Of a DNA stretch of 64,000 nt, positions 1-64,000 are shown piece by piece. The stretch spans positions 1,116,001 to 1,180,000 of the forward strand of contig CM030336.1 in assembly GCA_017654855.1 (NCBI GenBank). Direction: 5' to 3'. The notes below the pieces were generated by a model. The model was not told the DNA's origin. It saw nothing but the letters and a program-made list of their open reading frames with translations, and ran no database searches. The position numbers were made by a program, and so were the translations under genes. Source of the DNA: Podospora anserina. Its lineage: Eukaryota. How positions within the stretch are numbered: the stretch's first letter is position 1; each line of letters starts with the position of its first letter.

Positions 1-1220
1 GCGACACCGGCTTGATAGGACGCCAGCTAGATGCACTTAACTAAATTCTTATAACAGAGGGCCTAGCACCCGATCTACGCGGGATCCGCTTGGATTATAT
101 CTATGTTGACAGCCCCTATCCTTCCGGCTGGCTTCCAGAAGAGGTAGGCCCAAGGGGCGGCAAGAAGCTGCCAATTGCCCTCTAACACTTGGAGTTGAGC
201 TGCCGTATCGACCCTCACAAAATCATAGGCTTTTATATCCACGACTGGGTTGAGCTTGTGGACCTGGGCGGTCTTCAGACGCTTAAGCTGACGGCGCCCG
301 TCGCTCTATGCGGTCTCGACAAGCTATTATCTCTGCACTTGCCCGCCCTGAAAACCTTGAGCTTTCGCTGTTGGAGAAGGCTAGACACCGTATATTTCGA
401 AAATGTGAAGCGCTTCCTAGCGCGATTGCGGCGACTCCGGACACTTTTAATTAGAGGATAGGATGGTCGTAGCGTTAGTCGAAATTGTAACGACACTATC
501 CGATCTCTCTGGCTCGACCATTGCGCAGATTTGCAGTTGCCGTATACGAGGGCGTCGCTCATATATCCTTCCAAGATTATGCGCCTAGGCGCATTCTACC
601 CTCGAATCATCACTCTCTCTCTATCGATTCGCCGCTCTAAAGGAAACGGAGACGAGGTCTCGAGGTACAAGGCTATCGATGCCACCCTCCTACGGCTGAA
701 GCGGCTCGCTCTAACACTAGACGCTTTGGTGATGTTGAGCCTACGCCTAGGTCCCAGATTAGTAGGTTAATAGGTATTATTCGAAGACTACACTATACAG
801 CCCTAGGGATATAACAACAAGCACGCCTTAGAAGTCATAATCAATAGTGCTGTGGATGATAAGCTCGCAAGACAGACTTTTAACGCGATTGACTCTCCGA
901 GGTTAGAGACGGTGATGGTCAGAGCTCAGGGGGGTAAGGACTTTAAGGTACCCCCAGGGGTGCGACTTTGGTTGCAATTTAAGACGTACTAACCTACGCT
1001 ACGCTTATTTATCGATACGCTATCTAGGGAGCGGATCCTGGAAAGGTTTAATTAAGTCAGGGTCGAGGAGATTAAAAGGAAAAAGGAAGACTCATTTAGT
1101 AAATAGGGCGAGTGGATAGTAAGTGAAACAGACTTGTATCTACCTGACTTTAGGAGGTAGTGGCCGAACATAAAGAAAGGAAATAAGGGGTGGTATAAGG
1201 ATTGGAATAGCTAGTGTAGG
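1..1220 (+). pseudogene. Decayed 3' part of an F-box/LRR-like gene, tandem paralogue of 1963-4170
   Basis: Fragments LSLSIRRSKGNGDE...LKRLALTLDA and DFRR*WPNIKKGNKGWYKDWNS align by eye with LSLPIRRS-KGDRHE...LKHLALTLEA and HFRKLWPGTKKGTKGRWEDWES of the downstream gene. Many TAG/TAA stops of RIP type. The 5' end lies outside the window. Confidence 0.7.
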
Positions 1221-1962
1221 GCTGATAAGTGGGGACGGTAAAGGATAGTATTTTATAGACTTTGCTGAGTTTTGGAGGCGGGTTTTCTTCTTAATAACAC
1301 ACACGCTTTTCCTCCTTAATTTCTAATGATAATGTTTAGTAACTAAACCTATACCGACGGACTATACTAGCCATTAGAAAGTTAAGAGGCTTTATAAGAA
1401 TAGTTAAAGGGCCTGGAAAGATACTTAATAACTAGACCTTTAAATAGTTATAAAGTATTAAAATATAGTTAATGGACCTTAAAAGATAGTGACTAGGCAT
1501 TTAAAGACAGTTAAAAGCCTATTGCTTTACATTTAAAGTATGCTTTGTAATAAGATAGGAGTTAACTTGACGTATTAGGAAACTGAGATGTGGGGCGACA
1601 CTGGGCCAGCGCTCGATTCCTGGGTGTTACAATTGCAGCGATTACAAAGCCGTCTTACACCTGCATCGCCGGTTGAGGATTCCATTATTTTTGGGGGACC
1701 CTGGGGGAGTGGGGACATCAGGTTCAACATGGTCATGATGTTTGATATGGACATTCGCATTTAGATAACCGGCCTGGACCTCGTGCTGCTGTGGTACCTT
1801 TTGCTGTGCCAATTTATTTTGTGGGGAGCGTAGCAGCGTTCCTTCTCTATCATCTACTGGGACTTAGCAGCCAGGTGTTCGCCTCGTATAAAGTGGCCAA
1901 CCACCCCGCTATGCTTATACCCTAGCTTCATCCGTTATTATCACCGTCGTTTATTTTCATCC

Positions 1963-4170
1963 ATGGCTACCCTACACAGACTCTCCACTGAAATCGTACT
2001 TCAAATTTGCGAGCTTTTACATGAGGATCACAGGCCCAGCTAAGTCTCGTTTGCACTGGCCAGCAAGCAATACCACGCCATCGCCACGGTGTTGCTATTT
2101 CAAAGGGTCACGTTCCACATCACAACACCAACACATCTCCAGAAGCACACAGCGAAATGCACCGCAGTTCTCGAACGGGACCACGCCTTCCGGCACGTCT
2201 GATACATTATTCTTGTGGGCTTCGACGATGAGGAGTTTGACATGCATGAGCGTTATCACCCACAATTCTTGAACGGAACCTATGAGGACGATATGATCGA
2301 TTTTCACCAGTGGAACGCCGGGCCAGCACCTTCCTTGCGGGGGGCTATCAACAACACAAGACTCCCACCGAATTCCCGATTACTCCGAGTTTCAGTGGCG
2401 TGTGAGAGCCGACAACACACCCACCACGGCAGCCTACGATACAGACAAGGCATGGGAGCCTTTGGCCAACTTGTTTCGGCGGCTTCCTGGATTACGAGAG
2501 GTCATTTATGAGTGCCCGGCTCAGTTCCCACCCTGCCTCCTTCAGGCTCTTCATGATAAGATGCCGCAGATCACACCGCGACTTCACCTCCGCACCTTCA
2601 AGCTGCGTATGATGGACGACATCATTACCGCCAACATTGTCTCCGACTCCCACGAGCTGGCCCTACTCACCTCCCCTTGCCTTTACAGTGTTTGGTTGGT
2701 GTTGGACGCTCCGGATCTGTCCGCCTACTGGTGGACAGAGTATCTTCGCAAAATTTTGGATGTTTTCTGTCAAATGATGGAAGGCCGGTTGCTTGCCTCC
2801 AACCTGGGCGAGATTGGCGGCACGCGGAACTACTCTCAGTTTCCGGGTACACGTACCGACGACATCCTTCTCGCAATTGTGAGAAATGCAGCCATGAAAA
2901 AGACCCTTCGTCCGGAAACGCTCAACATGGATTGCGCATATATCGACAACATTATGACGATAGATCCAGCTCTTGATCTTAGTATGCTCCGGACTCTTCA
3001 TCTCTTGCAAGTGCATTCTGTTTCATTCAAGGATGGGCTTTCAGCCGGAAGCTTTCCCCTACTGCGAGGCCTCTCATTGCAGTTCGTGTACCGAGATTCA
3101 TGGAGGGGGTATGACAAGTTCAAAAAGTTCATAAGGGGGTTCAGAAACCTTGAAAGTCTCCGGGAGCTGGGATGGGATTGGTCTGTGGCCTCCTTTTCAG
3201 ACTGGTCTGGAGAAATAGCCCCTTATCACAAAATTCGAAGCCTGTATTTTCAAGGCCCAGTGATGATGATGGCTAGATGGAAAGCTCGGTACAGTCCGAG
3301 TTGGAGATCAGATGTCTTGGGTATCTGTACCCTGGGGTGGAGACGTTGTCTCTGCCTATCCGCCGCTCAAACAAAGGGCGACAGACATGAGGCCCTTTTA
3401 TACCAGATAATAGGCAAGAGTTTTCCAAAGCTTAAGCATTTGGCGCTCACCCTCGAGGCACTTGCGGAAATTTTCATAGGCCGCCATCGCGGATCCTGAA
3501 TCCGCCCGCACTTGCTGCAACCTACCAGACGACGGTACAAGAGTTTTACTTGGGCCTGCTGCATAGTTCCGGCTTTATGGTAGCATCCTCCGAAAGTTAC
3601 AACAACCTCCCATTCGTCGATCAGCCCTTCCTTGCCTCTGGCTTGCCCCCCATTCTCAACAGGGAGATTCTGGGCCTGTTTGTCAACTCGGCCCTCGACG
3701 CCAAATTAGCCCGCCAGATCTTTGATTTGATCTCGTCCCCCTGCCACGCTTCCTCCGGACTGGATACTATGATGGTTCGAAGTAAGACCGTGTTGAGATT
3801 TCCAGACAGACATGAACCCTCACCGGAATAATCCTCTCACGGCCCCGTTGCCGGAACTAGGTCTAAGTACGGCCATCTCACAGCATATAATTCTTTAGGC
3901 CTGTGCTTGGCCGGATTGACGAAGGCGTGGCTGCTTGATACTCTTCACTGTGATGGTAGCGGGGAGAGAGTTAGGGTGAAGGAGATTGGGGCGCGGGCTG
4001 AGGGTTGGAGAAGGGAACGGATGGATTCGGTGAGGGTTCCTGAGGGGAGTCCATTGATGGATCATTTCCGGAAGCTGTGGCCTGGTACAAAGAAGGGTAC
4101 AAAAGGGCGGTGGGAGGACTGGGAGAGTGGGGATTTGGAGACGGAAACTCAGCAAGACTTATATGAACAT
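1963..4170 (+). pseudogene. F-box-like/LRR-like protein pseudogene
   Basis: ATG 1963 gives MATLHRLSTEIVLQICELL (F-box-like start). In-frame TAA at 2041, TGA near 2200, and several frameshifts (e.g. CAAA duplication near 3367-3374). ORF-track pieces 2402-3499, 3550-3831 and 3907 onward belong to it. End approximate. Confidence 0.7.
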
Positions 4171-4512
4171 TTTTCGAGATGGAGGAACAGGTTGAACCCA
4201 CGTACATCTTTGGCCTCAATATCCTTTCCTTTGGTAGATATCCATCTAGAGACCTGCACATTGCCTCCGAGTAGGTGGATAGTGAGGGCTGGCCGTCACT
4301 GGTCTTTTTCACATCCGGCTATAACATCCGAGTCAAGCATGGCAACTTTCAGGGTTCCGGCTTCCGGGTGGCGAGAGCACCAGGGGATTCGCCTCTGGAG
4401 TTGGGAGATAGGGGAGGCTACATAACTTTTGAATCATCTACAACAATATCTCATCTTTCAAGCAAAACACCGGATCCCAGGTCTCTTGTAGGTCAGGTAC
4501 CTAGGTGGTGTT

Positions 4513-5250
4513 CTAAGCTGCTACACAACGACTACCACCACCCGCACAGCCTCCACAACCTCCGCAGCCTCCTTCAGGCCCAGGCTCTTGGTACGGACTG
4601 TCGTCGCACAGCTCACGGTTGTGACAGCTACATTCTGCGAGGTCAAGTTTGACCGGCAGCAACCAGCTTGAGTTCCTGATCAACCGTTGAACCACCGACA
4701 GCTCGGCCTTCGGCAAGACCCCGTCGGGTTTTAGACGAGCTGCCTCACAGAACCAGCTATTGCAGCGAACATATTCTCCCCAAAATGACGTTTATACAGC
4801 TGTTTTGTTTGCTCAAGTCCAGAAGAGATGGCCTTTTGCTCGAGATGGTCATTGTGCTTGATAAAACGTCCGTTGGTGACAGTTTTTGAAAATTGGAAAT
4901 ATTCTACCGGCGAGAGTTGGTGTGTGTGCCAGACTAGGTCTATATCCAGCGTGGGAACAACGGATACCAGGCCGGCGTGGAACAGACGAAGGAAACTGCT
5001 GTATCGCGCAATTGCCCGTCGAAAAATCGAGTCTGAATAGGGGCTGTGAATCCAACCAACACGTGTTAACGTGAGGGCGAAGTCAGCCTGACGGCCTACA
5101 GCGGCTACGAGGTCGTACTTGGCTGTCTGGTAACCAGGAAGACTGCGATTCGTTGTATCCAGCTTAAGAATTTCGGCGGTCAAAAGCTCGGGGATTTCAA
5201 TTCCAGCACTAGCTTTCTCGTTAAAATCAACAAGAAAGTCGGGAGAAAGG
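4513..5250 (-). pseudogene. DUF1399 / glycine-rich-domain (GRDP-like) protein, frameshifted and 5'-degraded
   Basis: Signature VPTLDIDLVWHTHQLSP. Correcting a 1-nt frameshift near 4775 restores YVRCNSWFCE and joins the Gly/Cys-rich tail GGCGGCGGCAGGG (stop at 4513). Confidence 0.75.
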
Positions 5251-6162
5251 GCCTAGTAATTCAATATGTCGAACTCGTGATTCTGAAAGAGTCAATTTTG
5301 CCGGGTCAGCACCAAGATCCTCGCTCTAGATATGGCCTCTTTATTAATATAGTCGTTCTCCTTTTAATGTCGTGTTTCGGATCGAAACTAGCATGTCACC
5401 TACAAGTAACTCCCAGTGTAGACCGCAGTCAGCAGCCCCACTGGGACAGACCGCTATGGCCCAGTCTTTATAAAGATACGGATTCAACATAAATGAATGC
5501 CAAATCATCAACACGTCTCATCACAGGGCAGTACTATTAGTATCTGGACACGACCGTCATATACGTAAAGGCTTGGGTCAATACTGACCGAGAGGGGGCA
5601 GCGAAGTTTGCATCGCAACATCGCTCACAGAGAAAAACCAACGAAGGAATCTCGAGGTTGCAAGACGAAGATACTGATCCCATACTGCTTCTTGGCCTGT
5701 CTGTTTTGATTGAGCCCAATGCCGCGCGCTGTCCCTCAAGGCCGCAAATGACTCGAGAAGCCTCAGATGGACACCACAGGAGGCAATGGTGGGGGGGGGT
5801 CCATTTAAAGCGTGTCAGGAGACTTCGCCCGTTGCAGTCGCAACTTTGGGGAGGACTGATACTTTTGAAATTCGGGGCGCTGCCTGGAGGCTTAAATACC
5901 TCAGGTCGGTAGGTAATGTGTTGCTTCCAGCCCAAAGCTGAATGTGAATGTCCCGTCAAACGCTGAGGCGGTGGCGCAGCAAAATATTGGCTTTACCATC
6001 GGTTGCCTCAGCTGCTAGGAAGGTATGTCGCGGGGCTCGCACACACCCAGTCCAGGCTGCAGCCCACAAAAAATAACTACCGAACCTCCTAGACATTTAC
6101 ACGTAATTAGCACAAAACCAGAAATTCACAACCGAAGAATCAAACTCTGACCACAGCTCGAA

Positions 6163-6949
6163 ATGGCCGAAGTCATTGGCATTGTTGCTGGAGTTGCGGG
6201 TCTGGCAGACGTCGGGGCCAGGCTTTCTCATAGATTAAGAGAGGTCGTTCGCAGTTGGATGGACGGCCCTTCTAAGATTTTCGCTCTCAACAACGAAGTT
6301 TCCGACTTGACTACCGTTCTTCGCTTCACCGAGAATATCTGTCGAGGCGCACGACACATTTATATGAGCGACTTCTTTACGACCACGCTAGAACAAAATA
6401 TCAGAAGAGCGCGGCAATTTCTCGAGGGGATGGAGGATATCGTCACCTCTCTATCGTCCACGACAGAGACCAAACGGAGGAGGCGATGGATGTAACTAAA
6501 GGCGTCCATCGTAAAAAAGAAGGAAGAACTGAGAGCTGACTGTCTCCAGATTTGGGACCTTTTGCAGGTTTATCAAATGTATAACTATTGCCTAATTTAT
6601 TAGTATATTTGAATAGTAACTGCTAAAAATAGATTTATGGATACTAAAGTCTAGCTTTAGTTTAAATCGGTCCAGCTTGAGCTGCGAGATACTGCTCGAG
6701 TGACATCGAATAACGCCCACTCTATAAAGAAAATAATAAAAACTATTAAGTTAAGTTAGGTATATATACTCGAATTAACCGTAAAAATACTAACTACTAC
6801 CTGGCGACTGGAATAAACTATACGAGGGATATTAGGGGATTTAAGAGACTTAAAAAGCCGCTCTTTTATCTCTCTTCTAATAGAACTTTCCACGCTACTA
6901 ACCCCTAACGTTCCATATACCGTAGATACTATGGGTAACTAACCGTTTA
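6163..6949 (+). pseudogene. N-terminal HeLo-like (fungal STAND/NACHT N-terminal) domain gene, truncated by an LTR
   Basis: MAEVIGIVAGVAGLADVGARLSHRL...IFALNNEVSDL is typical of this domain. RIP-type TAA at 6493; probable intron about 6579-6632; RIP density rises toward the LTR at 6950. Confidence 0.65.
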
Positions 6950-7395
6950 TATAACGAACCCCTATATAGAACCTCTGAAAGGGATACTGGTTAAAGGTAA
7001 CTTCTAATAATCAATTCGGTACAGCTAAACAGTGCACAATAAAATTTCTTAATCACAATAGCTAAGATATTACGATTATGACTTATATTATATACTGCGG
7101 AACTATTTATCTATATTAGCTAGTTCCTCGGTATATATAAATCTCCGGACCTTAAAGTACTCGCTTTACTACGGCCCCGATTACTTTTAGTATATTATAT
7201 CCTGCAATATACTCGTCGTACTATACTTTTAATTATCCTTAGTATCTTATATCCTATAGAGTACTCGTGGGTTAACGCTATAGTACTTTCGTTTAACTTT
7301 AATTAGCGGTTTCCTAACTTCCTTAATAATTAATTGGAAACGTCTTACGCCCTATATATAGCGCGGCCTACTATTAGGTTAATAATAGAATAATA
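6950..7395 (-). mobile_element. LTR family A (gypsy, crapaud-like), RIPed
   Basis: Collinear with the solo LTR at 32366-32808 (TATAACGAACCCCTATATAGAACCTCTGAAAGGG...). Right end approximate; no TSD found. Confidence 0.8.
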
Positions 7396-7716
7396 CCCCT
7401 CTTTTTAGGTCGACGCTCCGGCAACTATATTCCTAAAATAATTACCGATCTTTATTTCTTTCTATATTTCTTTAATAGATTTCTCTCCTTTTTTATCCTA
7501 ATCGTATATTTAATCGTATTAGAAAATCGACTCGTATAAATATTAACAGTCGCCGTAATTAAATATGCTTTCTCGAGAAATTTAGCTTTATTATACCCGA
7601 GTATATTTATTATAAGGAAAATAACCACCGGTACGTAACTTCCCTTTAATATAAACGGTACCTCCCATATATTAATTTAAATCGTTCTTATTATAACGTT
7701 TATAATAAAAATCGTA

Positions 7717-9578
7717 ACGTGCATAATAAGCGAGCGACGCAAATAAGCGAGCGACGCACTCTCCACCACAACGCGTCTCTTTAATATCTTCTACTACAAT
7801 TTACTACTAATAACCATGGACGGCCCTTTAAAAGAAGCGAGACTTTTTCTTGCCCTCGAAGCTATTTAAAATAAGGAGGATCTTAATATCCGCACTATAG
7901 CTAAGTTATATAACGTCCTAGAAGCAACCCTCCGCTATAAGCGTAATGGCCGACTAATGCGACGCGATATTCCGGCTAATTTATATAATTTAACGGATCT
8001 AGAGGAAAAGATAATAGTTTAGTACGTCCTTAAGCTATCTATACGCGCATTCCCACCTAGATTAAGTAGTGTGGAAAATATAACTAACTAACTACTATAT
8101 ATACGTAACGTGCCTCCTATTAATAAATATTAAATATATAATTTTGTTAAACGTTAGTTATAGCTCCGTACGCGTTTTACGTATAGATACGATTATTAAA
8201 GGACTAAGTACGAAGATCCGAAGGTTATTACTAAATAATTTATGTTTATACGGAATATTAAAGTTAAATATAATATTATAAATAATAATATTTATAATTT
8301 CGATAAAACTAGGTTTATAATAAATATTATTTTTATAAGTATAGTAGTTATAACTTTAAACGGCTTTAATAAAATAAAATTAGTTTAGCTTAATAACTGT
8401 AAATAAGTAACGGTAATTTAAGGAGTTAATACCCTCGGTTAGGCTATCCCGCCCTTTATTATTTTAACCGTATAATATTACTTTATTAATTAATATACCG
8501 AGTATAATTTACCGTTTATTTAATATATTATAATTACCGATAATAATTAAATTATTAATCCGGTAAATTTAAATTAAATTAAATATTTCGATTATTATAT
8601 AACGTCCCGTACGAAAAGTAAATACCGATTATTAATCTTCGATAATTACAAAAGTTATTATTTAATTAAATTCGAATATTATTATTAATAAAATAATATT
8701 ATTATATTTTATATACCTTTATATTCCTCCTACCTCTTTTAGCCACTCGATATTAATTATTTTAGGCCGCTAAAATAAGCGTACGGCCGCTAAATCGAAA
8801 GTTTAATACGTATATATATTAATTATATAAGTAAGTTCGAGTTTCTTTATATTTTCCGCGAAGCTTTTTTTGCCTCTATAATAGAGAAAAATATATAGGG
8901 TAGCTTTACGGGTACTAACTTTATACTATACGATTTAAAAAAGGTACTTTTTAAATTAAATATAAAGTTTCGTACGCTTATACCCCTATCTTTAAGGCCG
9001 GGTACGGCACTACCTTAGGTATTTTAAATATTATAAAACTTCCGAAAAGCTAATTTATAGTTAACGCTTATTAAAATTCGTATTACTAACTATTAAAATA
9101 ACTTTCCGACTTTAATATTAATTACTATAGACTAATTTACTAAGGGTACGATAGTTATAATGCACTAGGTAGCCCTCTTTTAATTAAAAAATATTTTGTT
9201 CCGTAAGGCTAATAAAGTATTAAGTAAGCGCCGGAAAGCTAAAAAAATATGCGTACGGCTCGGAGGATTACTTACTATATAAAATATATAGGATCTACTA
9301 GACTAGAAGGCCGTAGGTAAGGAGGTAGTGGAAGAAATATAGCCGGATAGCGGTAGTGCTAGGGGGGCTCGTACGAAGGTTCAGTACTGTAGTGTGTGCG
9401 GCAAGCCTGGCCATAATGCCCGCATTTGCCAGGAGGCTGCAGAAGGGTCTGATTTAGCTGTTTCTGACGTAATTATAGTTAGTTCTTAATATTGTGGTCT
9501 AGTAATTGAGGATAGTTATAGTAAGGTGGTGGAGAGTGCGTCGCTCGCTTGTCTACGTCGCTCGCTTATCATGCACGT
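7717..9578 (+). mobile_element. Fot1/pogo (Tc1-mariner superfamily) DNA transposon, copy 1, full length, RIP-inactivated
   Basis: 1862 bp with TA target duplications (7715-16, 9579-80). TIRs ACGTGCATAATAAGCGAGCGACG... / ...CGTCGCTCGCTTATCATGCACGT carry an internal direct repeat. Transposase relic runs from ATG 7817 to a C-terminal CxxCxxxxHxxxxC knuckle near 9390-9430. Confidence 0.95.
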
Positions 9579-10240
9579 TAAGTCTTTTTCTTATCCCTTT
9601 TCCTCCTTCTTTAATTAATTTTATAGTCTATCCTTTTATTAAGGAAAAATAACGTTTAGATACCGAAAAGCAAGCTACTTTAAATAAGTTTCTTTATTTC
9701 GAAGCGTAACCGCGTGCCTTTAAAGTTCGAGCCTTTACTACTTTCCGTTATAAATCCCGGCTCTTTAAAGAGGAAGAAAAAGAGTTTTCCGCGCGGATTG
9801 CTACCCTATATAGCCCGCCGGTAGCGGATACTTTCGTTATTCCTTCCGACTTTTCCTTTTTACATCTTTCTTTAAACTTTAAATAACTTTCCGACTTTCT
9901 TTTAGACCTTAGTACGGCTAGTCCTTCCTTCTTAACTCTATAAAGTACCGCCGGTAATATACCTTCCACTTCCTAAAGTAATTAAGACGCGTAATACTAC
10001 TTATACCTAAGTCCTTTTATACCTTTTAACCTCGTAGTATAGTATATAGTAGGTCGGCTATTATATTAAAAGTATAGGTTTGATCCCTATTAAGCTTCTT
10101 TTGAATTTAGAAAAACCCGATAGGGTTTTCTAAACTTGTATCTTATTTTACTATTTATTAATAGTAATTCATTAACCCTTTTTTTACGATAGTGGAGTCG
10201 TATAATATTAATTAAATTTAGATGCCTTTATATTTATTAA

Positions 10241-10719
10241 TGTTAGCTGGTGAGACCTGATAGGCCTATAATATAAAGCCTATATAGGGTTGCTGTAAAA
10301 TACAGCAGTGCGTAAGCGGAAGCGGGAGGATACGACGGCAGTGCCGAAGGAAAGTAAAGCACTGTAATATAGTAAGGTATAAGGAATAAAAATTGCTTTT
10401 ATTGCCCTTGGCCTTAGCCTTTAGCCTTAGCCTTAAACTTTTGCCTTTAAGGAAAGAAAGAGAACTATTCTATAGGAGAGAGGAGAGGTTTATATATAGG
10501 CTTTCGTAGGCCTACTGTGGGTCCTGTAGGCCTTAGAAGCCCCTATACCACTTTGGGGTATTTAGTGGGCTTAGGTAAGTTTAGTGTAGACTTACGGAAA
10601 TCCATAGAACCTTCGGTAGCAGAGGTGCCCTGTAAATTACATTATTGTAGCAATTTACTACGTAAGCCTGTAGCTACTTTGAAAGGTTCTAGTATCTATT
10701 AACTAAGCCTTAAGCTATA
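10241..10719 (-). mobile_element. LTR family B (copia), partial
   Basis: Collinear with 43747-44225 and reverse-complementary to 41918-42551; cut off by a different LTR at 10720. Confidence 0.85.
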
Positions 10720-11228
10720 TATTACGCCCCAAGTATAATAACTCCGTAAAGGAACTACTGGGTGGTTCCCGAGGTGCTGGGACACCTTAGCTAATTATTG
10801 GGCCAGGGATAGAAAGACCCATAAAGTCCCTATATGACTAATTAGGAGGTGCTTAGTCTGATTAGTAGCTAAGACCACTGAGCACACTAAGCACATCGAT
10901 TATAAAAGATTGCTTAGTTTGCTTAGCCGCTAAGATTATTAAATATACTAAGTAAGGTATAAAGATACTTTAGAAACATATGTAGATAGCTGCATATAAA
11001 TAGGAGGGAGCGCCTAGCGTTCTCCGTGTCGAGGAATTTAACTCCTTACGCAAGTAATTAAGTTTATTTATCTATAATTTACTCTTAAGTAGTTTTTTAT
11101 AGAACGATATATTGTTAATAGTAAACCCCTTATTTAAGACGCTTGTCACAACCTTCGATTATCCTGTTATATTTACCTCTAGCGTACTGCCTTGCAGTCT
11201 ATATCCATTCCCGGTATAGGTTATAACA
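10720..11228 (+). mobile_element. Probable solo LTR, family E
   Basis: About 509 bp, T(G>A)TTACG...ATAACA termini, internal TATA-like ATATAAATAGG and short direct repeats. Single copy in the window and no TSD. Confidence 0.5.
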
Positions 11229-11649
11229 CCGTGCTACCTCTTTCCTATTAATTATTCTTTTCGGGTGTTTATATTATATTCGTGATACCTAGATCGATCC
11301 TCGATCCCATTAATCCTATTCTGGTTAGTCTTTATTCCTATACTAATAATTAGTCCGTGGTGCGCCCGCGCCTTACCTAGAAAAGGCTGTATAATATCTC
11401 GGTGGATTGTACGGCACAATATTAGCCTCTTCTTAGTTTGGAAGCAAAGAAATTATATTACTTCCTCAGACTAGTTAATTAAATAGTGAAGCAGCGCTAT
11501 TAGTAAACAAAGCGACGGCTTATACTAAACTAGCGTTATCCTATTCCTCGAGCGTAATATTGCGGCCCTAGTTAAAAAGTTATTTATTTAGTTCGGGGTA
11601 TTAACTTCTAGCAAAAGCTAGTCTAAGTTATATGCGGTATCGCTAATAA

Positions 11650-14600
11650 GAGGTATTTCCCGATTTCTTAAGTTCCTACTTGTGTAACGCATTTCGACAT
11701 TTAACCCCAAACTCGAAACACTCGAAGCTTATATATAAAGTCGCTACTGCTACAGATGTTACACTGATAGTAATCGCTGCCGTCTGCGACATATAATATA
11801 CAAATGTCACACCAAGCTAACGACTGACTGAACGGGACTGATCTGCTTTCCATATATGTATCTGCCGAGTTAACTTGCCAGTCAACAACCTCTTCGGCAT
11901 AGCGGGAAAAGAGCTAAATAAATTAATAACTACTACCCTTCCCTGCCTATTACATTAGTGTCCGACGAATAACATCCCTAAAGTCAATGCCAGTAACATC
12001 CCTAGTAAGAATTCTATAACTTTATTATGCCCATTTCTTAAAGCTCCGAATAACGGCGTTACATCGTAGTGGTCTTTGGTGTGTAGCTCCGATAGAAACT
12101 TAGTGAAATAGAATTGCACCAACATATAATGACCGTGCCGTGTAGCATGAAATAATACCGCCCGGCTATCGTCGTCCTTTCTTATAGTATTAGCTTTATA
12201 GTAATGTAGAAGAAGCTTAACTACGTCGGTATATCCTTTATTAGAGCTAAATAAATGAGTAATACCATATATTTTTATCGAGAGCTATAGTATCGGTACC
12301 CCTGTCCAGCAAAAGTTAAACAATATTTCGGTGGTCTCCCTCTAAAGCAGCACGAAGAGCGTTGCGGTACCAGGTACCCTGTACGTTAACATCGGCACCC
12401 CTGTCCAGCAAAACTTAAATAATATTTCGGTGGCCTCCATTTACAGCAGCCTGAAGAGCGTTACCGTACCAGCCACCCTGTACGTTAATATCGGCACCCC
12501 TGTCTAGCAAAAGTTAAATAATATCTCGGTGGCCTCCATTTACAGCAGCCTGAAGAGCGTTACCGTAATCGCCGCCCTGTGCGTTAACATCGGCACCCCT
12601 ATCCAGCAAAAGTTAAACAATATCTCGGTAGCCTCCATTTACAGCAGCGTAAAGAGCGTTGCCGTACCAGCCACCCTGTACGTTGACATCGGCACCCCTG
12701 TCCAGCAAAAGTTGAACAATATCTCGGTGGCCTCCATTTACAGCAGCCTGAAGAGCGTTATCGTAATCGCCGCCTTGTGCGTTGACATCGGCACCCCTGT
12801 CCAGCAAAAGTTGAACAATATCTCGGTGGCCTCCATTTACAGCAGCGTAAAGAGCATTGTTGTAAAGGCGGCCCTGTATGTTGACATCGGCACCCCTGTC
12901 CAGCAAAAGTTAAACAATATCTCGGTGGCCTCCATTTACAGCAGCGTAAAGAGCATTGCCGTAATAGCCGCCCTGTGCGTTGACATCGGCACCTCTGTCC
13001 AGCAAAAGTTGAATAATATTTCGGTGGCCTCCATTTACAGCAGCGTAAAGAGTATTGTCGTAAAGGCCGCCCTGTATGTTGACATCGGCACCCCTGTCCA
13101 GCAAAAGTTGAACAATATCTCGGTGGTCTCCATTTGCAGTAGCCTGGAGAGCGTTACCGTAAAGGCCGCCCTGCGCGTTAATATCGGCGTCTCCCTTTAT
13201 TAAGGCTCTTGAGACTGCTGCAAGTCTACCCAGGCAAGTATAATAGAGTCTCAATTCTTGTCGAGAACCCGGTACTCTGGTCAGCATATTATCCGCCTGG
13301 TACAGCTAAACCCACCGCTAAAAAGTCGACTCGTCCTATAAAAACTTAATACTTATTTAAATAACGTCTTTTAATCTTTCCGCTAAAGCGGTATAGTCCA
13401 TCCAATACTTCGCTACATATTACGCTATCGCAAATCTCTTTTTAATTTCCCACCATCTACCCTCAATATCCGTAAGGTATGTTAAACAAGTCCTGGTAAT
13501 AATAATGCTAGTAAAATGTAGACTAAACTACCCTTCCTTTAGAAAATACTCTTTAACTGAGAAATAGGTAAGGTAGAGCTCTTTTTTAGCCCCGTTATAA
13601 GCTAAAACATTAATAACTAATATTAGACCGGGGCAGTACTATAGAATATCGTTATCGCGAAAAAGCTTGCGCTTTAGGTCGAAGCCTCGTAGCTCCTTAT
13701 CCGTCTATATAGCTATTACCTCTACAGCCTTATATAGCGTTAACGGCCGTTTATTATAGATAAAGAATTGTAGGAGACGTATGGTATCCTTCTTAAGGTT
13801 TGTTAGTATATTTTAAAGTATACGCTAATATATCTCATTGAGATCCCGGGGCAAAGTCTTAAGAGCTATTTCGATATCCCTAAGACTTATATATTTTGCA
13901 AGGCTAGCCAATTAATATACTACCCATCTAAACCTATACTAAATATTAGATATTCGTTTAGCGATATAAATAGCCGGGGAGGAAATCTATATCCCGTTAG
14001 CCCTATCTCCGACTTTATTTTAAATCCGTTCGAGAAAATTTTAAGATAATTCTTTTTCTAAGAAATCCGGACTCTACTTAAGCTTTACTATAATATAGGA
14101 GCGTATATCGGCGTTAATAACCTTTTTATTAAGTTATAAATAATTATTTTTGCTTATCCAACCGGGAATGCGTCTTAGAAACTTTTTATTTGGCCGGCTA
14201 GTAGCGATTATACGAATATAGCTTAGGTCGGGCGCTTTAAAGAATTCTATTATCCACTAGAGTAATTCCCCTATCTCTATATATTTATTTAGTATATTTA
14301 TAACTAAATAAGTATTTTTCGAATCCTTTATTATTGTATAGAGTGTTTTTATTAAACTTAAATTATTTAACTATCTTTAGTAATCGAAGTGGGATTAGTA
14401 TAGGCTATTAAGTTCCTTAGAACTAGATCCTAATTTGTAGAGTTAAAAAATAAGAGAGCGTAATACGCCGTCCACTTTCTATTTCGAAGTGTCGTTAAAA
14501 TCGAAGTAGAATTGCAGGACTATATAATCGTTCCTTTTCTGGAGATGATCTACTATCGTCGCACTAAAGATAGTTTTACTATATCCTGCTAAGCCGTAAA

Positions 14601-15902
14601 GCTATAGATAATGTGATCCACACTTCTACTTATTAAAGGTAGGGCTATCGAGGAATTATAGCCCAGACCCTTCGTACTATTTTCTTTTCGCTTTATTAAA
14701 GTTAGTCGATATATCGGGTGGGCGGAGCTATCTCTTAACTTCAGTAAGGTAATAATTATATTTTATAGTTTCGACCTTAGTTTTAATTTTATTTACCGTC
14801 TAGTATAGGTATCCTAGGCCCTCTTAGACTGCCCATAGTTAAATAATATTCTATAATTAAAGTTATATTACTAACGTAAATCAATTACTTCGCTAATCCT
14901 CCTCTCTTCTTTAACTTTATTAGACGGGATTTAATATAAAAGATCCTTCGTATATGCCGCTACTATTATTACCGTATATCTTTACCAATCCTTATTCTTA
15001 TGCGAGTCGGAGTAATCGTATATCCCGCGGATCACTAAGCACGGGAAATAATTTATTAAACCGGCCGCCTCCATCTCGAAGCAAAGAACCCCCTTTTTAT
15101 TTATTAATTTATCCCGGATACATATATCCTTCATTAATTGGTTTCTACTAGTAATTAAACCGTAATAAATTGCGGGATTATCGTCCTCTTTATTTCGTTT
15201 ATTTCGGACCACTAAGTTAGTTTCGTTATTACCGTAGGTGATCTCGCAGCTTTCAGACGAGTGCGAAGGATGTATAACGTCGGATTTATATAATCTATCG
15301 CTTGTTAGAGTAGGTTTTCTGTAGTTTTTCCGCTTTTTAATCTTCTTCAATGTTATTTCTATATCGTCCAGAAGCTGGTGGCCCTTCATATCGTATGTGC
15401 CTTTGAGCGTGCTTATAGCCGCCCGCAGTACCGTGGGTGGTTGGTCCAAGAATACAGTCTTTTGGAACGTCTGATCCTGAATGGTTTTGCTAAAGTCGTA
15501 CTAGAATACACCGCCTTTCCCGCCACCGGGACTGCTGACTACTATATCCCCGAGTCGGATATCACGCTTCAGACTAAGCGTATTACCTCCGATGCCGACC
15601 ATTAACCTAATACGTACGTTCGGAAAGCTGTGAAGCATGTCTCGGGCTATTGCCGCCGCGGACGTTGTGCTATATTCTGTATTAGGTAGGACGGTAATGA
15701 CGATATTGTGACTGCTGATCTTGCCCAAGATATAGCTATTGTTGTCGTGCTGGGCGACTGCTTCAGGGCCGCCGTATTCTTCATCGAGGAAGGCTCGGGC
15801 TGCTACAGATTCCGTAGTTAGAGCGTAAATCCAGCCGACTGTATACTCCGAATTCGCTCCTTGTTAAGAGATATCCGAGGTCTCTAAACCATTAGAAACT
15901 AT
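11650..15902 (-). pseudogene. Fungal NLR-like gene: PNP_UDP phosphorylase - NACHT - ankyrin repeats - ZZ-type zinc finger; RIP-inactivated
   Basis: PNP_UDP motifs [53 protein letters not shown]. Walker A relic *LYGLAGYSKT near 14575-14605. ANK array 12292-13200. C-terminal CDIC...YQCNICSSSDF...ECF...C...H at about 11680-11815. Start ATG mutated to ATA and many CpA>TpA stops. Confidence 0.9.
12292..13200 (-). repeat. Tandem array of nine highly conserved 99-bp ankyrin-coding repeats
   Basis: ATCGGCACCC-like marker recurs at 12292, 12391, 12490, 12589, 12688, 12787, 12886, 12985, 13084 and 13183. Unit translates as GADVN(A/I/V)QGGxYxNAL(Y/Q)AAVNGGHRDIVQLLLDR. Confidence 0.97.
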
Positions 15903-17649
15903 TTTCCCCTTTTTTCTACTTTCGGCCGTAGTATTGCCAATGTTTGCCGTACTTAATAGTCGCTTCGACATCATCAAAGGTAGTTCTGAAATGGCAGTTC
16001 CGATATAGAGTTGAGTATGGCGCTCTGAGGTAGAGTATAGCTCGTCGTCAGAAATATTGGGAGCGGGGATGATGGAAGATAAAATAATGAGAGCACACAG
16101 CAATTCAGCTTCTGAGCTTGATTGAGCGGGGTTGGCACATTTCTACAGCGAAGCCACCGTTGGTGATTGGTCGCGATGTCGGGTGGTCCTCCAATTGGAA
16201 CCCGATTAGGTCCAACCGTCGTTGCCTAACCGCTTAGGTTTTGATATAGCTTACGTCGAAACTGGAAGCTCGAGCCGAAAGTTTCTTTGACCTTCTTATA
16301 ATTATAGGGGAAGTTCCTTCCGATCCGCCTTGCTTAGCGCAGGTAAAAAAGGGGGTTATTGGCGCTCCTGACCTGTCTGCTATCTAATGCGGTTATGAAT
16401 AAAAGTAAAACCCAATGTTATGTATCGTTGCGTAAGCTAACTTTACGTAACTTGCGTAAAAAAAAAACCTATGTGGACCTTGTAACTAATCTTATCGTAA
16501 CCTGCTTTGTTTTCGGCTGTAGTTGTCTATATTTTACTGCTCTTGTTAAAAAATTGAATTACCGGCTAGAGAAAGGCAGACCCTAACCCTCTACTTGCGA
16601 ACCTGCCTTAGTTGGCGAAACAACTGCCTGAGTGAGCACAGACCAACCAACTAATGCCACGAAATGTTTCATTGGTGCTAAATTGGTCAGGGAGACCCAC
16701 TGTTAAGGAATTAATATCTTGGCAGTGGGACTCGGCCAGCCACCTGCACCTTTCTCCCAAAGACAACCAACCAATTAACTAAGTTTGAACCTCATACCGT
16801 TGTTTGACACCTATCACAAGCAATTATCGAGGCGATTAGCACGAGTCCCTGTGGGCTTGATGTGATGCTGACCCTTAAAGGCGGTTTCGCTGCCCAGATC
16901 ATTAACCCGCCACGTTGGGCATTTGATGGGGTTGGCGCCTTCACGGCTGGCGCCAGTTGCGCATGTTCGAAACATCGTTATTGGCGGTGGTACAAACGTG
17001 CACGGACATCCAAGCGTCATCCAGTCGTTCAGCTGAATCCTCAGTAAAACGCATCCCTTCCGATAGTACATATAATCATGATTTCGGCTTTGTATGCCCA
17101 GACATGCAAAGAGTTATGCTTCATGATCATTCCGCTAAAGAGCCTGGAAATACGAGTCCGAGGTAGCTACTTCGCCAAGTACCAAAGTACCTATATTTTT
17201 ACCGCCCGTTTTATTTTCGATTTCTATTTCCTGTCTGCGCTTGGATGCTTGATGTTCATTGGAAGGCAGAGGGGAGTAAATGTAGAAGATAGGGAAAGAA
17301 ATATTGCTCAGTTTTTGGCAGTATATCTTCCAAAACAGAACCCAATTTCCCTGGAAATGACAGTCTGGATGGACATTTATATCCGGGGCAATAGTGTGAC
17401 GGCGGAGAAAGAGTTCGTCTCACGTCCCGCCACTGCGTCCGAGCCAATTGTGGTCGCCTTTAAGAAGCTACTGGCCATCGTGGAACGGAATTCAACAGTT
17501 TACATGGCATATGGAATTTTCGAGACGGAAGAAGATGAGGATGAGGTGTACTTCGATGCTGTGACCAGACCTGATCAGGGCGTTGAGCTCGAGGCTCAAG
17601 ACTAGGTGCATACCGTCCTCACTGTCTACCTTATCCTCGCCAGTGCTTC

Positions 17650-18770
17650 CAGACCCATCTTCAGTCCTCATCAGTGCCATGAGCATCAGCTAACAAAACA
17701 AAAAACACCTCGTCCTTCAAATTCTTCCCTTCGGAGGGATCCACAAATAGCCCACACAATGGAGCCGATGGGCCACACACATCTGGTGCGTGAGGCAACG
17801 GACCAGCCAGGTCAGCCGGCAGGTCAGTAAAGACTTCGTTACCCAAACGAACCTCAACAAACTCACACTCCGACTCAAGTCTGAGTAAGAAGAATGTCCA
17901 TACGCTCGCGAGCAGGCTCGGGTACCACGACACTGGAGTCACCCAGTTTGTTCGTCAAGAACTCATGCATGGCGCCAATACCTTCCCCTTCGCCGCGCCG
18001 CCCGACCTCAGCAATAGCACTGGGTCCATCAACCAGTGTCTCAACAGCTTCAGCAACAACGTACGAGGTGGTCAGGGATGCGCTCTTGAACGCATGCCCG
18101 CAACCTCATTCGTCCCAAACGTGGTGCTTACGCTTCAGTGACTTGGCGCACATAACCGCGTGGTGCATCCAGTTCCTAATCCCATGGACACCGTACCGCT
18201 CCGGTTTAAGAAAAAGGCAGTCCCCTCAGCGCCTGCCGTTGGTGATGGAAATGGAAAGGACGTGACAGTGGCCGGGGGGCAGGGGCGGGGCGAGGCTGCT
18301 GATGCGGGGCGAGCCAACACGGCGAAAGTAAAGCTGGCAGTCGGCCGTCCGGGTCTTGGACGAGATAAGCCCCCTTAACAAATGTCTGGTCACGCGAGAT
18401 GAAGAGGTAGGTGAGGTACCAGATGATGCAGGAGACTTGTATCACGCTTTCAGGAGAGTGCCACAATTTGCGGGCGAAGCCGAAGATTTCGGTGGCTGAT
18501 AGGGGGCTTGTCATGATGGCCCGTAGGTCTTGGGCGCCTTGGGCGGATGGCGGCCTGGATATCGGGTGTCTAGCAAGCGAGTTCGGCTTGGGTGAGATGT
18601 ATCCCCGTACGATCTTCTTTCTTGGGTCCTTGATCTTTGAAGCATGTCTGCTGGTGGCTATGGTCTTCCATATTTTTACTAGAAGCAGACGCACTGCTGG
18701 AACCTGTTGTAAAGTTAACGCGGGCATTCAACCCAGCACGAGGGGAGCCGAGTCAGGCTCCATAAGACAT
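17650..18770 (-). pseudogene. Possible decayed gene of unknown function
   Basis: Protein-like minus-strand stretches (CLFLKPERYGVHGIRNWMHH; LESECEFVEVRLGNEVF) broken by stops and frameshifts; no family recognised. Confidence 0.25.
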
Positions 18771-19128
18771 GGTCATTGGGCTTTAAGCGCCACCTCGAAC
18801 GCAGAGACTGCTGCTTTCGTCACATGACAGCGAGCCTTATGCCTTGAAGCTCTTCAGATAGTTCATGCTCATCCAGTGAACGTGGGTGTCTCCACTGGCT
18901 TTGCAGCCCTAAAGATTGCATTATCAACCACCACGCGGATAGTGGGCTTGGCATGTCATATGCGTTTCACTATCCATCTTATTTCTCATCAAGTGCTTAC
19001 CTTCCAGCGGCCTATCCCCAATATGTTGTCTATCGCACAACGTTGACATGAAAGCCCTGAGTTGCCACAAATATACCATAGCACCATAGTCATCGCCACC
19101 CGCAGAGCTAGGTACCGAAATAAGATGC

Positions 19129-21044
19129 CTAGAGCTTGGCGCCACCTTCATCATCATCATCCTCCTCCTCCTTACGAGCGCGAGTGACACTCAACTGACC
19201 CATCAATCTGCTGACCTCCTCCACAGACTCTCCCTCCATGCACTCCCCCTGGTCACCATCAGTCTCATCCTCCACCTCCTCCACCTCCTCCAACACCAAC
19301 CTCCCCCGCCTACCACGACCTTGAACACTCCCACTTCCACTACCCACACTCCCATGCAGGCCAGCCTGCGCTTGCATTAACCTCCCCTCCGTCAAACCAC
19401 CCCTCACGCTCCCCGCAGCTGTGACCGCAGACCCAAACGGATTCGAAGGCGTAGCCCGACTATCATGTCTACTCCCCCTCCAACCCCTCCTCTCCACCAA
19501 CACCCCCTTCACCTCCTTTTTCAGCGTCTTGATCATCTCCTCAATCACATTCTTCCTCTCCCTCACCAACATTTCCACTGCCCCATTCACCATCGACCCC
19601 TGGATGATATCCGCCACCCTCCACTTATGATACAAATTGCCGTGTCCCTTTCTCCTATCCACCTTGACGGGAGAAGCCTCAAAGTAAATGTCGCACAGCA
19701 TGCAAGTGGGCTTGGAACAGCCGATGTACCTCCCGAATTTATCCTCCATGAAGAAATCCCAATGTGCATCCTCCCTGCCAGGGGAAGGACAAAGGGTCTC
19801 CCTGCGGAGGTTGGACAAGAGTGTTACTTCTGCATGGACGGTGGTGATGCACTTGGGGTCTTTGATGGAATTTTTGAGGCCGGCGTCGAAATCCCTGGCT
19901 TGGAGCTGGGGGGAAAAGAAGTCGTAAGCGGCGTGAACTTCAACGTCGGGGGTGAGGCGGTTGAGGAGGTCTTTGCCTGTGCACATTCTTTCCTTGATCT
20001 GGAGGGGGCTGGGGAGCTTAGCTGGGGAGGGGTATGGGATGACTTCGGGGGACTCGAAGAGGTCGGGCCATTTTCCGCGGGCGACAATGAAGACGCGGAT
20101 GGCGAGGGTGTAAGAGTGGAGGCGGCCGATGGCGTGGCGCGTTTCGATCCAAGGGGAAGCGGGGCTGTCCTTCTCTGGGGACGAGTTCGAGACGTTCTCC
20201 GAGGAGGGGGCTTTGAGGCGGAGGAAGGAGGCAAAGGAGGAGGTGTAGGATTTTTTGAGGGCCATGAGGAGGCGGTAGGTTTCTTGGGTGACTGTTGAGG
20301 TGAGATGTTAGTTGCGGACAGACTTGGGACGAAGATAACATTGGGACTTGGCATGGCACATACAGGACAGGAGATCATGGGGCCAAGAGGCCACCGCTGC
20401 CTCGGCAATCGGAAGTAGCTCCCGCAGGCGTCCTGCCATTGTGGCTGGTTTGTGTCAGCTTTAACTCCCATCGATAGATTTCCAGGTGCCAGTAACTTAC
20501 CCTCAGCGCCAGAGTCCTTGGCGCAGCTCTCTAGGCAAAGTCCAATATTGTCAACCAATGTTCTGAGGTACTTGTACAGGCGCCACCGACAGTACACGAT
20601 GACCTTCTTCAACAGACTGTCCGAGACAGCCTTGACCTTGGCTTCGTCTTCAAGATCTTGCCCTTTCATGCTTCCAAGTACTTTCAAGATCTCGTCAGAC
20701 AAAAACTCCTTGACCCTGGCCATCTGTGTCTTGGTGCGACTATTAGAGGCAATCCAGTATTCCACCTGACCAGGTTGGACAATCATGGCGCTCGTGACGG
20801 TGTCTCCCCCATGCTTAGTATCGCAAATTTGCGCAATCTTGTTGACGAAGCACCTATACAGGGCGCGATCTTCGTCGGGGGTGGTAACAATAGAGTCATC
20901 GTCCGACGTATGGGGGTTCGACACATGGGGAAGTGCATCCTTCAGGGCACAGAAGAGGTGAATGGCTCCATAAAGCCGCTTTGCCTGGCTGGGAGCTAGC
21001 GGGACGGGTGTGGAGGTTTGAGCGGGGAGTGTTGCGCTGGGCAT
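19129..21044 (-). CDS. old: OTT_1508-like nucleic-acid deaminase (OLD-type), copy A, about 595 aa
   Basis: Exons 21044-20501, 20444-20364 and 20291-19129 (1788 nt, in frame; GT-AG introns with CTRAC branch sites). Motifs CFVNKIAQICDTKHGGDTVT, VHAEVTLL, YIGCSKPTCMLC, HGNLYHKW. Confidence 0.9.
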
Positions 21045-22130
21045 GTTGAGGGAATGTTTGGACGGAATGAAGGGGGCCAGAAGATAATTCAGTGAAGGAT
21101 TTGAGATGTTTCGATGGGAAACTAGATTAAGAACCGTGATCTGGTTAGTAGAGCACACGAAACGAGAATGACGGGAGAAGCAACTTGAAATTTATAATCA
21201 TCCCACCATCTCAGCTAGGGACCTGGTGATGTCGTCTGTCGTCTTCGCATTGTCCGTATGCCCCTCTCCCCTCTATGCCTCCTTGGCGGGAGGATACAGG
21301 AAATCTGCCTCGAACAGACTTGGGTCGCAACCTGGGCCAACTCACTGGTCAGTGATTGGAGGATTGGCTGGTTGGGTGACCACATCGCTCGACCCATCAC
21401 CAACCAAAGGTTTCAAGGCGTCCATCGGTAACAAACAGAACGAAGAGTCGAGAAATGACGGTCAGTTTTGTTCTTTGAGATTCTGGCAGGAAAGCAGAAG
21501 TTTGTGGGCGAGCTGTGGCAGAATGATTGACTTGTGGGGGGTCGGTCCAATGATAACAGTTCGACTGGGTCCAGTTGGCGTTCCGCCGTGTCACCGTGGC
21601 AGCGCTGTCTTGCATGCCGAGACTGTGGGCCTCGGCCTCGGTGCATATTCCGGCAGTGCGCTAACCATGCCGGCGCGCAGGTTGCCTTGGAGGCATAGGG
21701 ACCCCGTTGCGGGCCTCAAACCCGCTCCTCCCAGAACAGTGACGCCTCCGGATTGCGAACCACGGTGGGCCAGCACAGTGTCCCTCGGCCAGCTGATTTG
21801 GGCTTAGTATTTGAGTAACCGTATTTGCCCATGAAACAGAATGTCAGTTGTCTTGGAGGGTCCAGTGGAACACGCGCTGGGTTTGCATCTACCTTATGTA
21901 ATGCTCAAGTTGTCAGGGAGAAGTTCTACATTGCGAAGCTAGGGAGCATCGAGCGGTAAGGGAACGATGTCGAATGACCTTTGGTTACAACACTGTTACT
22001 GACCGGTGGTGTGGGAACGATAGTCGCCATCGCCTGCTACTGTCACCAACTCAACCAACACATTTGTCCTCATCCCCACATCACAACACTTTCAGTTGAC
22101 GCTAAACGTTCTGCAGGCTTGCAAATTGGC

Positions 22131-23530
22131 ATGCTTGAGTTTCTGTAAGTCCCACACCCATTGTTACCAGGGATAACGGCCTCAGATGGGACGGAAGCCA
22201 GGCGAGGTTGGGATTTCGGAACAACAGTGGTAACGGTCCAGGTCGAATAGTACCTTTTCACAGGTCCCTAAGCCTGTGTTTGGTGCCTTTTCCCGCGGCA
22301 ACATCGCAGACCAGGGTGCTGAAAGCGAATCGGACCAGGCCTGCCCTGACACTATTAGCGCTTTGCATCCAGATTGCCACTGGTTCCCCATGCCTTCTGG
22401 CAGGTTGTCCAAAGGAAAACAGCGAGCATCGGAATGGGCGCCTTACGACCACCCCTCTTCTCTAATGGGTCATGAAACGTACGAGGAGCTTGTTCCGGGG
22501 CAGGGGGGCATCGATCCCAGGCTCCTACAAAATGACTTCGCTCCGGCACCTCCTGAACCTTTGGACTATCCGGCTGGGCCGACTGAGTACATGGCTCCGG
22601 CTGAGGCCCAGCACGATACACCAGCTCTAGTTCCATCCACACATGTTATAAGAAGCGCTCAGATTGACTACACCAACGACTACCACGACGCTCAGAATCA
22701 GTTTCACACGTCCCAGGTCGACAGCTTTGTGCCATCTTATCCTTCGAGTTCCGGCCACGAGTCTTAGTACTCCACGGCCCAACAGAACTCGAGTGTGCCT
22801 GCAACTTTGGATCTTGCAGTACAACAAGAAGCACAAACTGACCAAGACTTTCGACTTTTCTTCTCCGACCTTTCAGTTTCGAATCCACCTTTCTCCGCTT
22901 CTGGGACAGCTTCAACGATTCCTTCCACCACTCCTTACACCTACCAAACGTTCGACACCAACAACAGCCAACTCCCCTGCACAATCATTCCTACAGCAAT
23001 GACGTCTCATGATATTGTACACACCAGTTACGAAGAACAGGGCTACTCAGTGGACCCCAGTCTTTACCAACTTGAAGACACCTCTTACTACACGGCTGGC
23101 GAAGCTTCTACTTCCTATGCACAGCCCTACTCACAAGAACCCGACACCACCGAAGCCTCGCCGACCAGCTCTGAGCCCAATAAATGTCCTGTTTGTGGAA
23201 AGTCCTACAGGCGGAAATGTGATCTTGAGTTCGTCCACCCTGCATCACGCATCCTCTGAGTCTTCTTTAGCTGACACCCCACCCACAAACAGCAAGCATA
23301 TGAACAATCACACCAAACGCCGCCAGTGCCCTTTCCGCGACTGTGAAGGTGGTGGAGCCGAGACTAAAGACCTCAATCGACACCTGTGGACTCACCATCC
23401 CGAATATGCCTCTGCAGAGAACATCCCCAAGGACGAGGAGTGGTGCGGCTTCCAAGGGTGCGGGTATCATGGACGTCGGGACAATGTGAAGAGACATAGG
23501 GACAACCATAACCACTGGCCTTCGGCGTAA
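22131..23530 (+). CDS. zao: C2H2 zinc-finger transcription factor (ZAO-type), copy A, with in-frame UAG at 22765-22767
   Basis: ORF-track pieces 22276-22767 and 22795-23259 are in the same frame, separated only by TAG. Intron 23229-23292 restores finger 1 (CPVCGKSYRRKCDLDKHMNNH); fingers 2 and 3 follow to stop 23530. Start is either ATG 22131 (with intron 22145-22250) or ATG 22390. Confidence 0.85.
22744..22792 (+). other. Predicted mRNA stem-loop presenting the premature UAG (candidate edited A at 22766)
   Basis: TCGAGTTC 22744-51 pairs with GAACTCGA 22785-92; GGCC 22753-56 with GGCC 22776-79; GAGT 22759-62 with ACTC 22769-72; loop is CTTAGT. Confidence 0.7.
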
Positions 23531-24423
23531 GAGAACACAGTTGTGGTTGGGGTCATTGGATACAATATTGGGTTCTCAATGGTTTTGCACCAAGTCATGA
23601 CTTTCTGGGCATCATTCTGCTTCTTTGAAGATTGTTATGTTGGTTTTCCTCTTGTTTCTTTTTGATGAAGGCTTGTTACGACTCATGAGGACACGATGAT
23701 ATCTCTACCCCTGTTTTAGCTTTGGCTTTTATGTCTCCACTCTTTCTTTGGGACCATTCTTGGAGTCCATTCTTGCCCACTTCTCATGTTTTTGAGCTAT
23801 TCTTGGTTGTTTTTTGAGCTTGGACGAAGACCAGGGCCTTTCTTTAGACAGATATTTCCTACAATGCAACAACCCCCTCTTTGCACTTTGGATTTGGCTT
23901 TTGCAAAGGAAGAGAAAACTCAGTATCCGCAAACACTGGCTGGGGTCTACATTCACCCAACTAGCGATATAGGGCTGACACCAAGCAAGAACTGTGCTGC
24001 CTTGTGGCCAAGAAACATCACCGCCAGTCGTTGAGGGCTAACGAACCCGCACACTGCAGTCGACTGCACCTTTTGCACAGGTGTACGATTGGGTGCTCTG
24101 GAATGGTCGCTGGGCAAGTCTTTCACGAGACGAAGTGGAATGTTATCATTAGGGGAAGGGGGGGTAACTGCTGAGTGGTGGAGTTGGAGGAAACATACAT
24201 CATCGTCAGGCTCTACAGTAAGAAGGTCTCCAGACGGCGCATGGAAATAACAAACACACTTTGAGTGTATCTCTAGACAAACTGACAAGACAACTTGAAG
24301 AATCCTTCCCTCTGACGTAAATCTGGGTCATAACATCATCACAAAATGCCAACTTAAACAAGAAACCAAAACAAGCAGCAACCCATGCTTGTATATTCCC
24401 AATCTTTGGAACAAAACACCCTA

Positions 24424-25449
24424 TCAACGACGGCCGTGAACAAGCATATGTCGCTTCATGTTGTCCGCCCTCTGAGTCCGTCCGCAGATCTCGCACCTCT
24501 TCTTGTGCCTTTGGACCCTCTTATCAGCACGAACATCAGCACGGTCACCATGGCTCTTAAGTTTGTGGCGATCCAGATCCTTCTGCTCTGCAAATCCTTT
24601 GCCACAGATGTTGCACTCTGTTGGCCTGCGGTGATTTTTTTGATGCTTTCTCAGCTCACCGGGCAGATTGAACACTTTTGATCCTTTGCACCCAAGATAG
24701 AGACAGTAGAACTTCCCGTCAATGATTGTGTACGGAACTTCAGATTTGGCCGGGTTGGTTTGGCTGGGTGGCTCGGTCATCGAGGCGGGGAGGGGATAGA
24801 TGATAAGATCACGTGCGTTTGCAGCAGGGAAAAGGTCGTTTAGGGTAGGCAGCACATTTATATGGTGTGTGAAATTTGCCGACAGGGTGTCGTTGACGGG
24901 GTCGTTGAAGGAAAACAGGAGGTCGTCGGGTAATGTTGAATCGGAACCATATTCTGACTCATCTGGTGTCAAGATGGTTGAATTGCTGGATATCTCGGAT
25001 GATTGAGACGAAGAGCAAGGAAATCCGAACTCATTGTCGGGTGGCGTATGAAATGAGACCACGGCGATTTCTGGAGTGGAAACGCTAGCTGAATATCCGT
25101 GTGGCGAGCTCTACGAGCTCAGTACTGGGACTTCAGTGCGCATCTCCGCTACAGAATGCGGAAAGTGGGCCAAGGGGTCAAAAGAGCCCCCATCGTAAGT
25201 GATTTGGTGGTTGGTAGTTGCAACTTGTAGGCCTCGTTGCATCATCAGAAGCGATGGGTTCACCGTTACACCTTCGTCAACGTTTTGGGAGAAGGTGTAT
25301 GGCTCCATCGCCATCGCCTGTGAGCCAAGTCCAACCCCTTGCCCTTGAAGGGGAAGGTCAACAATCCAAGGATGCTCCTCATTTTGTTCTGTGAAAGCAT
25401 CTGATTCGGAAACCCAGTTTGGGGACTGGTAACTGTATACGCGCAACCC
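24424..25449 (-). CDS. zao: C2H2 zinc-finger transcription factor (ZAO-type), copy B, with in-frame UAG at 25113-25111
   Basis: ORF-track pieces 25446-25111 and 25062-24424 are in the same frame, separated only by TAG. Three fingers: CLYLGC...HQKNH, CNIC...AEQKDLDRHKLKSH, CEIC...RADNMKRHMLVH. First in-frame ATG is 25314; an intron at 25498-25450 leaves the 5' structure unresolved. Confidence 0.85.
25089..25136 (-). other. Predicted mRNA stem-loop presenting the premature UAG (candidate edited A at 25112)
   Basis: Sense strand reads CTGAA-GTCC-cagtac-TGAGCTC-GTA-GAGCTCG-ccacac-GGAT-a-TTCAG: inner GAGCTC/GAGCTC stem with UAG at the apex, plus outer CTGAA/TTCAG and GTCC/GGAT stems. Confidence 0.7.
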
Positions 25450-26293
25450 CTGTGATTAGCAACTTGACGCTCCTTGGTGAGACAGAGGTGGTACTCACTG
25501 GTGGTTAGACATCACCGGCGATACAGGAAACGCCTGGAGAGGTACCAAAACAGCAGCCCGTGGTCGTATCAGACTCGGATGAATGTATAGGTACCCTGTC
25601 AATGAAGGTGGAACGAGCTATGTATGTGGTGTGCAGCTCGGGAGCTGCAAAGAGATGGTGGAGATGGAGGAGCACACGATCCCAGCAGCAGCGCAGAAGA
25701 ATGCCAGCTCAAATACCGACCAAGCTCTTTCCGTTTGCTAATCCTCCGCTTCACAGATTGGAAACGGCAGGAAACCTTCCCCGTCGTCTGCCGCCAGATT
25801 TGTTTGCAGTTTCAGTTGTGAGGTCCAAGGCACCCAATGGATCCAAACAACGTCACACAGATCCCACAAATGAGGATGTCGCACGCGGGCCGCGAGAGGG
25901 AGGGTTACATCGAGGTAGGCCTACTGCATTAGTGCCGCCTACCGCAGCTCTTTACGTTGCATTCAAACCAATCAATCATCTCTGCCATGCCGCGTCGGTC
26001 CATATTGGAACCCTCCGGGTTGTACGATGTCAGTGGGGCTTGAAAATACACAGCCTATCTTGTTTGCTACCTACGTGGTCGTCCTGGACCACTGAATAAA
26101 GCAGTGATCGAATGGCAAAGTGTGGATTTGTTCAGATGTTTGGCATGTCGGTCTTCAACTAAAATATACATCAAGTAAGTGCTAAATCTCTACCCTCGGC
26201 AATTTTCAGAGTTGAATCTCACCCGTCGACTTCACAGCTACGAACGTACTGAGTAGCTACTTGGCTGCTATTCTTTTAGTAGATTCAAACATC

Positions 26294-27935
26294 ATGAGTT
26301 CAGAGGAACAAACAGCCATCACATTGCCACCCAGCATGCGCAAACGATTTTACGAGGCCCTCATGATCATTTGCAGCATGACTCACATTTTTTCAAGAAC
26401 AGAAAACGGCACCAGGTCCCCGAGTCTTGAGCTCGAGGGGGTTGCTGACAAGAACTCACAAGGAACCTTTTTCTGTTTCGTGAACAAGCTTAGCCAGGTG
26501 TGCGACAGTGAGAGAGGGGGTGATACCGTCACCGCCTTTTCGGTCTTGCAACCAGACATCATCGAGTATCGCTTCACTTCAAACAGCAGAACGGAAATAA
26601 GTTTCCAGACAACAACCCGATTTGTGACAAAGCTTCTGAATACCCTTGGAGGAATTTCAGGCCCCGAGCTCCAGGAGGCGCGACGCAATGGAGAGGACTC
26701 CCTTCTGTTCTTGACTCTGATGCAACAAATACTCGAGTTCAACCGTCCCCGCATTACAAAGTTTCACATCGACTACCAAATGGCCAGACACCTCGAATTC
26801 TGCGCCAATGCCTGCACGGATGCAGAGGTAGCGACTCTTCTAAGAGCACTCAAGACTTTGGCTGATGCTTCTCTCGAGCCACTCTTATCTGATTGCGAAT
26901 GTGGGTATCATCAGGTCTTGGAGGAAGCTACACGCTTCATAACGTCACAAGACCCTAACTGACCCCGTTCCAGTTGCCATTAAATGCCAGCTTCTTCTCC
27001 GTACCATCAGCAGTATTTTCCGGAATCCCCACGTTAAGGAATACCTCCGGGAACGTACCCGCGAGGATCGAGAAAAGGCCAACAAGACACCCTGGACTGA
27101 AGTCTACCACTCTCTTGGCCGCTTGCAATCTTACACAATCGCCGTCGCAATTTTCATCACCGCACGCCAGCGCTGGCCCGAACTCTTCGACCCTGGATTT
27201 AAAGTGACCCACGTCCCCTCCAGCACACCCGCTCCTTCTCCCTCAATCAGAGGCTCTCCGGAACGTATCCTTTCACGGCTGACCACAAAGGAGGCCGTTC
27301 TCAAAGCTTTCAAAGAGGGCACCACCGACGCAGCCGGCCACCAGTCCCACCTCACTGATCTGACCAAAAAGCTCGAAAGCACCATCCGATCCAAGTGCAA
27401 GAAATTCCACCCCATCGTTCACGCCGAAGTTCACCTTGCCGATCATATCCTCCGCGAGTTACGCACAAACAACTCAGGACTTCGTTTCTACAACGAAGCC
27501 GCCTTCGGTCGGTACATTGGCACCTCTAAGCCAACTTGTCACCTCTGCCACTCGTACTTTGCCTGTCCATTTCTCTCTTCAACAGGTCGCATTCAAGTCC
27601 GTTCCAGTTCCCACAACTACTACCATAACTGGCGGGTTCCACACGTATATCCGGAGGACGGCGCCGAGGCAGAAAAGATGAGGAATAAGGTGATGGGGTG
27701 GATGATTGAGGATGTGAAGGCGGAGGCGGAAAGGACGGTGGTGGAGAGGTTTGCGGTGAGGAAGGGGCATGATAGTAACACGTACCCTTCCATGCCGGAT
27801 ACAGATTCGGTTGCTTCTATGCAGGTTGGTTATGGGGGGAGCCAGTCTGGTGCTGATGAATCTGTGAGAAGGCTGGGCGCGATGGATGATATAATTGCTA
27901 GTTTTGGGGGGATGAGGGTGAGTGTTGAGGAGTAG
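26294..27935 (+). CDS. old: OTT_1508-like nucleic-acid deaminase (OLD-type), copy B, about 522 aa
   Basis: Exons 26294-26900 and 26974-27935 (1569 nt, in frame). Motifs CFVNKLSQVCDSERGGDTVT, VHAEVHLA, YIGTSKPTCHLC, SHNYYHNW. Clear but divergent paralogue of 19129-21044. Confidence 0.9.
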
Positions 27936-28142
27936 AGTGTGCAGCCCCTTCACCTTCGTCATTTTCACACTCATTTTCAGAGCGTATCAGGTGTTTTCCA
28001 GTCCGCACTGCGGCATGTGTATTCCAATCTAAGCAGCATCAAGCCAGCTACATCAATTCTAAACAGTAACCTAACGCCATGCTACACTTAACACCGTCCA
28101 ATGCAAACGCCCAACTCCTCAGAAAGACACGGTCAATACCGC

Positions 28143-28550
28143 TTAAGCTTGGGTGCTGGCGCAATCTCCACCTCCCAAGCCACCGCTGCACAGACGGGTG
28201 CAGCCAATACCAAGATCAGCAGTCTTGATGCACTCATCATTCTTGACGCGCATGATGAGGTCGCCCTTGCAGTTGGGGCCCTCGCTGTCCTGGTAGGCGA
28301 ACCAGGTATCGGAGAAGGAGTCAGTCCTGATGGACTTGATGTCGGAGGGGATGGGGGCATCACCGGTTGAGAAACCGTTGAAGACCTTCTTGTCGACTTC
28401 GGTGCCGCTATGCAAATTTAGTTAGTGGAAATCCATCTGGGGAAGAGCATGGAGAACGTACCAGTTCTCGTCGCTGAAGATCTTTGTGGCGGCCCCAAAG
28501 GCAGTGCTGGCGCAGCCGGCGATGAGGATGATGGTGGTGGTGGCACGCAT
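28143..28550 (-). CDS. Small secreted cysteine-rich protein, 117 aa
   Basis: Exons 28550-28462 and 28407-28143 (GTACGT...CTAAC...TAG intron). Signal-peptide-like MRATTTIILIAGCASTAFG; six Cys in the mature part. Confidence 0.85.
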
Positions 28551-29741
28551 TTTGGATGATTGATTGGGAAGGGTTTGAAGATGTGGTTTGTTGTTGAGTT
28601 GTGAATTGGTTGTGTTGTGATTGTATTGCTGTTGTCTTGCTGTTTGTTCAGAACTTCTTGCATCGTGGAAAGGAACAGGTCTTTTTATGTCTTCGTGACG
28701 ATAGCGCTATGTTATTTTCTGAAGCCTGTTATCTCCATTCGAAACAGTACGGCCGACTATACGCCATGGCTACATGGCTGTAGTCATTTCCCTCCCAGGT
28801 CTCTTGCTTTGTTTCCTCTAGGCGAAGTGTATCTCGGATTTCTCGGGTCATGACCTGTGCACCGTATGGCTGGATCCAATTGTGAACTTAACACTCACCA
28901 TGGAGCACCTCAGCACTACCTTAAGCTCGTTATCATTCGTTTCATCGGTTGTACAGGCCTAGGCTTCCTTGCTTGGCTACATGAATCTGGCTGGTGCCAG
29001 TTATGGACCCAAAACTTGTAACGGATATGTCAGGATATCTCTCGTGGCCGTTGTCATGTTTCACAGCCTATATTTGGATTTTTCCACTGCCAGGCGATGT
29101 CGGACTTGGTATCTCGCACTCAGAATCGTCTGGAGTTGTGAAGGAGCCTGATATGCCGCGGCCCGCAATGGACCAGATGAGGCGGCCAGATGTCACGGCC
29201 ACCCACGCGGTTCTCGTCGATCATATATCACTCGATACCTGATATTATTAACATCGTCGTGACGTTGGAGCTCGTTTGATGTTGACTCAATTCTCGATAC
29301 ATCCTGGGTGGGTGGTCCGTGCTTATCACCCCTCTGAAGCCCCTGAGCCCCTGAGCTCTTAGGCTTGGCAAATTAAAGAAGAGCATAGTTGGGCAGTGAG
29401 AAAAGCCAACAGAGATGGTTGAACTCAATTCCCGAACAATTTTGGTACCATCTACGATAGTCAACATTGCGATTTCAATGACATCCTCCCAGAAACGACA
29501 ATTCGACAGTCGGCCAGAGACTTGCTCGAATCTAGCTTAGCCGGGGAGCAGTTATCACTGCGGGCACCAATGAAACATGGTGCGATACTCACCAATCACA
29601 GCATTGCGCTCCGATAAGCTGAACCCAGGTGCATTCAAGTGCCAACAACGCGAATTTTGGAGGTTGGTTGAGAACCCCCACAGCCACATCTTGCGAATTT
29701 CATTCCACATCAATGCCTAGTCAAGGCACCTACTCAGTATC

Positions 29742-30755
29742 ATGGATTCCCCAGAGGGCGAGTTTGACGGCAACGATTTTGCCAACAACCTCTTCAGCGA
29801 TCTCGCCCCCCTCCTGACGCTTTTCGGGGAGCAAGTCACAAAACAGTTCCTGTCCATGAGTGTGGGATGGGCCGACAACGTACTCTTGGCAATGGGCCCC
29901 CTGGGTATCTTGACCATTGTTGTGAGCGCCATTCGTGTAGCGGGTGAGACCGTACCAAACCTCAAGGCGCTCATTGGCAGAGCAAGGGAGGACAGGGCCA
30001 GCGTTGAAGTTGAGTTACTCTCTTCAACATCTAGGGAGGTTTGCGAACTGTGGACAGGAACCCAAATCGTTCGAGTACGCGGACAACCCCTCATATCTCA
30101 GCCGTTCATCATGACCGACACGGGTAACGTCTATCCCCTGTGGAATGATGTGGCGCAGGGGACTTTTGAGGTCAACTTCATGGCGCAAGACTGGGATCGC
30201 GAAACCAGCTTGTTGGCAAAAGTGCCGCCCAACCTTGGCTTGAATATTAGCGGTGCTATCCCTTCGAACCGTGAAATGTGGATGTGGGCTGCTCTGGGAA
30301 CTGTCCTGCAACTAGCCTCGCTGGTTGTGAGCGGGACTGTCACTTATCGTTGGAACTTGGCCCAGGTCGAAGTTCCCACCACCACATACGGATATCCCTG
30401 CTATCTTCTGGGCACTCTGCTTTTGACTCTCGGGGTTCTCCTGTGCGGACATATAGTTGAGACTGTCAGTAAAGAAAGGACTTTCAGATGTAAGGCAAAA
30501 ATGCGAAAGAGAGTGCGCATTTTTCGCATTCAACTGGCCGCCACCGTAAACGACCAGCACTTTGACAGTTATCTTATCTTCAACTCCCCCGAGAATCCTG
30601 ACGTCTATGCACCATTCTATCAGGGCATGAAGAAGAATACTCGGTATGTTCATTACCCTCCAGCCCGAATACCGCTGTTTTCTAACATCAATATTTGCGA
30701 GATATTATGCAATTGCAGGATCAGCGCTGTCATTCATGGGCTTTGTCACACAATA
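29742..30755 (+). pseudogene. Membrane protein of a fungal family usually bearing C-terminal ankyrin repeats; 3'-truncated by a Fot1 insertion
   Basis: Conserved N-terminus DFANNLFSDLAPLLTLFGEQVTKQFLS...LAMGPLGILTIVVSAIRV...ELLSSTSREVCELW and hydrophobic segments. Probable intron from 30644. Interrupted at TA 30754-55; no continuation seen beyond the transposon. Confidence 0.7.
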
Positions 30756-33067
30756 ACGTACTTTATAAGCGAGTCGGTCATATAAGTGGGCCGGTCACTT
30801 TTCGACCGCGACGCGTCCTCCTACACTCAATATCAACTTTCTCTACAACCCAACATGCCTCCTACCTTAAATGAAGCCAGGATAATCTTAGCTCTTAAAG
30901 CTATTTAAAAGACTCCGAAATTAAGCCTCCGGGCCGCAGTAAAGCTATATAATATACCATTCTCAACCCTCCGTAACCGACGCGCCGGCCGGCCTACACG
31001 ACGCGATACTACGCCCAAATCGAAGAATCTCACTTAATCCGAAGAGGATACTATTATTTAATGTATTATTAAGCTATATACGAGAGCTTTTCCACCAAGA
31101 TTACGTAGTATAGAAAATATAGTTAATTAATTATTACGTATATACGACGCGGCTTTTATTAGTAAGCTCTAGGTATATAACTTTATTAAACGTTAGCTAT
31201 AGTTCTATACGCGTTTTACGCGTAAATAAAATTATTAAAGGGCTAAGTACGAAGATTTAAAGGTTATAACCGAGTAGTTTACGTTAGTACGAAATATTAA
31301 AACTAAGTACGGTATTATAAATAATAATATTTATAATTTTAACGAAATTAGGTTTATAATAAATATTATTTTTATAAGTATAGTAATTACGATATCGGAC
31401 GGTTTTAATAAAGTAAAATTAATTTAATTTAATAACCGTAAATAAATAACGGTAATTTAAAGAATTAATACTTTTAATTAAACTATTTTTCTTTTTATTA
31501 TTTTAACCGTATAATACTATTTTATTAATTAATATACTAAATATAATTTATAATTTATTTAATATATTATAATTATTAATAATAATTAAATTATTAATTT
31601 AAAAAATAAAATTAAATTAAGTATTTCGATTATTATATAGCGTCCTATAAAAAGGATAAATATCGATTATTAATCTTAAACGGTTACGAAAGTTATTATT
31701 TAACCGAATTCGAATATTATTATTAATAAACTAACGTTATTACGCTTTATATACCTCTATACTCTTCCTACCTTCTCTAATTACTCGATATTAATTACTT
31801 TAGGCCGTTAAAATAAGTGTACGGTCGTTAAATTAAGGACTTAATATATATATAGATATTAATTATATAAGTAAGCTCGAGTTCCTTTATACCTTCCGCG
31901 AGGCTTTTTTTGCCTTTATAATAAAGAAAAATATATAGGGTAGCTTTGCGGGTGCTAGCCTTATACCGTATGATTTAAAGAAGGTAATTTCTAAATTAGA
32001 TATAAAGCTTCGTACGTTAATATCTTTAAATTTACGGCCCGGTACTATATAACTTTGGGTCTCTTAGATACTATATAACCCTCGAGAAACTAACTTATAA
32101 TTAACGTTTATTAAGACTCGCATTACTAACTATTAAAATAACTTCCCGACTTTAATAATAATTATAATAAACTAACTTACTAAAAGTATAACGGTTATAA
32201 TATATTAAGTGGCCCTCTTGCAGGTAGAGGTCTCTTCGCTCCGTAAGGCTAATAAGGCACTAAGCAAACGCCGGAGAGTTAAAAAAATACGCGTGAGACT
32301 TGGAGGGTTACTTACTGTACAAGAAGCACAAAATCTACTGGATTAGAAAGCCGTGGATGGGGAGATATGACGAACCCCTGTACAGAACCTCTGAAAGGGA
32401 TACGGGTTGAAGGTAACTTCTGACAATTGGTCCGGTGTAGCTAAACAGTGCACAACAAGATATCTCGATATAAACACAAAATGCCGTGAATACAAGCTTA
32501 AATTGCATACTGCGGAACTATCTATCTACACCAGCCAGTTCCTCCGTATATATAGACTTTAGGACCGTGAGGTGCTTACCCTGCTATGGCCCCGATCACT
32601 CCTAGCACATTGCATCCTGCATTGTGCTCGCCGTGCTATGCCTCTGATCATCCTTAGCATCTTGCATCCTGCAGACTGCTCGTGAGCCTTGGCGCTATAG
32701 CACCTTTGTCCAGGCCTGATTGGCTTGTTCCCTAACTTCCTTAATAATTGGCTAAGGACGTCCTGCGCCCCACATGTGGCGCGACCTGCCGTTGGGTTAA
32801 CTGTGACAGGAGAGAGTATAAGAAACGCAGCCGGATAGTAGTAGTACAGGGGGGGGCTCGTACGAAGGTTCGGTGCTGTGGTGTGTGCGGCAAGCCTGGC
32901 TATAATGCACGCACTTACCAGGAGGCTGCAGAATCATCTGATTCAGCTGTTTCTGATATAATTATAGTTAGTTCCTAATATTGGTGTATTACAATTGAGG
33001 GTAATTATAGTAGGGTAGTGAAAAGTGGCTCACTCGCTTATATGGCTCACTCGCTTATAATGTACGT
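30756..33067 (+). mobile_element. Fot1/pogo DNA transposon, copy 2, containing a solo LTR
   Basis: TA-flanked TIRs ACGTACTTTATAAGCGAG... / ...CTCGCTTATAATGTACGT. Length is 1864 bp after removing the LTR and one TSD. Collinear with copy 1. Confidence 0.95.
32366..32808 (-). mobile_element. Solo LTR family A (crapaud-like), lightly RIPed
   Basis: 443 bp with T(A/G)TGAC...TGTGACA ends and a perfect 5-bp TSD GGAGA (32361-65, 32809-13). Confidence 0.95.
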
Positions 33068-33254
33068 TAATGTACGTTACTTTTTGCCGCCCGTTTTATT
33101 TTTAAGTTTTATTTTCTGCCGGCGCTTATGCGCCTAAGGTGCATTGGAAGACGGAGGGGAGTGAATGTAGAAGATGGAAAAAGAAATAGTCCTTCACTTT
33201 TACTTGTCCCGAATTCTTCGCAATTCAAAGGCCATTCTATTGGTATGCCCTTTA

Positions 33255-33986
33255 AGCACTGTGACTAACCGGGAGGAGCAGCTCAAACATAGATCCTTGG
33301 TCAGGAAAGCTTTAGCTACGCTCTCGCCCACGCTAATATATTCCCTCCATTATACCCACCTCATCAGTTTTATATTTGTTCTTCTTCTTGATCCAGGTCA
33401 CGGTATTATATAGGTTAAAGAAGCCGTTGATCTTTTCCGGGGTAGCTCCGTTAATGCGGGAGTAGTTGATCTCTTGCCTAGTTTAGTTTTAATCTCTGGG
33501 CGCCTTCGAATAAAGTGGGATACCCAGTGTTTTCCGGGCTTCTTTTCTCCCTAGCGCTCCAGTATATGGGTAGCTAGAGCAAATGGGGGCCAACGGACTG
33601 GTCGTTGGGTCTTCTATTAGGGCTCAAAGTCTGTGTACGTCAAGGAGAATGGAAAACGAATCTGGACCACTATACTTGAGTGTATCTCACAGGATGGCCG
33701 ATGTCTCACGCCCTACGTTATTTTTAAGGGCAAGAAGATTCAAAAGCAGTGGTTTAACGAAGACTACCGTGAACACTGGTATATTAATGCCACAGAGGAA
33801 GGCTGGACTAGCAATGACATTGCTCTTATTTGGTTAACGAAAGTCTTTATCCCTGAAACCTAACCTGACGATAATTCCGGACCACGGCTTCTTAATTACG
33901 ACGGTCACGGTAGCCACTATACCGACGACTTTATAATTAAATGCTTCTGGAATAATATTTACCTTCTTTTCTTACCTCCCCACATA
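33255..33986 (+). mobile_element. Relic of a second pogo/Fot1-type transposase (HTH-CENPB + DDE_1) with an internal inversion
   Basis: Plus strand: WTTILECISQDG...PYVIFKGK, GWTSNDIALIWLTKVFIPET, RLLNYDGHGSH, LLFLPPH. The KHWVSHFIRRRPEI...TDEVGIMEG part is on the minus strand at 33343-33581. Confidence 0.85.
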
Positions 33987-35848
33987 ACGTATATTATAAG
34001 CGAGTCGTATATATAAGCGAGTCGTATAGTTTCTACCACGACGCGTCCTCCTTACACCTAATATTAATTTTTTCTATAACCTAACATGCCTCCTACTTTA
34101 AAGGAAGCCAGGATACTTTTAGCCCTTAAGGCTCTCTAAAAGGACGAAAAATTAAGCCTCCGAGCTATAGCTAAGCTTTATAACGTACCACCTATAACTC
34201 TCTCTAACTGACGCGCCGGCCGGCCTATACGACACGATACTACGCCCAGATCGAAGAAGTTTATTTAATCCGAAGAAGAGACTATTATTTATTATATTAT
34301 TAAGTTATTTACGCGAGCTTTTTTATTAAAGTTACGTAATATAAAAAATATAATTAATTAATTATTACGCATACGCGACGCGCTTCCTATTAATAAACTT
34401 TAAATATATAATTTCGTTAAACGCTAGCTATAGCTCCGTATACGTTTTACACGTAAATATAATTATTAGTAAGTTAAATATAAAAATCCGAAAGTTATTA
34501 CCGAATAATTTATATTTATATAAAATATTAAAGTTAAGTACAGTATTATAAATAATAATATTTATAATTTCGACGAAATTAGGTTTATAATAAATATTAT
34601 TTTTATAAATATAATAATTATAACCTCGAACGGTTTTAATAAAGTAAAATTAATTTAATTTAATAATTATAAATAAATAATAATAATTTAGAAAGTTAAT
34701 ATTTTTAATTAAACTATCCCGCCCTTTATTATTTTAATTATATAATATTATTTTATTAATTAATATACCGAGTATAATTTATTATTTATTTAAAATATTA
34801 TAATTATCAATAATAATTAAATTATTAATCCAGTAAATTTAAATTAAATTAAATATTTTAATTATTATATAACGTTTTATATAAAAAGTAAATATTAATT
34901 ATTAATTTTTAATAATTATAAAAATTATTATTTAATTAAATTCGAATATTATTATTAATAAAATAATATTATTACGCTCTATATACCTCTATATTCCTTC
35001 TACTTCCTTTAATTACTTAATATTAATTATTTTAAGCCACTAAAATAAATATACGGCCATTAAATCGAGGGCTTAATATATATATATATTAATTATGTAA
35101 ATAAATTTAAATTCTTTTATATTTTTCGTAAAACTTTTTTTATTTTTATAACGGAAAAAAATATATAGAGTAACTTTATAGGTACTAACTTTATATTATA
35201 TAATCTAGAGAAAGTATTTTTTAAATTAAATATATAGTTTTATACGTTAATACCTTTATTTTTAAGGCCGGGTACAATATTTCTTTAAGTATTTTAAATA
35301 CTATAAAACCCCCGAAAAATTAATTTATATTTAATATTTATTAAAACTTATATTATTAATTATTAAAATAATTCCCCGACTTTAATATTAAATATTATAG
35401 ATTAATTTACTAAAAATATAATAATTATAATACACTAAATAGCCCTCTTATAAGTAAAGGTCTCTTCGCTCCATAAGGCTAATAAAGTATTAAGTAAGTA
35501 CCGGAAAGCTAAAAAAATACGTATACGGCTCGGAGCATCACTTACTATGCAAGATATATAGGATCTATTAGACTAGAAGGCCGTGGGTGGGGAGGTAGTG
35601 GAAGAAATATAGCCGGATGGCGGTAGTGCAGGGGGGGCTTATACGACGGTTCGGTGCTGTAGTATGTGCGGCAAGCCTAGCCATAACGCGCGCACTTACT
35701 AGGAGGCTCGGGAATTATCTAATTCAGCCGTTTTTGATGTAATTGTAGTTGCTTCCTAATGTTGTTGCGGTATAATTAAGGATAGTTGTTGTAGGGTGGT
35801 GGAGACTGTACGACTCACTTATATGTACGACTCGCTTATAATATACGT
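33987..35848 (+). mobile_element. Fot1/pogo DNA transposon, copy 3, full length, heavily RIPed
   Basis: 1862 bp; TA at 33985-86 and 35849-50; TIRs ACGTATATTATAAGCGAGTCGTA... / ...TACGACTCGCTTATAATATACGT. Confidence 0.95.
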
Positions 35849-36139
35849 TATAAGTTTTTCACTCAGCCTACACGGCACGGTTTTCCTATATAAATAGCAC
35901 CAAAAGTCCCGGCGCACTCGTTACAAAAAAGGGTAAAACGGTGTAAGAAGAATAAAAATATATTAATCTATTAGCCAGCAAAAGCAAGGCAAGTCTCGCG
36001 GTAGTAAACTTTTAAGTCATAGACTGTACAAAACACGAATACCGTTCTCTATCAGATTATCCACCATGTGATGGGGTTGCCCTCGAACTCCTGTCCATCT
36101 GCTTAAAAACGTACCTCGCCTCGCGCCCGGCAATCTCCG

Positions 36140-38467
36140 TTAAGTACGAATTCGGTGTTTCGAACGGTTTATTTCTAGGGGCCCAAAGAGTTGCGCGTCT
36201 GCCTCACTATCACCACGCTTCCTCTTCGGTTTTGAGAGCCTGGAAACCGCTCGAGGCTTGGGAGGTGGGGAGAGGTGGGCTCGGTCGAAGTCGATGATCA
36301 TTATGCGACCACGCTCGGCGTTCCAGAGATAATTGGCCCTATTTTCATCCCCATGAACAACACCCTCGTTCCAGATAGCCGTCAATGACTCCCTCTTCAG
36401 CGTCTCGGCGTCGTCCATGCTAGCGCTTGGCGTCTGGCCCGCCCACGACATAAGCATCATATGAACAACAAACTCAAGCCCCGGGAGAATGTAGCCACGA
36501 TCGAGGCGCACGAGGCCCAGATACACCGGTACCACGTCGCCCTGAAGATGATCAAGCTGTGCGTAGACCCGGCCTTCGTGCTCCAAACGACTGAGGCGGT
36601 CCTCCAGTGTTCCTTTACCAACAAATGTGTAGCCGTATGGAAGAAGCTCCAGCTTAAAAAGCCAGCCCATCGCTCCTCTCTTGCCCCAGAAGTCCACCAT
36701 CCGGCATCCCTTGTAGGGACTCAAGAGAAGCTGCTGCTCCACCATATCGGTAAAACGATGGGCATTGACGGGATGCCGAGAGGAGCCATCGAAGCGATGT
36801 AATGAGACATTGGGGCACTTCTCGTCCAGGTCTTTCCCTCTCTTGAGACCTAATAGGCACGCTTGTGTGCAATATTGCTTGGTGGGCCCCGAGTCAGCCA
36901 TGGCGATATCCCCGTCCTCGCCACCACTCGACGGACCGCGCTTCCGCTTGTTAGCCGCTAGCCTTAAGCGAGATGCGCCGGGTTCCGAATGGTCCTCTTC
37001 GTCGTCATGCTCGTTGCTTTGGGGGAGTACCGCTGCCGGTTTGCAAGACGACTGAGACCGTAAGGCTACATTCCGACCGGTCGGTTCCGCTTTGGACGTA
37101 TACTCTGAGATGTCCGTGTTCTGCGACGACGGCGCCGACGATAACTCGGCGGGCTCGAGCCCAAGATAGGCCACATCCGCGTACGACTCCGACCATGTTT
37201 TTAGTGTCGCCTTGGCTATAGACAGTGCTGTTTCGAGAGATTGTCCCTCGAGAGCTTCGGACTGAAAGCTGGACAGGCAGAAGCTGATTAGTTGAGCCAC
37301 TGCGGTGTGGGATAGCCGGTCGGTCCAGTCGTTGGTCGGCTCGCCCACATCGTCGGCCGGCAGGCACGGATGACAGTACAGCGTTTGCCAATCATCTCTG
37401 TCAACGTAGAGGAGTAGCAAGCACCGGCCCGCAGCAACATAACCATATGATACCCCGTAGGTGATCATGTAGTCGAAGACTTGCGTCAGTGCCATGGCGA
37501 TTAATGCCTCGGCCTGCTCCCGGCGCTGCACCTCCTCGTCGCGGCTGAGCTTGTCGTCGTTGATGCGTGCGACAACCTCGTGGAACAGGTGTTCCTTCGC
37601 TGTAGCCGACCGAATATACTCGATAGCGACTTTATGGGCTGCCTTGTAGTCGTATATAAAGGCGTGGGTCTGGCCTCCGCCGGGTTGCATCCGTATACCG
37701 ACTCCGTCAGGCTGTCTGTTCGAGCATATATATTTCCTCTTGGACGTAGGGCGCTTATTCGGCCCGGCTTGTTGGCGTCGCTCCAAACTCCCATCGCTGG
37801 TGTTGTCATCTGCACCGCTACTCCCGTCATCTTTTTGTGTGAGCTCGCGGAGGTTAGCGCTGAACCGAAACTCGGGGCATATCGATGCTTTGCCCGCCTC
37901 CTTATGCGTTGCAAGAACCTTGAGGATCCCCTGCACTGGGCGCTCGACTGCATCTACCTCAAAACGGTCGATCGCTTTCTCGTTACCCGCTAGATGATCC
38001 GAGATAATCGTCCCAAGGCTCTTAGTCGTGTTGGCTGGTTCGAAGAGCTGCCTTTGACCACAGATACTCTGCACAAGATCGAAATAATGTGGGTGGAGAA
38101 CGTTGGCAAAGTAGGTCCAAGGACGAAGTCGCTTGGGGTAGTACTTGCCCACGACTTTCGTATAGCCCGTAGAATACCTCGATGTGTTGGTAAGTCGTAG
38201 AGCGTTGTAGAGATGCCTGTGGCAGTTGTGCAGGTATTCGAGGAACGTGGTGTTTCGATGCTCCAGCTGAAGCCGCTCCCTCTCGCATCGCTCTTGCGCC
38301 TCTCGTGCCTTGGCTTCCTCCTCTCGTGCCTTGGCTTCCTCCGCTCGTGCCTTGGCTTCCTCCGCTCGTGCCTTGGCTTCCTCCGCTCGTGCCTTGGCTT
38401 CCTCCTCTCGTGCCTTGGCTTCCTCCAGCTCACGAAGGAGCTGTGCAATCCTGTCTTTGTCGGACAT
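36140..38467 (-). CDS. Spok: Spok-family spore-killer (meiotic drive toxin/antidote) protein, 775 aa; context suggests Spok2
   Basis: Intronless ORF beginning MSDKDRIAQLLRELEEAKAR. N-terminal heptad coiled coil; PD-(D/E)xK-like nuclease motif (PD253-254...YDYK275); Cys cluster C533/C537/C551; kinase-like domain (HGD707ENRAN, IID726FD). Which paralogue it is cannot be proven by eye. Confidence 0.95.
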   Translation of the reverse strand: MSDKDRIAQLLRELEEAKAREEEAKARAEEAKARAEEAKARAEEAKAREEEAKAREAQERCERERLQLEHRNTTFLEYLHNCHRHLYNALRLTNTSRYSTGYTKVVGKYYPKRLRPWTYFANVLHPHYFDLVQSICGQRQLFEPANTTKSLGTIISDHLAGNEKAIDRFEVDAVERPVQGILKVLATHKEAGKASICPEFRFSANLRELTQKDDGSSGADDNTSDGSLERRQQAGPNKRPTSKRKYICSNRQPDGVGIRMQPGGGQTHAFIYDYKAAHKVAIEYIRSATAKEHLFHEVVARINDDKLSRDEEVQRREQAEALIAMALTQVFDYMITYGVSYGYVAAGRCLLLLYVDRDDWQTLYCHPCLPADDVGEPTNDWTDRLSHTAVAQLISFCLSSFQSEALEGQSLETALSIAKATLKTWSESYADVAYLGLEPAELSSAPSSQNTDISEYTSKAEPTGRNVALRSQSSCKPAAVLPQSNEHDDEEDHSEPGASRLRLAANKRKRGPSSGGEDGDIAMADSGPTKQYCTQACLLGLKRGKDLDEKCPNVSLHRFDGSSRHPVNAHRFTDMVEQQLLLSPYKGCRMVDFWGKRGAMGWLFKLELLPYGYTFVGKGTLEDRLSRLEHEGRVYAQLDHLQGDVVPVYLGLVRLDRGYILPGLEFVVHMMLMSWAGQTPSASMDDAETLKRESLTAIWNEGVVHGDENRANYLWNAERGRIMIIDFDRAHLSPPPKPRAVSRLSKPKRKRGDSEADAQLFGPLEINRSKHRIRT
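38300..38425 (-). repeat. Six 21-bp tandem repeats encoding the Spok coiled-coil heptad EEAKAR(E/A)
   Basis: Unit C(T/G)CTCGTGCCTTGGCTTCCTC at 38300, 38321, 38342, 38363, 38384 and 38405. Confidence 0.97.
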
Positions 38468-39200
38468 TGCGTTCGCTAGACTCGGCTGCTTAGGGCTGGA
38501 AGGGATATCGTGGTGGTGTATGGCGGCGATTGGCTGGCGAGAGCTTCCGTCGGTCTGATGGCTCGAGGTCTATATTATATGTCTGTCAGCCATCAGCGAA
38601 GCCTTGATGTGTCAGTCTCATCAGATAAGGAGAAGTACCTCGATCTTATACAGAGCCTAGATATCGAGTTAATATGTGCGGGGTAAATGTGGTGGTCGCG
38701 TCGAGGGGGAGAGGAGATGGGGTCTGGTTTATGTAGATATGCGGAAGTCAAGCGCGAGGTTAAGCAGTAGTCCTGCCACGCCTGTTACGGCTGGCAGGTT
38801 CTCTGAGGCAAAGGACTACAGAGAAGAAAGAAGGAAAGGCTCCGCCAAGCCAGCGCTTGCAGAGCTTCGTGGTGCAAGCTGGTGGGGCGCTTGATAAGAT
38901 AAGGTCCTCGAATGTGGAGCCACGCTGGAAGTGGGGTGCCAACGCCATACCCCCCCAAAAAAAACCCTCGCTTCCTAATACCAATAAAAAAGCGAGCTTT
39001 ACAAAAAGAAATTGCTGCTTCTAAGACTGGAATTCGTGCTGGACTGCATCACTTGCCTCGAAGTCTTGTCGAAAAGCCTTATTGACGAAGGCTTTTGTTG
39101 AAAATACCAACAGCCACGTATACATAGTATCATAGGTTAAAGCGCTTACAATCGGAGCTTGAGAAGCTGTAGGGTGGGAAATTTATTAATTCAGCTGCAG

Positions 39201-39335
39201 TGAAATGATGAGAAAAATACACAAAACAACCACAACACCACGAATATACCCTCAACAGGCTTCTGAATGAACATACCTGCGTGACAGTGAATCGATCGCA
39301 GGCCGCACTCCACGTAGGACAAAGAAAAAACGCTA
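39201..39335 (-). mobile_element. LTR family C fragment, cut by Fot1 copy 4
   Basis: TGAAATGATGAGAAAAATACACAAAACAACC... matches the first ~135 bp of 46544-46906 and 49296-49658. Confidence 0.9.
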
Positions 39336-40577
39336 ACGTATTTTATAAGCGAGTCGTGGGTATAAGCGAGCCGTGGGTTCCTTAGCGCGACGCATCCTCT
39401 CTCTCCTAAACATCATATTTTTCCATAACCCAACATGTCTCCCCCTTCAAAGGAAGCCAGAGTAATCTTAGCCCTTAAAGCTCTTCAAAACAACGAGGAA
39501 TTGAAGCTTAAAGCCATAGCTAAGCTTTATAGCGTACCACTTTCAACACTCCGTAACCGACGCGCTAGTAAGCCTGTACGACGCGATATTACGCCTAAAT
39601 CGCGCCGTTTTATAGATTCCGAAGAGAAGATTATTATTTAATATATTATGGAGCTAAATGTGTAAGCTTTTTTACTAAAATTATGTAGTGTAAAAGATAT
39701 AGCTAACTAATTACTATGCGTACGCGACGCGCTTCCTATTAATAAGCTTTAAGTATATAACTTCGTTAAACGCTAATTATAACTCCGTACGCGTTTTACG
39801 CGGAGGTACGATTATTAAAAGGCTAAGTGTAAGGGTTTAAAGGTTATTAATAAGTGGTTCGCGCTTATATAGAATACTAAAGTTAAATATAGTATTATAA
39901 ATAATAATATTTATAATTTCGATGAAACTAAATTTATAATATATATTATTTTCTCGGGTTATTACGGTTCTAGAAGACAGTGGGGCCACGAGGGACCAAT
40001 CAGGACTAGACCGAGCGATCGAGCGGGGCTCACGGTCCGAGTGGACGGAACGGACTAATAAAATAGGGACCGGGGACCGCGGCGTGGCTCACGGTCCACG
40101 GTCTAGTATCGGCTAATCAAGAGTGGACCGAGGACCGTTTATAAGTTAACGGTCCACGGTCTTAAGGTCTATATATATGGAGGAACTAGCTAGTGTAGAT
40201 AGATAGTTCCGCAATATAGAATACTAAGTTACAATCGTGGTATTTTAGCTATTATAATTAAGATATCTTATTATATACTATTTAGCTACACCGAACTAAT
40301 TATTAAAAGTTACCTTTAACTAATATCCTTTTTAGAGGTTCTGTATAGGGGTTCGTCACACTAAATCGAGGACTTAATATATATATATATTTATAATATA
40401 AATAAATTCGAGTTCCTTTTTACTTTTCGTAAAGCTTTTTTCGCTTTTATAATAGAGAAAAATATATAAGGTAGCTTTACGGGTATTAGCTTTATACTAT
40501 ATAATCTAAAGAAAATACTTTTTAAATTAAATATTAAGCTTCGTATATTAATATTCCCGACTTTATAGCTTAGTATT
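39336..40577 (+). mobile_element. Fot1/pogo DNA transposon, copy 4, fragmented (39336-39959 and 40361-40577)
   Basis: TA plus left TIR ACGTATTTTATAAGCGAGTCGTGG; transposase start MSPPSKEARVILAL at 39435. Interrupted by LTRs; no right TIR seen. Confidence 0.9.
39960..40360 (+). mobile_element. LTR family A variant
   Basis: TATTACGG...GGGGTTCGTCACA; 3' ~190 bp shared with the other family A LTRs, 5' half different. Confidence 0.85.
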
Positions 40578-40625
40578 TATTACGGTTTATTATAACCCTA
40601 AGGTATATACGAGAATAACGATTAG

Positions 40626-40994
40626 TATAACGAACCCCTATACAGAACCTCTAAAAGGGATACGGGTTAAAGGTAACTTCTAATAATTAGTTCGGTATAG
40701 CTAAATAGTATATAATAAAATATTTTAATATAAATATAAAATACCGTAAATATAATTATAAATTATATATTATAAAACTATTTATCTATATTAGCTAGTT
40801 CCTCCGTATATATAGACCGGTTTATTATTATTATTATTAATAATAATATCGATTATTACTCGTCGTTTATCGAAAGCTAATAATAATCGTGATTATTACC
40901 TTTAGCACTAATAATAATCCGACTTCCCTACTTTTTTATTCTAATAGTTAAACGGTCGCGCCCCGCGCTCCCCGTTTATATTAGGTCCGTAATA
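40626..40994 (-). mobile_element. LTR family A variant (3' LTR)
   Basis: Shared family A end at 40626-40817; polypurine-tract-like AGAGGAGGGA immediately upstream on the minus strand (about 41000-41009). Confidence 0.8.
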
Positions 40995-41064
40995 TAATAT
41001 CCCTCCTCTAAATTAACGTCTCGTTAGCCTAATCTTATTAACTATATACGCTTTTCTCGTCTCC

Positions 41065-43746
41065 TATCACGGTTTAGAAAAAGCGGGGTCGCTCGGGCTA
41101 GTAAGAACGAGCGACGGATAAGTGGGGCCTGTGGAGCAGGGAATAACACGGACTAGGGGATCTAGGAGTTGGAAGCTAGATCCATGGGATCTAGGAAAGA
41201 ATAAATAGATTTAAGTACGGAAGTACTTAGAGGTTAAGGTCTATATATACGGAGGAACTAGCTATTATAAATAGATAGTTCCGTAATATATAATTAATAA
41301 TTTATATTTACAGTATTTTATATTTATATTAAAATATTTTATTATACGCTATTTAGCCGTACCAAACTAATTATTAAAAATAGCTTTTAATTAATATCCC
41401 TTTTAGAGGTTCTATATAGGGGTTCGTTATATATTATATACTTACTTTAACTCTATTACGGATAAGTTAAAAGCGTCTTTTTACTACTATAGCTTAACCC
41501 GAGAACGTTTAAATAAAAGGTGTCCCGCCTAGCTTAACTATCGAAAGACTTTCTACGGTAAACGCTAGGTCTAGAGTCACTACGGCTTAATAGCTTATCA
41601 ATCGCGTTAAAGAGCTTAAGGCCGAAGCCTAATAGATTAGCGAGTAGGTTTTTACTCTCTTAGCGGCTAGGCCTACGTACGTAATTAAGCTTCCGGTACT
41701 AAAGTACTATAGAGGCGGAAAGTTAAAGCTTAAAGGTTTTTTAATTTAGTTTAAAACTTACTTTCGTTATTACCCGGAATAATTTAATATAGAGAAGTCG
41801 AAAGTAATATACGTAGCTACCCGGCTTAAAAATAAAACTTTTATTTAATTCGAATTTATTTTTAACGATTATTACGAAGTGATAGTAAAGGATTAGGAGG
41901 AGATTATTATTTAGTATTATTAATGTGTAGGTACTACTAAGTGCCCTACTTACTGCCCTACAAATTGATATTACAGTGGGCAGTATTGCTATAAGCAGTA
42001 ATGGAACTTCCCGGCTTTGATCCCTTTAGAATATTCTTTATAAGGGACCCTTAAAGGCTTACAGAGCTACTGTGGCCTAAGGCTTAGTCAATGGATACTA
42101 GAACCTTCTAAAGTAGCTATAGGCTTACGTAGTAAGTTGCTACAATAGTGTGATTTACAGGGCACCTTTACTGCTAAAGGTTCTATAGATTTCCGTAAGT
42201 CTACACTAGACCCACCTAAGCCCACTAAATACCCAAAGTGGTATAGGGGCTTCCAGAGCCTACAGGACCCACAGTAGGCCTACGAAGGCCTATATATAGA
42301 CCTCTCCTCTCTCCTATAGAATAGTTCCTTTCTTTCTTTCCCTAAGGGCAAAAGCTTAAGGCTAAAGCCAAAGGCCAAGGCCAAAGGTAATAAAGGCAAT
42401 TCTTATTCTTTATACCTCACTGTATTATAGTGCTTTACCTTCCTTCGGCACTGCCGTCGTATCCTCCCGCTTCCGCTTACGCACTGCTATATTTTACAGC
42501 AACCCTATATAAATTCTATATTATAGGCCTATCAGGGCTTACCAGCTAACAAGTATTTTCGGAATTACCGAGCTTTTAAAGTAAAGTTTAGGGAAATATT
42601 TAAGGAATATAATAAAGGTAAATATATATAAAAAAGGTTCGCGAATCTATAGTAAATACGTTTAGTAACGGAATACACTATTTAGTTTAAAATTAATAAT
42701 TTACGTAACAAAATTAACGATAAGGGGTTAATATAGACCTTTTATAATAATTTTTAAAAAAAATAAAGAATAAATTATATAGGGAAAAAAGGTTTAATAC
42801 TATTCATAAATATATTAATATAATTATATAAATTAATAATAAAAAATTTTAACGTTATACGGAAAAAAGAAATTATAATAATCGGGGTTACTACGGAAAT
42901 TACCGCTTCAATAATAAATATAAGTAATAATATTTAATTATTAATTACTCCGGTATTATATATTTAAAATTTATAAATATTAATATTATATAGTAATAAA
43001 AGTTATAAAATTAAGGCTAGGGTAAAAATAATTATAATAAAGTAAAATATTTTAAAAAAAAATTATTAGGTATTTAAATAATTTAAATAAAAAAAAGAAA
43101 TTACTATAATAATTATTATATTAAGGGGACCGAGGGTTATAAAGGTTATAGTTATCGGGTATTAATAAAATAAAGTAATAAACTTTAAAGAAAACTTTAA
43201 TTAATATATTAAATAAAAGGAAGTAAAGTTTTAGGAGTTGCGGGAAATAATAAAAAAATTAAAGGCGAAGTATAAAAAAAAAGACCTTTAGATATTAATA
43301 TTTTAAAATCGATTAATATAAATTACTATAAAAATTATTACGGAGATCGTTAAAAATAATAATATTATATAATAGGGAAGATTTATTAAATAAATAATAT
43401 AAAAAAAATAGTATGGTAAATATAAAATTATTATTTTATAAAAAATATTATTATTTATAAAGTTTATATATAAAAACTAAAAAAAATATTAAAAAAGTAA
43501 AAAAATCGTTAATATCGGAATCGCGAAATCATTAAAAAATATACTTATACTTATATAGTATATACCTTATAAAAAAATACGGTATAACTTTATTTTAGGT
43601 ATCCGGAATATCGGAAAGTACTTTAGTTTTAATATATTATATATAAATATATAAAATACTATTAAAGTAAGTTACTATATAGTTACTGGCCGGTATATAA
43701 AGTAAGTAAGTAAAATAAATTATAGTTAATTAAAAGGATTATAGTT
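41065..43746 (+). mobile_element. Gypsy retrotransposon 5' part: family A LTR (41065-41431) plus RIPed gag region
   Basis: LTR TATCACGG...GGTTCGTTATA followed by gag-like relic LKGFLI*FKTYFRYYPE*F...KSKVIYVATRL near 41730-41830. Confidence 0.75.
41918..42551 (+). mobile_element. Solo LTR family B (copia)
   Basis: 634 bp, reverse complement of 43747-44380; 5-bp TSD AGTAT (41913-17, 42552-56). Confidence 0.95.
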
Positions 43747-46543
43747 TGTTAGCTGGTAAGCCCTGATAGGCCTATAATATAGAACCTATACAGGGTTGCT
43801 GTAAAATACAGCAGTGCGCAAGCGGAAGCGGGAGGATACGACGGCAGTGCCGAAGGAAGGTAAAGCACTGTAATACAGTAAGGTATAAAGAATAAGAATT
43901 GCCTTTATTACCCTTAGCCTTGGCCTTTGGCCTTAGCCTTAAGCTTTTGCCCTTAGGGAAAGAAAGAAAGAAACTATTCTACAGGAAAAAGGAAAGGTCT
44001 ATATATAGGCCTTAGTAGGCCTACTGTGGGTCCTGTAGGCCCTGGAAGCCCCTATACCACTTTGGGTATTTAGTGGGCTTAGGTGGGTCTAGTATAGACT
44101 TATAGAAATCTATAGAACCTTTAATAGTAAAGGTGCCCTGTAAATCACACTATTGTAGCAACTTACTACGTAAGCCTATAGCCACTTTAGAAGGTTCTAA
44201 TATCCATTAACTAAGCCTCAGGCCACAGTAGCCCTGTAAGCCTTTAAGGGTCCCTTATAAAGAATATTCTAAAGGGATCTAAGCCGGGAAGTTCTATTAC
44301 TGCTTATAGTAATACTGCCCACTATAATATTAATTTGTAGGGCAGTAAGTAGGGCACTTAGTAGTACCTACATATTAATACCCCTTCTGTGGGAGTGCTA
44401 GGTGCCCACTTACTAGGCCGTAGGGCCCTTATAAGTACTGGGCTTCCGGTAATTTATCAGCTCTAAAAAGCGCTAGAACTTAGGTGCTGGTAGGGCCTTT
44501 ATTAGGCCGTCGGCTGCCATATCCTTTATAAATACGAAGGATATAGTAATATTTCCTTCTATAACACTCTCCCTAACGCCCTAGAATTTAAGGAGCGTGT
44601 ACTTGGTACGGTTATGGTGCTTCGGGTTATAGGCTGTCTCTATAGTACCTTAGTTATCGCACCTTAGGGGGGTAGGGCTCTTTAGAGAGCGCTAAATTTC
44701 ACTATATAGCCTTCTAAGCCACAGGGCTTTCCGGTTACTTTCGATTAAGGTCGTATATTCGGCTTTAAGGGTGCTATAGGCAACCGTAGGCGCTCGTTTA
44801 GATTTCTAGCTTATAGGGCTACCTTTTACTAAAAATAAGTAGCCGTAAGTAGACCGAGTAGTAGTTTTATAGCTAGCGAAATCGCTATCGGTATAGCCTA
44901 TAGGCTTAATACTATCCGTACCTCCTAACTATATAGCTAGGTCCATCGTACTATATAGGTAGCTTAGCAGCTTTTTAGCTGCTTTTAGGTGGGCTACCTT
45001 AGGTGCTTGTAGGTGCCGTGAAAGCCATTGAACGGAGTGGGTAATATCGGCCCGGGTTTAGGTTATCGGGTAGGTAGTGGTGCCTAGTAGGCTCTAGTAT
45101 AGCTTAGTGTTAGCCTTATTTAGTGGATTAGAGGGAGTTTCGGGGCCTGTAAGGCCTAGAGAGAGCGGTAAGGCGGGTACGTGAGTACTAACTTCGAAGT
45201 GCTTAACAGCTTCTTGGATATAGGCCTTTTGGTAGAGCCAAAGTAGCCTTTTACGCTTATTTCTTTTAATTTGGACCCCGAGAAAGAACTTAGTAGGGCC
45301 TAAGTCCTCTATATCGTAGGCCTAAGCCAACTATAGCTTCAGGGCCTAAATATCTATAATAGAGGGTCCAATTAGTAGGTAGTCGTCGACGTAGCTTACT
45401 ATAAAGATACCTTTGTGAGGGTTATAGTAAGTAGCCGAGTCTAAGACTAGTGGACTATAGCCTAGGGTTTTGGTTAGTGCCGTAATCTTTTATTGCTATA
45501 GGTGGGGGGCCTGTTTTAGGCCGTATAAAGACCTTTTTAGTACTATAACTTGGTCCTTCGAAGGGTCCTAGCAGTATTGTTTTAGAAGGTTTATAGCGGT
45601 TTAGCTACTAAGGCTATATTCGTATAGGCCTTCAGGGACTTCTATATATATATCGGAGTCTATACTAGCGTTAAAAAAGGCCCCAACGAAATCGATTTAC
45701 TCAATTTTTAAATCTTCTTCAGTTATAATAGTTAGTAAAACCCGCTAGGTAGGTAGCGCTATAGTAGCTGTAAAGGTCTCGGTAAAGTCGGTTCCGGGCA
45801 CCCGTTAGAAGCCTCTAACTACTAGCCGGGCCTTAAATTTAATAATTTGGCCCTATAAGTCCTTTTTTAGCCTTATAGACCTATCGGCTAGTAATAGGCC
45901 TTTTTGGAGCCTATAAGCGGTTAATAAAGTAAAAGGTTTTGGAATTAAGTAGCTACTATAGCTCATTGAAGGAGGCCTGTAGCCACTAGTCCTTTAGTAG
46001 GTGCTTTAGGGCCTGTTTAAAGGTCCTAAATTCTGTGTTAATAGAAGTAGTGTTGTAGCTAATAGTTATAATAGCCTAGTTAATAAAATAATTTACTAGA
46101 GTAGTGGTATCTATAGTATCGTTATTTACCACTTCGAATTCCTCCTTTTGTAATTTAGTAGCCTATAGAAGTTGTACTTCGATATTGGTAGGCTTTGGAG
46201 GTGCTGTTATAGTAGGTGCCCCTTCTGTAATTATAGGGGGTTCCCCTTCTAAAGGCTCGATGTCTTTTAGTTCTAGAAGCCTTAGTTGCGATGTAGAGGC
46301 TATAGGTCCTTCTAAATAAGGCTTATAATCTTCGTATAGTTTGACGAATAGCGTTTAGATTACTTACCGGTAGCCTAGCCACACCAAGTAAGTGTTATTG
46401 CCTAGTACGGCTAGAAGCTTGCCTTTAGTAGCTTTAGGCTTTAGTTTCCTTGCGGTAATGCGTTTTTTAGGCGGTGTAAGTACTAGAACTTCAGCGCTTA
46501 TAGCCCTATAAGGTCCGAGGTCCGGGACGTGAGGGGCCTGTAA
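43747..46543 (-). mobile_element. Copia retrotransposon 3' part: LTR B (43747-44380), PPT, RNase H/RT relic
   Basis: Minus-strand VSYVDDY near 45380-45400 and GYTDSDFA near 44875-44898; PPT CAGAAGGGG next to the LTR; truncated by LTR C at 46544. Confidence 0.9.

Positions 46544-64000: not shown

What the first reader, a model, noticed from the sequence alone, without database searches (positions are those of the whole stretch)
19129..27935. Deaminase + premature-stop zinc-finger gene pairs: an RNA-editing-gated transcription switch (old/zao type), present twice
Seen: two intact OTT_1508-like deaminases (HAE...CxxC), each divergently transcribed from a three-finger C2H2 gene. Each C2H2 gene has exactly one in-frame TAG upstream of the fingers (TCT TAG TAC at 22765; TCG TAG AGC at 25113), with open frame on both sides and no surrounding RIP damage. 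The two genes are too divergent to align there, so the same lesion arising twice by chance is unlikely. Established: A-to-I editing reads UAG as UGG (Trp), and in Neurospora crassa OLD deaminases have been reported to edit premature stops in adjacent zao mRNAs to control an antiviral transcriptional response. Inference: this locus is such a switch, making DNA-binding protein only when the neighbouring deaminase is active. Automated annotation would split or truncate these genes. The mechanism has precedent; I cannot tell whether this locus has been described.
Basis: partly seen in the sequence, partly recalled or inferred. Interest (0 to 1): 0.93.

Follow-up and report, generated by a model that had tools for sequence, protein, structure and literature searches.

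The report
Podospora twin deaminase/zinc-finger editing switch
This stretch of the fungus Podospora anserina holds two copies of a recently described fungal gene pair, in which an RNA-editing enzyme sits beside a regulator gene that carries a built-in stop signal; the pair is known from Neurospora, so this is a new example and not a new kind of system.

Summary
The window comes from the Podospora anserina complex, left end of chromosome 5, beside Spok2.

- **Genes.** Two OTT_1508-like deaminases, D1 of 595 aa and D2 of 522 aa, each keep HAE...CxxC. Each is transcribed divergently from a three-finger C2H2 gene (Z1, Z2).
- **RNA.** Contigs from 4 of 4 runs fix the introns. Both in-frame TAGs (22765-22767 +; 25113-25111 -) stay in the spliced mRNA, unedited in the dominant form.
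- **Conservation.** The stops are not strain-private. All 11 members of the Z1 cluster, including four sibling Podospora species, end at the same codon, as do 6 of 6 Z2 N-terminal forms.
- **Relatives.** Among metagenome loci with related deaminases, 10 distinct ones have a divergent zinc-finger neighbour. Nine of these carry an in-frame stop (7 TAG, 2 TGA) ahead of the fingers.
- **Structure.** The target A lies in a hairpin loop at 11 of 11 sites, against 48% of background A's.

This matches the OLD-ZAO module published for Neurospora crassa in 2025, so it is a new member of a known kind. Editing itself, and which enzyme does it, remain inferred.

The parts
19129..21044 (-). D1, OLD-like deaminase gene 1 (595 aa). 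CDS exons 21044-20501, 20444-20364 and 20291-19129. There is a 5' UTR intron at 21122-21184, and the transcript reaches at least 21500.
   Evidence: Splice joints appear in RNA contigs: the two CDS introns in 4 of 4 runs, the 5' UTR intron in 3 of 4. ORF assembled. D1 matches D2 at 29% identity over the full length, E 9e-60.
19612..19839 (-). OTT_1508-like deaminase domain of D1, with HAE...C-x2-C.
   Evidence: Pfam PF14441, E 1.4e-17, profile positions 1-63 of 64. Motif found.
21505..21670 (.). Short stretch between the divergent D1 and Z1 transcripts that no listed RNA contig covers; presumed shared promoter.
   Evidence: Ends of the listed RNA contigs. Contig ends do not map transcript starts, and 40 further pieces were not shown. 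No motif is shared with the second pair's promoter above shuffles.
22131..23530 (+). Z1, ZAO-like gene 1. CDS exons 22131-22144, 22251 (alternative acceptor 22242)-23228 and 23293-23530. The product is 176 aa if the TAG is read as a stop and 409 aa if read through. Leader exons run from about 21671, with introns 21955-22022 and 22145-22250.
   Evidence: Joints; ORFs. The 176-aa form exists as Logan protein P0180 at 100% identity.
22765..22767 (+). In-frame TAG of Z1 (codon 177). The candidate edited A is at 22766.
   Evidence: Kept in spliced RNA contigs of 4 of 4 runs. All 11 of 11 cluster members, including four sibling species, end here.
22743..22793 (+). Hairpin with the TAG in a 6-nt loop (CUUAGU).
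   Evidence: The 61-nt MFE is -20 kcal/mol, z -3.01, and 1 of 200 shuffles folds as well. This window ranks at 3.2% of 1170 windows in the CDS.
23185..23515 (+). Three C2H2 fingers of Z1. Finger 1 is split by intron 23229-23292.
   Evidence: Regex on the spliced product. The region matches the Z2 fingers at 33% identity, E 2e-9.
24424..25512 (-). Z2, ZAO-like gene 2. CDS exons 25512-25499 and 25432-24424. The product is 111 aa if the TAG is read as a stop and 340 aa if read through.
   Evidence: Joint 25433-25498 in 4 of 4 runs; ORFs. The 111-aa form is Logan protein P0175, 100% identical, seen on 20 contigs.
25111..25113 (-). In-frame TAG of Z2 (codon 112). The candidate edited A is at 25112.
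   Evidence: Kept in RNA contigs of 4 of 4 runs. Six of 6 N-terminal forms, at 92-100% identity, end here. Three annotated orthologues have a gap over this column.
25082..25141 (-). Hairpin with the A at the 3' end of a GUA triloop on a 7-bp stem.
   Evidence: The 61-nt MFE is -23.2 kcal/mol, z -3.00, and 1 of 200 shuffles folds as well. This window ranks at 1.0% of 963 windows.
24436..24705 (-). Three C2H2 fingers of Z2.
   Evidence: Pfam zf-C2H2, E 2.7e-8; regex.
25822..26082 (.). Stretch between the divergent Z2 and D2 transcripts that the listed RNA contigs leave open; presumed shared promoter.
   Evidence: Contig ends worked out from record lengths and joint sides; mean depth is lowest in bin 25923-26223 in 3 of 4 runs. 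Contig ends do not map transcript starts.
26294..27935 (+). D2, OLD-like deaminase gene 2 (522 aa). CDS exons 26294-26900 and 26974-27935. There is a 5' UTR intron at 26175-26237.
   Evidence: Joints in 4 of 4 runs; ORF.
27417..27644 (+). OTT_1508-like deaminase domain of D2, with HAE...C-x2-C.
   Evidence: Pfam PF14441, E 5.8e-17, profile positions 1-64 of 64. Motif found.

Best explanation
The locus holds two old paralogous OLD-ZAO modules in mirror image (D1<- ->Z1 Z2<- ->D2). Each module is an OTT_1508-like adenosine deaminase gene transcribed divergently from a three-finger C2H2 transcription-factor gene. The factor's mRNA carries one conserved in-frame UAG, in a hairpin loop, about 136-140 codons before the first finger.

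**Shown here:**
- the gene models, and that all four genes are transcribed and spliced;
- that the UAG stays in the mature mRNA;
- that the stop and the hairpin are conserved in sibling species and in distant relatives.

**Inferred from the Neurospora crassa system:**
- Unedited mRNA gives only a finger-less N-terminal peptide (176 or 111 aa).
- When the deaminases are induced, for example by virus or stress, the A of UAG is deaminated to inosine.
- The codon then reads as Trp, and the full-length factor (409 or 340 aa) is made and switches on a costly response programme.
For: **Domains and motifs.** Pfam and motif results are.

**RNA.** Spliced RNA contigs of 4 runs from 4 studies cover all four genes and keep both TAGs.

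**Coding on both sides.** The frames are coding on both sides of each TAG.

**Conservation of the stop, Z1.** All 11 of 11 cluster members end at the same codon. They include annotated proteins of P. pseudocomata, P. bellae-mahoneyi, P. pseudopauciseta and P. pseudoanserina. The downstream frame stays open in two diverged relatives, P0181 and P0192.

**Conservation of the stop, Z2.**
- Six of 6 N-terminal forms end at ...VPVLSS.
- None of 5 homologues has a residue at the TAG column. The Cercophora samala, Triangularia setosa and Apiosordaria backusii models have a gap there, one ends there, and the T. verruculosa model starts after it.
- These are the same three annotation artefacts that Zou 2024 (PMC11169179, abstract and section 7 read) describe for the zao homologue CHE1.

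**Independent DNA.**
- 54 metagenome loci encode related deaminases.
- 13 of the 19 loci with at least 3.4 kb upstream, plus L011 and L023, have a zinc-finger hit upstream on the opposite strand. That makes 10 distinct loci.
- 9 of those 10 have an in-frame stop between a long N-terminal ORF and the finger ORF: TAG in 7 and TGA in 2.

**Hairpins.**
- Both window sites fold at z about -3.0.
- The A lies in a hairpin loop at 11 of 11 sites, against 1028 of 2139 background A's, P about 3e-4.
- The base before the A is U at both window sites.
- Preference for a hairpin loop and for U at -1 is what the commentary reports for OLD enzymes.
Against: **No editing was seen.**
- The RNA contigs of 4 of 4 runs carry A at both sites.
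- No read-through protein with Trp turned up among database proteins of fitting length.
- Both results are weak, because contigs drop minor variants and the conditions of the runs are unknown.

**Other gaps.**
- Direct homology to N. crassa OLD-1/2 and ZAO-1/2 was not tested. No N. crassa protein appeared in my three name-bearing searches, whose length limits may exclude the truncated annotations. The primary paper is not held.
- 4 of 14 distinct metagenome loci with enough flank lack the zinc-finger neighbour.
- One neighbour, in L035, has no clear in-frame stop.
- The two promoters share no motif above shuffles, so there is no sign of a common ZAO binding site.
Confidence: 0.8

Rival explanations
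1. The stops are corrected by A-to-I editing, but by the sexual-stage Tad2/Tad3-Ame1 machinery of Sordariomycetes and not (or not only) by the neighbouring OTT_1508 deaminases. On this reading the neighbourhood reflects co-regulation only.
For: That machinery also prefers U at -1 and hairpin loops, and is known to correct premature UAG codons (commentary PMC12754623; abstract of Zou 2024). Nothing in my data assigns the editing to a particular enzyme.
Against: The deaminase/zinc-finger neighbourhood recurs twice in the window and in 10 of 14 distinct metagenome loci with enough flank. In L023 the deaminase type and the finger type go together: the deaminase scores 161 bits to D1 against 144 to D2, and the fingers score 91 bits to Z1 against 34 to Z2. 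Two relatives carry TGA, where the A follows a G, which does not fit the preference for U at -1. In N. crassa the OLD enzymes are reported to do this editing.
Confidence: 0.1
2. There is no recoding. The UAG is a true stop. The functional products are the short N-terminal peptides and/or finger-only proteins made from internal starts (Z1 ATG 22999, 155 aa; Z2 ATG 24780, 118 aa) on shorter transcripts, like zao-1C of N. crassa.
For: In-frame ATGs that would give all three fingers exist in both genes. The commentary describes such a short zao-1C isoform. Only unedited RNA was seen.
Against: The 77 and 109 codons between each TAG and the next ATG are stop-free in the same frame as the upstream ORF. 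The same one-stop, same-frame layout recurs in 9 of 10 distinct relatives. The hairpin around the stop is conserved. None of these is needed for two separate products.
Confidence: 0.06
3. Programmed translational read-through of UAG, or decaying pseudogenes.
For: A single in-frame stop is compatible with either at first sight.
Against: The contexts UAG-U and UAG-A are not the read-through contexts I recall; I did not test this. Against pseudogenes: there are no further lesions and no RIP. The genes are expressed and correctly spliced. The stop and both flanking frames are conserved over sibling species and distant relatives. All 4 of 4 coding differences between the window and the RNA runs, which lie in the deaminases, are synonymous.
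Confidence: 0.04

Closest known systems
OLD-ZAO modules of Neurospora crassa (old-1_zao-1, old-2_zao-2). Primary paper: Honda, Yokoyama and Suzuki, Cell Host Microbe 2025, not held. Known to me through the commentary PMC12754623 (read whole) and passages of PMC13327615.
   Same: - An OTT_1508-like deaminase with HxE...CxxC lies next to a C2H2 zinc-finger gene.
- There are two paralogous pairs.
- One premature UAG lies ahead of the fingers.
- The target site has a hairpin loop and U at -1.
- One pair (D1/Z1 here) looks faster-evolving: the Z1 N-terminus found no homologue outside the Podospora complex, whereas Z2 has orthologues at 39-57% identity.
   Different: - The organism is Podospora anserina.
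- The two pairs lie mirror-wise within 9 kb, with the two zinc-finger genes tail to tail. I could not learn whether N. crassa has the same layout.
- Editing, virus induction, QDE-2 control and feedback are all untested here.
- Sequence-level orthology to the N. crassa genes was not tested.
CHE1 of Fusarium graminearum (Zou et al. 2024, PMC11169179; abstract and section 7 read). The commentary calls it a zao homologue.
   Same: - It is a three-finger C2H2 factor with a conserved premature TAG in a hairpin loop.
- The unedited product is a short finger-less protein.
- Orthologues show the same three annotation artefacts: truncated at the stop, started after it, or given a false intron over it. 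I see all three among the Z2 orthologues.
   Different: The parts of that paper I read do not tie CHE1 editing to a neighbouring deaminase; the abstract frames it beside ADAT-type editing and reports stimulation by oxidative stress. Sequence similarity between CHE1 and Z1 or Z2 was not tested.
Sexual-stage Tad2/Tad3-Ame1 A-to-I editing of premature stop codons in Sordariomycetes (as summarised in PMC12754623).
   Same: It is also UAG-to-UGG correction, with U at -1, in hairpin loops.
   Different: That system works genome-wide, is specific to the sexual stage, uses an enzyme derived from a tRNA deaminase, and has no fixed gene neighbourhood.

Membership tests
OLD-ZAO module | A deaminase of the OTT_1508-like family with an intact HxE...CxxC centre | tested here: met
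   PF14441 matches at E 1.4e-17 (D1) and 5.8e-17 (D2), covering the full profile. HAE...C-x2-C is present in both.
OLD-ZAO module | A C2H2 zinc-finger gene directly adjacent to the deaminase gene | tested here: met
   Both pairs are head to head. The same neighbourhood is seen in 10 of 14 distinct metagenome loci with enough flank.
OLD-ZAO module | One premature in-frame UAG ahead of the fingers that is retained in mature mRNA | tested here: met
   Spliced RNA contigs in 4 of 4 runs keep both TAGs. The stop is conserved in sibling species and in 9 of 10 distinct relatives.
OLD-ZAO module | Target A in a hairpin loop with U at -1 | tested here: met
   z -3.01 and -3.00. The A is in a hairpin loop at 11 of 11 sites, against a 48% background. 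U at -1 holds for the 9 UAG sites but not for the 2 UGA sites.
OLD-ZAO module | A-to-I editing of the UAG to UIG in the RNA | tested here: inconclusive
   Contigs of 4 RNA runs carry A at both sites. Contigs hide minor variants, no raw reads were available, and the conditions of the runs are unknown.
OLD-ZAO module | Editing depends on the neighbouring OLD deaminase | not testable with these tools
   This needs deletion or catalytic mutants.
OLD-ZAO module | Induction by virus infection, repression by Argonaute QDE-2, and a growth cost of the edited form | not testable with these tools
   This needs infection experiments, RNAi mutants and TGG knock-ins in P. anserina.
OLD-ZAO module | Sequence orthology to N. 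crassa OLD-1/2 and ZAO-1/2 | not tested
   No N. crassa protein appeared or 48 (length-limited searches), and the representative library carries no names. The primary paper and its supplements were not available.

The most novel reading that the evidence does not exclude
The stop-in-a-hairpin may be the ancestral recognition element of the whole deaminase/zinc-finger family. OLD enzymes would then read the structure and not the UAG triplet. Two relatives carry UGA, where the editable A follows a G, and this would extend the target rule.

In Podospora, the two old module lineages would form one mirror-image cassette with convergent, possibly overlapping, zinc-finger 3' ends. That cassette could be cross-edited, and it could serve a general non-self or stress alarm (for example heterokaryon incompatibility) and not only virus defence.
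Probability: 0.2. Interest if true: 0.6.

Novelty: new member of a known kind. Interest (0 to 1): 0.42.

Why it matters
A 2026 commentary (PMC13327615, passages read) states that the generality of the OLD-ZAO mechanism across fungi is unknown.

**What this locus offers:**
- It places both module types in Podospora anserina, a second genetic model fungus.
- RNA-supported gene models and exact candidate sites (22766 +, 25112 -) make the mechanism directly testable there.

**What the metagenome survey adds:**
- DNA-level evidence, independent of this genome, that the premature stop and its hairpin travel with the deaminase neighbourhood in 9 of 10 distinct relatives.
- A hint of UGA-type targets.

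**Practical point.** Z1 and Z2 and their orthologues are mis-annotated in public records: truncated at the stop, started after it, or given a false intron over it. Genome annotators should treat this family specially.

Tried and rejected
- **Whole genome of the window.** None is held.
- **Primary paper (Honda 2025).** Not held. Supplements of all papers are closed, so I cannot say whether P. anserina is already listed in its survey.
- **Literature searches.**
  - Podospora + OTT_1508 gave 0 papers.
  - Podospora anserina + RNA editing + premature stop codon gave 9 papers, 8 of them listed; none of the listed titles or abstract starts concerns this locus.
  - Podospora anserina + A-to-I gave 21 papers, of which 15 were listed. 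I read passages of one preprint, which mentions only ADAT genes.
  - A search on Pa_5_10 to Pa_5_60 gave only Spok2 and unrelated hits.
- **RNA holders.** No holder is on record as RNA. The four runs I laid proved to be RNA by their splice joints. They are contigs, so they give no editing level, no transcript ends and no strand.
- **Read-through (Trp) forms among database proteins.** None found for Z2 or Z1.
- **Shared promoter motifs between the two pairs.** None above shuffles.
- **First metagenome scan, with the Z2 alignment.** 120 pattern matches, none confirmed.
- **Earlier findings of this scan.** Nothing.
- **Protein atlas for D2.** It only restated the OTT_1508 family.
- **Second deaminase in mirror position in the 54 metagenome loci.** None.
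- **Bidard 2013 (PMC3689799, passages read).** It reports 'adenosine deaminases' up-regulated in incompatibility in P. anserina and N. crassa. Which genes these are is given only in a closed supplement, so this remains a lead.
- **Five fixed differences between the window and the RNA contigs.** Considered as possible editing and rejected. They are at full depth in every run that covers them, only one is A>G in the mRNA sense, and the four in coding sequence are synonymous. They are strain differences or assembly errors.

Full report
**What is there.**

[quoted passage not shown] It finds a C2H2 finger in 24424-25110(-). Both deaminases keep HAE...C-x2-C, and each zinc-finger protein has three fingers.

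**Organism.**

No genome is held for the window. Three intact window ORFs are in the protein collection by exact sequence. Their 90% clusters contain PODANS_5_10 of Podospora anserina S mat+ and QC762_500020-type proteins of sibling Podospora species. Grognet et al. 2014 (PMC4022471, passages read) state that Pa_5_10 is the spore killer Spok2 and that it is bordered by RIP-inactivated transposons. This fits the AT-rich blocks around 36140-38467. The window is therefore the left end of chromosome 5 of P. anserina or a very close relative. It is not Neurospora crassa.

**Gene models from RNA.**

Twenty sequencing runs hold at least half of the sampled words of the stretch. I laid four of them, from four studies. 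All are contigs, and they proved to be RNA because they carry GT..AG joints.

- D1 (-) has introns 20292-20363, 20445-20500 and 21122-21184.
- Z1 (+) has introns 21955-22022, 22145-22241 or 22145-22250 (alternative acceptors, 9 nt apart, in frame) and 23229-23292.
- Z2 (-) has intron 25433-25498.
- D2 (+) has introns 26175-26237 and 26901-26973.

These joints give the following products:

| Gene | Start | Product |
|---|---|---|
| D1 | ATG 21044 | 595 aa |
| D2 | ATG 26294 | 522 aa |
| Z1 | ATG 22131, TAG at codon 177 | 409 aa if read through |
| Z2 | ATG 25512, TAG at codon 112 | 340 aa if read through |

D1 and D2 are full-length paralogues (29% identity, E 9e-60). Z1 and Z2 align only over the fingers (33% identity, E 2e-9).

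In 4 of 4 runs, spliced contigs cover both TAGs with no differing letter. The stops are therefore not spliced out, and the dominant assembled RNA is unedited. Contigs drop minor variants, so this says nothing about low-level or conditional editing.

**Not damage, not chance.**

- The four genes show no RIP signature, whereas the flanks do.
- The 77 (Z1) and 109 (Z2) codons between each TAG and the next in-frame ATG are stop-free. Only 299 of 5000 and 97 of 5000 shuffles do as well.
- Five fixed differences separate the window from the RNA runs. Four lie in the deaminase coding sequences, and all four are synonymous.

**Conservation in relatives: proteins.**

For Z1, the 176-aa pre-stop product exists as a database protein at 100% identity. 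All 11 of 11 members of its 90% cluster end at the same codon. They include annotated proteins of P. pseudocomata, P. bellae-mahoneyi, P. pseudopauciseta and P. pseudoanserina, and they differ by many substitutions elsewhere. The frame after the stop stays open in two diverged relatives.

For Z2, six of 6 N-terminal forms (92-100% identity) end at ...VPVLSS. Among five more distant homologues, none has a residue at the TAG column. The Cercophora samala, Triangularia setosa and Apiosordaria backusii models have a gap there, one protein ends there, and the Triangularia verruculosa model starts after it. Zou et al. 2024 (PMC11169179, abstract and section 7 read) describe the same three annotation artefacts for the conserved premature stop of CHE1.

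**Conservation in relatives: DNA.**

A scan of metagenome contigs with a deaminase alignment gave 54 loci.

- Of the 19 loci with at least 3.4 kb upstream of the match, 13 have a zinc-finger hit upstream on the opposite strand. L011 and L023 have one too. After merging duplicates, 10 distinct loci have the neighbour and 4 lack it.
- In 9 of the 10, a single in-frame stop separates a long N-terminal ORF (89-230 codons) from the ORF that runs into finger 1.
- The stop is TAG in L002, L007, L011, L023, L025, L029 and L038. It is TGA in L003 and L016. L035 is unclear. Without RNA I cannot exclude that some of these stops lie in introns.
- None of the 54 loci shows a second deaminase in mirror position.

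D1 and D2 are each closer to metagenomic deaminases (161 and 180 bits) than to one another (108 bits). L023 is D1-like in its deaminase and Z1-like in its fingers (91 against 34 bits). The two modules are therefore old lineages, each inherited as a pair, and not a recent inverted duplication.

**RNA structure.**

Both window TAGs sit in hairpin loops.

- The 61-nt contexts fold at z -3.01 and -3.00, with 1 of 200 shuffles each doing as well.
- They rank at 3.2% and 1.0% of all windows in their own coding sequences.
- Over the 11 sites (2 in the window, 9 metagenomic), the target A is in a hairpin loop in 11 of 11. The figure for background A's nearby is 1028 of 2139, giving P about 3e-4. Mean MFE is -6.1 against -2.5 kcal/mol.

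**Comparison with what is known.**

The commentary PMC12754623 (read whole) describes the N. crassa OLD-ZAO system of Honda, Yokoyama and Suzuki 2025. Its features are:

- two pairs of an OTT_1508-like deaminase and an adjacent zinc-finger gene;
- UAG-to-UIG correction of a premature stop;
- preference for hairpin loops and for U at -1;
- induction by viruses and repression by QDE-2;
- a growth cost of the edited form;
- presence in Sordariomycetes, Eurotiomycetes and one basidiomycete.

Every architectural feature is met here. The catalytic event, its dependence on the neighbouring enzyme and the biology are not tested. The primary paper is not held and supplements are closed, so P. anserina may already be in its survey. 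My searches found no paper describing this locus.

**Verdict.**

It is a new member, in a second model fungus, of a kind published in 2025. It is not a new mechanism.

The most likely mechanism is stop-codon correction by A-to-I editing that gates production of two DNA-binding factors (confidence 0.8). The rivals are editing by the sexual-stage Tad2/3-Ame1 enzyme (0.1), separate short products without recoding (0.06), and read-through or pseudogenes (0.04).

Noticed in passing
window 36140-38467 (-): A 775-aa ORF with an N-terminal AKARAEE repeat and a weak kinase-like match (APH, E 2.9e-4, below the Pfam cut-off). It clusters at 90% identity or more with PODANS_5_10, which Grognet 2014 names the spore killer Spok2. 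It is flanked by strongly RIP-mutated AT-rich blocks at about 31-36 kb and 39-64 kb.
   Followed up: partly
window 23531-24423: The two zinc-finger genes are tail to tail. Z1 contigs reach 24009 (run X3), Z2 contigs reach down to 23904 (run X2), and one contig in X1 spans both genes. The convergent 3' UTRs may therefore overlap and could form double-stranded RNA. Contigs cannot prove this.
   Followed up: no
window 19129-19143 (-), C-terminus of D1: D1 ends in ...DDDDEGGAKL. The homologues P0001-P0003 share an acidic run followed by GGAxL or GGxxL at the very C-terminus. By my recollection, -AKL resembles a peroxisomal PTS1 signal. D2 lacks it.
   Followed up: no
window 21671-22250, Z1 leader: The leader is long and multi-intron. 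It contains a 66-codon upstream ORF (ATG 21831), an optional intron 21843-21923 (seen in one run), and two in-frame alternative acceptors (22242 and 22251). These may add a further layer of control.
   Followed up: no
L003 (=L004, L005) near 2860; L016 (=L019, L036) near 3338: In two distinct metagenomic relatives the in-frame stop is TGA, not TAG, and its A also lies in a hairpin loop. If this stop is exonic and edited (UGA to UGG), the target A follows a G and not a U.
   Followed up: partly
window 19378, 22095, 26341, 26368, 27272: Five letters differ between the window and the RNA contigs in every run that covers the place (one run lacks cover at 19378). The four in coding sequence are synonymous. 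They are probably strain differences or errors in the assembly.
   Followed up: yes
window 29742-30785 (+): A 347-aa ORF that clusters with 847-aa proteins (locus tags of the QC762_500020 type) of sibling Podospora species. It has no Pfam match. The window copy may have further exons or may be truncated.
   Followed up: no

Follow-up and report, generated by a model that had tools for sequence, protein, structure and literature searches.

A premature UAG in the loop of a stable RNA hairpin: a candidate editing site in a ZAO-like zinc-finger gene of a Podospora-like genome

The premature UAG of zinc-finger gene A, one of two ZAO-like genes in the 64,000 nt of DNA analysed (the window), lies in the apical loop of an RNA hairpin, hairpin A, whose stability exceeds chance. 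We estimate a probability of about 0.75 that hairpin A is the substrate of premature-stop-correction editing in an OLD-ZAO module, with the neighbouring, divergently transcribed OTT_1508-like deaminase or its paralogue as the most likely editor. Translation of an unedited gene A mRNA would stop at 22765-22767 and result in a 176-aa product that lacks the fingers. Hairpin A would present the adenosine at 22766 unpaired in its apical loop, preceded by a U at -1, for conversion to inosine by an adenosine deaminase, and decoding of the resulting UIG as Trp would then give the full 409-aa C2H2 transcription factor. We infer the editing, the identity of the editor and an antiviral role of the module from the system published for Neurospora.

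Table 1. Positions in the window of the genes, UAG codons and hairpins of the locus
Feature	Position	Strand	Description
Deaminase gene 1 (OLD-like, 595 aa)	19129..21044	-	CDS exons 21044-20501, 20444-20364, 20291-19129
Zinc-finger gene A (ZAO-like)	22131..23530	+	CDS exons 22131-22144, 22251-23228, 23293-23530
Hairpin A	22744..22792	+	8+4+4 bp helices, loop CUUAGU
Hairpin A, outer helix	22744-22751 with 22785-22792		8 bp, exclusively Watson-Crick
Hairpin A, middle helix	22753-22756 with 22776-22779		4 bp
Hairpin A, inner helix	22759-22762 with 22769-22772		4 bp
Hairpin A, loop	22763-22768		CUUAGU, 6 nt; A is the fourth loop base
Hairpin A, ninth outer pair	22743 with 22793		seen in longer contexts
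Premature UAG, gene A	22765..22767	+	codon 177 of 409; presumed edited adenosine 22766
Zinc-finger gene B (ZAO-like)	24424..25512	-	CDS exons 25512-25499, 25432-24424; Pfam zf-C2H2 E 1.9e-8
Hairpin B	25064..25159	-	~35 bp imperfect stem; 7-bp apical helix, loop GUA (3 nt)
In-frame UAG, gene B	25113-25111, A at 25112	-	tip of hairpin B
Deaminase gene 2 (OLD-like, 522 aa)	26294..27935	+	CDS exons 26294-26900, 26974-27935; PF14441 E 2.2e-17

Zinc-finger gene A and hairpin A

The introns of gene A, and of the other three genes, were taken from RNA contig joints and the spliced sequences were then translated. The coding sequence begins with the ATG at 22131, and finger patterns place the C2H2 fingers downstream of the UAG. 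At the 5′ end, RNA contig joints define UTR exons that extend back to at least 21671 and an intron at 21955-22022. The TAG at 22765-22767 terminates an ORF that spans 22276-22767 and, this TAG aside, the frame is open from 22276 to 23259. In the spliced gene, 176 open codons precede the stop and 232 follow it. The conceptual product has 176 aa when the UAG is read as a stop and 409 aa when it is read as Trp. No homologues of the N-terminal 328 residues were found among 885 candidates of near length range. Deaminase gene 1, which is arranged head-to-head with gene A and transcribed divergently from it, encodes a protein that matches Pfam PF14441 (OTT_1508_deam, E 1.3e-17) and has the motif HAE ... 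GxSKPTCxxC. A GxxK motif preceding CxxC is visible in both deaminases of the window.

The initial annotation, made from the letters of the sequence, had described 8-, 4- and 4-bp complementary segments nested around a CUUAGU loop that contains the in-frame UAG, and this arrangement at 22744-22792 is confirmed both by the sequence and by RNAfold. The 8+4+4 bp hairpin is the MFE and also the centroid structure, with an energy of -18.6 kcal/mol, compared with -9.18 +/- 2.57 kcal/mol for 200 dinucleotide-preserving shuffles (z -3.67). None of the 200 is equally stable, and a hairpin no more stable than shuffled controls, the outcome that the annotation had listed as contrary to its proposal, is therefore not what is observed. 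Folding in a longer context had also been proposed. Within 101 nt hairpin A persists and gains a ninth pair, but the longer stretch as such is not unusual (z -1.23, 24/200 shuffles).

Synonymous resampling, in which the peptide was fixed and codons were drawn from the usage of four local genes, generated no equally stable variant of the 51-nt stretch of hairpin A in 2000 attempts (z -4.11); for 105 nt around the hairpin, 27 of 1000 variants were equally stable. When positions within +/-400 nt of the site were compared in 61-nt folds, 15 of 801 (0.019) were loop positions of hairpins that equalled or exceeded A in strength. In the predicted fold, the adenosine at 22766 is unpaired with a probability of 1.00. 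Hairpin A has an extended stem of 16-17 bp and contains no G-U pairs, and the antisense strand folds better than the sense strand (-24.6 vs -19.6 kcal/mol). There are no Rfam matches at the gathering score in the region 18000-29000.

A second deaminase/zinc-finger pair

Deaminase gene 2 and zinc-finger gene B are also arranged head-to-head and divergently transcribed, and gene B likewise has an in-frame UAG, which gives a product of 111 aa when read as a stop and of 340 aa when read as Trp. Hairpin B, with the UAG at its tip, has an MFE of -40.6 kcal/mol (z -5.11) that is equalled by none of 200 shuffles and by 2 of 1000 synonymous resamplings, and the site ranks second of 801 positions. Hairpin B folds equally on both strands. 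Given that the antisense strand folds better in A and that the two strands are equal in B, strand asymmetry provides no sign of RNA-level constraint in the window.

Between the deaminases, identity amounts to 32% across 270 aa (E 1e-34), and between the finger regions of the two zinc-finger genes to 33% across 85 aa (E 1.6e-9). The N-terminal regions of A and B have no similarity and are unalignable. Similarity of the deaminases and finger regions, together with N-termini that cannot be aligned, argues that the locus is an old inverted duplication of a head-to-head deaminase/zinc-finger pair. A and B are without N-terminal similarity, and yet in each the UAG lies at the apex of a hairpin that ranks in the top 2%. 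This occurrence in both diverged paralogues is the strongest internal argument for a selected structure.

The 9-mer TCCAAGGCA is present in exactly two copies in the 64-kb window, at 21683-21691 (-) and 25824-25832 (+). There is one copy in each of the short deaminase/zinc-finger intergenic regions, and the two are in mirror orientation. By chance 0.27 copies would be expected, and two are reached in 3 of 100 shuffles, for a motif that was picked post hoc. Apart from TCCAAGGCA, the repeats shared by these promoter regions are only short, chance-level matches. TCCAAGGCA may be a promoter element common to both pairs, serving for instance the autoregulation reported for ZAO.

Transcripts across the two UAG codons

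RNA contigs from runs X1 and X14, which come from different studies, have nine GT..AG introns of the four genes spliced, and document transcription of a module with two full pairs. The contigs from both runs cross both UAGs unspliced. As spliced RNA contigs run unbroken across them, both UAGs are present in the mature mRNA, outside introns. No edited form is seen in these runs: the X1 and X14 contigs, in which minority variants are dropped and for which growth conditions are not given, all have A at 22766 and at 25112. Such unedited contigs fit conditional, partial editing, yet lend no support to editing.

The zinc-finger genes have convergent 3′ ends that are bridged by a single X1 contig (23293-25432). 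The X14 contigs at these ends leave a gap of 364 nt between 23874 and 24238. Overlapping convergent transcripts of A and B are possible. The cover of the small RNA-like runs X21 and X22 is confined to 24278-24927, where the 3′ part of gene B encodes the fingers. This cover recalls the short C-terminal zao-1C transcript of Neurospora (PMC12754623); contig cover cannot locate the start of a transcript.

Relatives in named fungi

The best matches to deaminase 2 are in Podospora pseudopauciseta (92%, full coverage) and Podospora bellae-mahoneyi (94%), followed by proteins of Triangularia and Cercophora at 61-65%, with 36 proteins in total at E <= 1e-5. These matches place the window in a fungus of the Sordariales that resembles Podospora and is not N. 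crassa. The HAE and PxCxxC columns are invariant in all 12 aligned OLD-like sequences. Gene B has homologues in Cercophora samala (57%) and Triangularia setosa (45%). The proteins annotated for these homologues, P0001 and P0002, respectively, are gapped exactly over the UAG, by 9 and 19 residues, and judged from the alignment these gaps probably stem from false introns placed over a conserved premature stop. In each of these two fungi, contigs of equal size (162023 in Cercophora samala, 43770 in Triangularia setosa) encode the ZAO-like protein and the OLD-like one, which suggests that ZAO and OLD are linked there.

Relatives in metagenomes

A scan of metagenomes with the OLD alignment identified 58 loci that encode OLD-like deaminases. 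Thirty were assessable, with at least 3 kb of DNA upstream of the deaminase match, and 20 of the 30 have a C2H2 gene upstream on the opposite strand. In 15 of these, a ZAO-like finger region was found by tblastn, always on the opposite strand, and the other 5 were recognized by C2H2 patterns; neither a tblastn finger region nor a C2H2 pattern was found in the remaining 10 assessable loci. A metagenome scan with the ZAO-B alignment gave 120 pattern matches, none of which was confirmed.

The 20 positive loci, with the addition of L001, make 21 that collapse to 13 distinct genes. Each of the 13 carries, ahead of its finger-coding part, an isolated in-frame TAG flanked on both sides by 45 or more open codons. 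In the five with an unbroken finger frame (L005, L012, L015, L049 and L051) the stop closest to the fingers is always TAG, and L049 has a further in-frame TGA upstream; when the window pair is included, the stop is UAG in 7/7 unbroken-frame genes. The frames of the other 8 genes are broken, presumably by introns, and their TAG candidates were picked by eye. L025 has two in-frame TAGs, at 3075 and 3273, 198 nt apart, as is likewise the case in L026 and L027. The first L025 TAG is outside a hairpin loop and the second is in a weak loop. One of the L025 TAGs may be within an intron.

Folding of 61 nt around 16 UAG sites, 2 in the window and 14 on metagenome contigs, placed the UAG adenosine in a hairpin loop at 11 of them, against a background of 0.21-0.29 of positions (binomial p 6e-4, or 2.5e-4 once one clade is collapsed). 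Combining the positional ranks gives p 9e-6, a value that is no more than indicative, given the autocorrelation of positions and the post hoc choice of some sites. The strong metagenome cases are L051, with a stem of ~24 bp, L019, L002 and L017, which rank 3, 4, 15 and 21 of 801, respectively. No hairpin loop is present in the 61-nt folds of the remaining 5 sites (L005, L012, the first TAG of L025, L036 and L001); in L005 and L012 a small hairpin loop is back in 93-nt folds. Covariation among orthologues, proposed in the initial annotation as a further check, could be followed in four alignable orthologues. A 10-bp hairpin at the TAG is kept in L001, L002, L003 and L005, with one pair double-changed in 2 of the 4 and one cell of the four-orthologue alignment broken, but there is no consensus for 11 sequences, for which MAFFT and RNAalifold returned 0 consensus pairs with several of the TAGs misaligned.

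Comparison with known editing systems

In Neurospora crassa, the OTT_1508-like proteins OLD-1 and OLD-2 edit the premature UAG of the adjacent zao-1 and zao-2 to UIG, and this editing of the zao mRNA leads to a full-length transcription factor (PMC12754623). The OLD proteins prefer RNA hairpin loops and a U at -1, as does the tRNA-deaminase-derived Tad2-Tad3-Ame1; zao-2 is the sole target of OLD-2, and OLD-1 acts more broadly (PMC12754623). Mycoviruses induce the OLD-ZAO module, the Argonaute QDE-2 keeps it repressed by an RNAi route described as unknown, and the old-1/zao-1 pair is fast-evolving (PMC12754623). The primary work, by Honda, Yokoyama and Suzuki (Cell Host Microbe 2025), is used here as summarised in PMC12754623. 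According to the available part of Iyer et al. 2011 (PMC3239186), the OTT_1508 clade belongs to the Helix-4 division with Tad2/TadA and has a GxxK motif before CxxC.

The window has the sequence features of this system, namely an OTT_1508-like deaminase, an adjacent C2H2 gene, a premature UAG in the mRNA and the target A in a hairpin loop; a U at -1 is automatic for any UAG. Neurospora likewise has two deaminase/C2H2 pairs in which the UAG precedes the finger region and its A, with a U at -1, occupies a hairpin loop. One Neurospora pair is fast-evolving, and here gene A is without homologues (among candidates of near lengths) and gene B has them. The two differ in organism, and the comparison is of genes and RNA contigs here with Neurospora genes as described in print. 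The extended stems of the window hairpins, 16-17 bp in A and 35 bp in B, are also unmentioned in PMC12754623.

The initial annotation had proposed that hairpin A is the recognition element for a deaminase and resembles the anticodon loop presented to tRNA adenosine deaminases. The first of these proposals appears to be essentially the published OLD-ZAO mechanism and matches it in the kind of system (PMC12754623), but the resemblance to an anticodon loop is no more than loose, with loops of 6 and 3 nt in the window and none predicted at 5 of 16 sites in 61-nt folds. A U-preceded adenosine is displayed in the loop of a stem-loop, as it is for TadA and ADAT2-ADAT3. In the tRNA anticodon arm, a stem of 5 bp closes a 7-nt loop whose third base is the A. 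This geometry is not found here: the window loops have 6 nt, with the UA as bases 3-4, and 3 nt, the stems are longer and interrupted, and the loops of the relatives range from 3 to 8 nt. The likeness to the tRNA anticodon arm is purely functional. Animal ADARs also recode mRNA by A-to-I editing, but they edit adenosines inside double-stranded stems whereas here the A is unpaired in a loop.

A further published counterpart is CHE1 of Fusarium graminearum, a zao homologue (PMC12754623). As given in the available part of PMC11169179, its premature TA437G, which is edited, precedes three C2H2 fingers and falls in a hairpin loop predicted for related species of Fusarium. This premature stop has led to three kinds of annotation error. 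Errors at the site are apparently shared by the annotated homologues of Cercophora samala and Triangularia setosa. CHE1 differs from the window genes in that, in the same part of the source, its editing is ascribed to ADAT and oxidative stress and no neighbouring deaminase is mentioned. A search of main article texts found no Podospora paper that describes this locus; in its available text, a Podospora transcriptome preprint names ADAT genes only.

Alternative explanations

The alternative that survives best, although we consider it unlikely, is that the UAG is edited by the general Tad2-Tad3(-Ame1) enzyme of Sordariomycetes during sexual development or stress, with a hairpin that merely suits the anticodon-loop-like taste of that enzyme. 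Tad2-Tad3-Ame1 too favours hairpin loops and a U at -1 (PMC12754623) and frequently edits UAG (PMC12754623 and the available part of PMC11156358), and the hyphal editing of the zao homologue CHE1 was ascribed to ADAT by its authors in the part of PMC11169179 cited above. The editors reported for Neurospora zao-1 and zao-2 are, however, OLD proteins (PMC12754623). The targets of Tad2-Tad3-Ame1 are spread genome-wide over tens of thousands of sites, with no linkage to the enzyme, whereas each target in the window has a dedicated neighbouring deaminase of another clade. Head-to-head deaminase/zinc-finger pairs in 20 of 30 assessable metagenome loci and OLD/ZAO on equal-size contigs in two named fungi disfavour this alternative, because such linkage would be hard to explain were the neighbour irrelevant.

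Appreciably less probable is a function of the hairpin in translation or mRNA fate, such as termination, read-through of the UAG or nonsense-mediated decay, rather than in editing. Ribosomes might in principle be influenced by a stable structure that spans a premature stop, and the X1/X14 contigs, in which minority variants are dropped, contain no edited RNA. Known stimulators of read-through are, however, located downstream of the stop codon and not around it, unlike hairpin A, which surrounds the stop. In addition, the stop is UAG in all 7 unbroken-frame genes, the only stop that is made sense by a single A-to-I change, and an editing mechanism is published for the same gene family. That hairpin A is a chance inverted repeat in a decaying pseudogene, with which an N-terminal region of 328 residues without detectable homologues (in the near length range) and an antisense strand that folds equally well or better would agree, is hardly credible for a spliced and expressed gene with 176 + 232 open codons, a hairpin equalled by 0/200 shuffles and 0/2000 synonymous resamplings (51 nt), and an arrangement of the UAG that recurs in paralogue B and in 13 distinct metagenome genes.

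Editing of the UAG in hairpin A by a deaminase of the OLD-ZAO module is thus the reading that we favour. The stems of A (16-17 bp), B (~35 bp) and L051 (~24 bp) far exceed what a loop preference requires, and it is conceivable, as a long shot, that they carry extra information, either as a pair-specific code that assigns each zao mRNA to the OLD paralogue editing it or as a dsRNA element that couples the module to RNAi.

Surroundings of the locus in the window

Gene islands of ~50-55% GC alternate in the window with AT-rich blocks at 30001-36000 and 40001-64000, in which the GC content falls to 15-17% at 56-64 kb. These blocks (15-30% GC beyond 30 kb) look like repeats subjected to repeat-induced point mutation. 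A 775-aa ORF at 36140-38467 (-) has a sub-threshold match to APH phosphotransferase (21.1 bits vs a cut-off of 23.2), and a 224-aa ORF at 12529-13203 (+) has a marginal FUR match with no stretch that passes alone. The APH and FUR matches are unlikely to be meaningful.

Implications

A mechanism of the OLD-ZAO type is already in print for Neurospora (2025), and the window is a rediscovery of it that adds no new principle. With Podospora proteins as the nearest deaminase relatives, at 92-94% identity, the locus appears to be an undescribed member of the OLD-ZAO family, distinct from the published locus. It adds a transcribed two-pair module in a Podospora-like genome, and hairpin stability beyond the coding requirement has been quantified. 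Likely annotation errors in public proteomes, in the form of false introns or truncated gene models at the UAG, are flagged. A premature UAG is also recurrent in zinc-finger genes located beside OLD-like deaminases, with 13 further distinct genes in metagenomes. This recurrence bears on the remark, in the available part of PMC13327615, that the generality of the zao-type mechanism across fungi is unknown, and it suggests that a premature UAG may be general in the ZAO-like gene family.

Follow-up and report, generated by a model that had tools for sequence, protein, structure and literature searches.

A hairpin around a premature UAG in a Podospora zinc-finger gene as the probable substrate element of an OLD-ZAO-type RNA-editing switch

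In a 64,000-nucleotide stretch of Podospora anserina DNA (hereafter the window), a C2H2 zinc-finger gene, ZAO-B, carries a premature in-frame UAG at the apex of a predicted mRNA hairpin (hairpin B). We consider hairpin B to be the probable substrate element of an OLD-ZAO-type switch in which A-to-I RNA editing corrects a stop codon, and we place the probability of this reading at about 0.75. Under the proposed mechanism, translation of the unedited ZAO-B mRNA would end at codon 112 and give a 111-aa product without a DNA-binding domain. An expressed OTT_1508-like deaminase would then deaminate the unpaired A of the UAG at the hairpin apex, and the resulting UIG would be decoded as UGG (Trp), giving a 340-aa transcription factor with C2H2 fingers. 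The likeliest enzyme would be the divergently oriented neighbour OLD-R, possibly with OLD-L as well.

This reading has a precedent in Neurospora crassa, in which two OLD-ZAO gene pairs act as a switch of the antiviral response (Honda, Yokoyama & Suzuki 2025, Cell Host Microbe, via PMC12754623; PMC13327615); here and below, statements about published systems refer to the portions of the reports that were open to us. In that fungus, OTT_1508-like deaminases convert UAG to UIG in the mRNAs of adjoining zinc-finger genes, yielding full-length transcription factors, and the OLD enzymes prefer an A that has U at −1 and lies in a hairpin loop (PMC12754623). For the Podospora locus, our results cover its anatomy, the retention of the UAG, the stability of the hairpin, the deaminase neighbours and the conservation of the stop and frame. 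Its features, in window coordinates and with the evidence for each, are as follows.

19129..21044, minus strand: OLD-L, OTT_1508-like deaminase gene, 595 aa (Pfam PF14441, splice joints)
22131..23530, plus strand: ZAO-A coding region, about 412 aa if its UAG is read through, TAA stop (RNA contigs, translation)
22743..22793, plus strand: ZAO-A mRNA hairpin (hairpin A) with a CUUAGU hexaloop (MFE fold, shuffles, recodings)
22765..22767, plus strand: premature in-frame UAG, ZAO-A codon 180 with the ATG at 22131 as codon 1; its A is 22766 (sequence, RNA contigs)
24424..25512, minus strand: ZAO-B coding region, C2H2 zinc-finger gene (splice joint in 4/4 runs, Pfam, translation)
25089..25136, minus strand: ZAO-B mRNA hairpin (hairpin B), 48 nt, three-tier (MFE fold, shuffles, synonymous recodings)
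25111..25113, minus strand: premature in-frame UAG, ZAO-B codon 112; the candidate edited A is 25112 (sequence, fold, RNA contigs)
26294..27935, plus strand: OLD-R, OTT_1508-like deaminase gene, 522 aa (Pfam PF14441, splice joints, translation)

Read on the minus strand, positions 25136..25089 are CUGAAGUCCCAGUACUGAGCUCGUAGAGCUCGCCACACGGAUAUUCAG, and the MFE structure of this RNA is (((((((((..((..(((((((...)))))))..))..)))).))))), with an energy of −17.5 kcal/mol. The outer tier pairs CUGAA with UUCAG (5 bp), the second tier pairs GUCC with GGAU (4 bp, including one G.U), and a third step of 2 bp pairs GU with AC. The inner stem, UGAGCUC against GAGCUCG, has 7 bp (six Watson-Crick pairs plus one U.G) and is capped by a GUA triloop. 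The sequence-only reading had described a 48-nt hairpin at 25089-25136 with CTGAA/TTCAG, GTCC/GGAT and GAGCTC stems and had set the UAG of gene B at its apex. The MFE fold agrees on both counts: the A at 25112 is the final base of the GUA loop and is unpaired with a probability of 1.00. It has U at −1 and G at +1. An unpaired loop A preceded by U in a stable hairpin matches the OLD preference described in PMC12754623, and this match supports the editing-switch reading. A point against this reading is that the loop has just 3 nt in the MFE fold, so that its closing pair may need to open before an enzyme can gain access to the A. The hairpin core, GAGCTCG-TA-GAGCTCG, is also a direct repeat with a 9-nt period built on a self-complementary hexamer, and it encodes Ser Ser stop Ser Ser; both stem arms could have arisen together through an in-frame duplication of 9 bp.

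Hairpin B is real, and it exceeds chance moderately to strongly depending on the test applied. Among 200 dinucleotide shuffles of the 48 nt, one was equally stable (z −3.28). The reverse complement of 25060-25160, the 101-nt frame that the sequence-only reading had singled out for folding, reached −40.6 kcal/mol, a stability attained by 0/200 shuffles (z −4.67). When the same 21 codons were recoded synonymously, 41/2000 recodings equalled hairpin B in stability (z −2.24), and 55/2000 placed the A of the UAG in an apical loop closed by at least 6 pairs. Two cruder tests make the hairpin unusual, not extreme. At least equal stability was found in 36 of the 2486 48-nt segments taken from nine exon blocks of the window, a count that includes segments overlapping hairpin B itself. 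An A in an apical loop is common by itself among UA sites (89/230); a closing stem of at least 6 pairs in addition was found at 11/230.

The ZAO-B coding region starts with an ATG at 25512..25510 and consists of exon 1 (to 25499), an intron (25498..25433) and exon 2 (25432..24424), which ends in the natural stop TGA at 24426..24424. The open reading frames on either side of the UAG share one frame, so that decoding of the UAG as Trp would give a product of 340 aa, against 111 aa when it acts as a stop. The C2H2 fingers lie downstream of the UAG (Pfam zf-C2H2, E=2.7e-8). Downstream of the UAG there are 228 sense codons, an open run with a chance probability of about 1.8e-5.

Across 98-99% of the query, ZAO-B aligns with full-length gene models from Cercophora samala (57% identity) and Triangularia setosa (45%). 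An exhaustive protein search added a full-length model from Apiosordaria backusii and a C-terminal-only model from Triangularia verruculosa. In each of the three full-length models, a gap of 9-19 residues coincides exactly with the stop, and the T. verruculosa model begins 3' of it; a residue at the stop site is encoded by none of these four models. The 111-aa short form is identical to a catalogued protein (P0152) present on 20 contigs. It belongs to a cluster of six members, of which P0152 and P0153 have the window form and P0003 with P0155, P0154 and P0156 represent three distinct variants; all six terminate at ...VPVLSS. A search for a full-length protein from the same organism with a residue at the stop found none among proteins of 184-587 aa; its two matches both came from other genera. 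As judged from protein models, these data indicate that the stop and the downstream frame of ZAO-B are conserved across genera.

Pseudogenes are usually recognised by a premature stop, and the window is rich in AT-rich blocks resembling those left by RIP. One might accordingly regard gene B as a decaying pseudogene whose hairpin arose by chance. We consider this very improbable. The 228 open codons 3' of the stop, the conserved fingers at 57% and 45% identity to the orthologues, transcription with correct splicing in 4/4 runs and the unchanged stop position in three variant sequences all argue against decay; the open frame, fingers, stop position and splicing together lead us to conclude that ZAO-B is not a pseudogene.

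Evidence on the transcripts came from RNA contigs of four public runs, from four studies, which we compared with the window over 19000-28000. GT..AG joints are present in all contigs, so the four runs are RNA, and all four genes (OLD-L, ZAO-A, ZAO-B and OLD-R) are represented in each run. In 4/4 runs the ZAO-B contigs contain the joint 25432/25499 and continue unbroken from 25432 to 24242 or beyond. No contig of the four runs has a splice joint at 25112 or 22766, and since contigs cross both positions without a joint, both premature UAGs are kept in the mature mRNA. An intron over the ZAO-B stop was considered and is ruled out by the unbroken contigs in all four runs. At 25112 and 22766, the contigs of 4/4 runs show the genomic letter and no A-to-G change; as contigs drop minority variants, this means that the unedited form was in the majority in those runs, and no more.

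The same comparison revealed five single bases at which window and contigs disagree (19378 T>C, 22095 G>C, 26341 C>T, 26368 C>T and 27272 T>C), each at full contig depth in 3-4 of the 4 runs. They are most simply explained as strain differences and not as editing; the first, 19378 T>C, would amount to A>G in the sense orientation of OLD-L. The contigs also overlap in the convergent 3' region of the two zinc-finger genes (23530-24424): contigs of gene A extend to at least 24009 (X3), those of gene B down to 23904 (X2), and a single contig of X1 spans both ZAO-A and ZAO-B. Overlapping 3' ends could be a source of antisense double-stranded RNA. By analogy with the Neurospora module, which is repressed by an Argonaute (PMC12754623), this overlap may be relevant to regulation of the locus.

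ZAO-A, the second zinc-finger gene, starts at the ATG at 22131 and has introns at 22145..22241 (or ..22250) and 23229..23292. The first coding intron uses alternative acceptors, 22241 in contigs of runs X2 and X3 or 22250 in contigs of runs X1, X2 and X5, and the two products differ by the presence of three residues (SNS). No Pfam family was called in the ORF of the last exon. ZAO-A and ZAO-B can be aligned in the zinc-finger region and nowhere else (33% identity over 85 aa, E=2e-9).

The premature UAG of ZAO-A also lies in a hairpin, composed of an apical GAGU/ACUC stem, a GGCC/GGCC stem and a 9-bp outer stem. Folded as 53 nt, hairpin A reaches −20 kcal/mol, and none of 200 shuffles (z −4.01) and 5/2000 synonymous recodings were equally stable; within a 101-nt frame its stability does not reach significance (z −0.74, 41/200 shuffles). 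Its target A at 22766 has a probability of 1.00 of being unpaired and U at −1. Hairpins A and B share no alignable sequence, which upholds the claim of the sequence-only reading that the two differ in primary sequence. In this one pair of paralogues, the same hairpin-stop design is built from unrelated sequence, and both hairpins exceed the stability that the encoded protein demands.

These results bear on the view that the ZAO-B UAG is a true stop, never recoded, with the 111-aa protein as the product, perhaps alongside a finger-only isoform translated from an internal start. On this view the hairpin would have another role, in mRNA stability, ribosome pausing or translational read-through, or would be a by-product of duplication. 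The unedited form is the one form seen in the RNA contigs and the protein collection, as this view predicts, and the direct repeat GAGCTCG-TA-GAGCTCG in the hairpin core is obtainable by duplication. Known read-through signals, however, lie 3' of the stop and not around it. The true-stop view also has to accommodate the recurrence of the design in ZAO-A from unrelated sequence, the stability of both hairpins beyond that of synonymous recodings, and the keeping of the stop and downstream frame across genera. A finger-only isoform that is independent of editing, zao-1C, does exist in Neurospora (PMC12754623), in keeping with a true stop; weighing these points, we regard the true-stop view as quite unlikely.

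The two zinc-finger genes are flanked by two deaminase genes. OLD-R has coding exons at 26294..26900 and 26974..27935, an intron at 26901..26973 and a leader intron at 26175..26237; OLD-L has introns at 20292..20363 and 20445..20500 and a leader intron at 21122..21184. Both encode the OTT_1508_deam family domain (PF14441), with E=2.2e-17 and an HAE...PTCHLC motif in OLD-R and E=1.3e-17 and an HAE...PTCMLC motif in OLD-L, and both matches are above the 27-bit cut-off. Aligned over 523 aa, the two proteins share 28.7% identity (E=9e-60). As arranged in the RNA contigs, OLD-R and ZAO-B are divergent (head-to-head), OLD-L and ZAO-A are likewise divergent, and ZAO-A and ZAO-B are tail-to-tail. The locus is therefore made up of two old, diverged deaminase/zinc-finger pairs. 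That both pairs have the same design, in unrelated sequence, is a further line of support for the editing-switch reading. A comparison of the two divergent OLD/ZAO promoters for a shared motif found no common word of at least 10 bases, and shared 9-mers were at shuffle level.

The closest named homologues of OLD-R are in Podospora pseudopauciseta (92% identity over the full length) and P. bellae-mahoneyi (94% at 73% coverage); after Podospora come Triangularia, Cercophora and Cladorrhinum. In searches limited in sensitivity and length range, no Neurospora protein appeared among 36 near-length and 4 longer homologues of OLD-R; nor, in a search limited in the same way, did one appear among the named ZAO-B homologues of the 14 clusters inspected. 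What the Podospora genes are seen to share with N. crassa old-1 and old-2 is thus domain and architecture.

Both deaminase genes themselves end in a natural UAG; the natural stops of ZAO-A and ZAO-B are TAA and TGA, respectively. In OLD-R (27933-27935, plus strand), the A of this stop lies in a 6-nt loop, GUAGAG, with a probability of 0.90 of being unpaired (folded over 27904-27964), and read-through would add 51 aa. The hexamer GUAGAG is common to this stop and to the premature stop of ZAO-B. The hairpin at the OLD-R stop is not significant (z −1.26, 21/200 shuffles). At the OLD-L stop (19131..19129), the A is paired (probability of being unpaired 0.08), and read-through would lengthen the protein by just 6 aa.

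The UAG could instead be edited by the general ADAT machinery, that is, Tad2-Tad3 with the sexual-stage cofactor Ame1, hairpin B being one of its ordinary substrates and the adjacency to deaminase genes being regulatory or coincidental. Tad2/3 likewise favours sites in hairpin loops that have U at −1 and, at +1, G or A (PMC12754623, PMC11169179), and hairpin B has these Tad2/3-Ame1 substrate features as well; because the OLD and Tad2/3-Ame1 systems prefer the same context, sequence cannot separate them. In Fusarium graminearum, moreover, Zou et al. ascribed editing of the CHE1 stop to ADAT on the basis of context similarity (PMC11169179). What tells against Tad2/3 is that the zao stops of Neurospora are edited by OLD proteins (PMC12754623), and that the existence of two independent deaminase/zinc-finger pairs, both having a UAG within a hairpin, would be difficult to account for if enzyme and target were functionally unconnected. 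We therefore hold editing of hairpin B by the general machinery to be unlikely.

How far each deaminase would distinguish between the two hairpins is a separate question. In Neurospora, OLD-2 edits zao-2 only, and the targets of OLD-1 comprise the two zao genes and further sites (PMC12754623). This asymmetry fits some substrate discrimination but not a strict one-enzyme-one-hairpin rule, and the available portion of that report names no determinant. The sequence-only reading had interpreted the hairpins as editing substrates whose different loops could give each deaminase paralogue its own target. The first half of this interpretation fits the UAG being in frame, in spliced mRNA and in a hairpin loop, the deaminase neighbours and the Neurospora precedent (PMC12754623); the half on specificity is tempered by the OLD-1/OLD-2 asymmetry. 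In its strongest form it would be a private hairpin code: OLD-R would read GUAGAG on a rigid, GC-rich stem, at the ZAO-B stop and at its own UAG, and OLD-L would read the CUUAGU hexaloop of ZAO-A, giving two insulated circuits with self-editing feedback of OLD-R on its own C-terminus. We think such a code quite unlikely. If it were true, either hairpin could serve as a portable editing tag that can be programmed.

Elsewhere in the window, long AT-rich blocks (GC 0.16-0.38) occupy 6000-16000, 30000-36000 and 40000-64000, with gene islands of GC about 0.5 between them; the blocks look like old repeats altered by repeat-induced point mutation. For the Podospora homologue, the locus-tag number (…_500040) hints at a position at a chromosome end. 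On the minus strand at 36140-38467, a single-exon ORF of 775 aa has an N-terminal EEAKARA-type repeat, and its C-terminus has a weak match, below the Pfam cut-off, to the APH phosphotransferase/kinase-like family (E=2.9e-4). We also scanned metagenome DNA for orthologous sequence in which covariation could be assessed: among 120 pattern matches, the ZAO-B alignment scan found no relative. The sole locus from a metagenome scan with protein P0041 (L001) was rejected as unrelated; its DNA is AT-rich and its Cys/His match is short.

If the editing-switch reading is right, this locus would widen the range of the third known nuclear system of A-to-I mRNA editing from Neurospora to another genetically tractable fungus. 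It offers two natural substrates of about 50 nt and unrelated sequence, one a triloop on a 7-bp stem and the other a hexaloop on a 4-bp stem, and this contrast makes OLD recognition testable by stem and loop swaps. An editable stop would also explain why automatic annotations in at least 4 related genera truncate the genes or place an intron over the stop. Our literature search, judged by titles and abstracts, found no publication on an OLD-ZAO module in Podospora, and the phylogeny of Honda et al. may include Podospora; one preprint mentions, in the portion open to us, ADAT genes alone. The editing principle itself is already published for Neurospora, and what is new here is a second instance, in Podospora.

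Among known systems, one comparison is with the ADARs of animals. The substrates of animal ADARs are paired adenosines within long duplexes, which these enzymes bind via dsRNA-binding domains. As in ADAR recoding, RNA structure within the coding sequence would direct site-specific A-to-I editing; the difference is that the A in ZAO-B is unpaired in a small apical loop and that the enzyme family would be OTT_1508.

The Tad2-Tad3-Ame1 system carries out sexual-stage A-to-I editing of mRNA in Sordariomycetes, including at sites where a premature stop is corrected (PMC12754623). It resembles the switch proposed for ZAO-B in that editing of a UAG whose A is preceded by U and lies in a hairpin loop restores a full-length protein (PMC12754623). 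It differs in having thousands of sites, an enzyme derived from a tRNA deaminase and a stage-specific cofactor, and, as far as the available account goes, in having no adjacency between enzyme and substrate genes (PMC12754623).

A further parallel is CHE1 of F. graminearum, a C2H2 gene with a conserved premature UAG (145 versus 310 aa) that is edited in hyphae (Zou et al. 2024, PMC11169179), the edited stop lying in a predicted hairpin loop (PMC11169179). Orthologues of CHE1 have been annotated as truncated at the stop, as beginning after it or with a false intron over it (PMC11169179), and the gaps and the late start in the ZAO-B orthologues are the same annotation artefacts. CHE1 departs from the Podospora locus in that its editing is ascribed to ADAT, that no neighbouring deaminase is described in the portion open to us, and that the stimulus is oxidative stress (PMC11169179).

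The closest counterpart is the OLD-ZAO module of Neurospora (PMC12754623). Both loci have two pairs in which an OTT_1508-like deaminase gene adjoins a C2H2 gene; in both, a UAG lies 5' of the fingers, so that the short product has no DNA-binding domain; and in both, the target A is in a hairpin loop with U at −1. The Neurospora module is induced by mycovirus infection and repressed by the RNAi Argonaute QDE-2 (PMC12754623). Fixed TGG alleles are deleterious, with severe defects of growth and reproduction in Neurospora and in Fusarium (PMC12754623), and a TAA allele in Fusarium produced no detectable phenotype; alleles of codon 112 in ZAO-B would be expected to behave likewise. Editing has been reported for the Neurospora module (PMC12754623), and the Podospora locus is known from sequence and RNA contigs; editing itself, the enzyme responsible and an antiviral or stress role would be carried over to Podospora by analogy with the Neurospora work. 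Four of the features that define an OLD-ZAO module are found at the Podospora locus: the deaminase family, the adjacency of the genes, a premature UAG kept in the mRNA, and a target A that is preceded by U in a loop.

Follow-up and report, generated by a model that had tools for sequence, protein, structure and literature searches.

A reading frame between degraded transposons of Podospora anserina is very probably an intact Spok2 at its stand-alone locus

INTRODUCTION

A long open frame on the reverse strand, set among transposon remnants in the 64-kb stretch of DNA analyzed here (the window), which comes from the dung fungus Podospora anserina, raises the question of which Spok gene it is, whether it is intact, and whether it stands at its own locus or belongs to the giant transposon Enterprise. 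An earlier note, made from the letters alone, had taken it for an intact Spok driver and had favored Spok2. We consider it very probable (roughly 0.93) that the gene is an intact Spok2 at its native stand-alone locus, with poison and antidote in a single protein. Both the gene and the system to which it belongs are already known, and no novelty attaches to it; the same had been said in the earlier note, and the gene is indeed the Spok2 studied previously.

RESULTS

Reading frame and closest match

The frame was found to run from ATG to stop over 775 amino acids with no internal stop, just as had been claimed for it. By our own arithmetic, 775 consecutive sense codons would arise by chance in random sequence with a probability of about (61/64)^775, or about 1e-16.

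36140..38467, reverse strand: Spok2 coding sequence (CDS), 775 aa, without intron; 721 residues aligned with PODANS_5_10 without a mismatch

Short open frames in other frames that overlap Spok2 (36389-36802, 37501-37953, 37505-37993, 37990-38475, and 38022-38429) were taken as by-products of GC-rich coding DNA.

A database search returned 87 proteins with an E value of ≤0.001, headed by PODANS_5_10, i.e., Spok2 of P. anserina S mat+, with 1629 bits and no mismatch in 721 aligned columns; the BLAST comparison that the earlier note had proposed thus pointed to Spok2 and not to a different paralogue. Residues 374 to 427 of the window protein are missing from the PODANS_5_10 model in the database, and this gap of 54 residues, which can be compared with SPOK4 and one Triangularia protein only, fits a miscalled intron; the old annotation at the Spok2 locus has been called erroneous (PMC6660238). 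The Spok2 residues D707/E708 and Tyr343, as numbered in PMC4022471, fall on exactly the same positions of the window protein. A tblastn search with Spok2, SPOK4, and the Triangularia homologue as queries found a single Spok locus in the window.

Key residues and domain architecture

All the residues named in the earlier note are present in the protein: K275 as part of D273-Y-K275 within IYDYKAAHK, the cysteines C533, C537, and C551, D707 within HGDEN, and D726 within IIDFD. A QxxxY motif occupies residues 329 to 333, and an exact match to C-x3-C-x13-C-x5-H-x7-H begins at C533, upstream of the kinase domain. Among 48 homologues with 32 to 91% identity, K275, Q329, C533, C537, C551, H557, H565, D707, and D726 are invariant, and conservation is 90% or higher for P253, D254, D273, and Y333. 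The counterpart of D726 in SPOK3 is presumably D686.

38302..38431, reverse strand: 21-nt unit repeated in tandem 6.1 times, which codes for six heptads, EEAKAR(A/E); variable-length repeat and N-terminal coiled coil
37838..38257, reverse strand: "domain 1" (aa ~71-210), packed with the nuclease domain in the model (pTM 0.84 for aa 70-430)
37184..37720, reverse strand: PD-(D/E)XK nuclease domain (aa ~250-428) with P253-D254, D273-x-K275, and Q329xxxY333; putative killing domain, from residues, conservation, and fold, the killing role by SPOK3 K240A (PMC6660238)
37643-37645, reverse strand: K275 codon
36773..36871, reverse strand: Cys/His cluster C533-x3-C537-x13-C551-x5-H557-x7-H565, invariant in the 48 homologues; resistance role by SPOK3 (PMC6660238)
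36263..36772, reverse strand: kinase-like domain (aa ~566-735) with D707 and, in the IDFD motif, D726; putative resistance domain, from Foldseek, the subthreshold APH match, conservation, and the published D707/E708
36347-36349, reverse strand: D707 codon

In SPOK3, the PD-(D/E)XK motif spans residues 219 to 240 and QxxxY residues 294 to 298 (Vogan et al. 2019, PMC6660238), which map to D254..K275 and 329 to 333 here with an offset of +35, while the Cys cluster and D667 map with an offset of +40, the same two offsets as in the earlier note. Of the SPOK3 numbers in that note, K240, C493/C497, C511, and D667 are found in PMC6660238, and D686 does not occur in its main text. The equivalents of K275/C533/C537/C551/D707 are K247/C506/C510/C524/D680 in SPOK4 and, by the paper's coordinates rather than by alignment, K240/C493/C497/C511/D667 in SPOK3 (PMC6660238). 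SPOK4 and SPOK3 of the Spok block, SPOK1 of P. comata, and the window protein have one architecture in common and agree in all residues that are catalytic or were mutated.

The succession of coiled coil, nuclease, Cys cluster, and kinase that had been proposed agrees both with PMC6660238, where the variable-length N-terminal repeat of Spok genes is also described, and with the predicted models. Further traits of the SPOK family found here are a coding part without introns, a conserved intron in the 5' untranslated region (UTR), a repeat-encoded coiled coil, and PD-(D/E)XK together with QxxxY. The Pfam family PF27653 is precomputed on all 87 database relatives; searching the protein itself against a Pfam copy without PF27653 gave APH as the sole match, at 21.1 bits, under the cutoff of 23.2.

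Predicted folds

The full model consists of ordered domains joined by disordered linkers at residues 211 to 249 and 429 to 529, as likewise published for SPOK3 (PMC6660238), and opens with one long predicted helix over residues 4 to 70, which spans the repeat-encoded heptads. When the model was compared by Foldseek, all 46 matches listed were protein kinases (best E value, 4.3e-6), and the C-terminal domain is thus predicted to have a protein-kinase fold.

The model of residues 70 to 430 (pLDDT 82, pTM 0.84) gave no Foldseek match at an E value of ≤0.001, and a search of the PDB by sequence returned only a chance-level match (E value, 0.95); the nuclease-like resemblance of the fold comes from VIA-align only. 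Its top match there was BpuSI (Z 9.6, rmsd 3.9, 153 aligned), with DrdV (Z 8.3, rmsd 2.8, 138 aligned) and HsdR of V. vulnificus (3h1t, Z 7.3) also listed, to be read against the fact that a best Z of 7 to 8 is common even for models with no true match. Of the 16 rows listed with a Z of ≥5, 13 had titles naming nucleases or restriction enzymes, and rank 2 was a mitoribosomal protein. HsdR of V. vulnificus is also the best HHPred match named in PMC6660238. The N-terminal module is therefore predicted to be restriction-endonuclease-like, and the packing of domain 1, the "domain of unknown function," hints that it may be part of the nuclease module.

The N-terminal PD-(D/E)XK domains of BpuSI, DrdV, and HsdR (type IIG/IIL and type I) share with the window protein the aligned predicted fold (Z 9.6 to 5.9), D...DxK, and QxxxY. 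They differ from it in sequence (8 to 13% identity) and in that the window protein has no helicase or methylase partner; according to PMC9972908, protection is by a fused kinase-like domain and not, as with restriction enzymes, by DNA methylation.

Transcript and allele class

38570..38638, reverse strand: 5' UTR intron, 69 nt, GT..AG; spliced joint in RNA-like contigs, published in PMC6660238
38468..38846, reverse strand: 5' UTR in two exons, drawn to the farthest reach of RNA-like contigs (38796-38846), by which the transcript start is not fixable
35944..36139, reverse strand: 3' UTR, drawn to the farthest reach of RNA-like contigs (35944-35975)
37274..37274, reverse strand: CDS nucleotide 1194, G (codon CTG, Leu398); A in three RNA-like runs, a silent allele difference

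The 3' end of the intron is separated from the downstream ATG by 102 nt. Among contigs of public sequencing runs, the spliced joint was found in all three RNA-like runs, from three studies, and was missing from the one DNA-like run; the label "RNA" is a guess, the runs being taken as such because the spliced joint is present in their contigs, which also end close to the limits of the gene. The 5' UTR intron and the stop codon are the same as in Spok2 of strain S. The window and the public runs differ in the CDS at position 1194 only. We equate this position with the 1194 of Grognet 2014 (PMC4022471) because it is a third codon position with a silent A/G change and the sole CDS difference among the runs; the nucleotide numbering of that paper is not fully consistent, the "position 1029" of Tyr343Cys being nucleotide 1028 here. 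A silent A1194G variant is known in other strains, and the G1194 strains resembled S when crossed (PMC4022471). The window allele fits this G1194 class, reported to behave like strain S.

Since the protein is identical with that of the experimentally tested strain S, we infer a functional allele that would both kill and resist. Killing and protection by Spok2 were established by deletion, crosses, and a D707A/E708A mutant (PMC4022471), and the killing is incompletely penetrant (PMC6660238). We regard it as very unlikely that the intact frame protects without killing or is left unexpressed. A protecting, nonkilling allele does exist in nature, in strain A (PMC4022471); the transcription evidence comes from runs carrying A1194 and so from the other allele; and the neighborhood is rich in transposons altered by repeat-induced point mutation (RIP). 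Against this, the Tyr343Cys exchange and the Arg-Cys insertion of strain A are absent while Y343 and D358 are present, so the strain-A allele and the D358N variant are both excluded, every aligned residue equals that of the killing-competent strain-S protein, and the G1194 strains behaved as just noted. As to expression, the promoter, UTR, and intron region showed no differences in the RNA-like contigs of other runs, bar two low-depth sites, and the gene lies between RIP-degraded transposons in an unmutated island of 3.5 kb (35853-39333), whose GC content of 56% and open frame indicate that it escaped RIP.

Comparison with the paralogues

The identity to SPOK4 is 89 to 91%, with 54 substitutions ahead of the frameshifted SPOK4 tail (53 between Spok2 and SPOK4 in Table 2 of PMC6660238). 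SPOK4 has two heptad repeats rather than six, 28 fewer residues in the repeat region, and small indels. In tblastn its tail falls on 36161..36060 in another frame, and the two C termini diverge from residue 752; the 3' frameshift of Spok3/4 is therefore absent here, and the stop is of the Spok1/2 type.

That the gene is Spok1, Spok3, Spok4, or a gene-conversion chimera in place of Spok2 is highly improbable. The paralogues are close, conversion between Spok genes has been documented (PMC6660238), and of the three the direct comparison covered SPOK4; yet 54 substitutions separate the protein from SPOK4 and none, in 721 columns, from PODANS_5_10, the repeat number and the exact fit of the D707/E708 and Y343 numbering speak for Spok2, Spok1 is a protein of 734 aa with 87% identity to Spok2 (PMC4022471), and the neighboring gene is Pa_5_20.

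Locus and flanking transposons

29742..30785, forward strand: PODANS_5_20 (Pa_5_20), neighboring gene; its frame runs into the inverted repeat at a transposon end
30766..32560, forward strand: Tc1/mariner-pogo-like transposon copy A, RIP mutated; HTH_psq and weak DDE_1; truncates Pa_5_20
33995..35852, forward strand: copy B, same family as A, with both terminal inverted repeats; ends ~100 nt past the Spok2 3' UTR
39334..40818, forward strand: copy C, same family as A; left end ~0.5 kb upstream of the Spok2 transcript

PODANS_5_20 lies 5.3 kb from Spok2 and is identical to its database protein except around residues 103 to 128 (18 mismatches and 30 gaps), where the discrepancy is probably a difference between gene models. 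The published Spok2 locus likewise has Pa_5_20 truncated by the Tc1/mariner-like transposon discoglosse amid RIP-mutated repeats (PMC6660238), and the same neighbor, cut in the same way, adjoins Spok2 in strain S. "Discoglosse" is the name used in that paper; the evidence for it here consists of inverted repeats and remnants of HTH_psq and DDE_1. The second flank published for the Spok2 locus is Pa_0_1630.

No open frame of ≥130 aa occurs in the window beyond 38569, and Pfam scans of 30700-36139, 38468-47000, and 47001-55500 in all six frames, with X standing for stops, found transposon remnants only: HTH_psq and DDE_1 at 30.9 to 34.0 kb and RVT_2 at about 45.2 to 45.9 kb and 50.3 to 51.1 kb. 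On the far side, transposons extend over at least 25 kb, compared with the 11 kb depicted for strain S in PMC4022471; transposon variation among strains on this side has been reported (PMC6660238). Over 55501-64000 the GC content is 15 to 17%.

The match to PODANS_5_10, the D707/E708 and Y343 numbering, the Spok1/2-type stop, and the PODANS_5_20 neighbor together identify the gene as Spok2. The earlier note had also preferred Spok2 to Enterprise, and this holds by gene identity and neighbor; its own argument, the lack of a captain recombinase, is weak because a Spok block of 74 to 167 kb (PMC6660238) can enclose a 64-kb window without showing one. Location in such a block, with Kirc, the tyrosine-recombinase (DUF3435) gene at the start of the element, outside the window or degraded beyond recognition in DNA of 15 to 28% GC, scarcely competes with the stand-alone locus, given that Pa_5_20, the published flank, is next to Spok2, that 29 of the 35 open frames of ≥130 aa, the Spok2 protein, and the three regions scanned in six frames yielded no DUF3435/recombinase match, and that PMC8092012 places only Spok3 and Spok4 in the blocks, traveling in Enterprise, and Spok2 outside them.

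DISCUSSION

On the model of SPOK3 and SPOK1, the 775-aa protein would act as poison and antidote together. Its N-terminal PD-(D/E)XK nuclease (D254, D273, and K275) would damage nuclear DNA and kill, and, at the C terminus, the Cys/His cluster together with the kinase-like domain (D707 and D726) would neutralize the toxicity in cells that continue to make this protein; in a cross to a strain lacking Spok2, the spores that do not inherit the gene would die, leaving two-spored asci. Killing, resistance, and DNA as the target are all drawn from the literature, where SPOK3 K240A abolishes killing, the D667A and Cys mutants of SPOK3 were studied and the Cys cluster is needed for resistance (PMC6660238), and SPOK1 D680A causes DNA damage in Escherichia coli and yeast (PMC9972908).

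Work on Spok2 since 2014 already covers cloning, deletion, mutants, and population surveys, and its recognition here has little weight as a discovery. It serves rather as a positive control: a reader working without tools identified a meiotic driver that is real and consists of a single gene, chose the correct paralogue, and pointed to the correct residues. What is added is slight, namely the G1194 allele class, the exact positions in this haplotype of the 5' UTR intron and of the ends of the flanking transposons, and the hint from the predicted fold that domain 1 may be part of the nuclease module.

The flanks bear on how such genes might move. Copies B and C, in the same orientation, bracket the island, the right inverted repeat of B lying ~100 nt past the 3' UTR and the left inverted repeat of C ~0.5 kb ahead of the transcript. 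Because the island is thus enclosed by two copies of one Tc1/mariner-like transposon, it is conceivable, if unlikely, that stand-alone Spok genes arrived, or still move, as cargo of a composite cut-and-paste transposon. If true, this would give them a route of mobility independent of the Enterprise/Starship element.

An uninterrupted Spok ORF carries the residues for killing and resistance

The earlier note, made from the sequence alone, had proposed an intact Spok driver; its observation was confirmed and its interpretation supported. The ORF at 36140..38467 (-) runs uninterrupted through 775 codons from ATG to stop, in a window containing no N, and lies within an island of 56% GC with 27 to 33% GC on either side. 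Every residue claimed was found: K275 (within IYDYKAAHK), C533, C537, and C551, D707 (within HGDEN), and D726 (within IIDFD). C533 starts a complete copy of the published motif C-x3-C-x13-C-x5-H-x7-H, and a QxxxY motif lies at amino acids 329 to 333. In an alignment of 48 homologues (32 to 91% identity), K275, Q329, C533, C537, C551, H557, H565, D707, and D726 were invariant, P253, D254, D273, and Y333 were at least 90% conserved, and in domain 1, T74, L79, and H83 were invariant and E77 nearly so.

The SPOK3 counterpart of D726 is presumably D686, as given in the earlier note. The offsets it gave from SPOK3 numbering were upheld by the coordinates printed in PMC6660238, used in place of a SPOK3 sequence: the PD-(D/E)XK span (219 to 240) and QxxxY (294 to 298) map to Spok2 at +35, and the Cys cluster and D667 at +40. 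D686 was sought in the main text of that paper and is not there.

The ORF is Spok2

Among 8000 candidates scored from a large protein collection, 87 proteins matched at E ≤ 0.001, all of them (87/87) with the precomputed Pfam label PF27653. A BLAST comparison had been suggested in the earlier note; the best match was Spok2 of strain S, PODANS_5_10 [Podospora anserina S mat+] (721 aa, 1629 bits), followed by Swiss-Prot "Meiotic driver SPOK4" (758 aa, 89% identity). Aligned with MAFFT, the ORF and PODANS_5_10 showed 0 mismatches over 721 shared columns. Residues 374 to 427 are missing from the PODANS_5_10 database model, a gap that fits a miscalled intron; Vogan et al. 2019 (PMC6660238) describe the earlier annotation at this locus as erroneous. 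Compared with SPOK4, the ORF has 54 substitutions upstream of the C-terminal tail (53 SPOK2-SPOK4 differences are given in Table 2 of PMC6660238), and the SPOK4 heptad repeat has 28 residues fewer. The SPOK4 tail aligns to 36161..36060 in a different frame, so this ORF lacks the 3' frameshift that Spok3 and Spok4 have in common and ends at the Spok1/2 stop codon. Together with the locus, the perfect match to PODANS_5_10 supports the ORF as Spok2, an already known gene, and the view that the system is not novel was borne out.

The locus is the published stand-alone site

Features of the window
4731..5252 (-), ORF with a GRDP-like domain
12910..13305 (-), ankyrin-repeat ORF in a stretch of 43% GC
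19129..20307 (-), ORF with an OTT_1508-like deaminase domain (E 1e-17)
24424..25110 (-), C2H2 zinc-finger ORF
26943..27935 (+), ORF with an OTT_1508-like deaminase domain (E 6e-17)
29742..30785 (+), PODANS_5_20, the first gene from Spok2 towards lower coordinates
about 30766..32560, transposon copy A, RIP-mutated
33995..35852, transposon copy B, with both inverted repeats, RIP-mutated
39214..39331 and 46556..46673, 118-nt direct repeat, 90% identical, 7.3 kb apart
39334 (approximate start)..40818, transposon copy C, RIP-mutated
41918..42552 and 43746..44380, 635-nt inverted repeat, 95% complementary, 1193 nt between arms
about 45.2-45.9 kb and about 50.3-51.1 kb (-), remnants of copia-type reverse transcriptases, one at each site, degraded by RIP
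56000..64000, 8 kb with GC down to 15-17%

PODANS_5_20 is identical to its database model except for one stretch that the model spliced differently, and its frame continues into a transposon at that element's terminal inverted repeat; the transposon remnants gave HTH_psq and DDE_1 matches. Next to Spok2, P_5_20 is truncated by the Tc1/mariner-like discoglosse, in that paper's naming (PMC6660238), and the transposon-truncated PODANS_5_20 beside our ORF agrees with this published locus. The three transposon copies belong to one Tc1/mariner-pogo-like family, share one orientation, and have a doubled TATAAGCGAGTCGT motif at each end. Spok2 occupies the 3.5 kb bounded exactly by the right end of copy B on one side and, on the other, by the left end of copy C.

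The earlier note had preferred a stand-alone locus to the Spok block (an Enterprise Starship-type giant element) because its captain, a tyrosine-recombinase gene, was absent from the window. No tyrosine-recombinase (DUF3435) signal was found in any of the 29 ORFs scanned (of 35 with at least 130 aa), in the Spok2 protein, or in six-frame scans of 30700-36139, 38468-47000, and 47001-55500. The argument from the missing captain is weak, because a Spok block of 74 to 167 kb (PMC6660238) could exceed the window, but the conclusion stood: the stand-alone Spok2 locus is supported by what the gene is, by Pa_5_20 as its neighbour, and by passages of PMC8092012 stating that Spok2 is not located in a Spok block.

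The GC content at 56000..64000, far lower than in the rest of the window, presumably reflects extreme RIP. Between the two 118-nt repeats, which may mark the termini of a nested LTR element, lie copy C and an RVT_2 remnant of copia type (about 45183-45867, -); the 635-nt inverted repeat lies inside the AT-rich transposon field. The two OTT_1508-like ORFs, which are in opposite orientation and separated by a few kb where the window is rich in genes, resemble a pair of paralogues.

RNA-like runs splice out the conserved 5' UTR intron, and the allele encodes the strain-S protein

Contigs of four public runs were compared over 35900-39100, three of the runs being RNA-like by the tool's guess. In all three, from three studies, a contig skipped 38570-38638, a segment of 69 nt bounded by GT..AG on the Spok2 strand (boundaries checked), which the single DNA-like run crossed unspliced. 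This is the 5' UTR intron conserved in Spok genes (PMC6660238). The RNA-like contigs ended at 35944-35975 and 38796-38846, and the DNA-like run continued past. The sole coding-region difference among the runs was at 37274 (CDS nucleotide 1194), which is G in the window and the DNA-like run and A in all three RNA-like runs; the splicing evidence thus comes from A1194 runs, whereas the window allele is G1194. This G places the window allele in the A1194G class, a silent variant of several strains that, in the words of a passage in Grognet et al. (PMC4022471), "behaved like strain S".

In the same source, passages name Asp707/Glu708 as putative catalytic residues of Spok2 (2014 numbering) and define the strain-A allele by Tyr343Cys and an Arg-Cys insertion after residue 346. 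The window Spok2 has D707-E708 and Y343 in place, lacks the insertion, and is wild type at D358; by its sequence, the allele encodes the strain-S protein.

Domain 1 and the nuclease domain may form one module

In the AlphaFold2 whole-protein model (mean pLDDT 71), a long N-terminal helix covers aa 4-70, the domains are ordered, and the linkers at 211-249 and 429-529 are disordered. Among the 46 PDB matches listed by Foldseek for this model there were protein kinases only (best E, 4.3e-6), aligned over about 160 columns. A separate model of aa 70-430 (pLDDT 82, pTM 0.84) gave zero Foldseek matches at E ≤ 0.001 and was compared by VIA-align with 48,161 representative chains, a search in which chance alone often yields a best Z of 7-8.

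VIA-align matches of the aa 70-430 model
BpuSI, type IIG enzyme: Z 9.6, rmsd 3.9 Å, 153 aligned residues
DrdV: Z 8.3, rmsd 2.8 Å, 138 aligned residues
V. vulnificus HsdR fragment 3h1t: Z 7.3, rmsd 6.4 Å, 127 aligned residues

Nuclease or restriction-enzyme titles stood on 13 of the 16 rows listed with Z of at least 5; rank 2 was a mitoribosomal protein. The predicted likeness to V. vulnificus HsdR is consistent with PMC6660238, where HsdR is the best HHPred match. Vogan 2019 (PMC6660238) gave domain 1 of SPOK proteins no function. In the model, domain 1 (37838-38257) packs confidently with the nuclease domain (37184-37720; pTM 0.84), and the restriction-enzyme nuclease alignments cover both (model residues 9-335); the two may be one nuclease module, split by the disordered loop at aa 211-249.

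Three Lys/Arg-rich patches, KRPTSKRK (aa 238-245), NKRKRG (aa 506-511), and KPKRKRG (aa 746-752), all fall in segments modelled as disordered and are candidates for nuclear localisation signals, in agreement with the nuclear accumulation of the proteins reported in PMC4022471.

Published mutants point to nuclease damage and Cys/kinase protection

Passages of PMC4022471 attribute both killing and resistance to one gene on the basis of Spok2 deletion and crosses, and report that a D707A/E708A allele gives no resistance to its own toxin. In SPOK3, K240A abolishes killing and keeps resistance, D667A and the cysteine mutants show toxicity in the absence of wild-type protein, and killing needs no more than residues 1-490 (PMC6660238). 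In E. coli and yeast, SPOK1 D680A leads to DNA damage (PMC9972908); D680 of SPOK4 and SPOK1 is the equivalent of D707 in Spok2. Taken with this DNA damage, the published mutants suggest as the most likely working of Spok2, its functional part drawn from those papers, that the nuclease module would damage DNA and the Cys/kinase module would counteract that damage in cells that go on expressing the gene.
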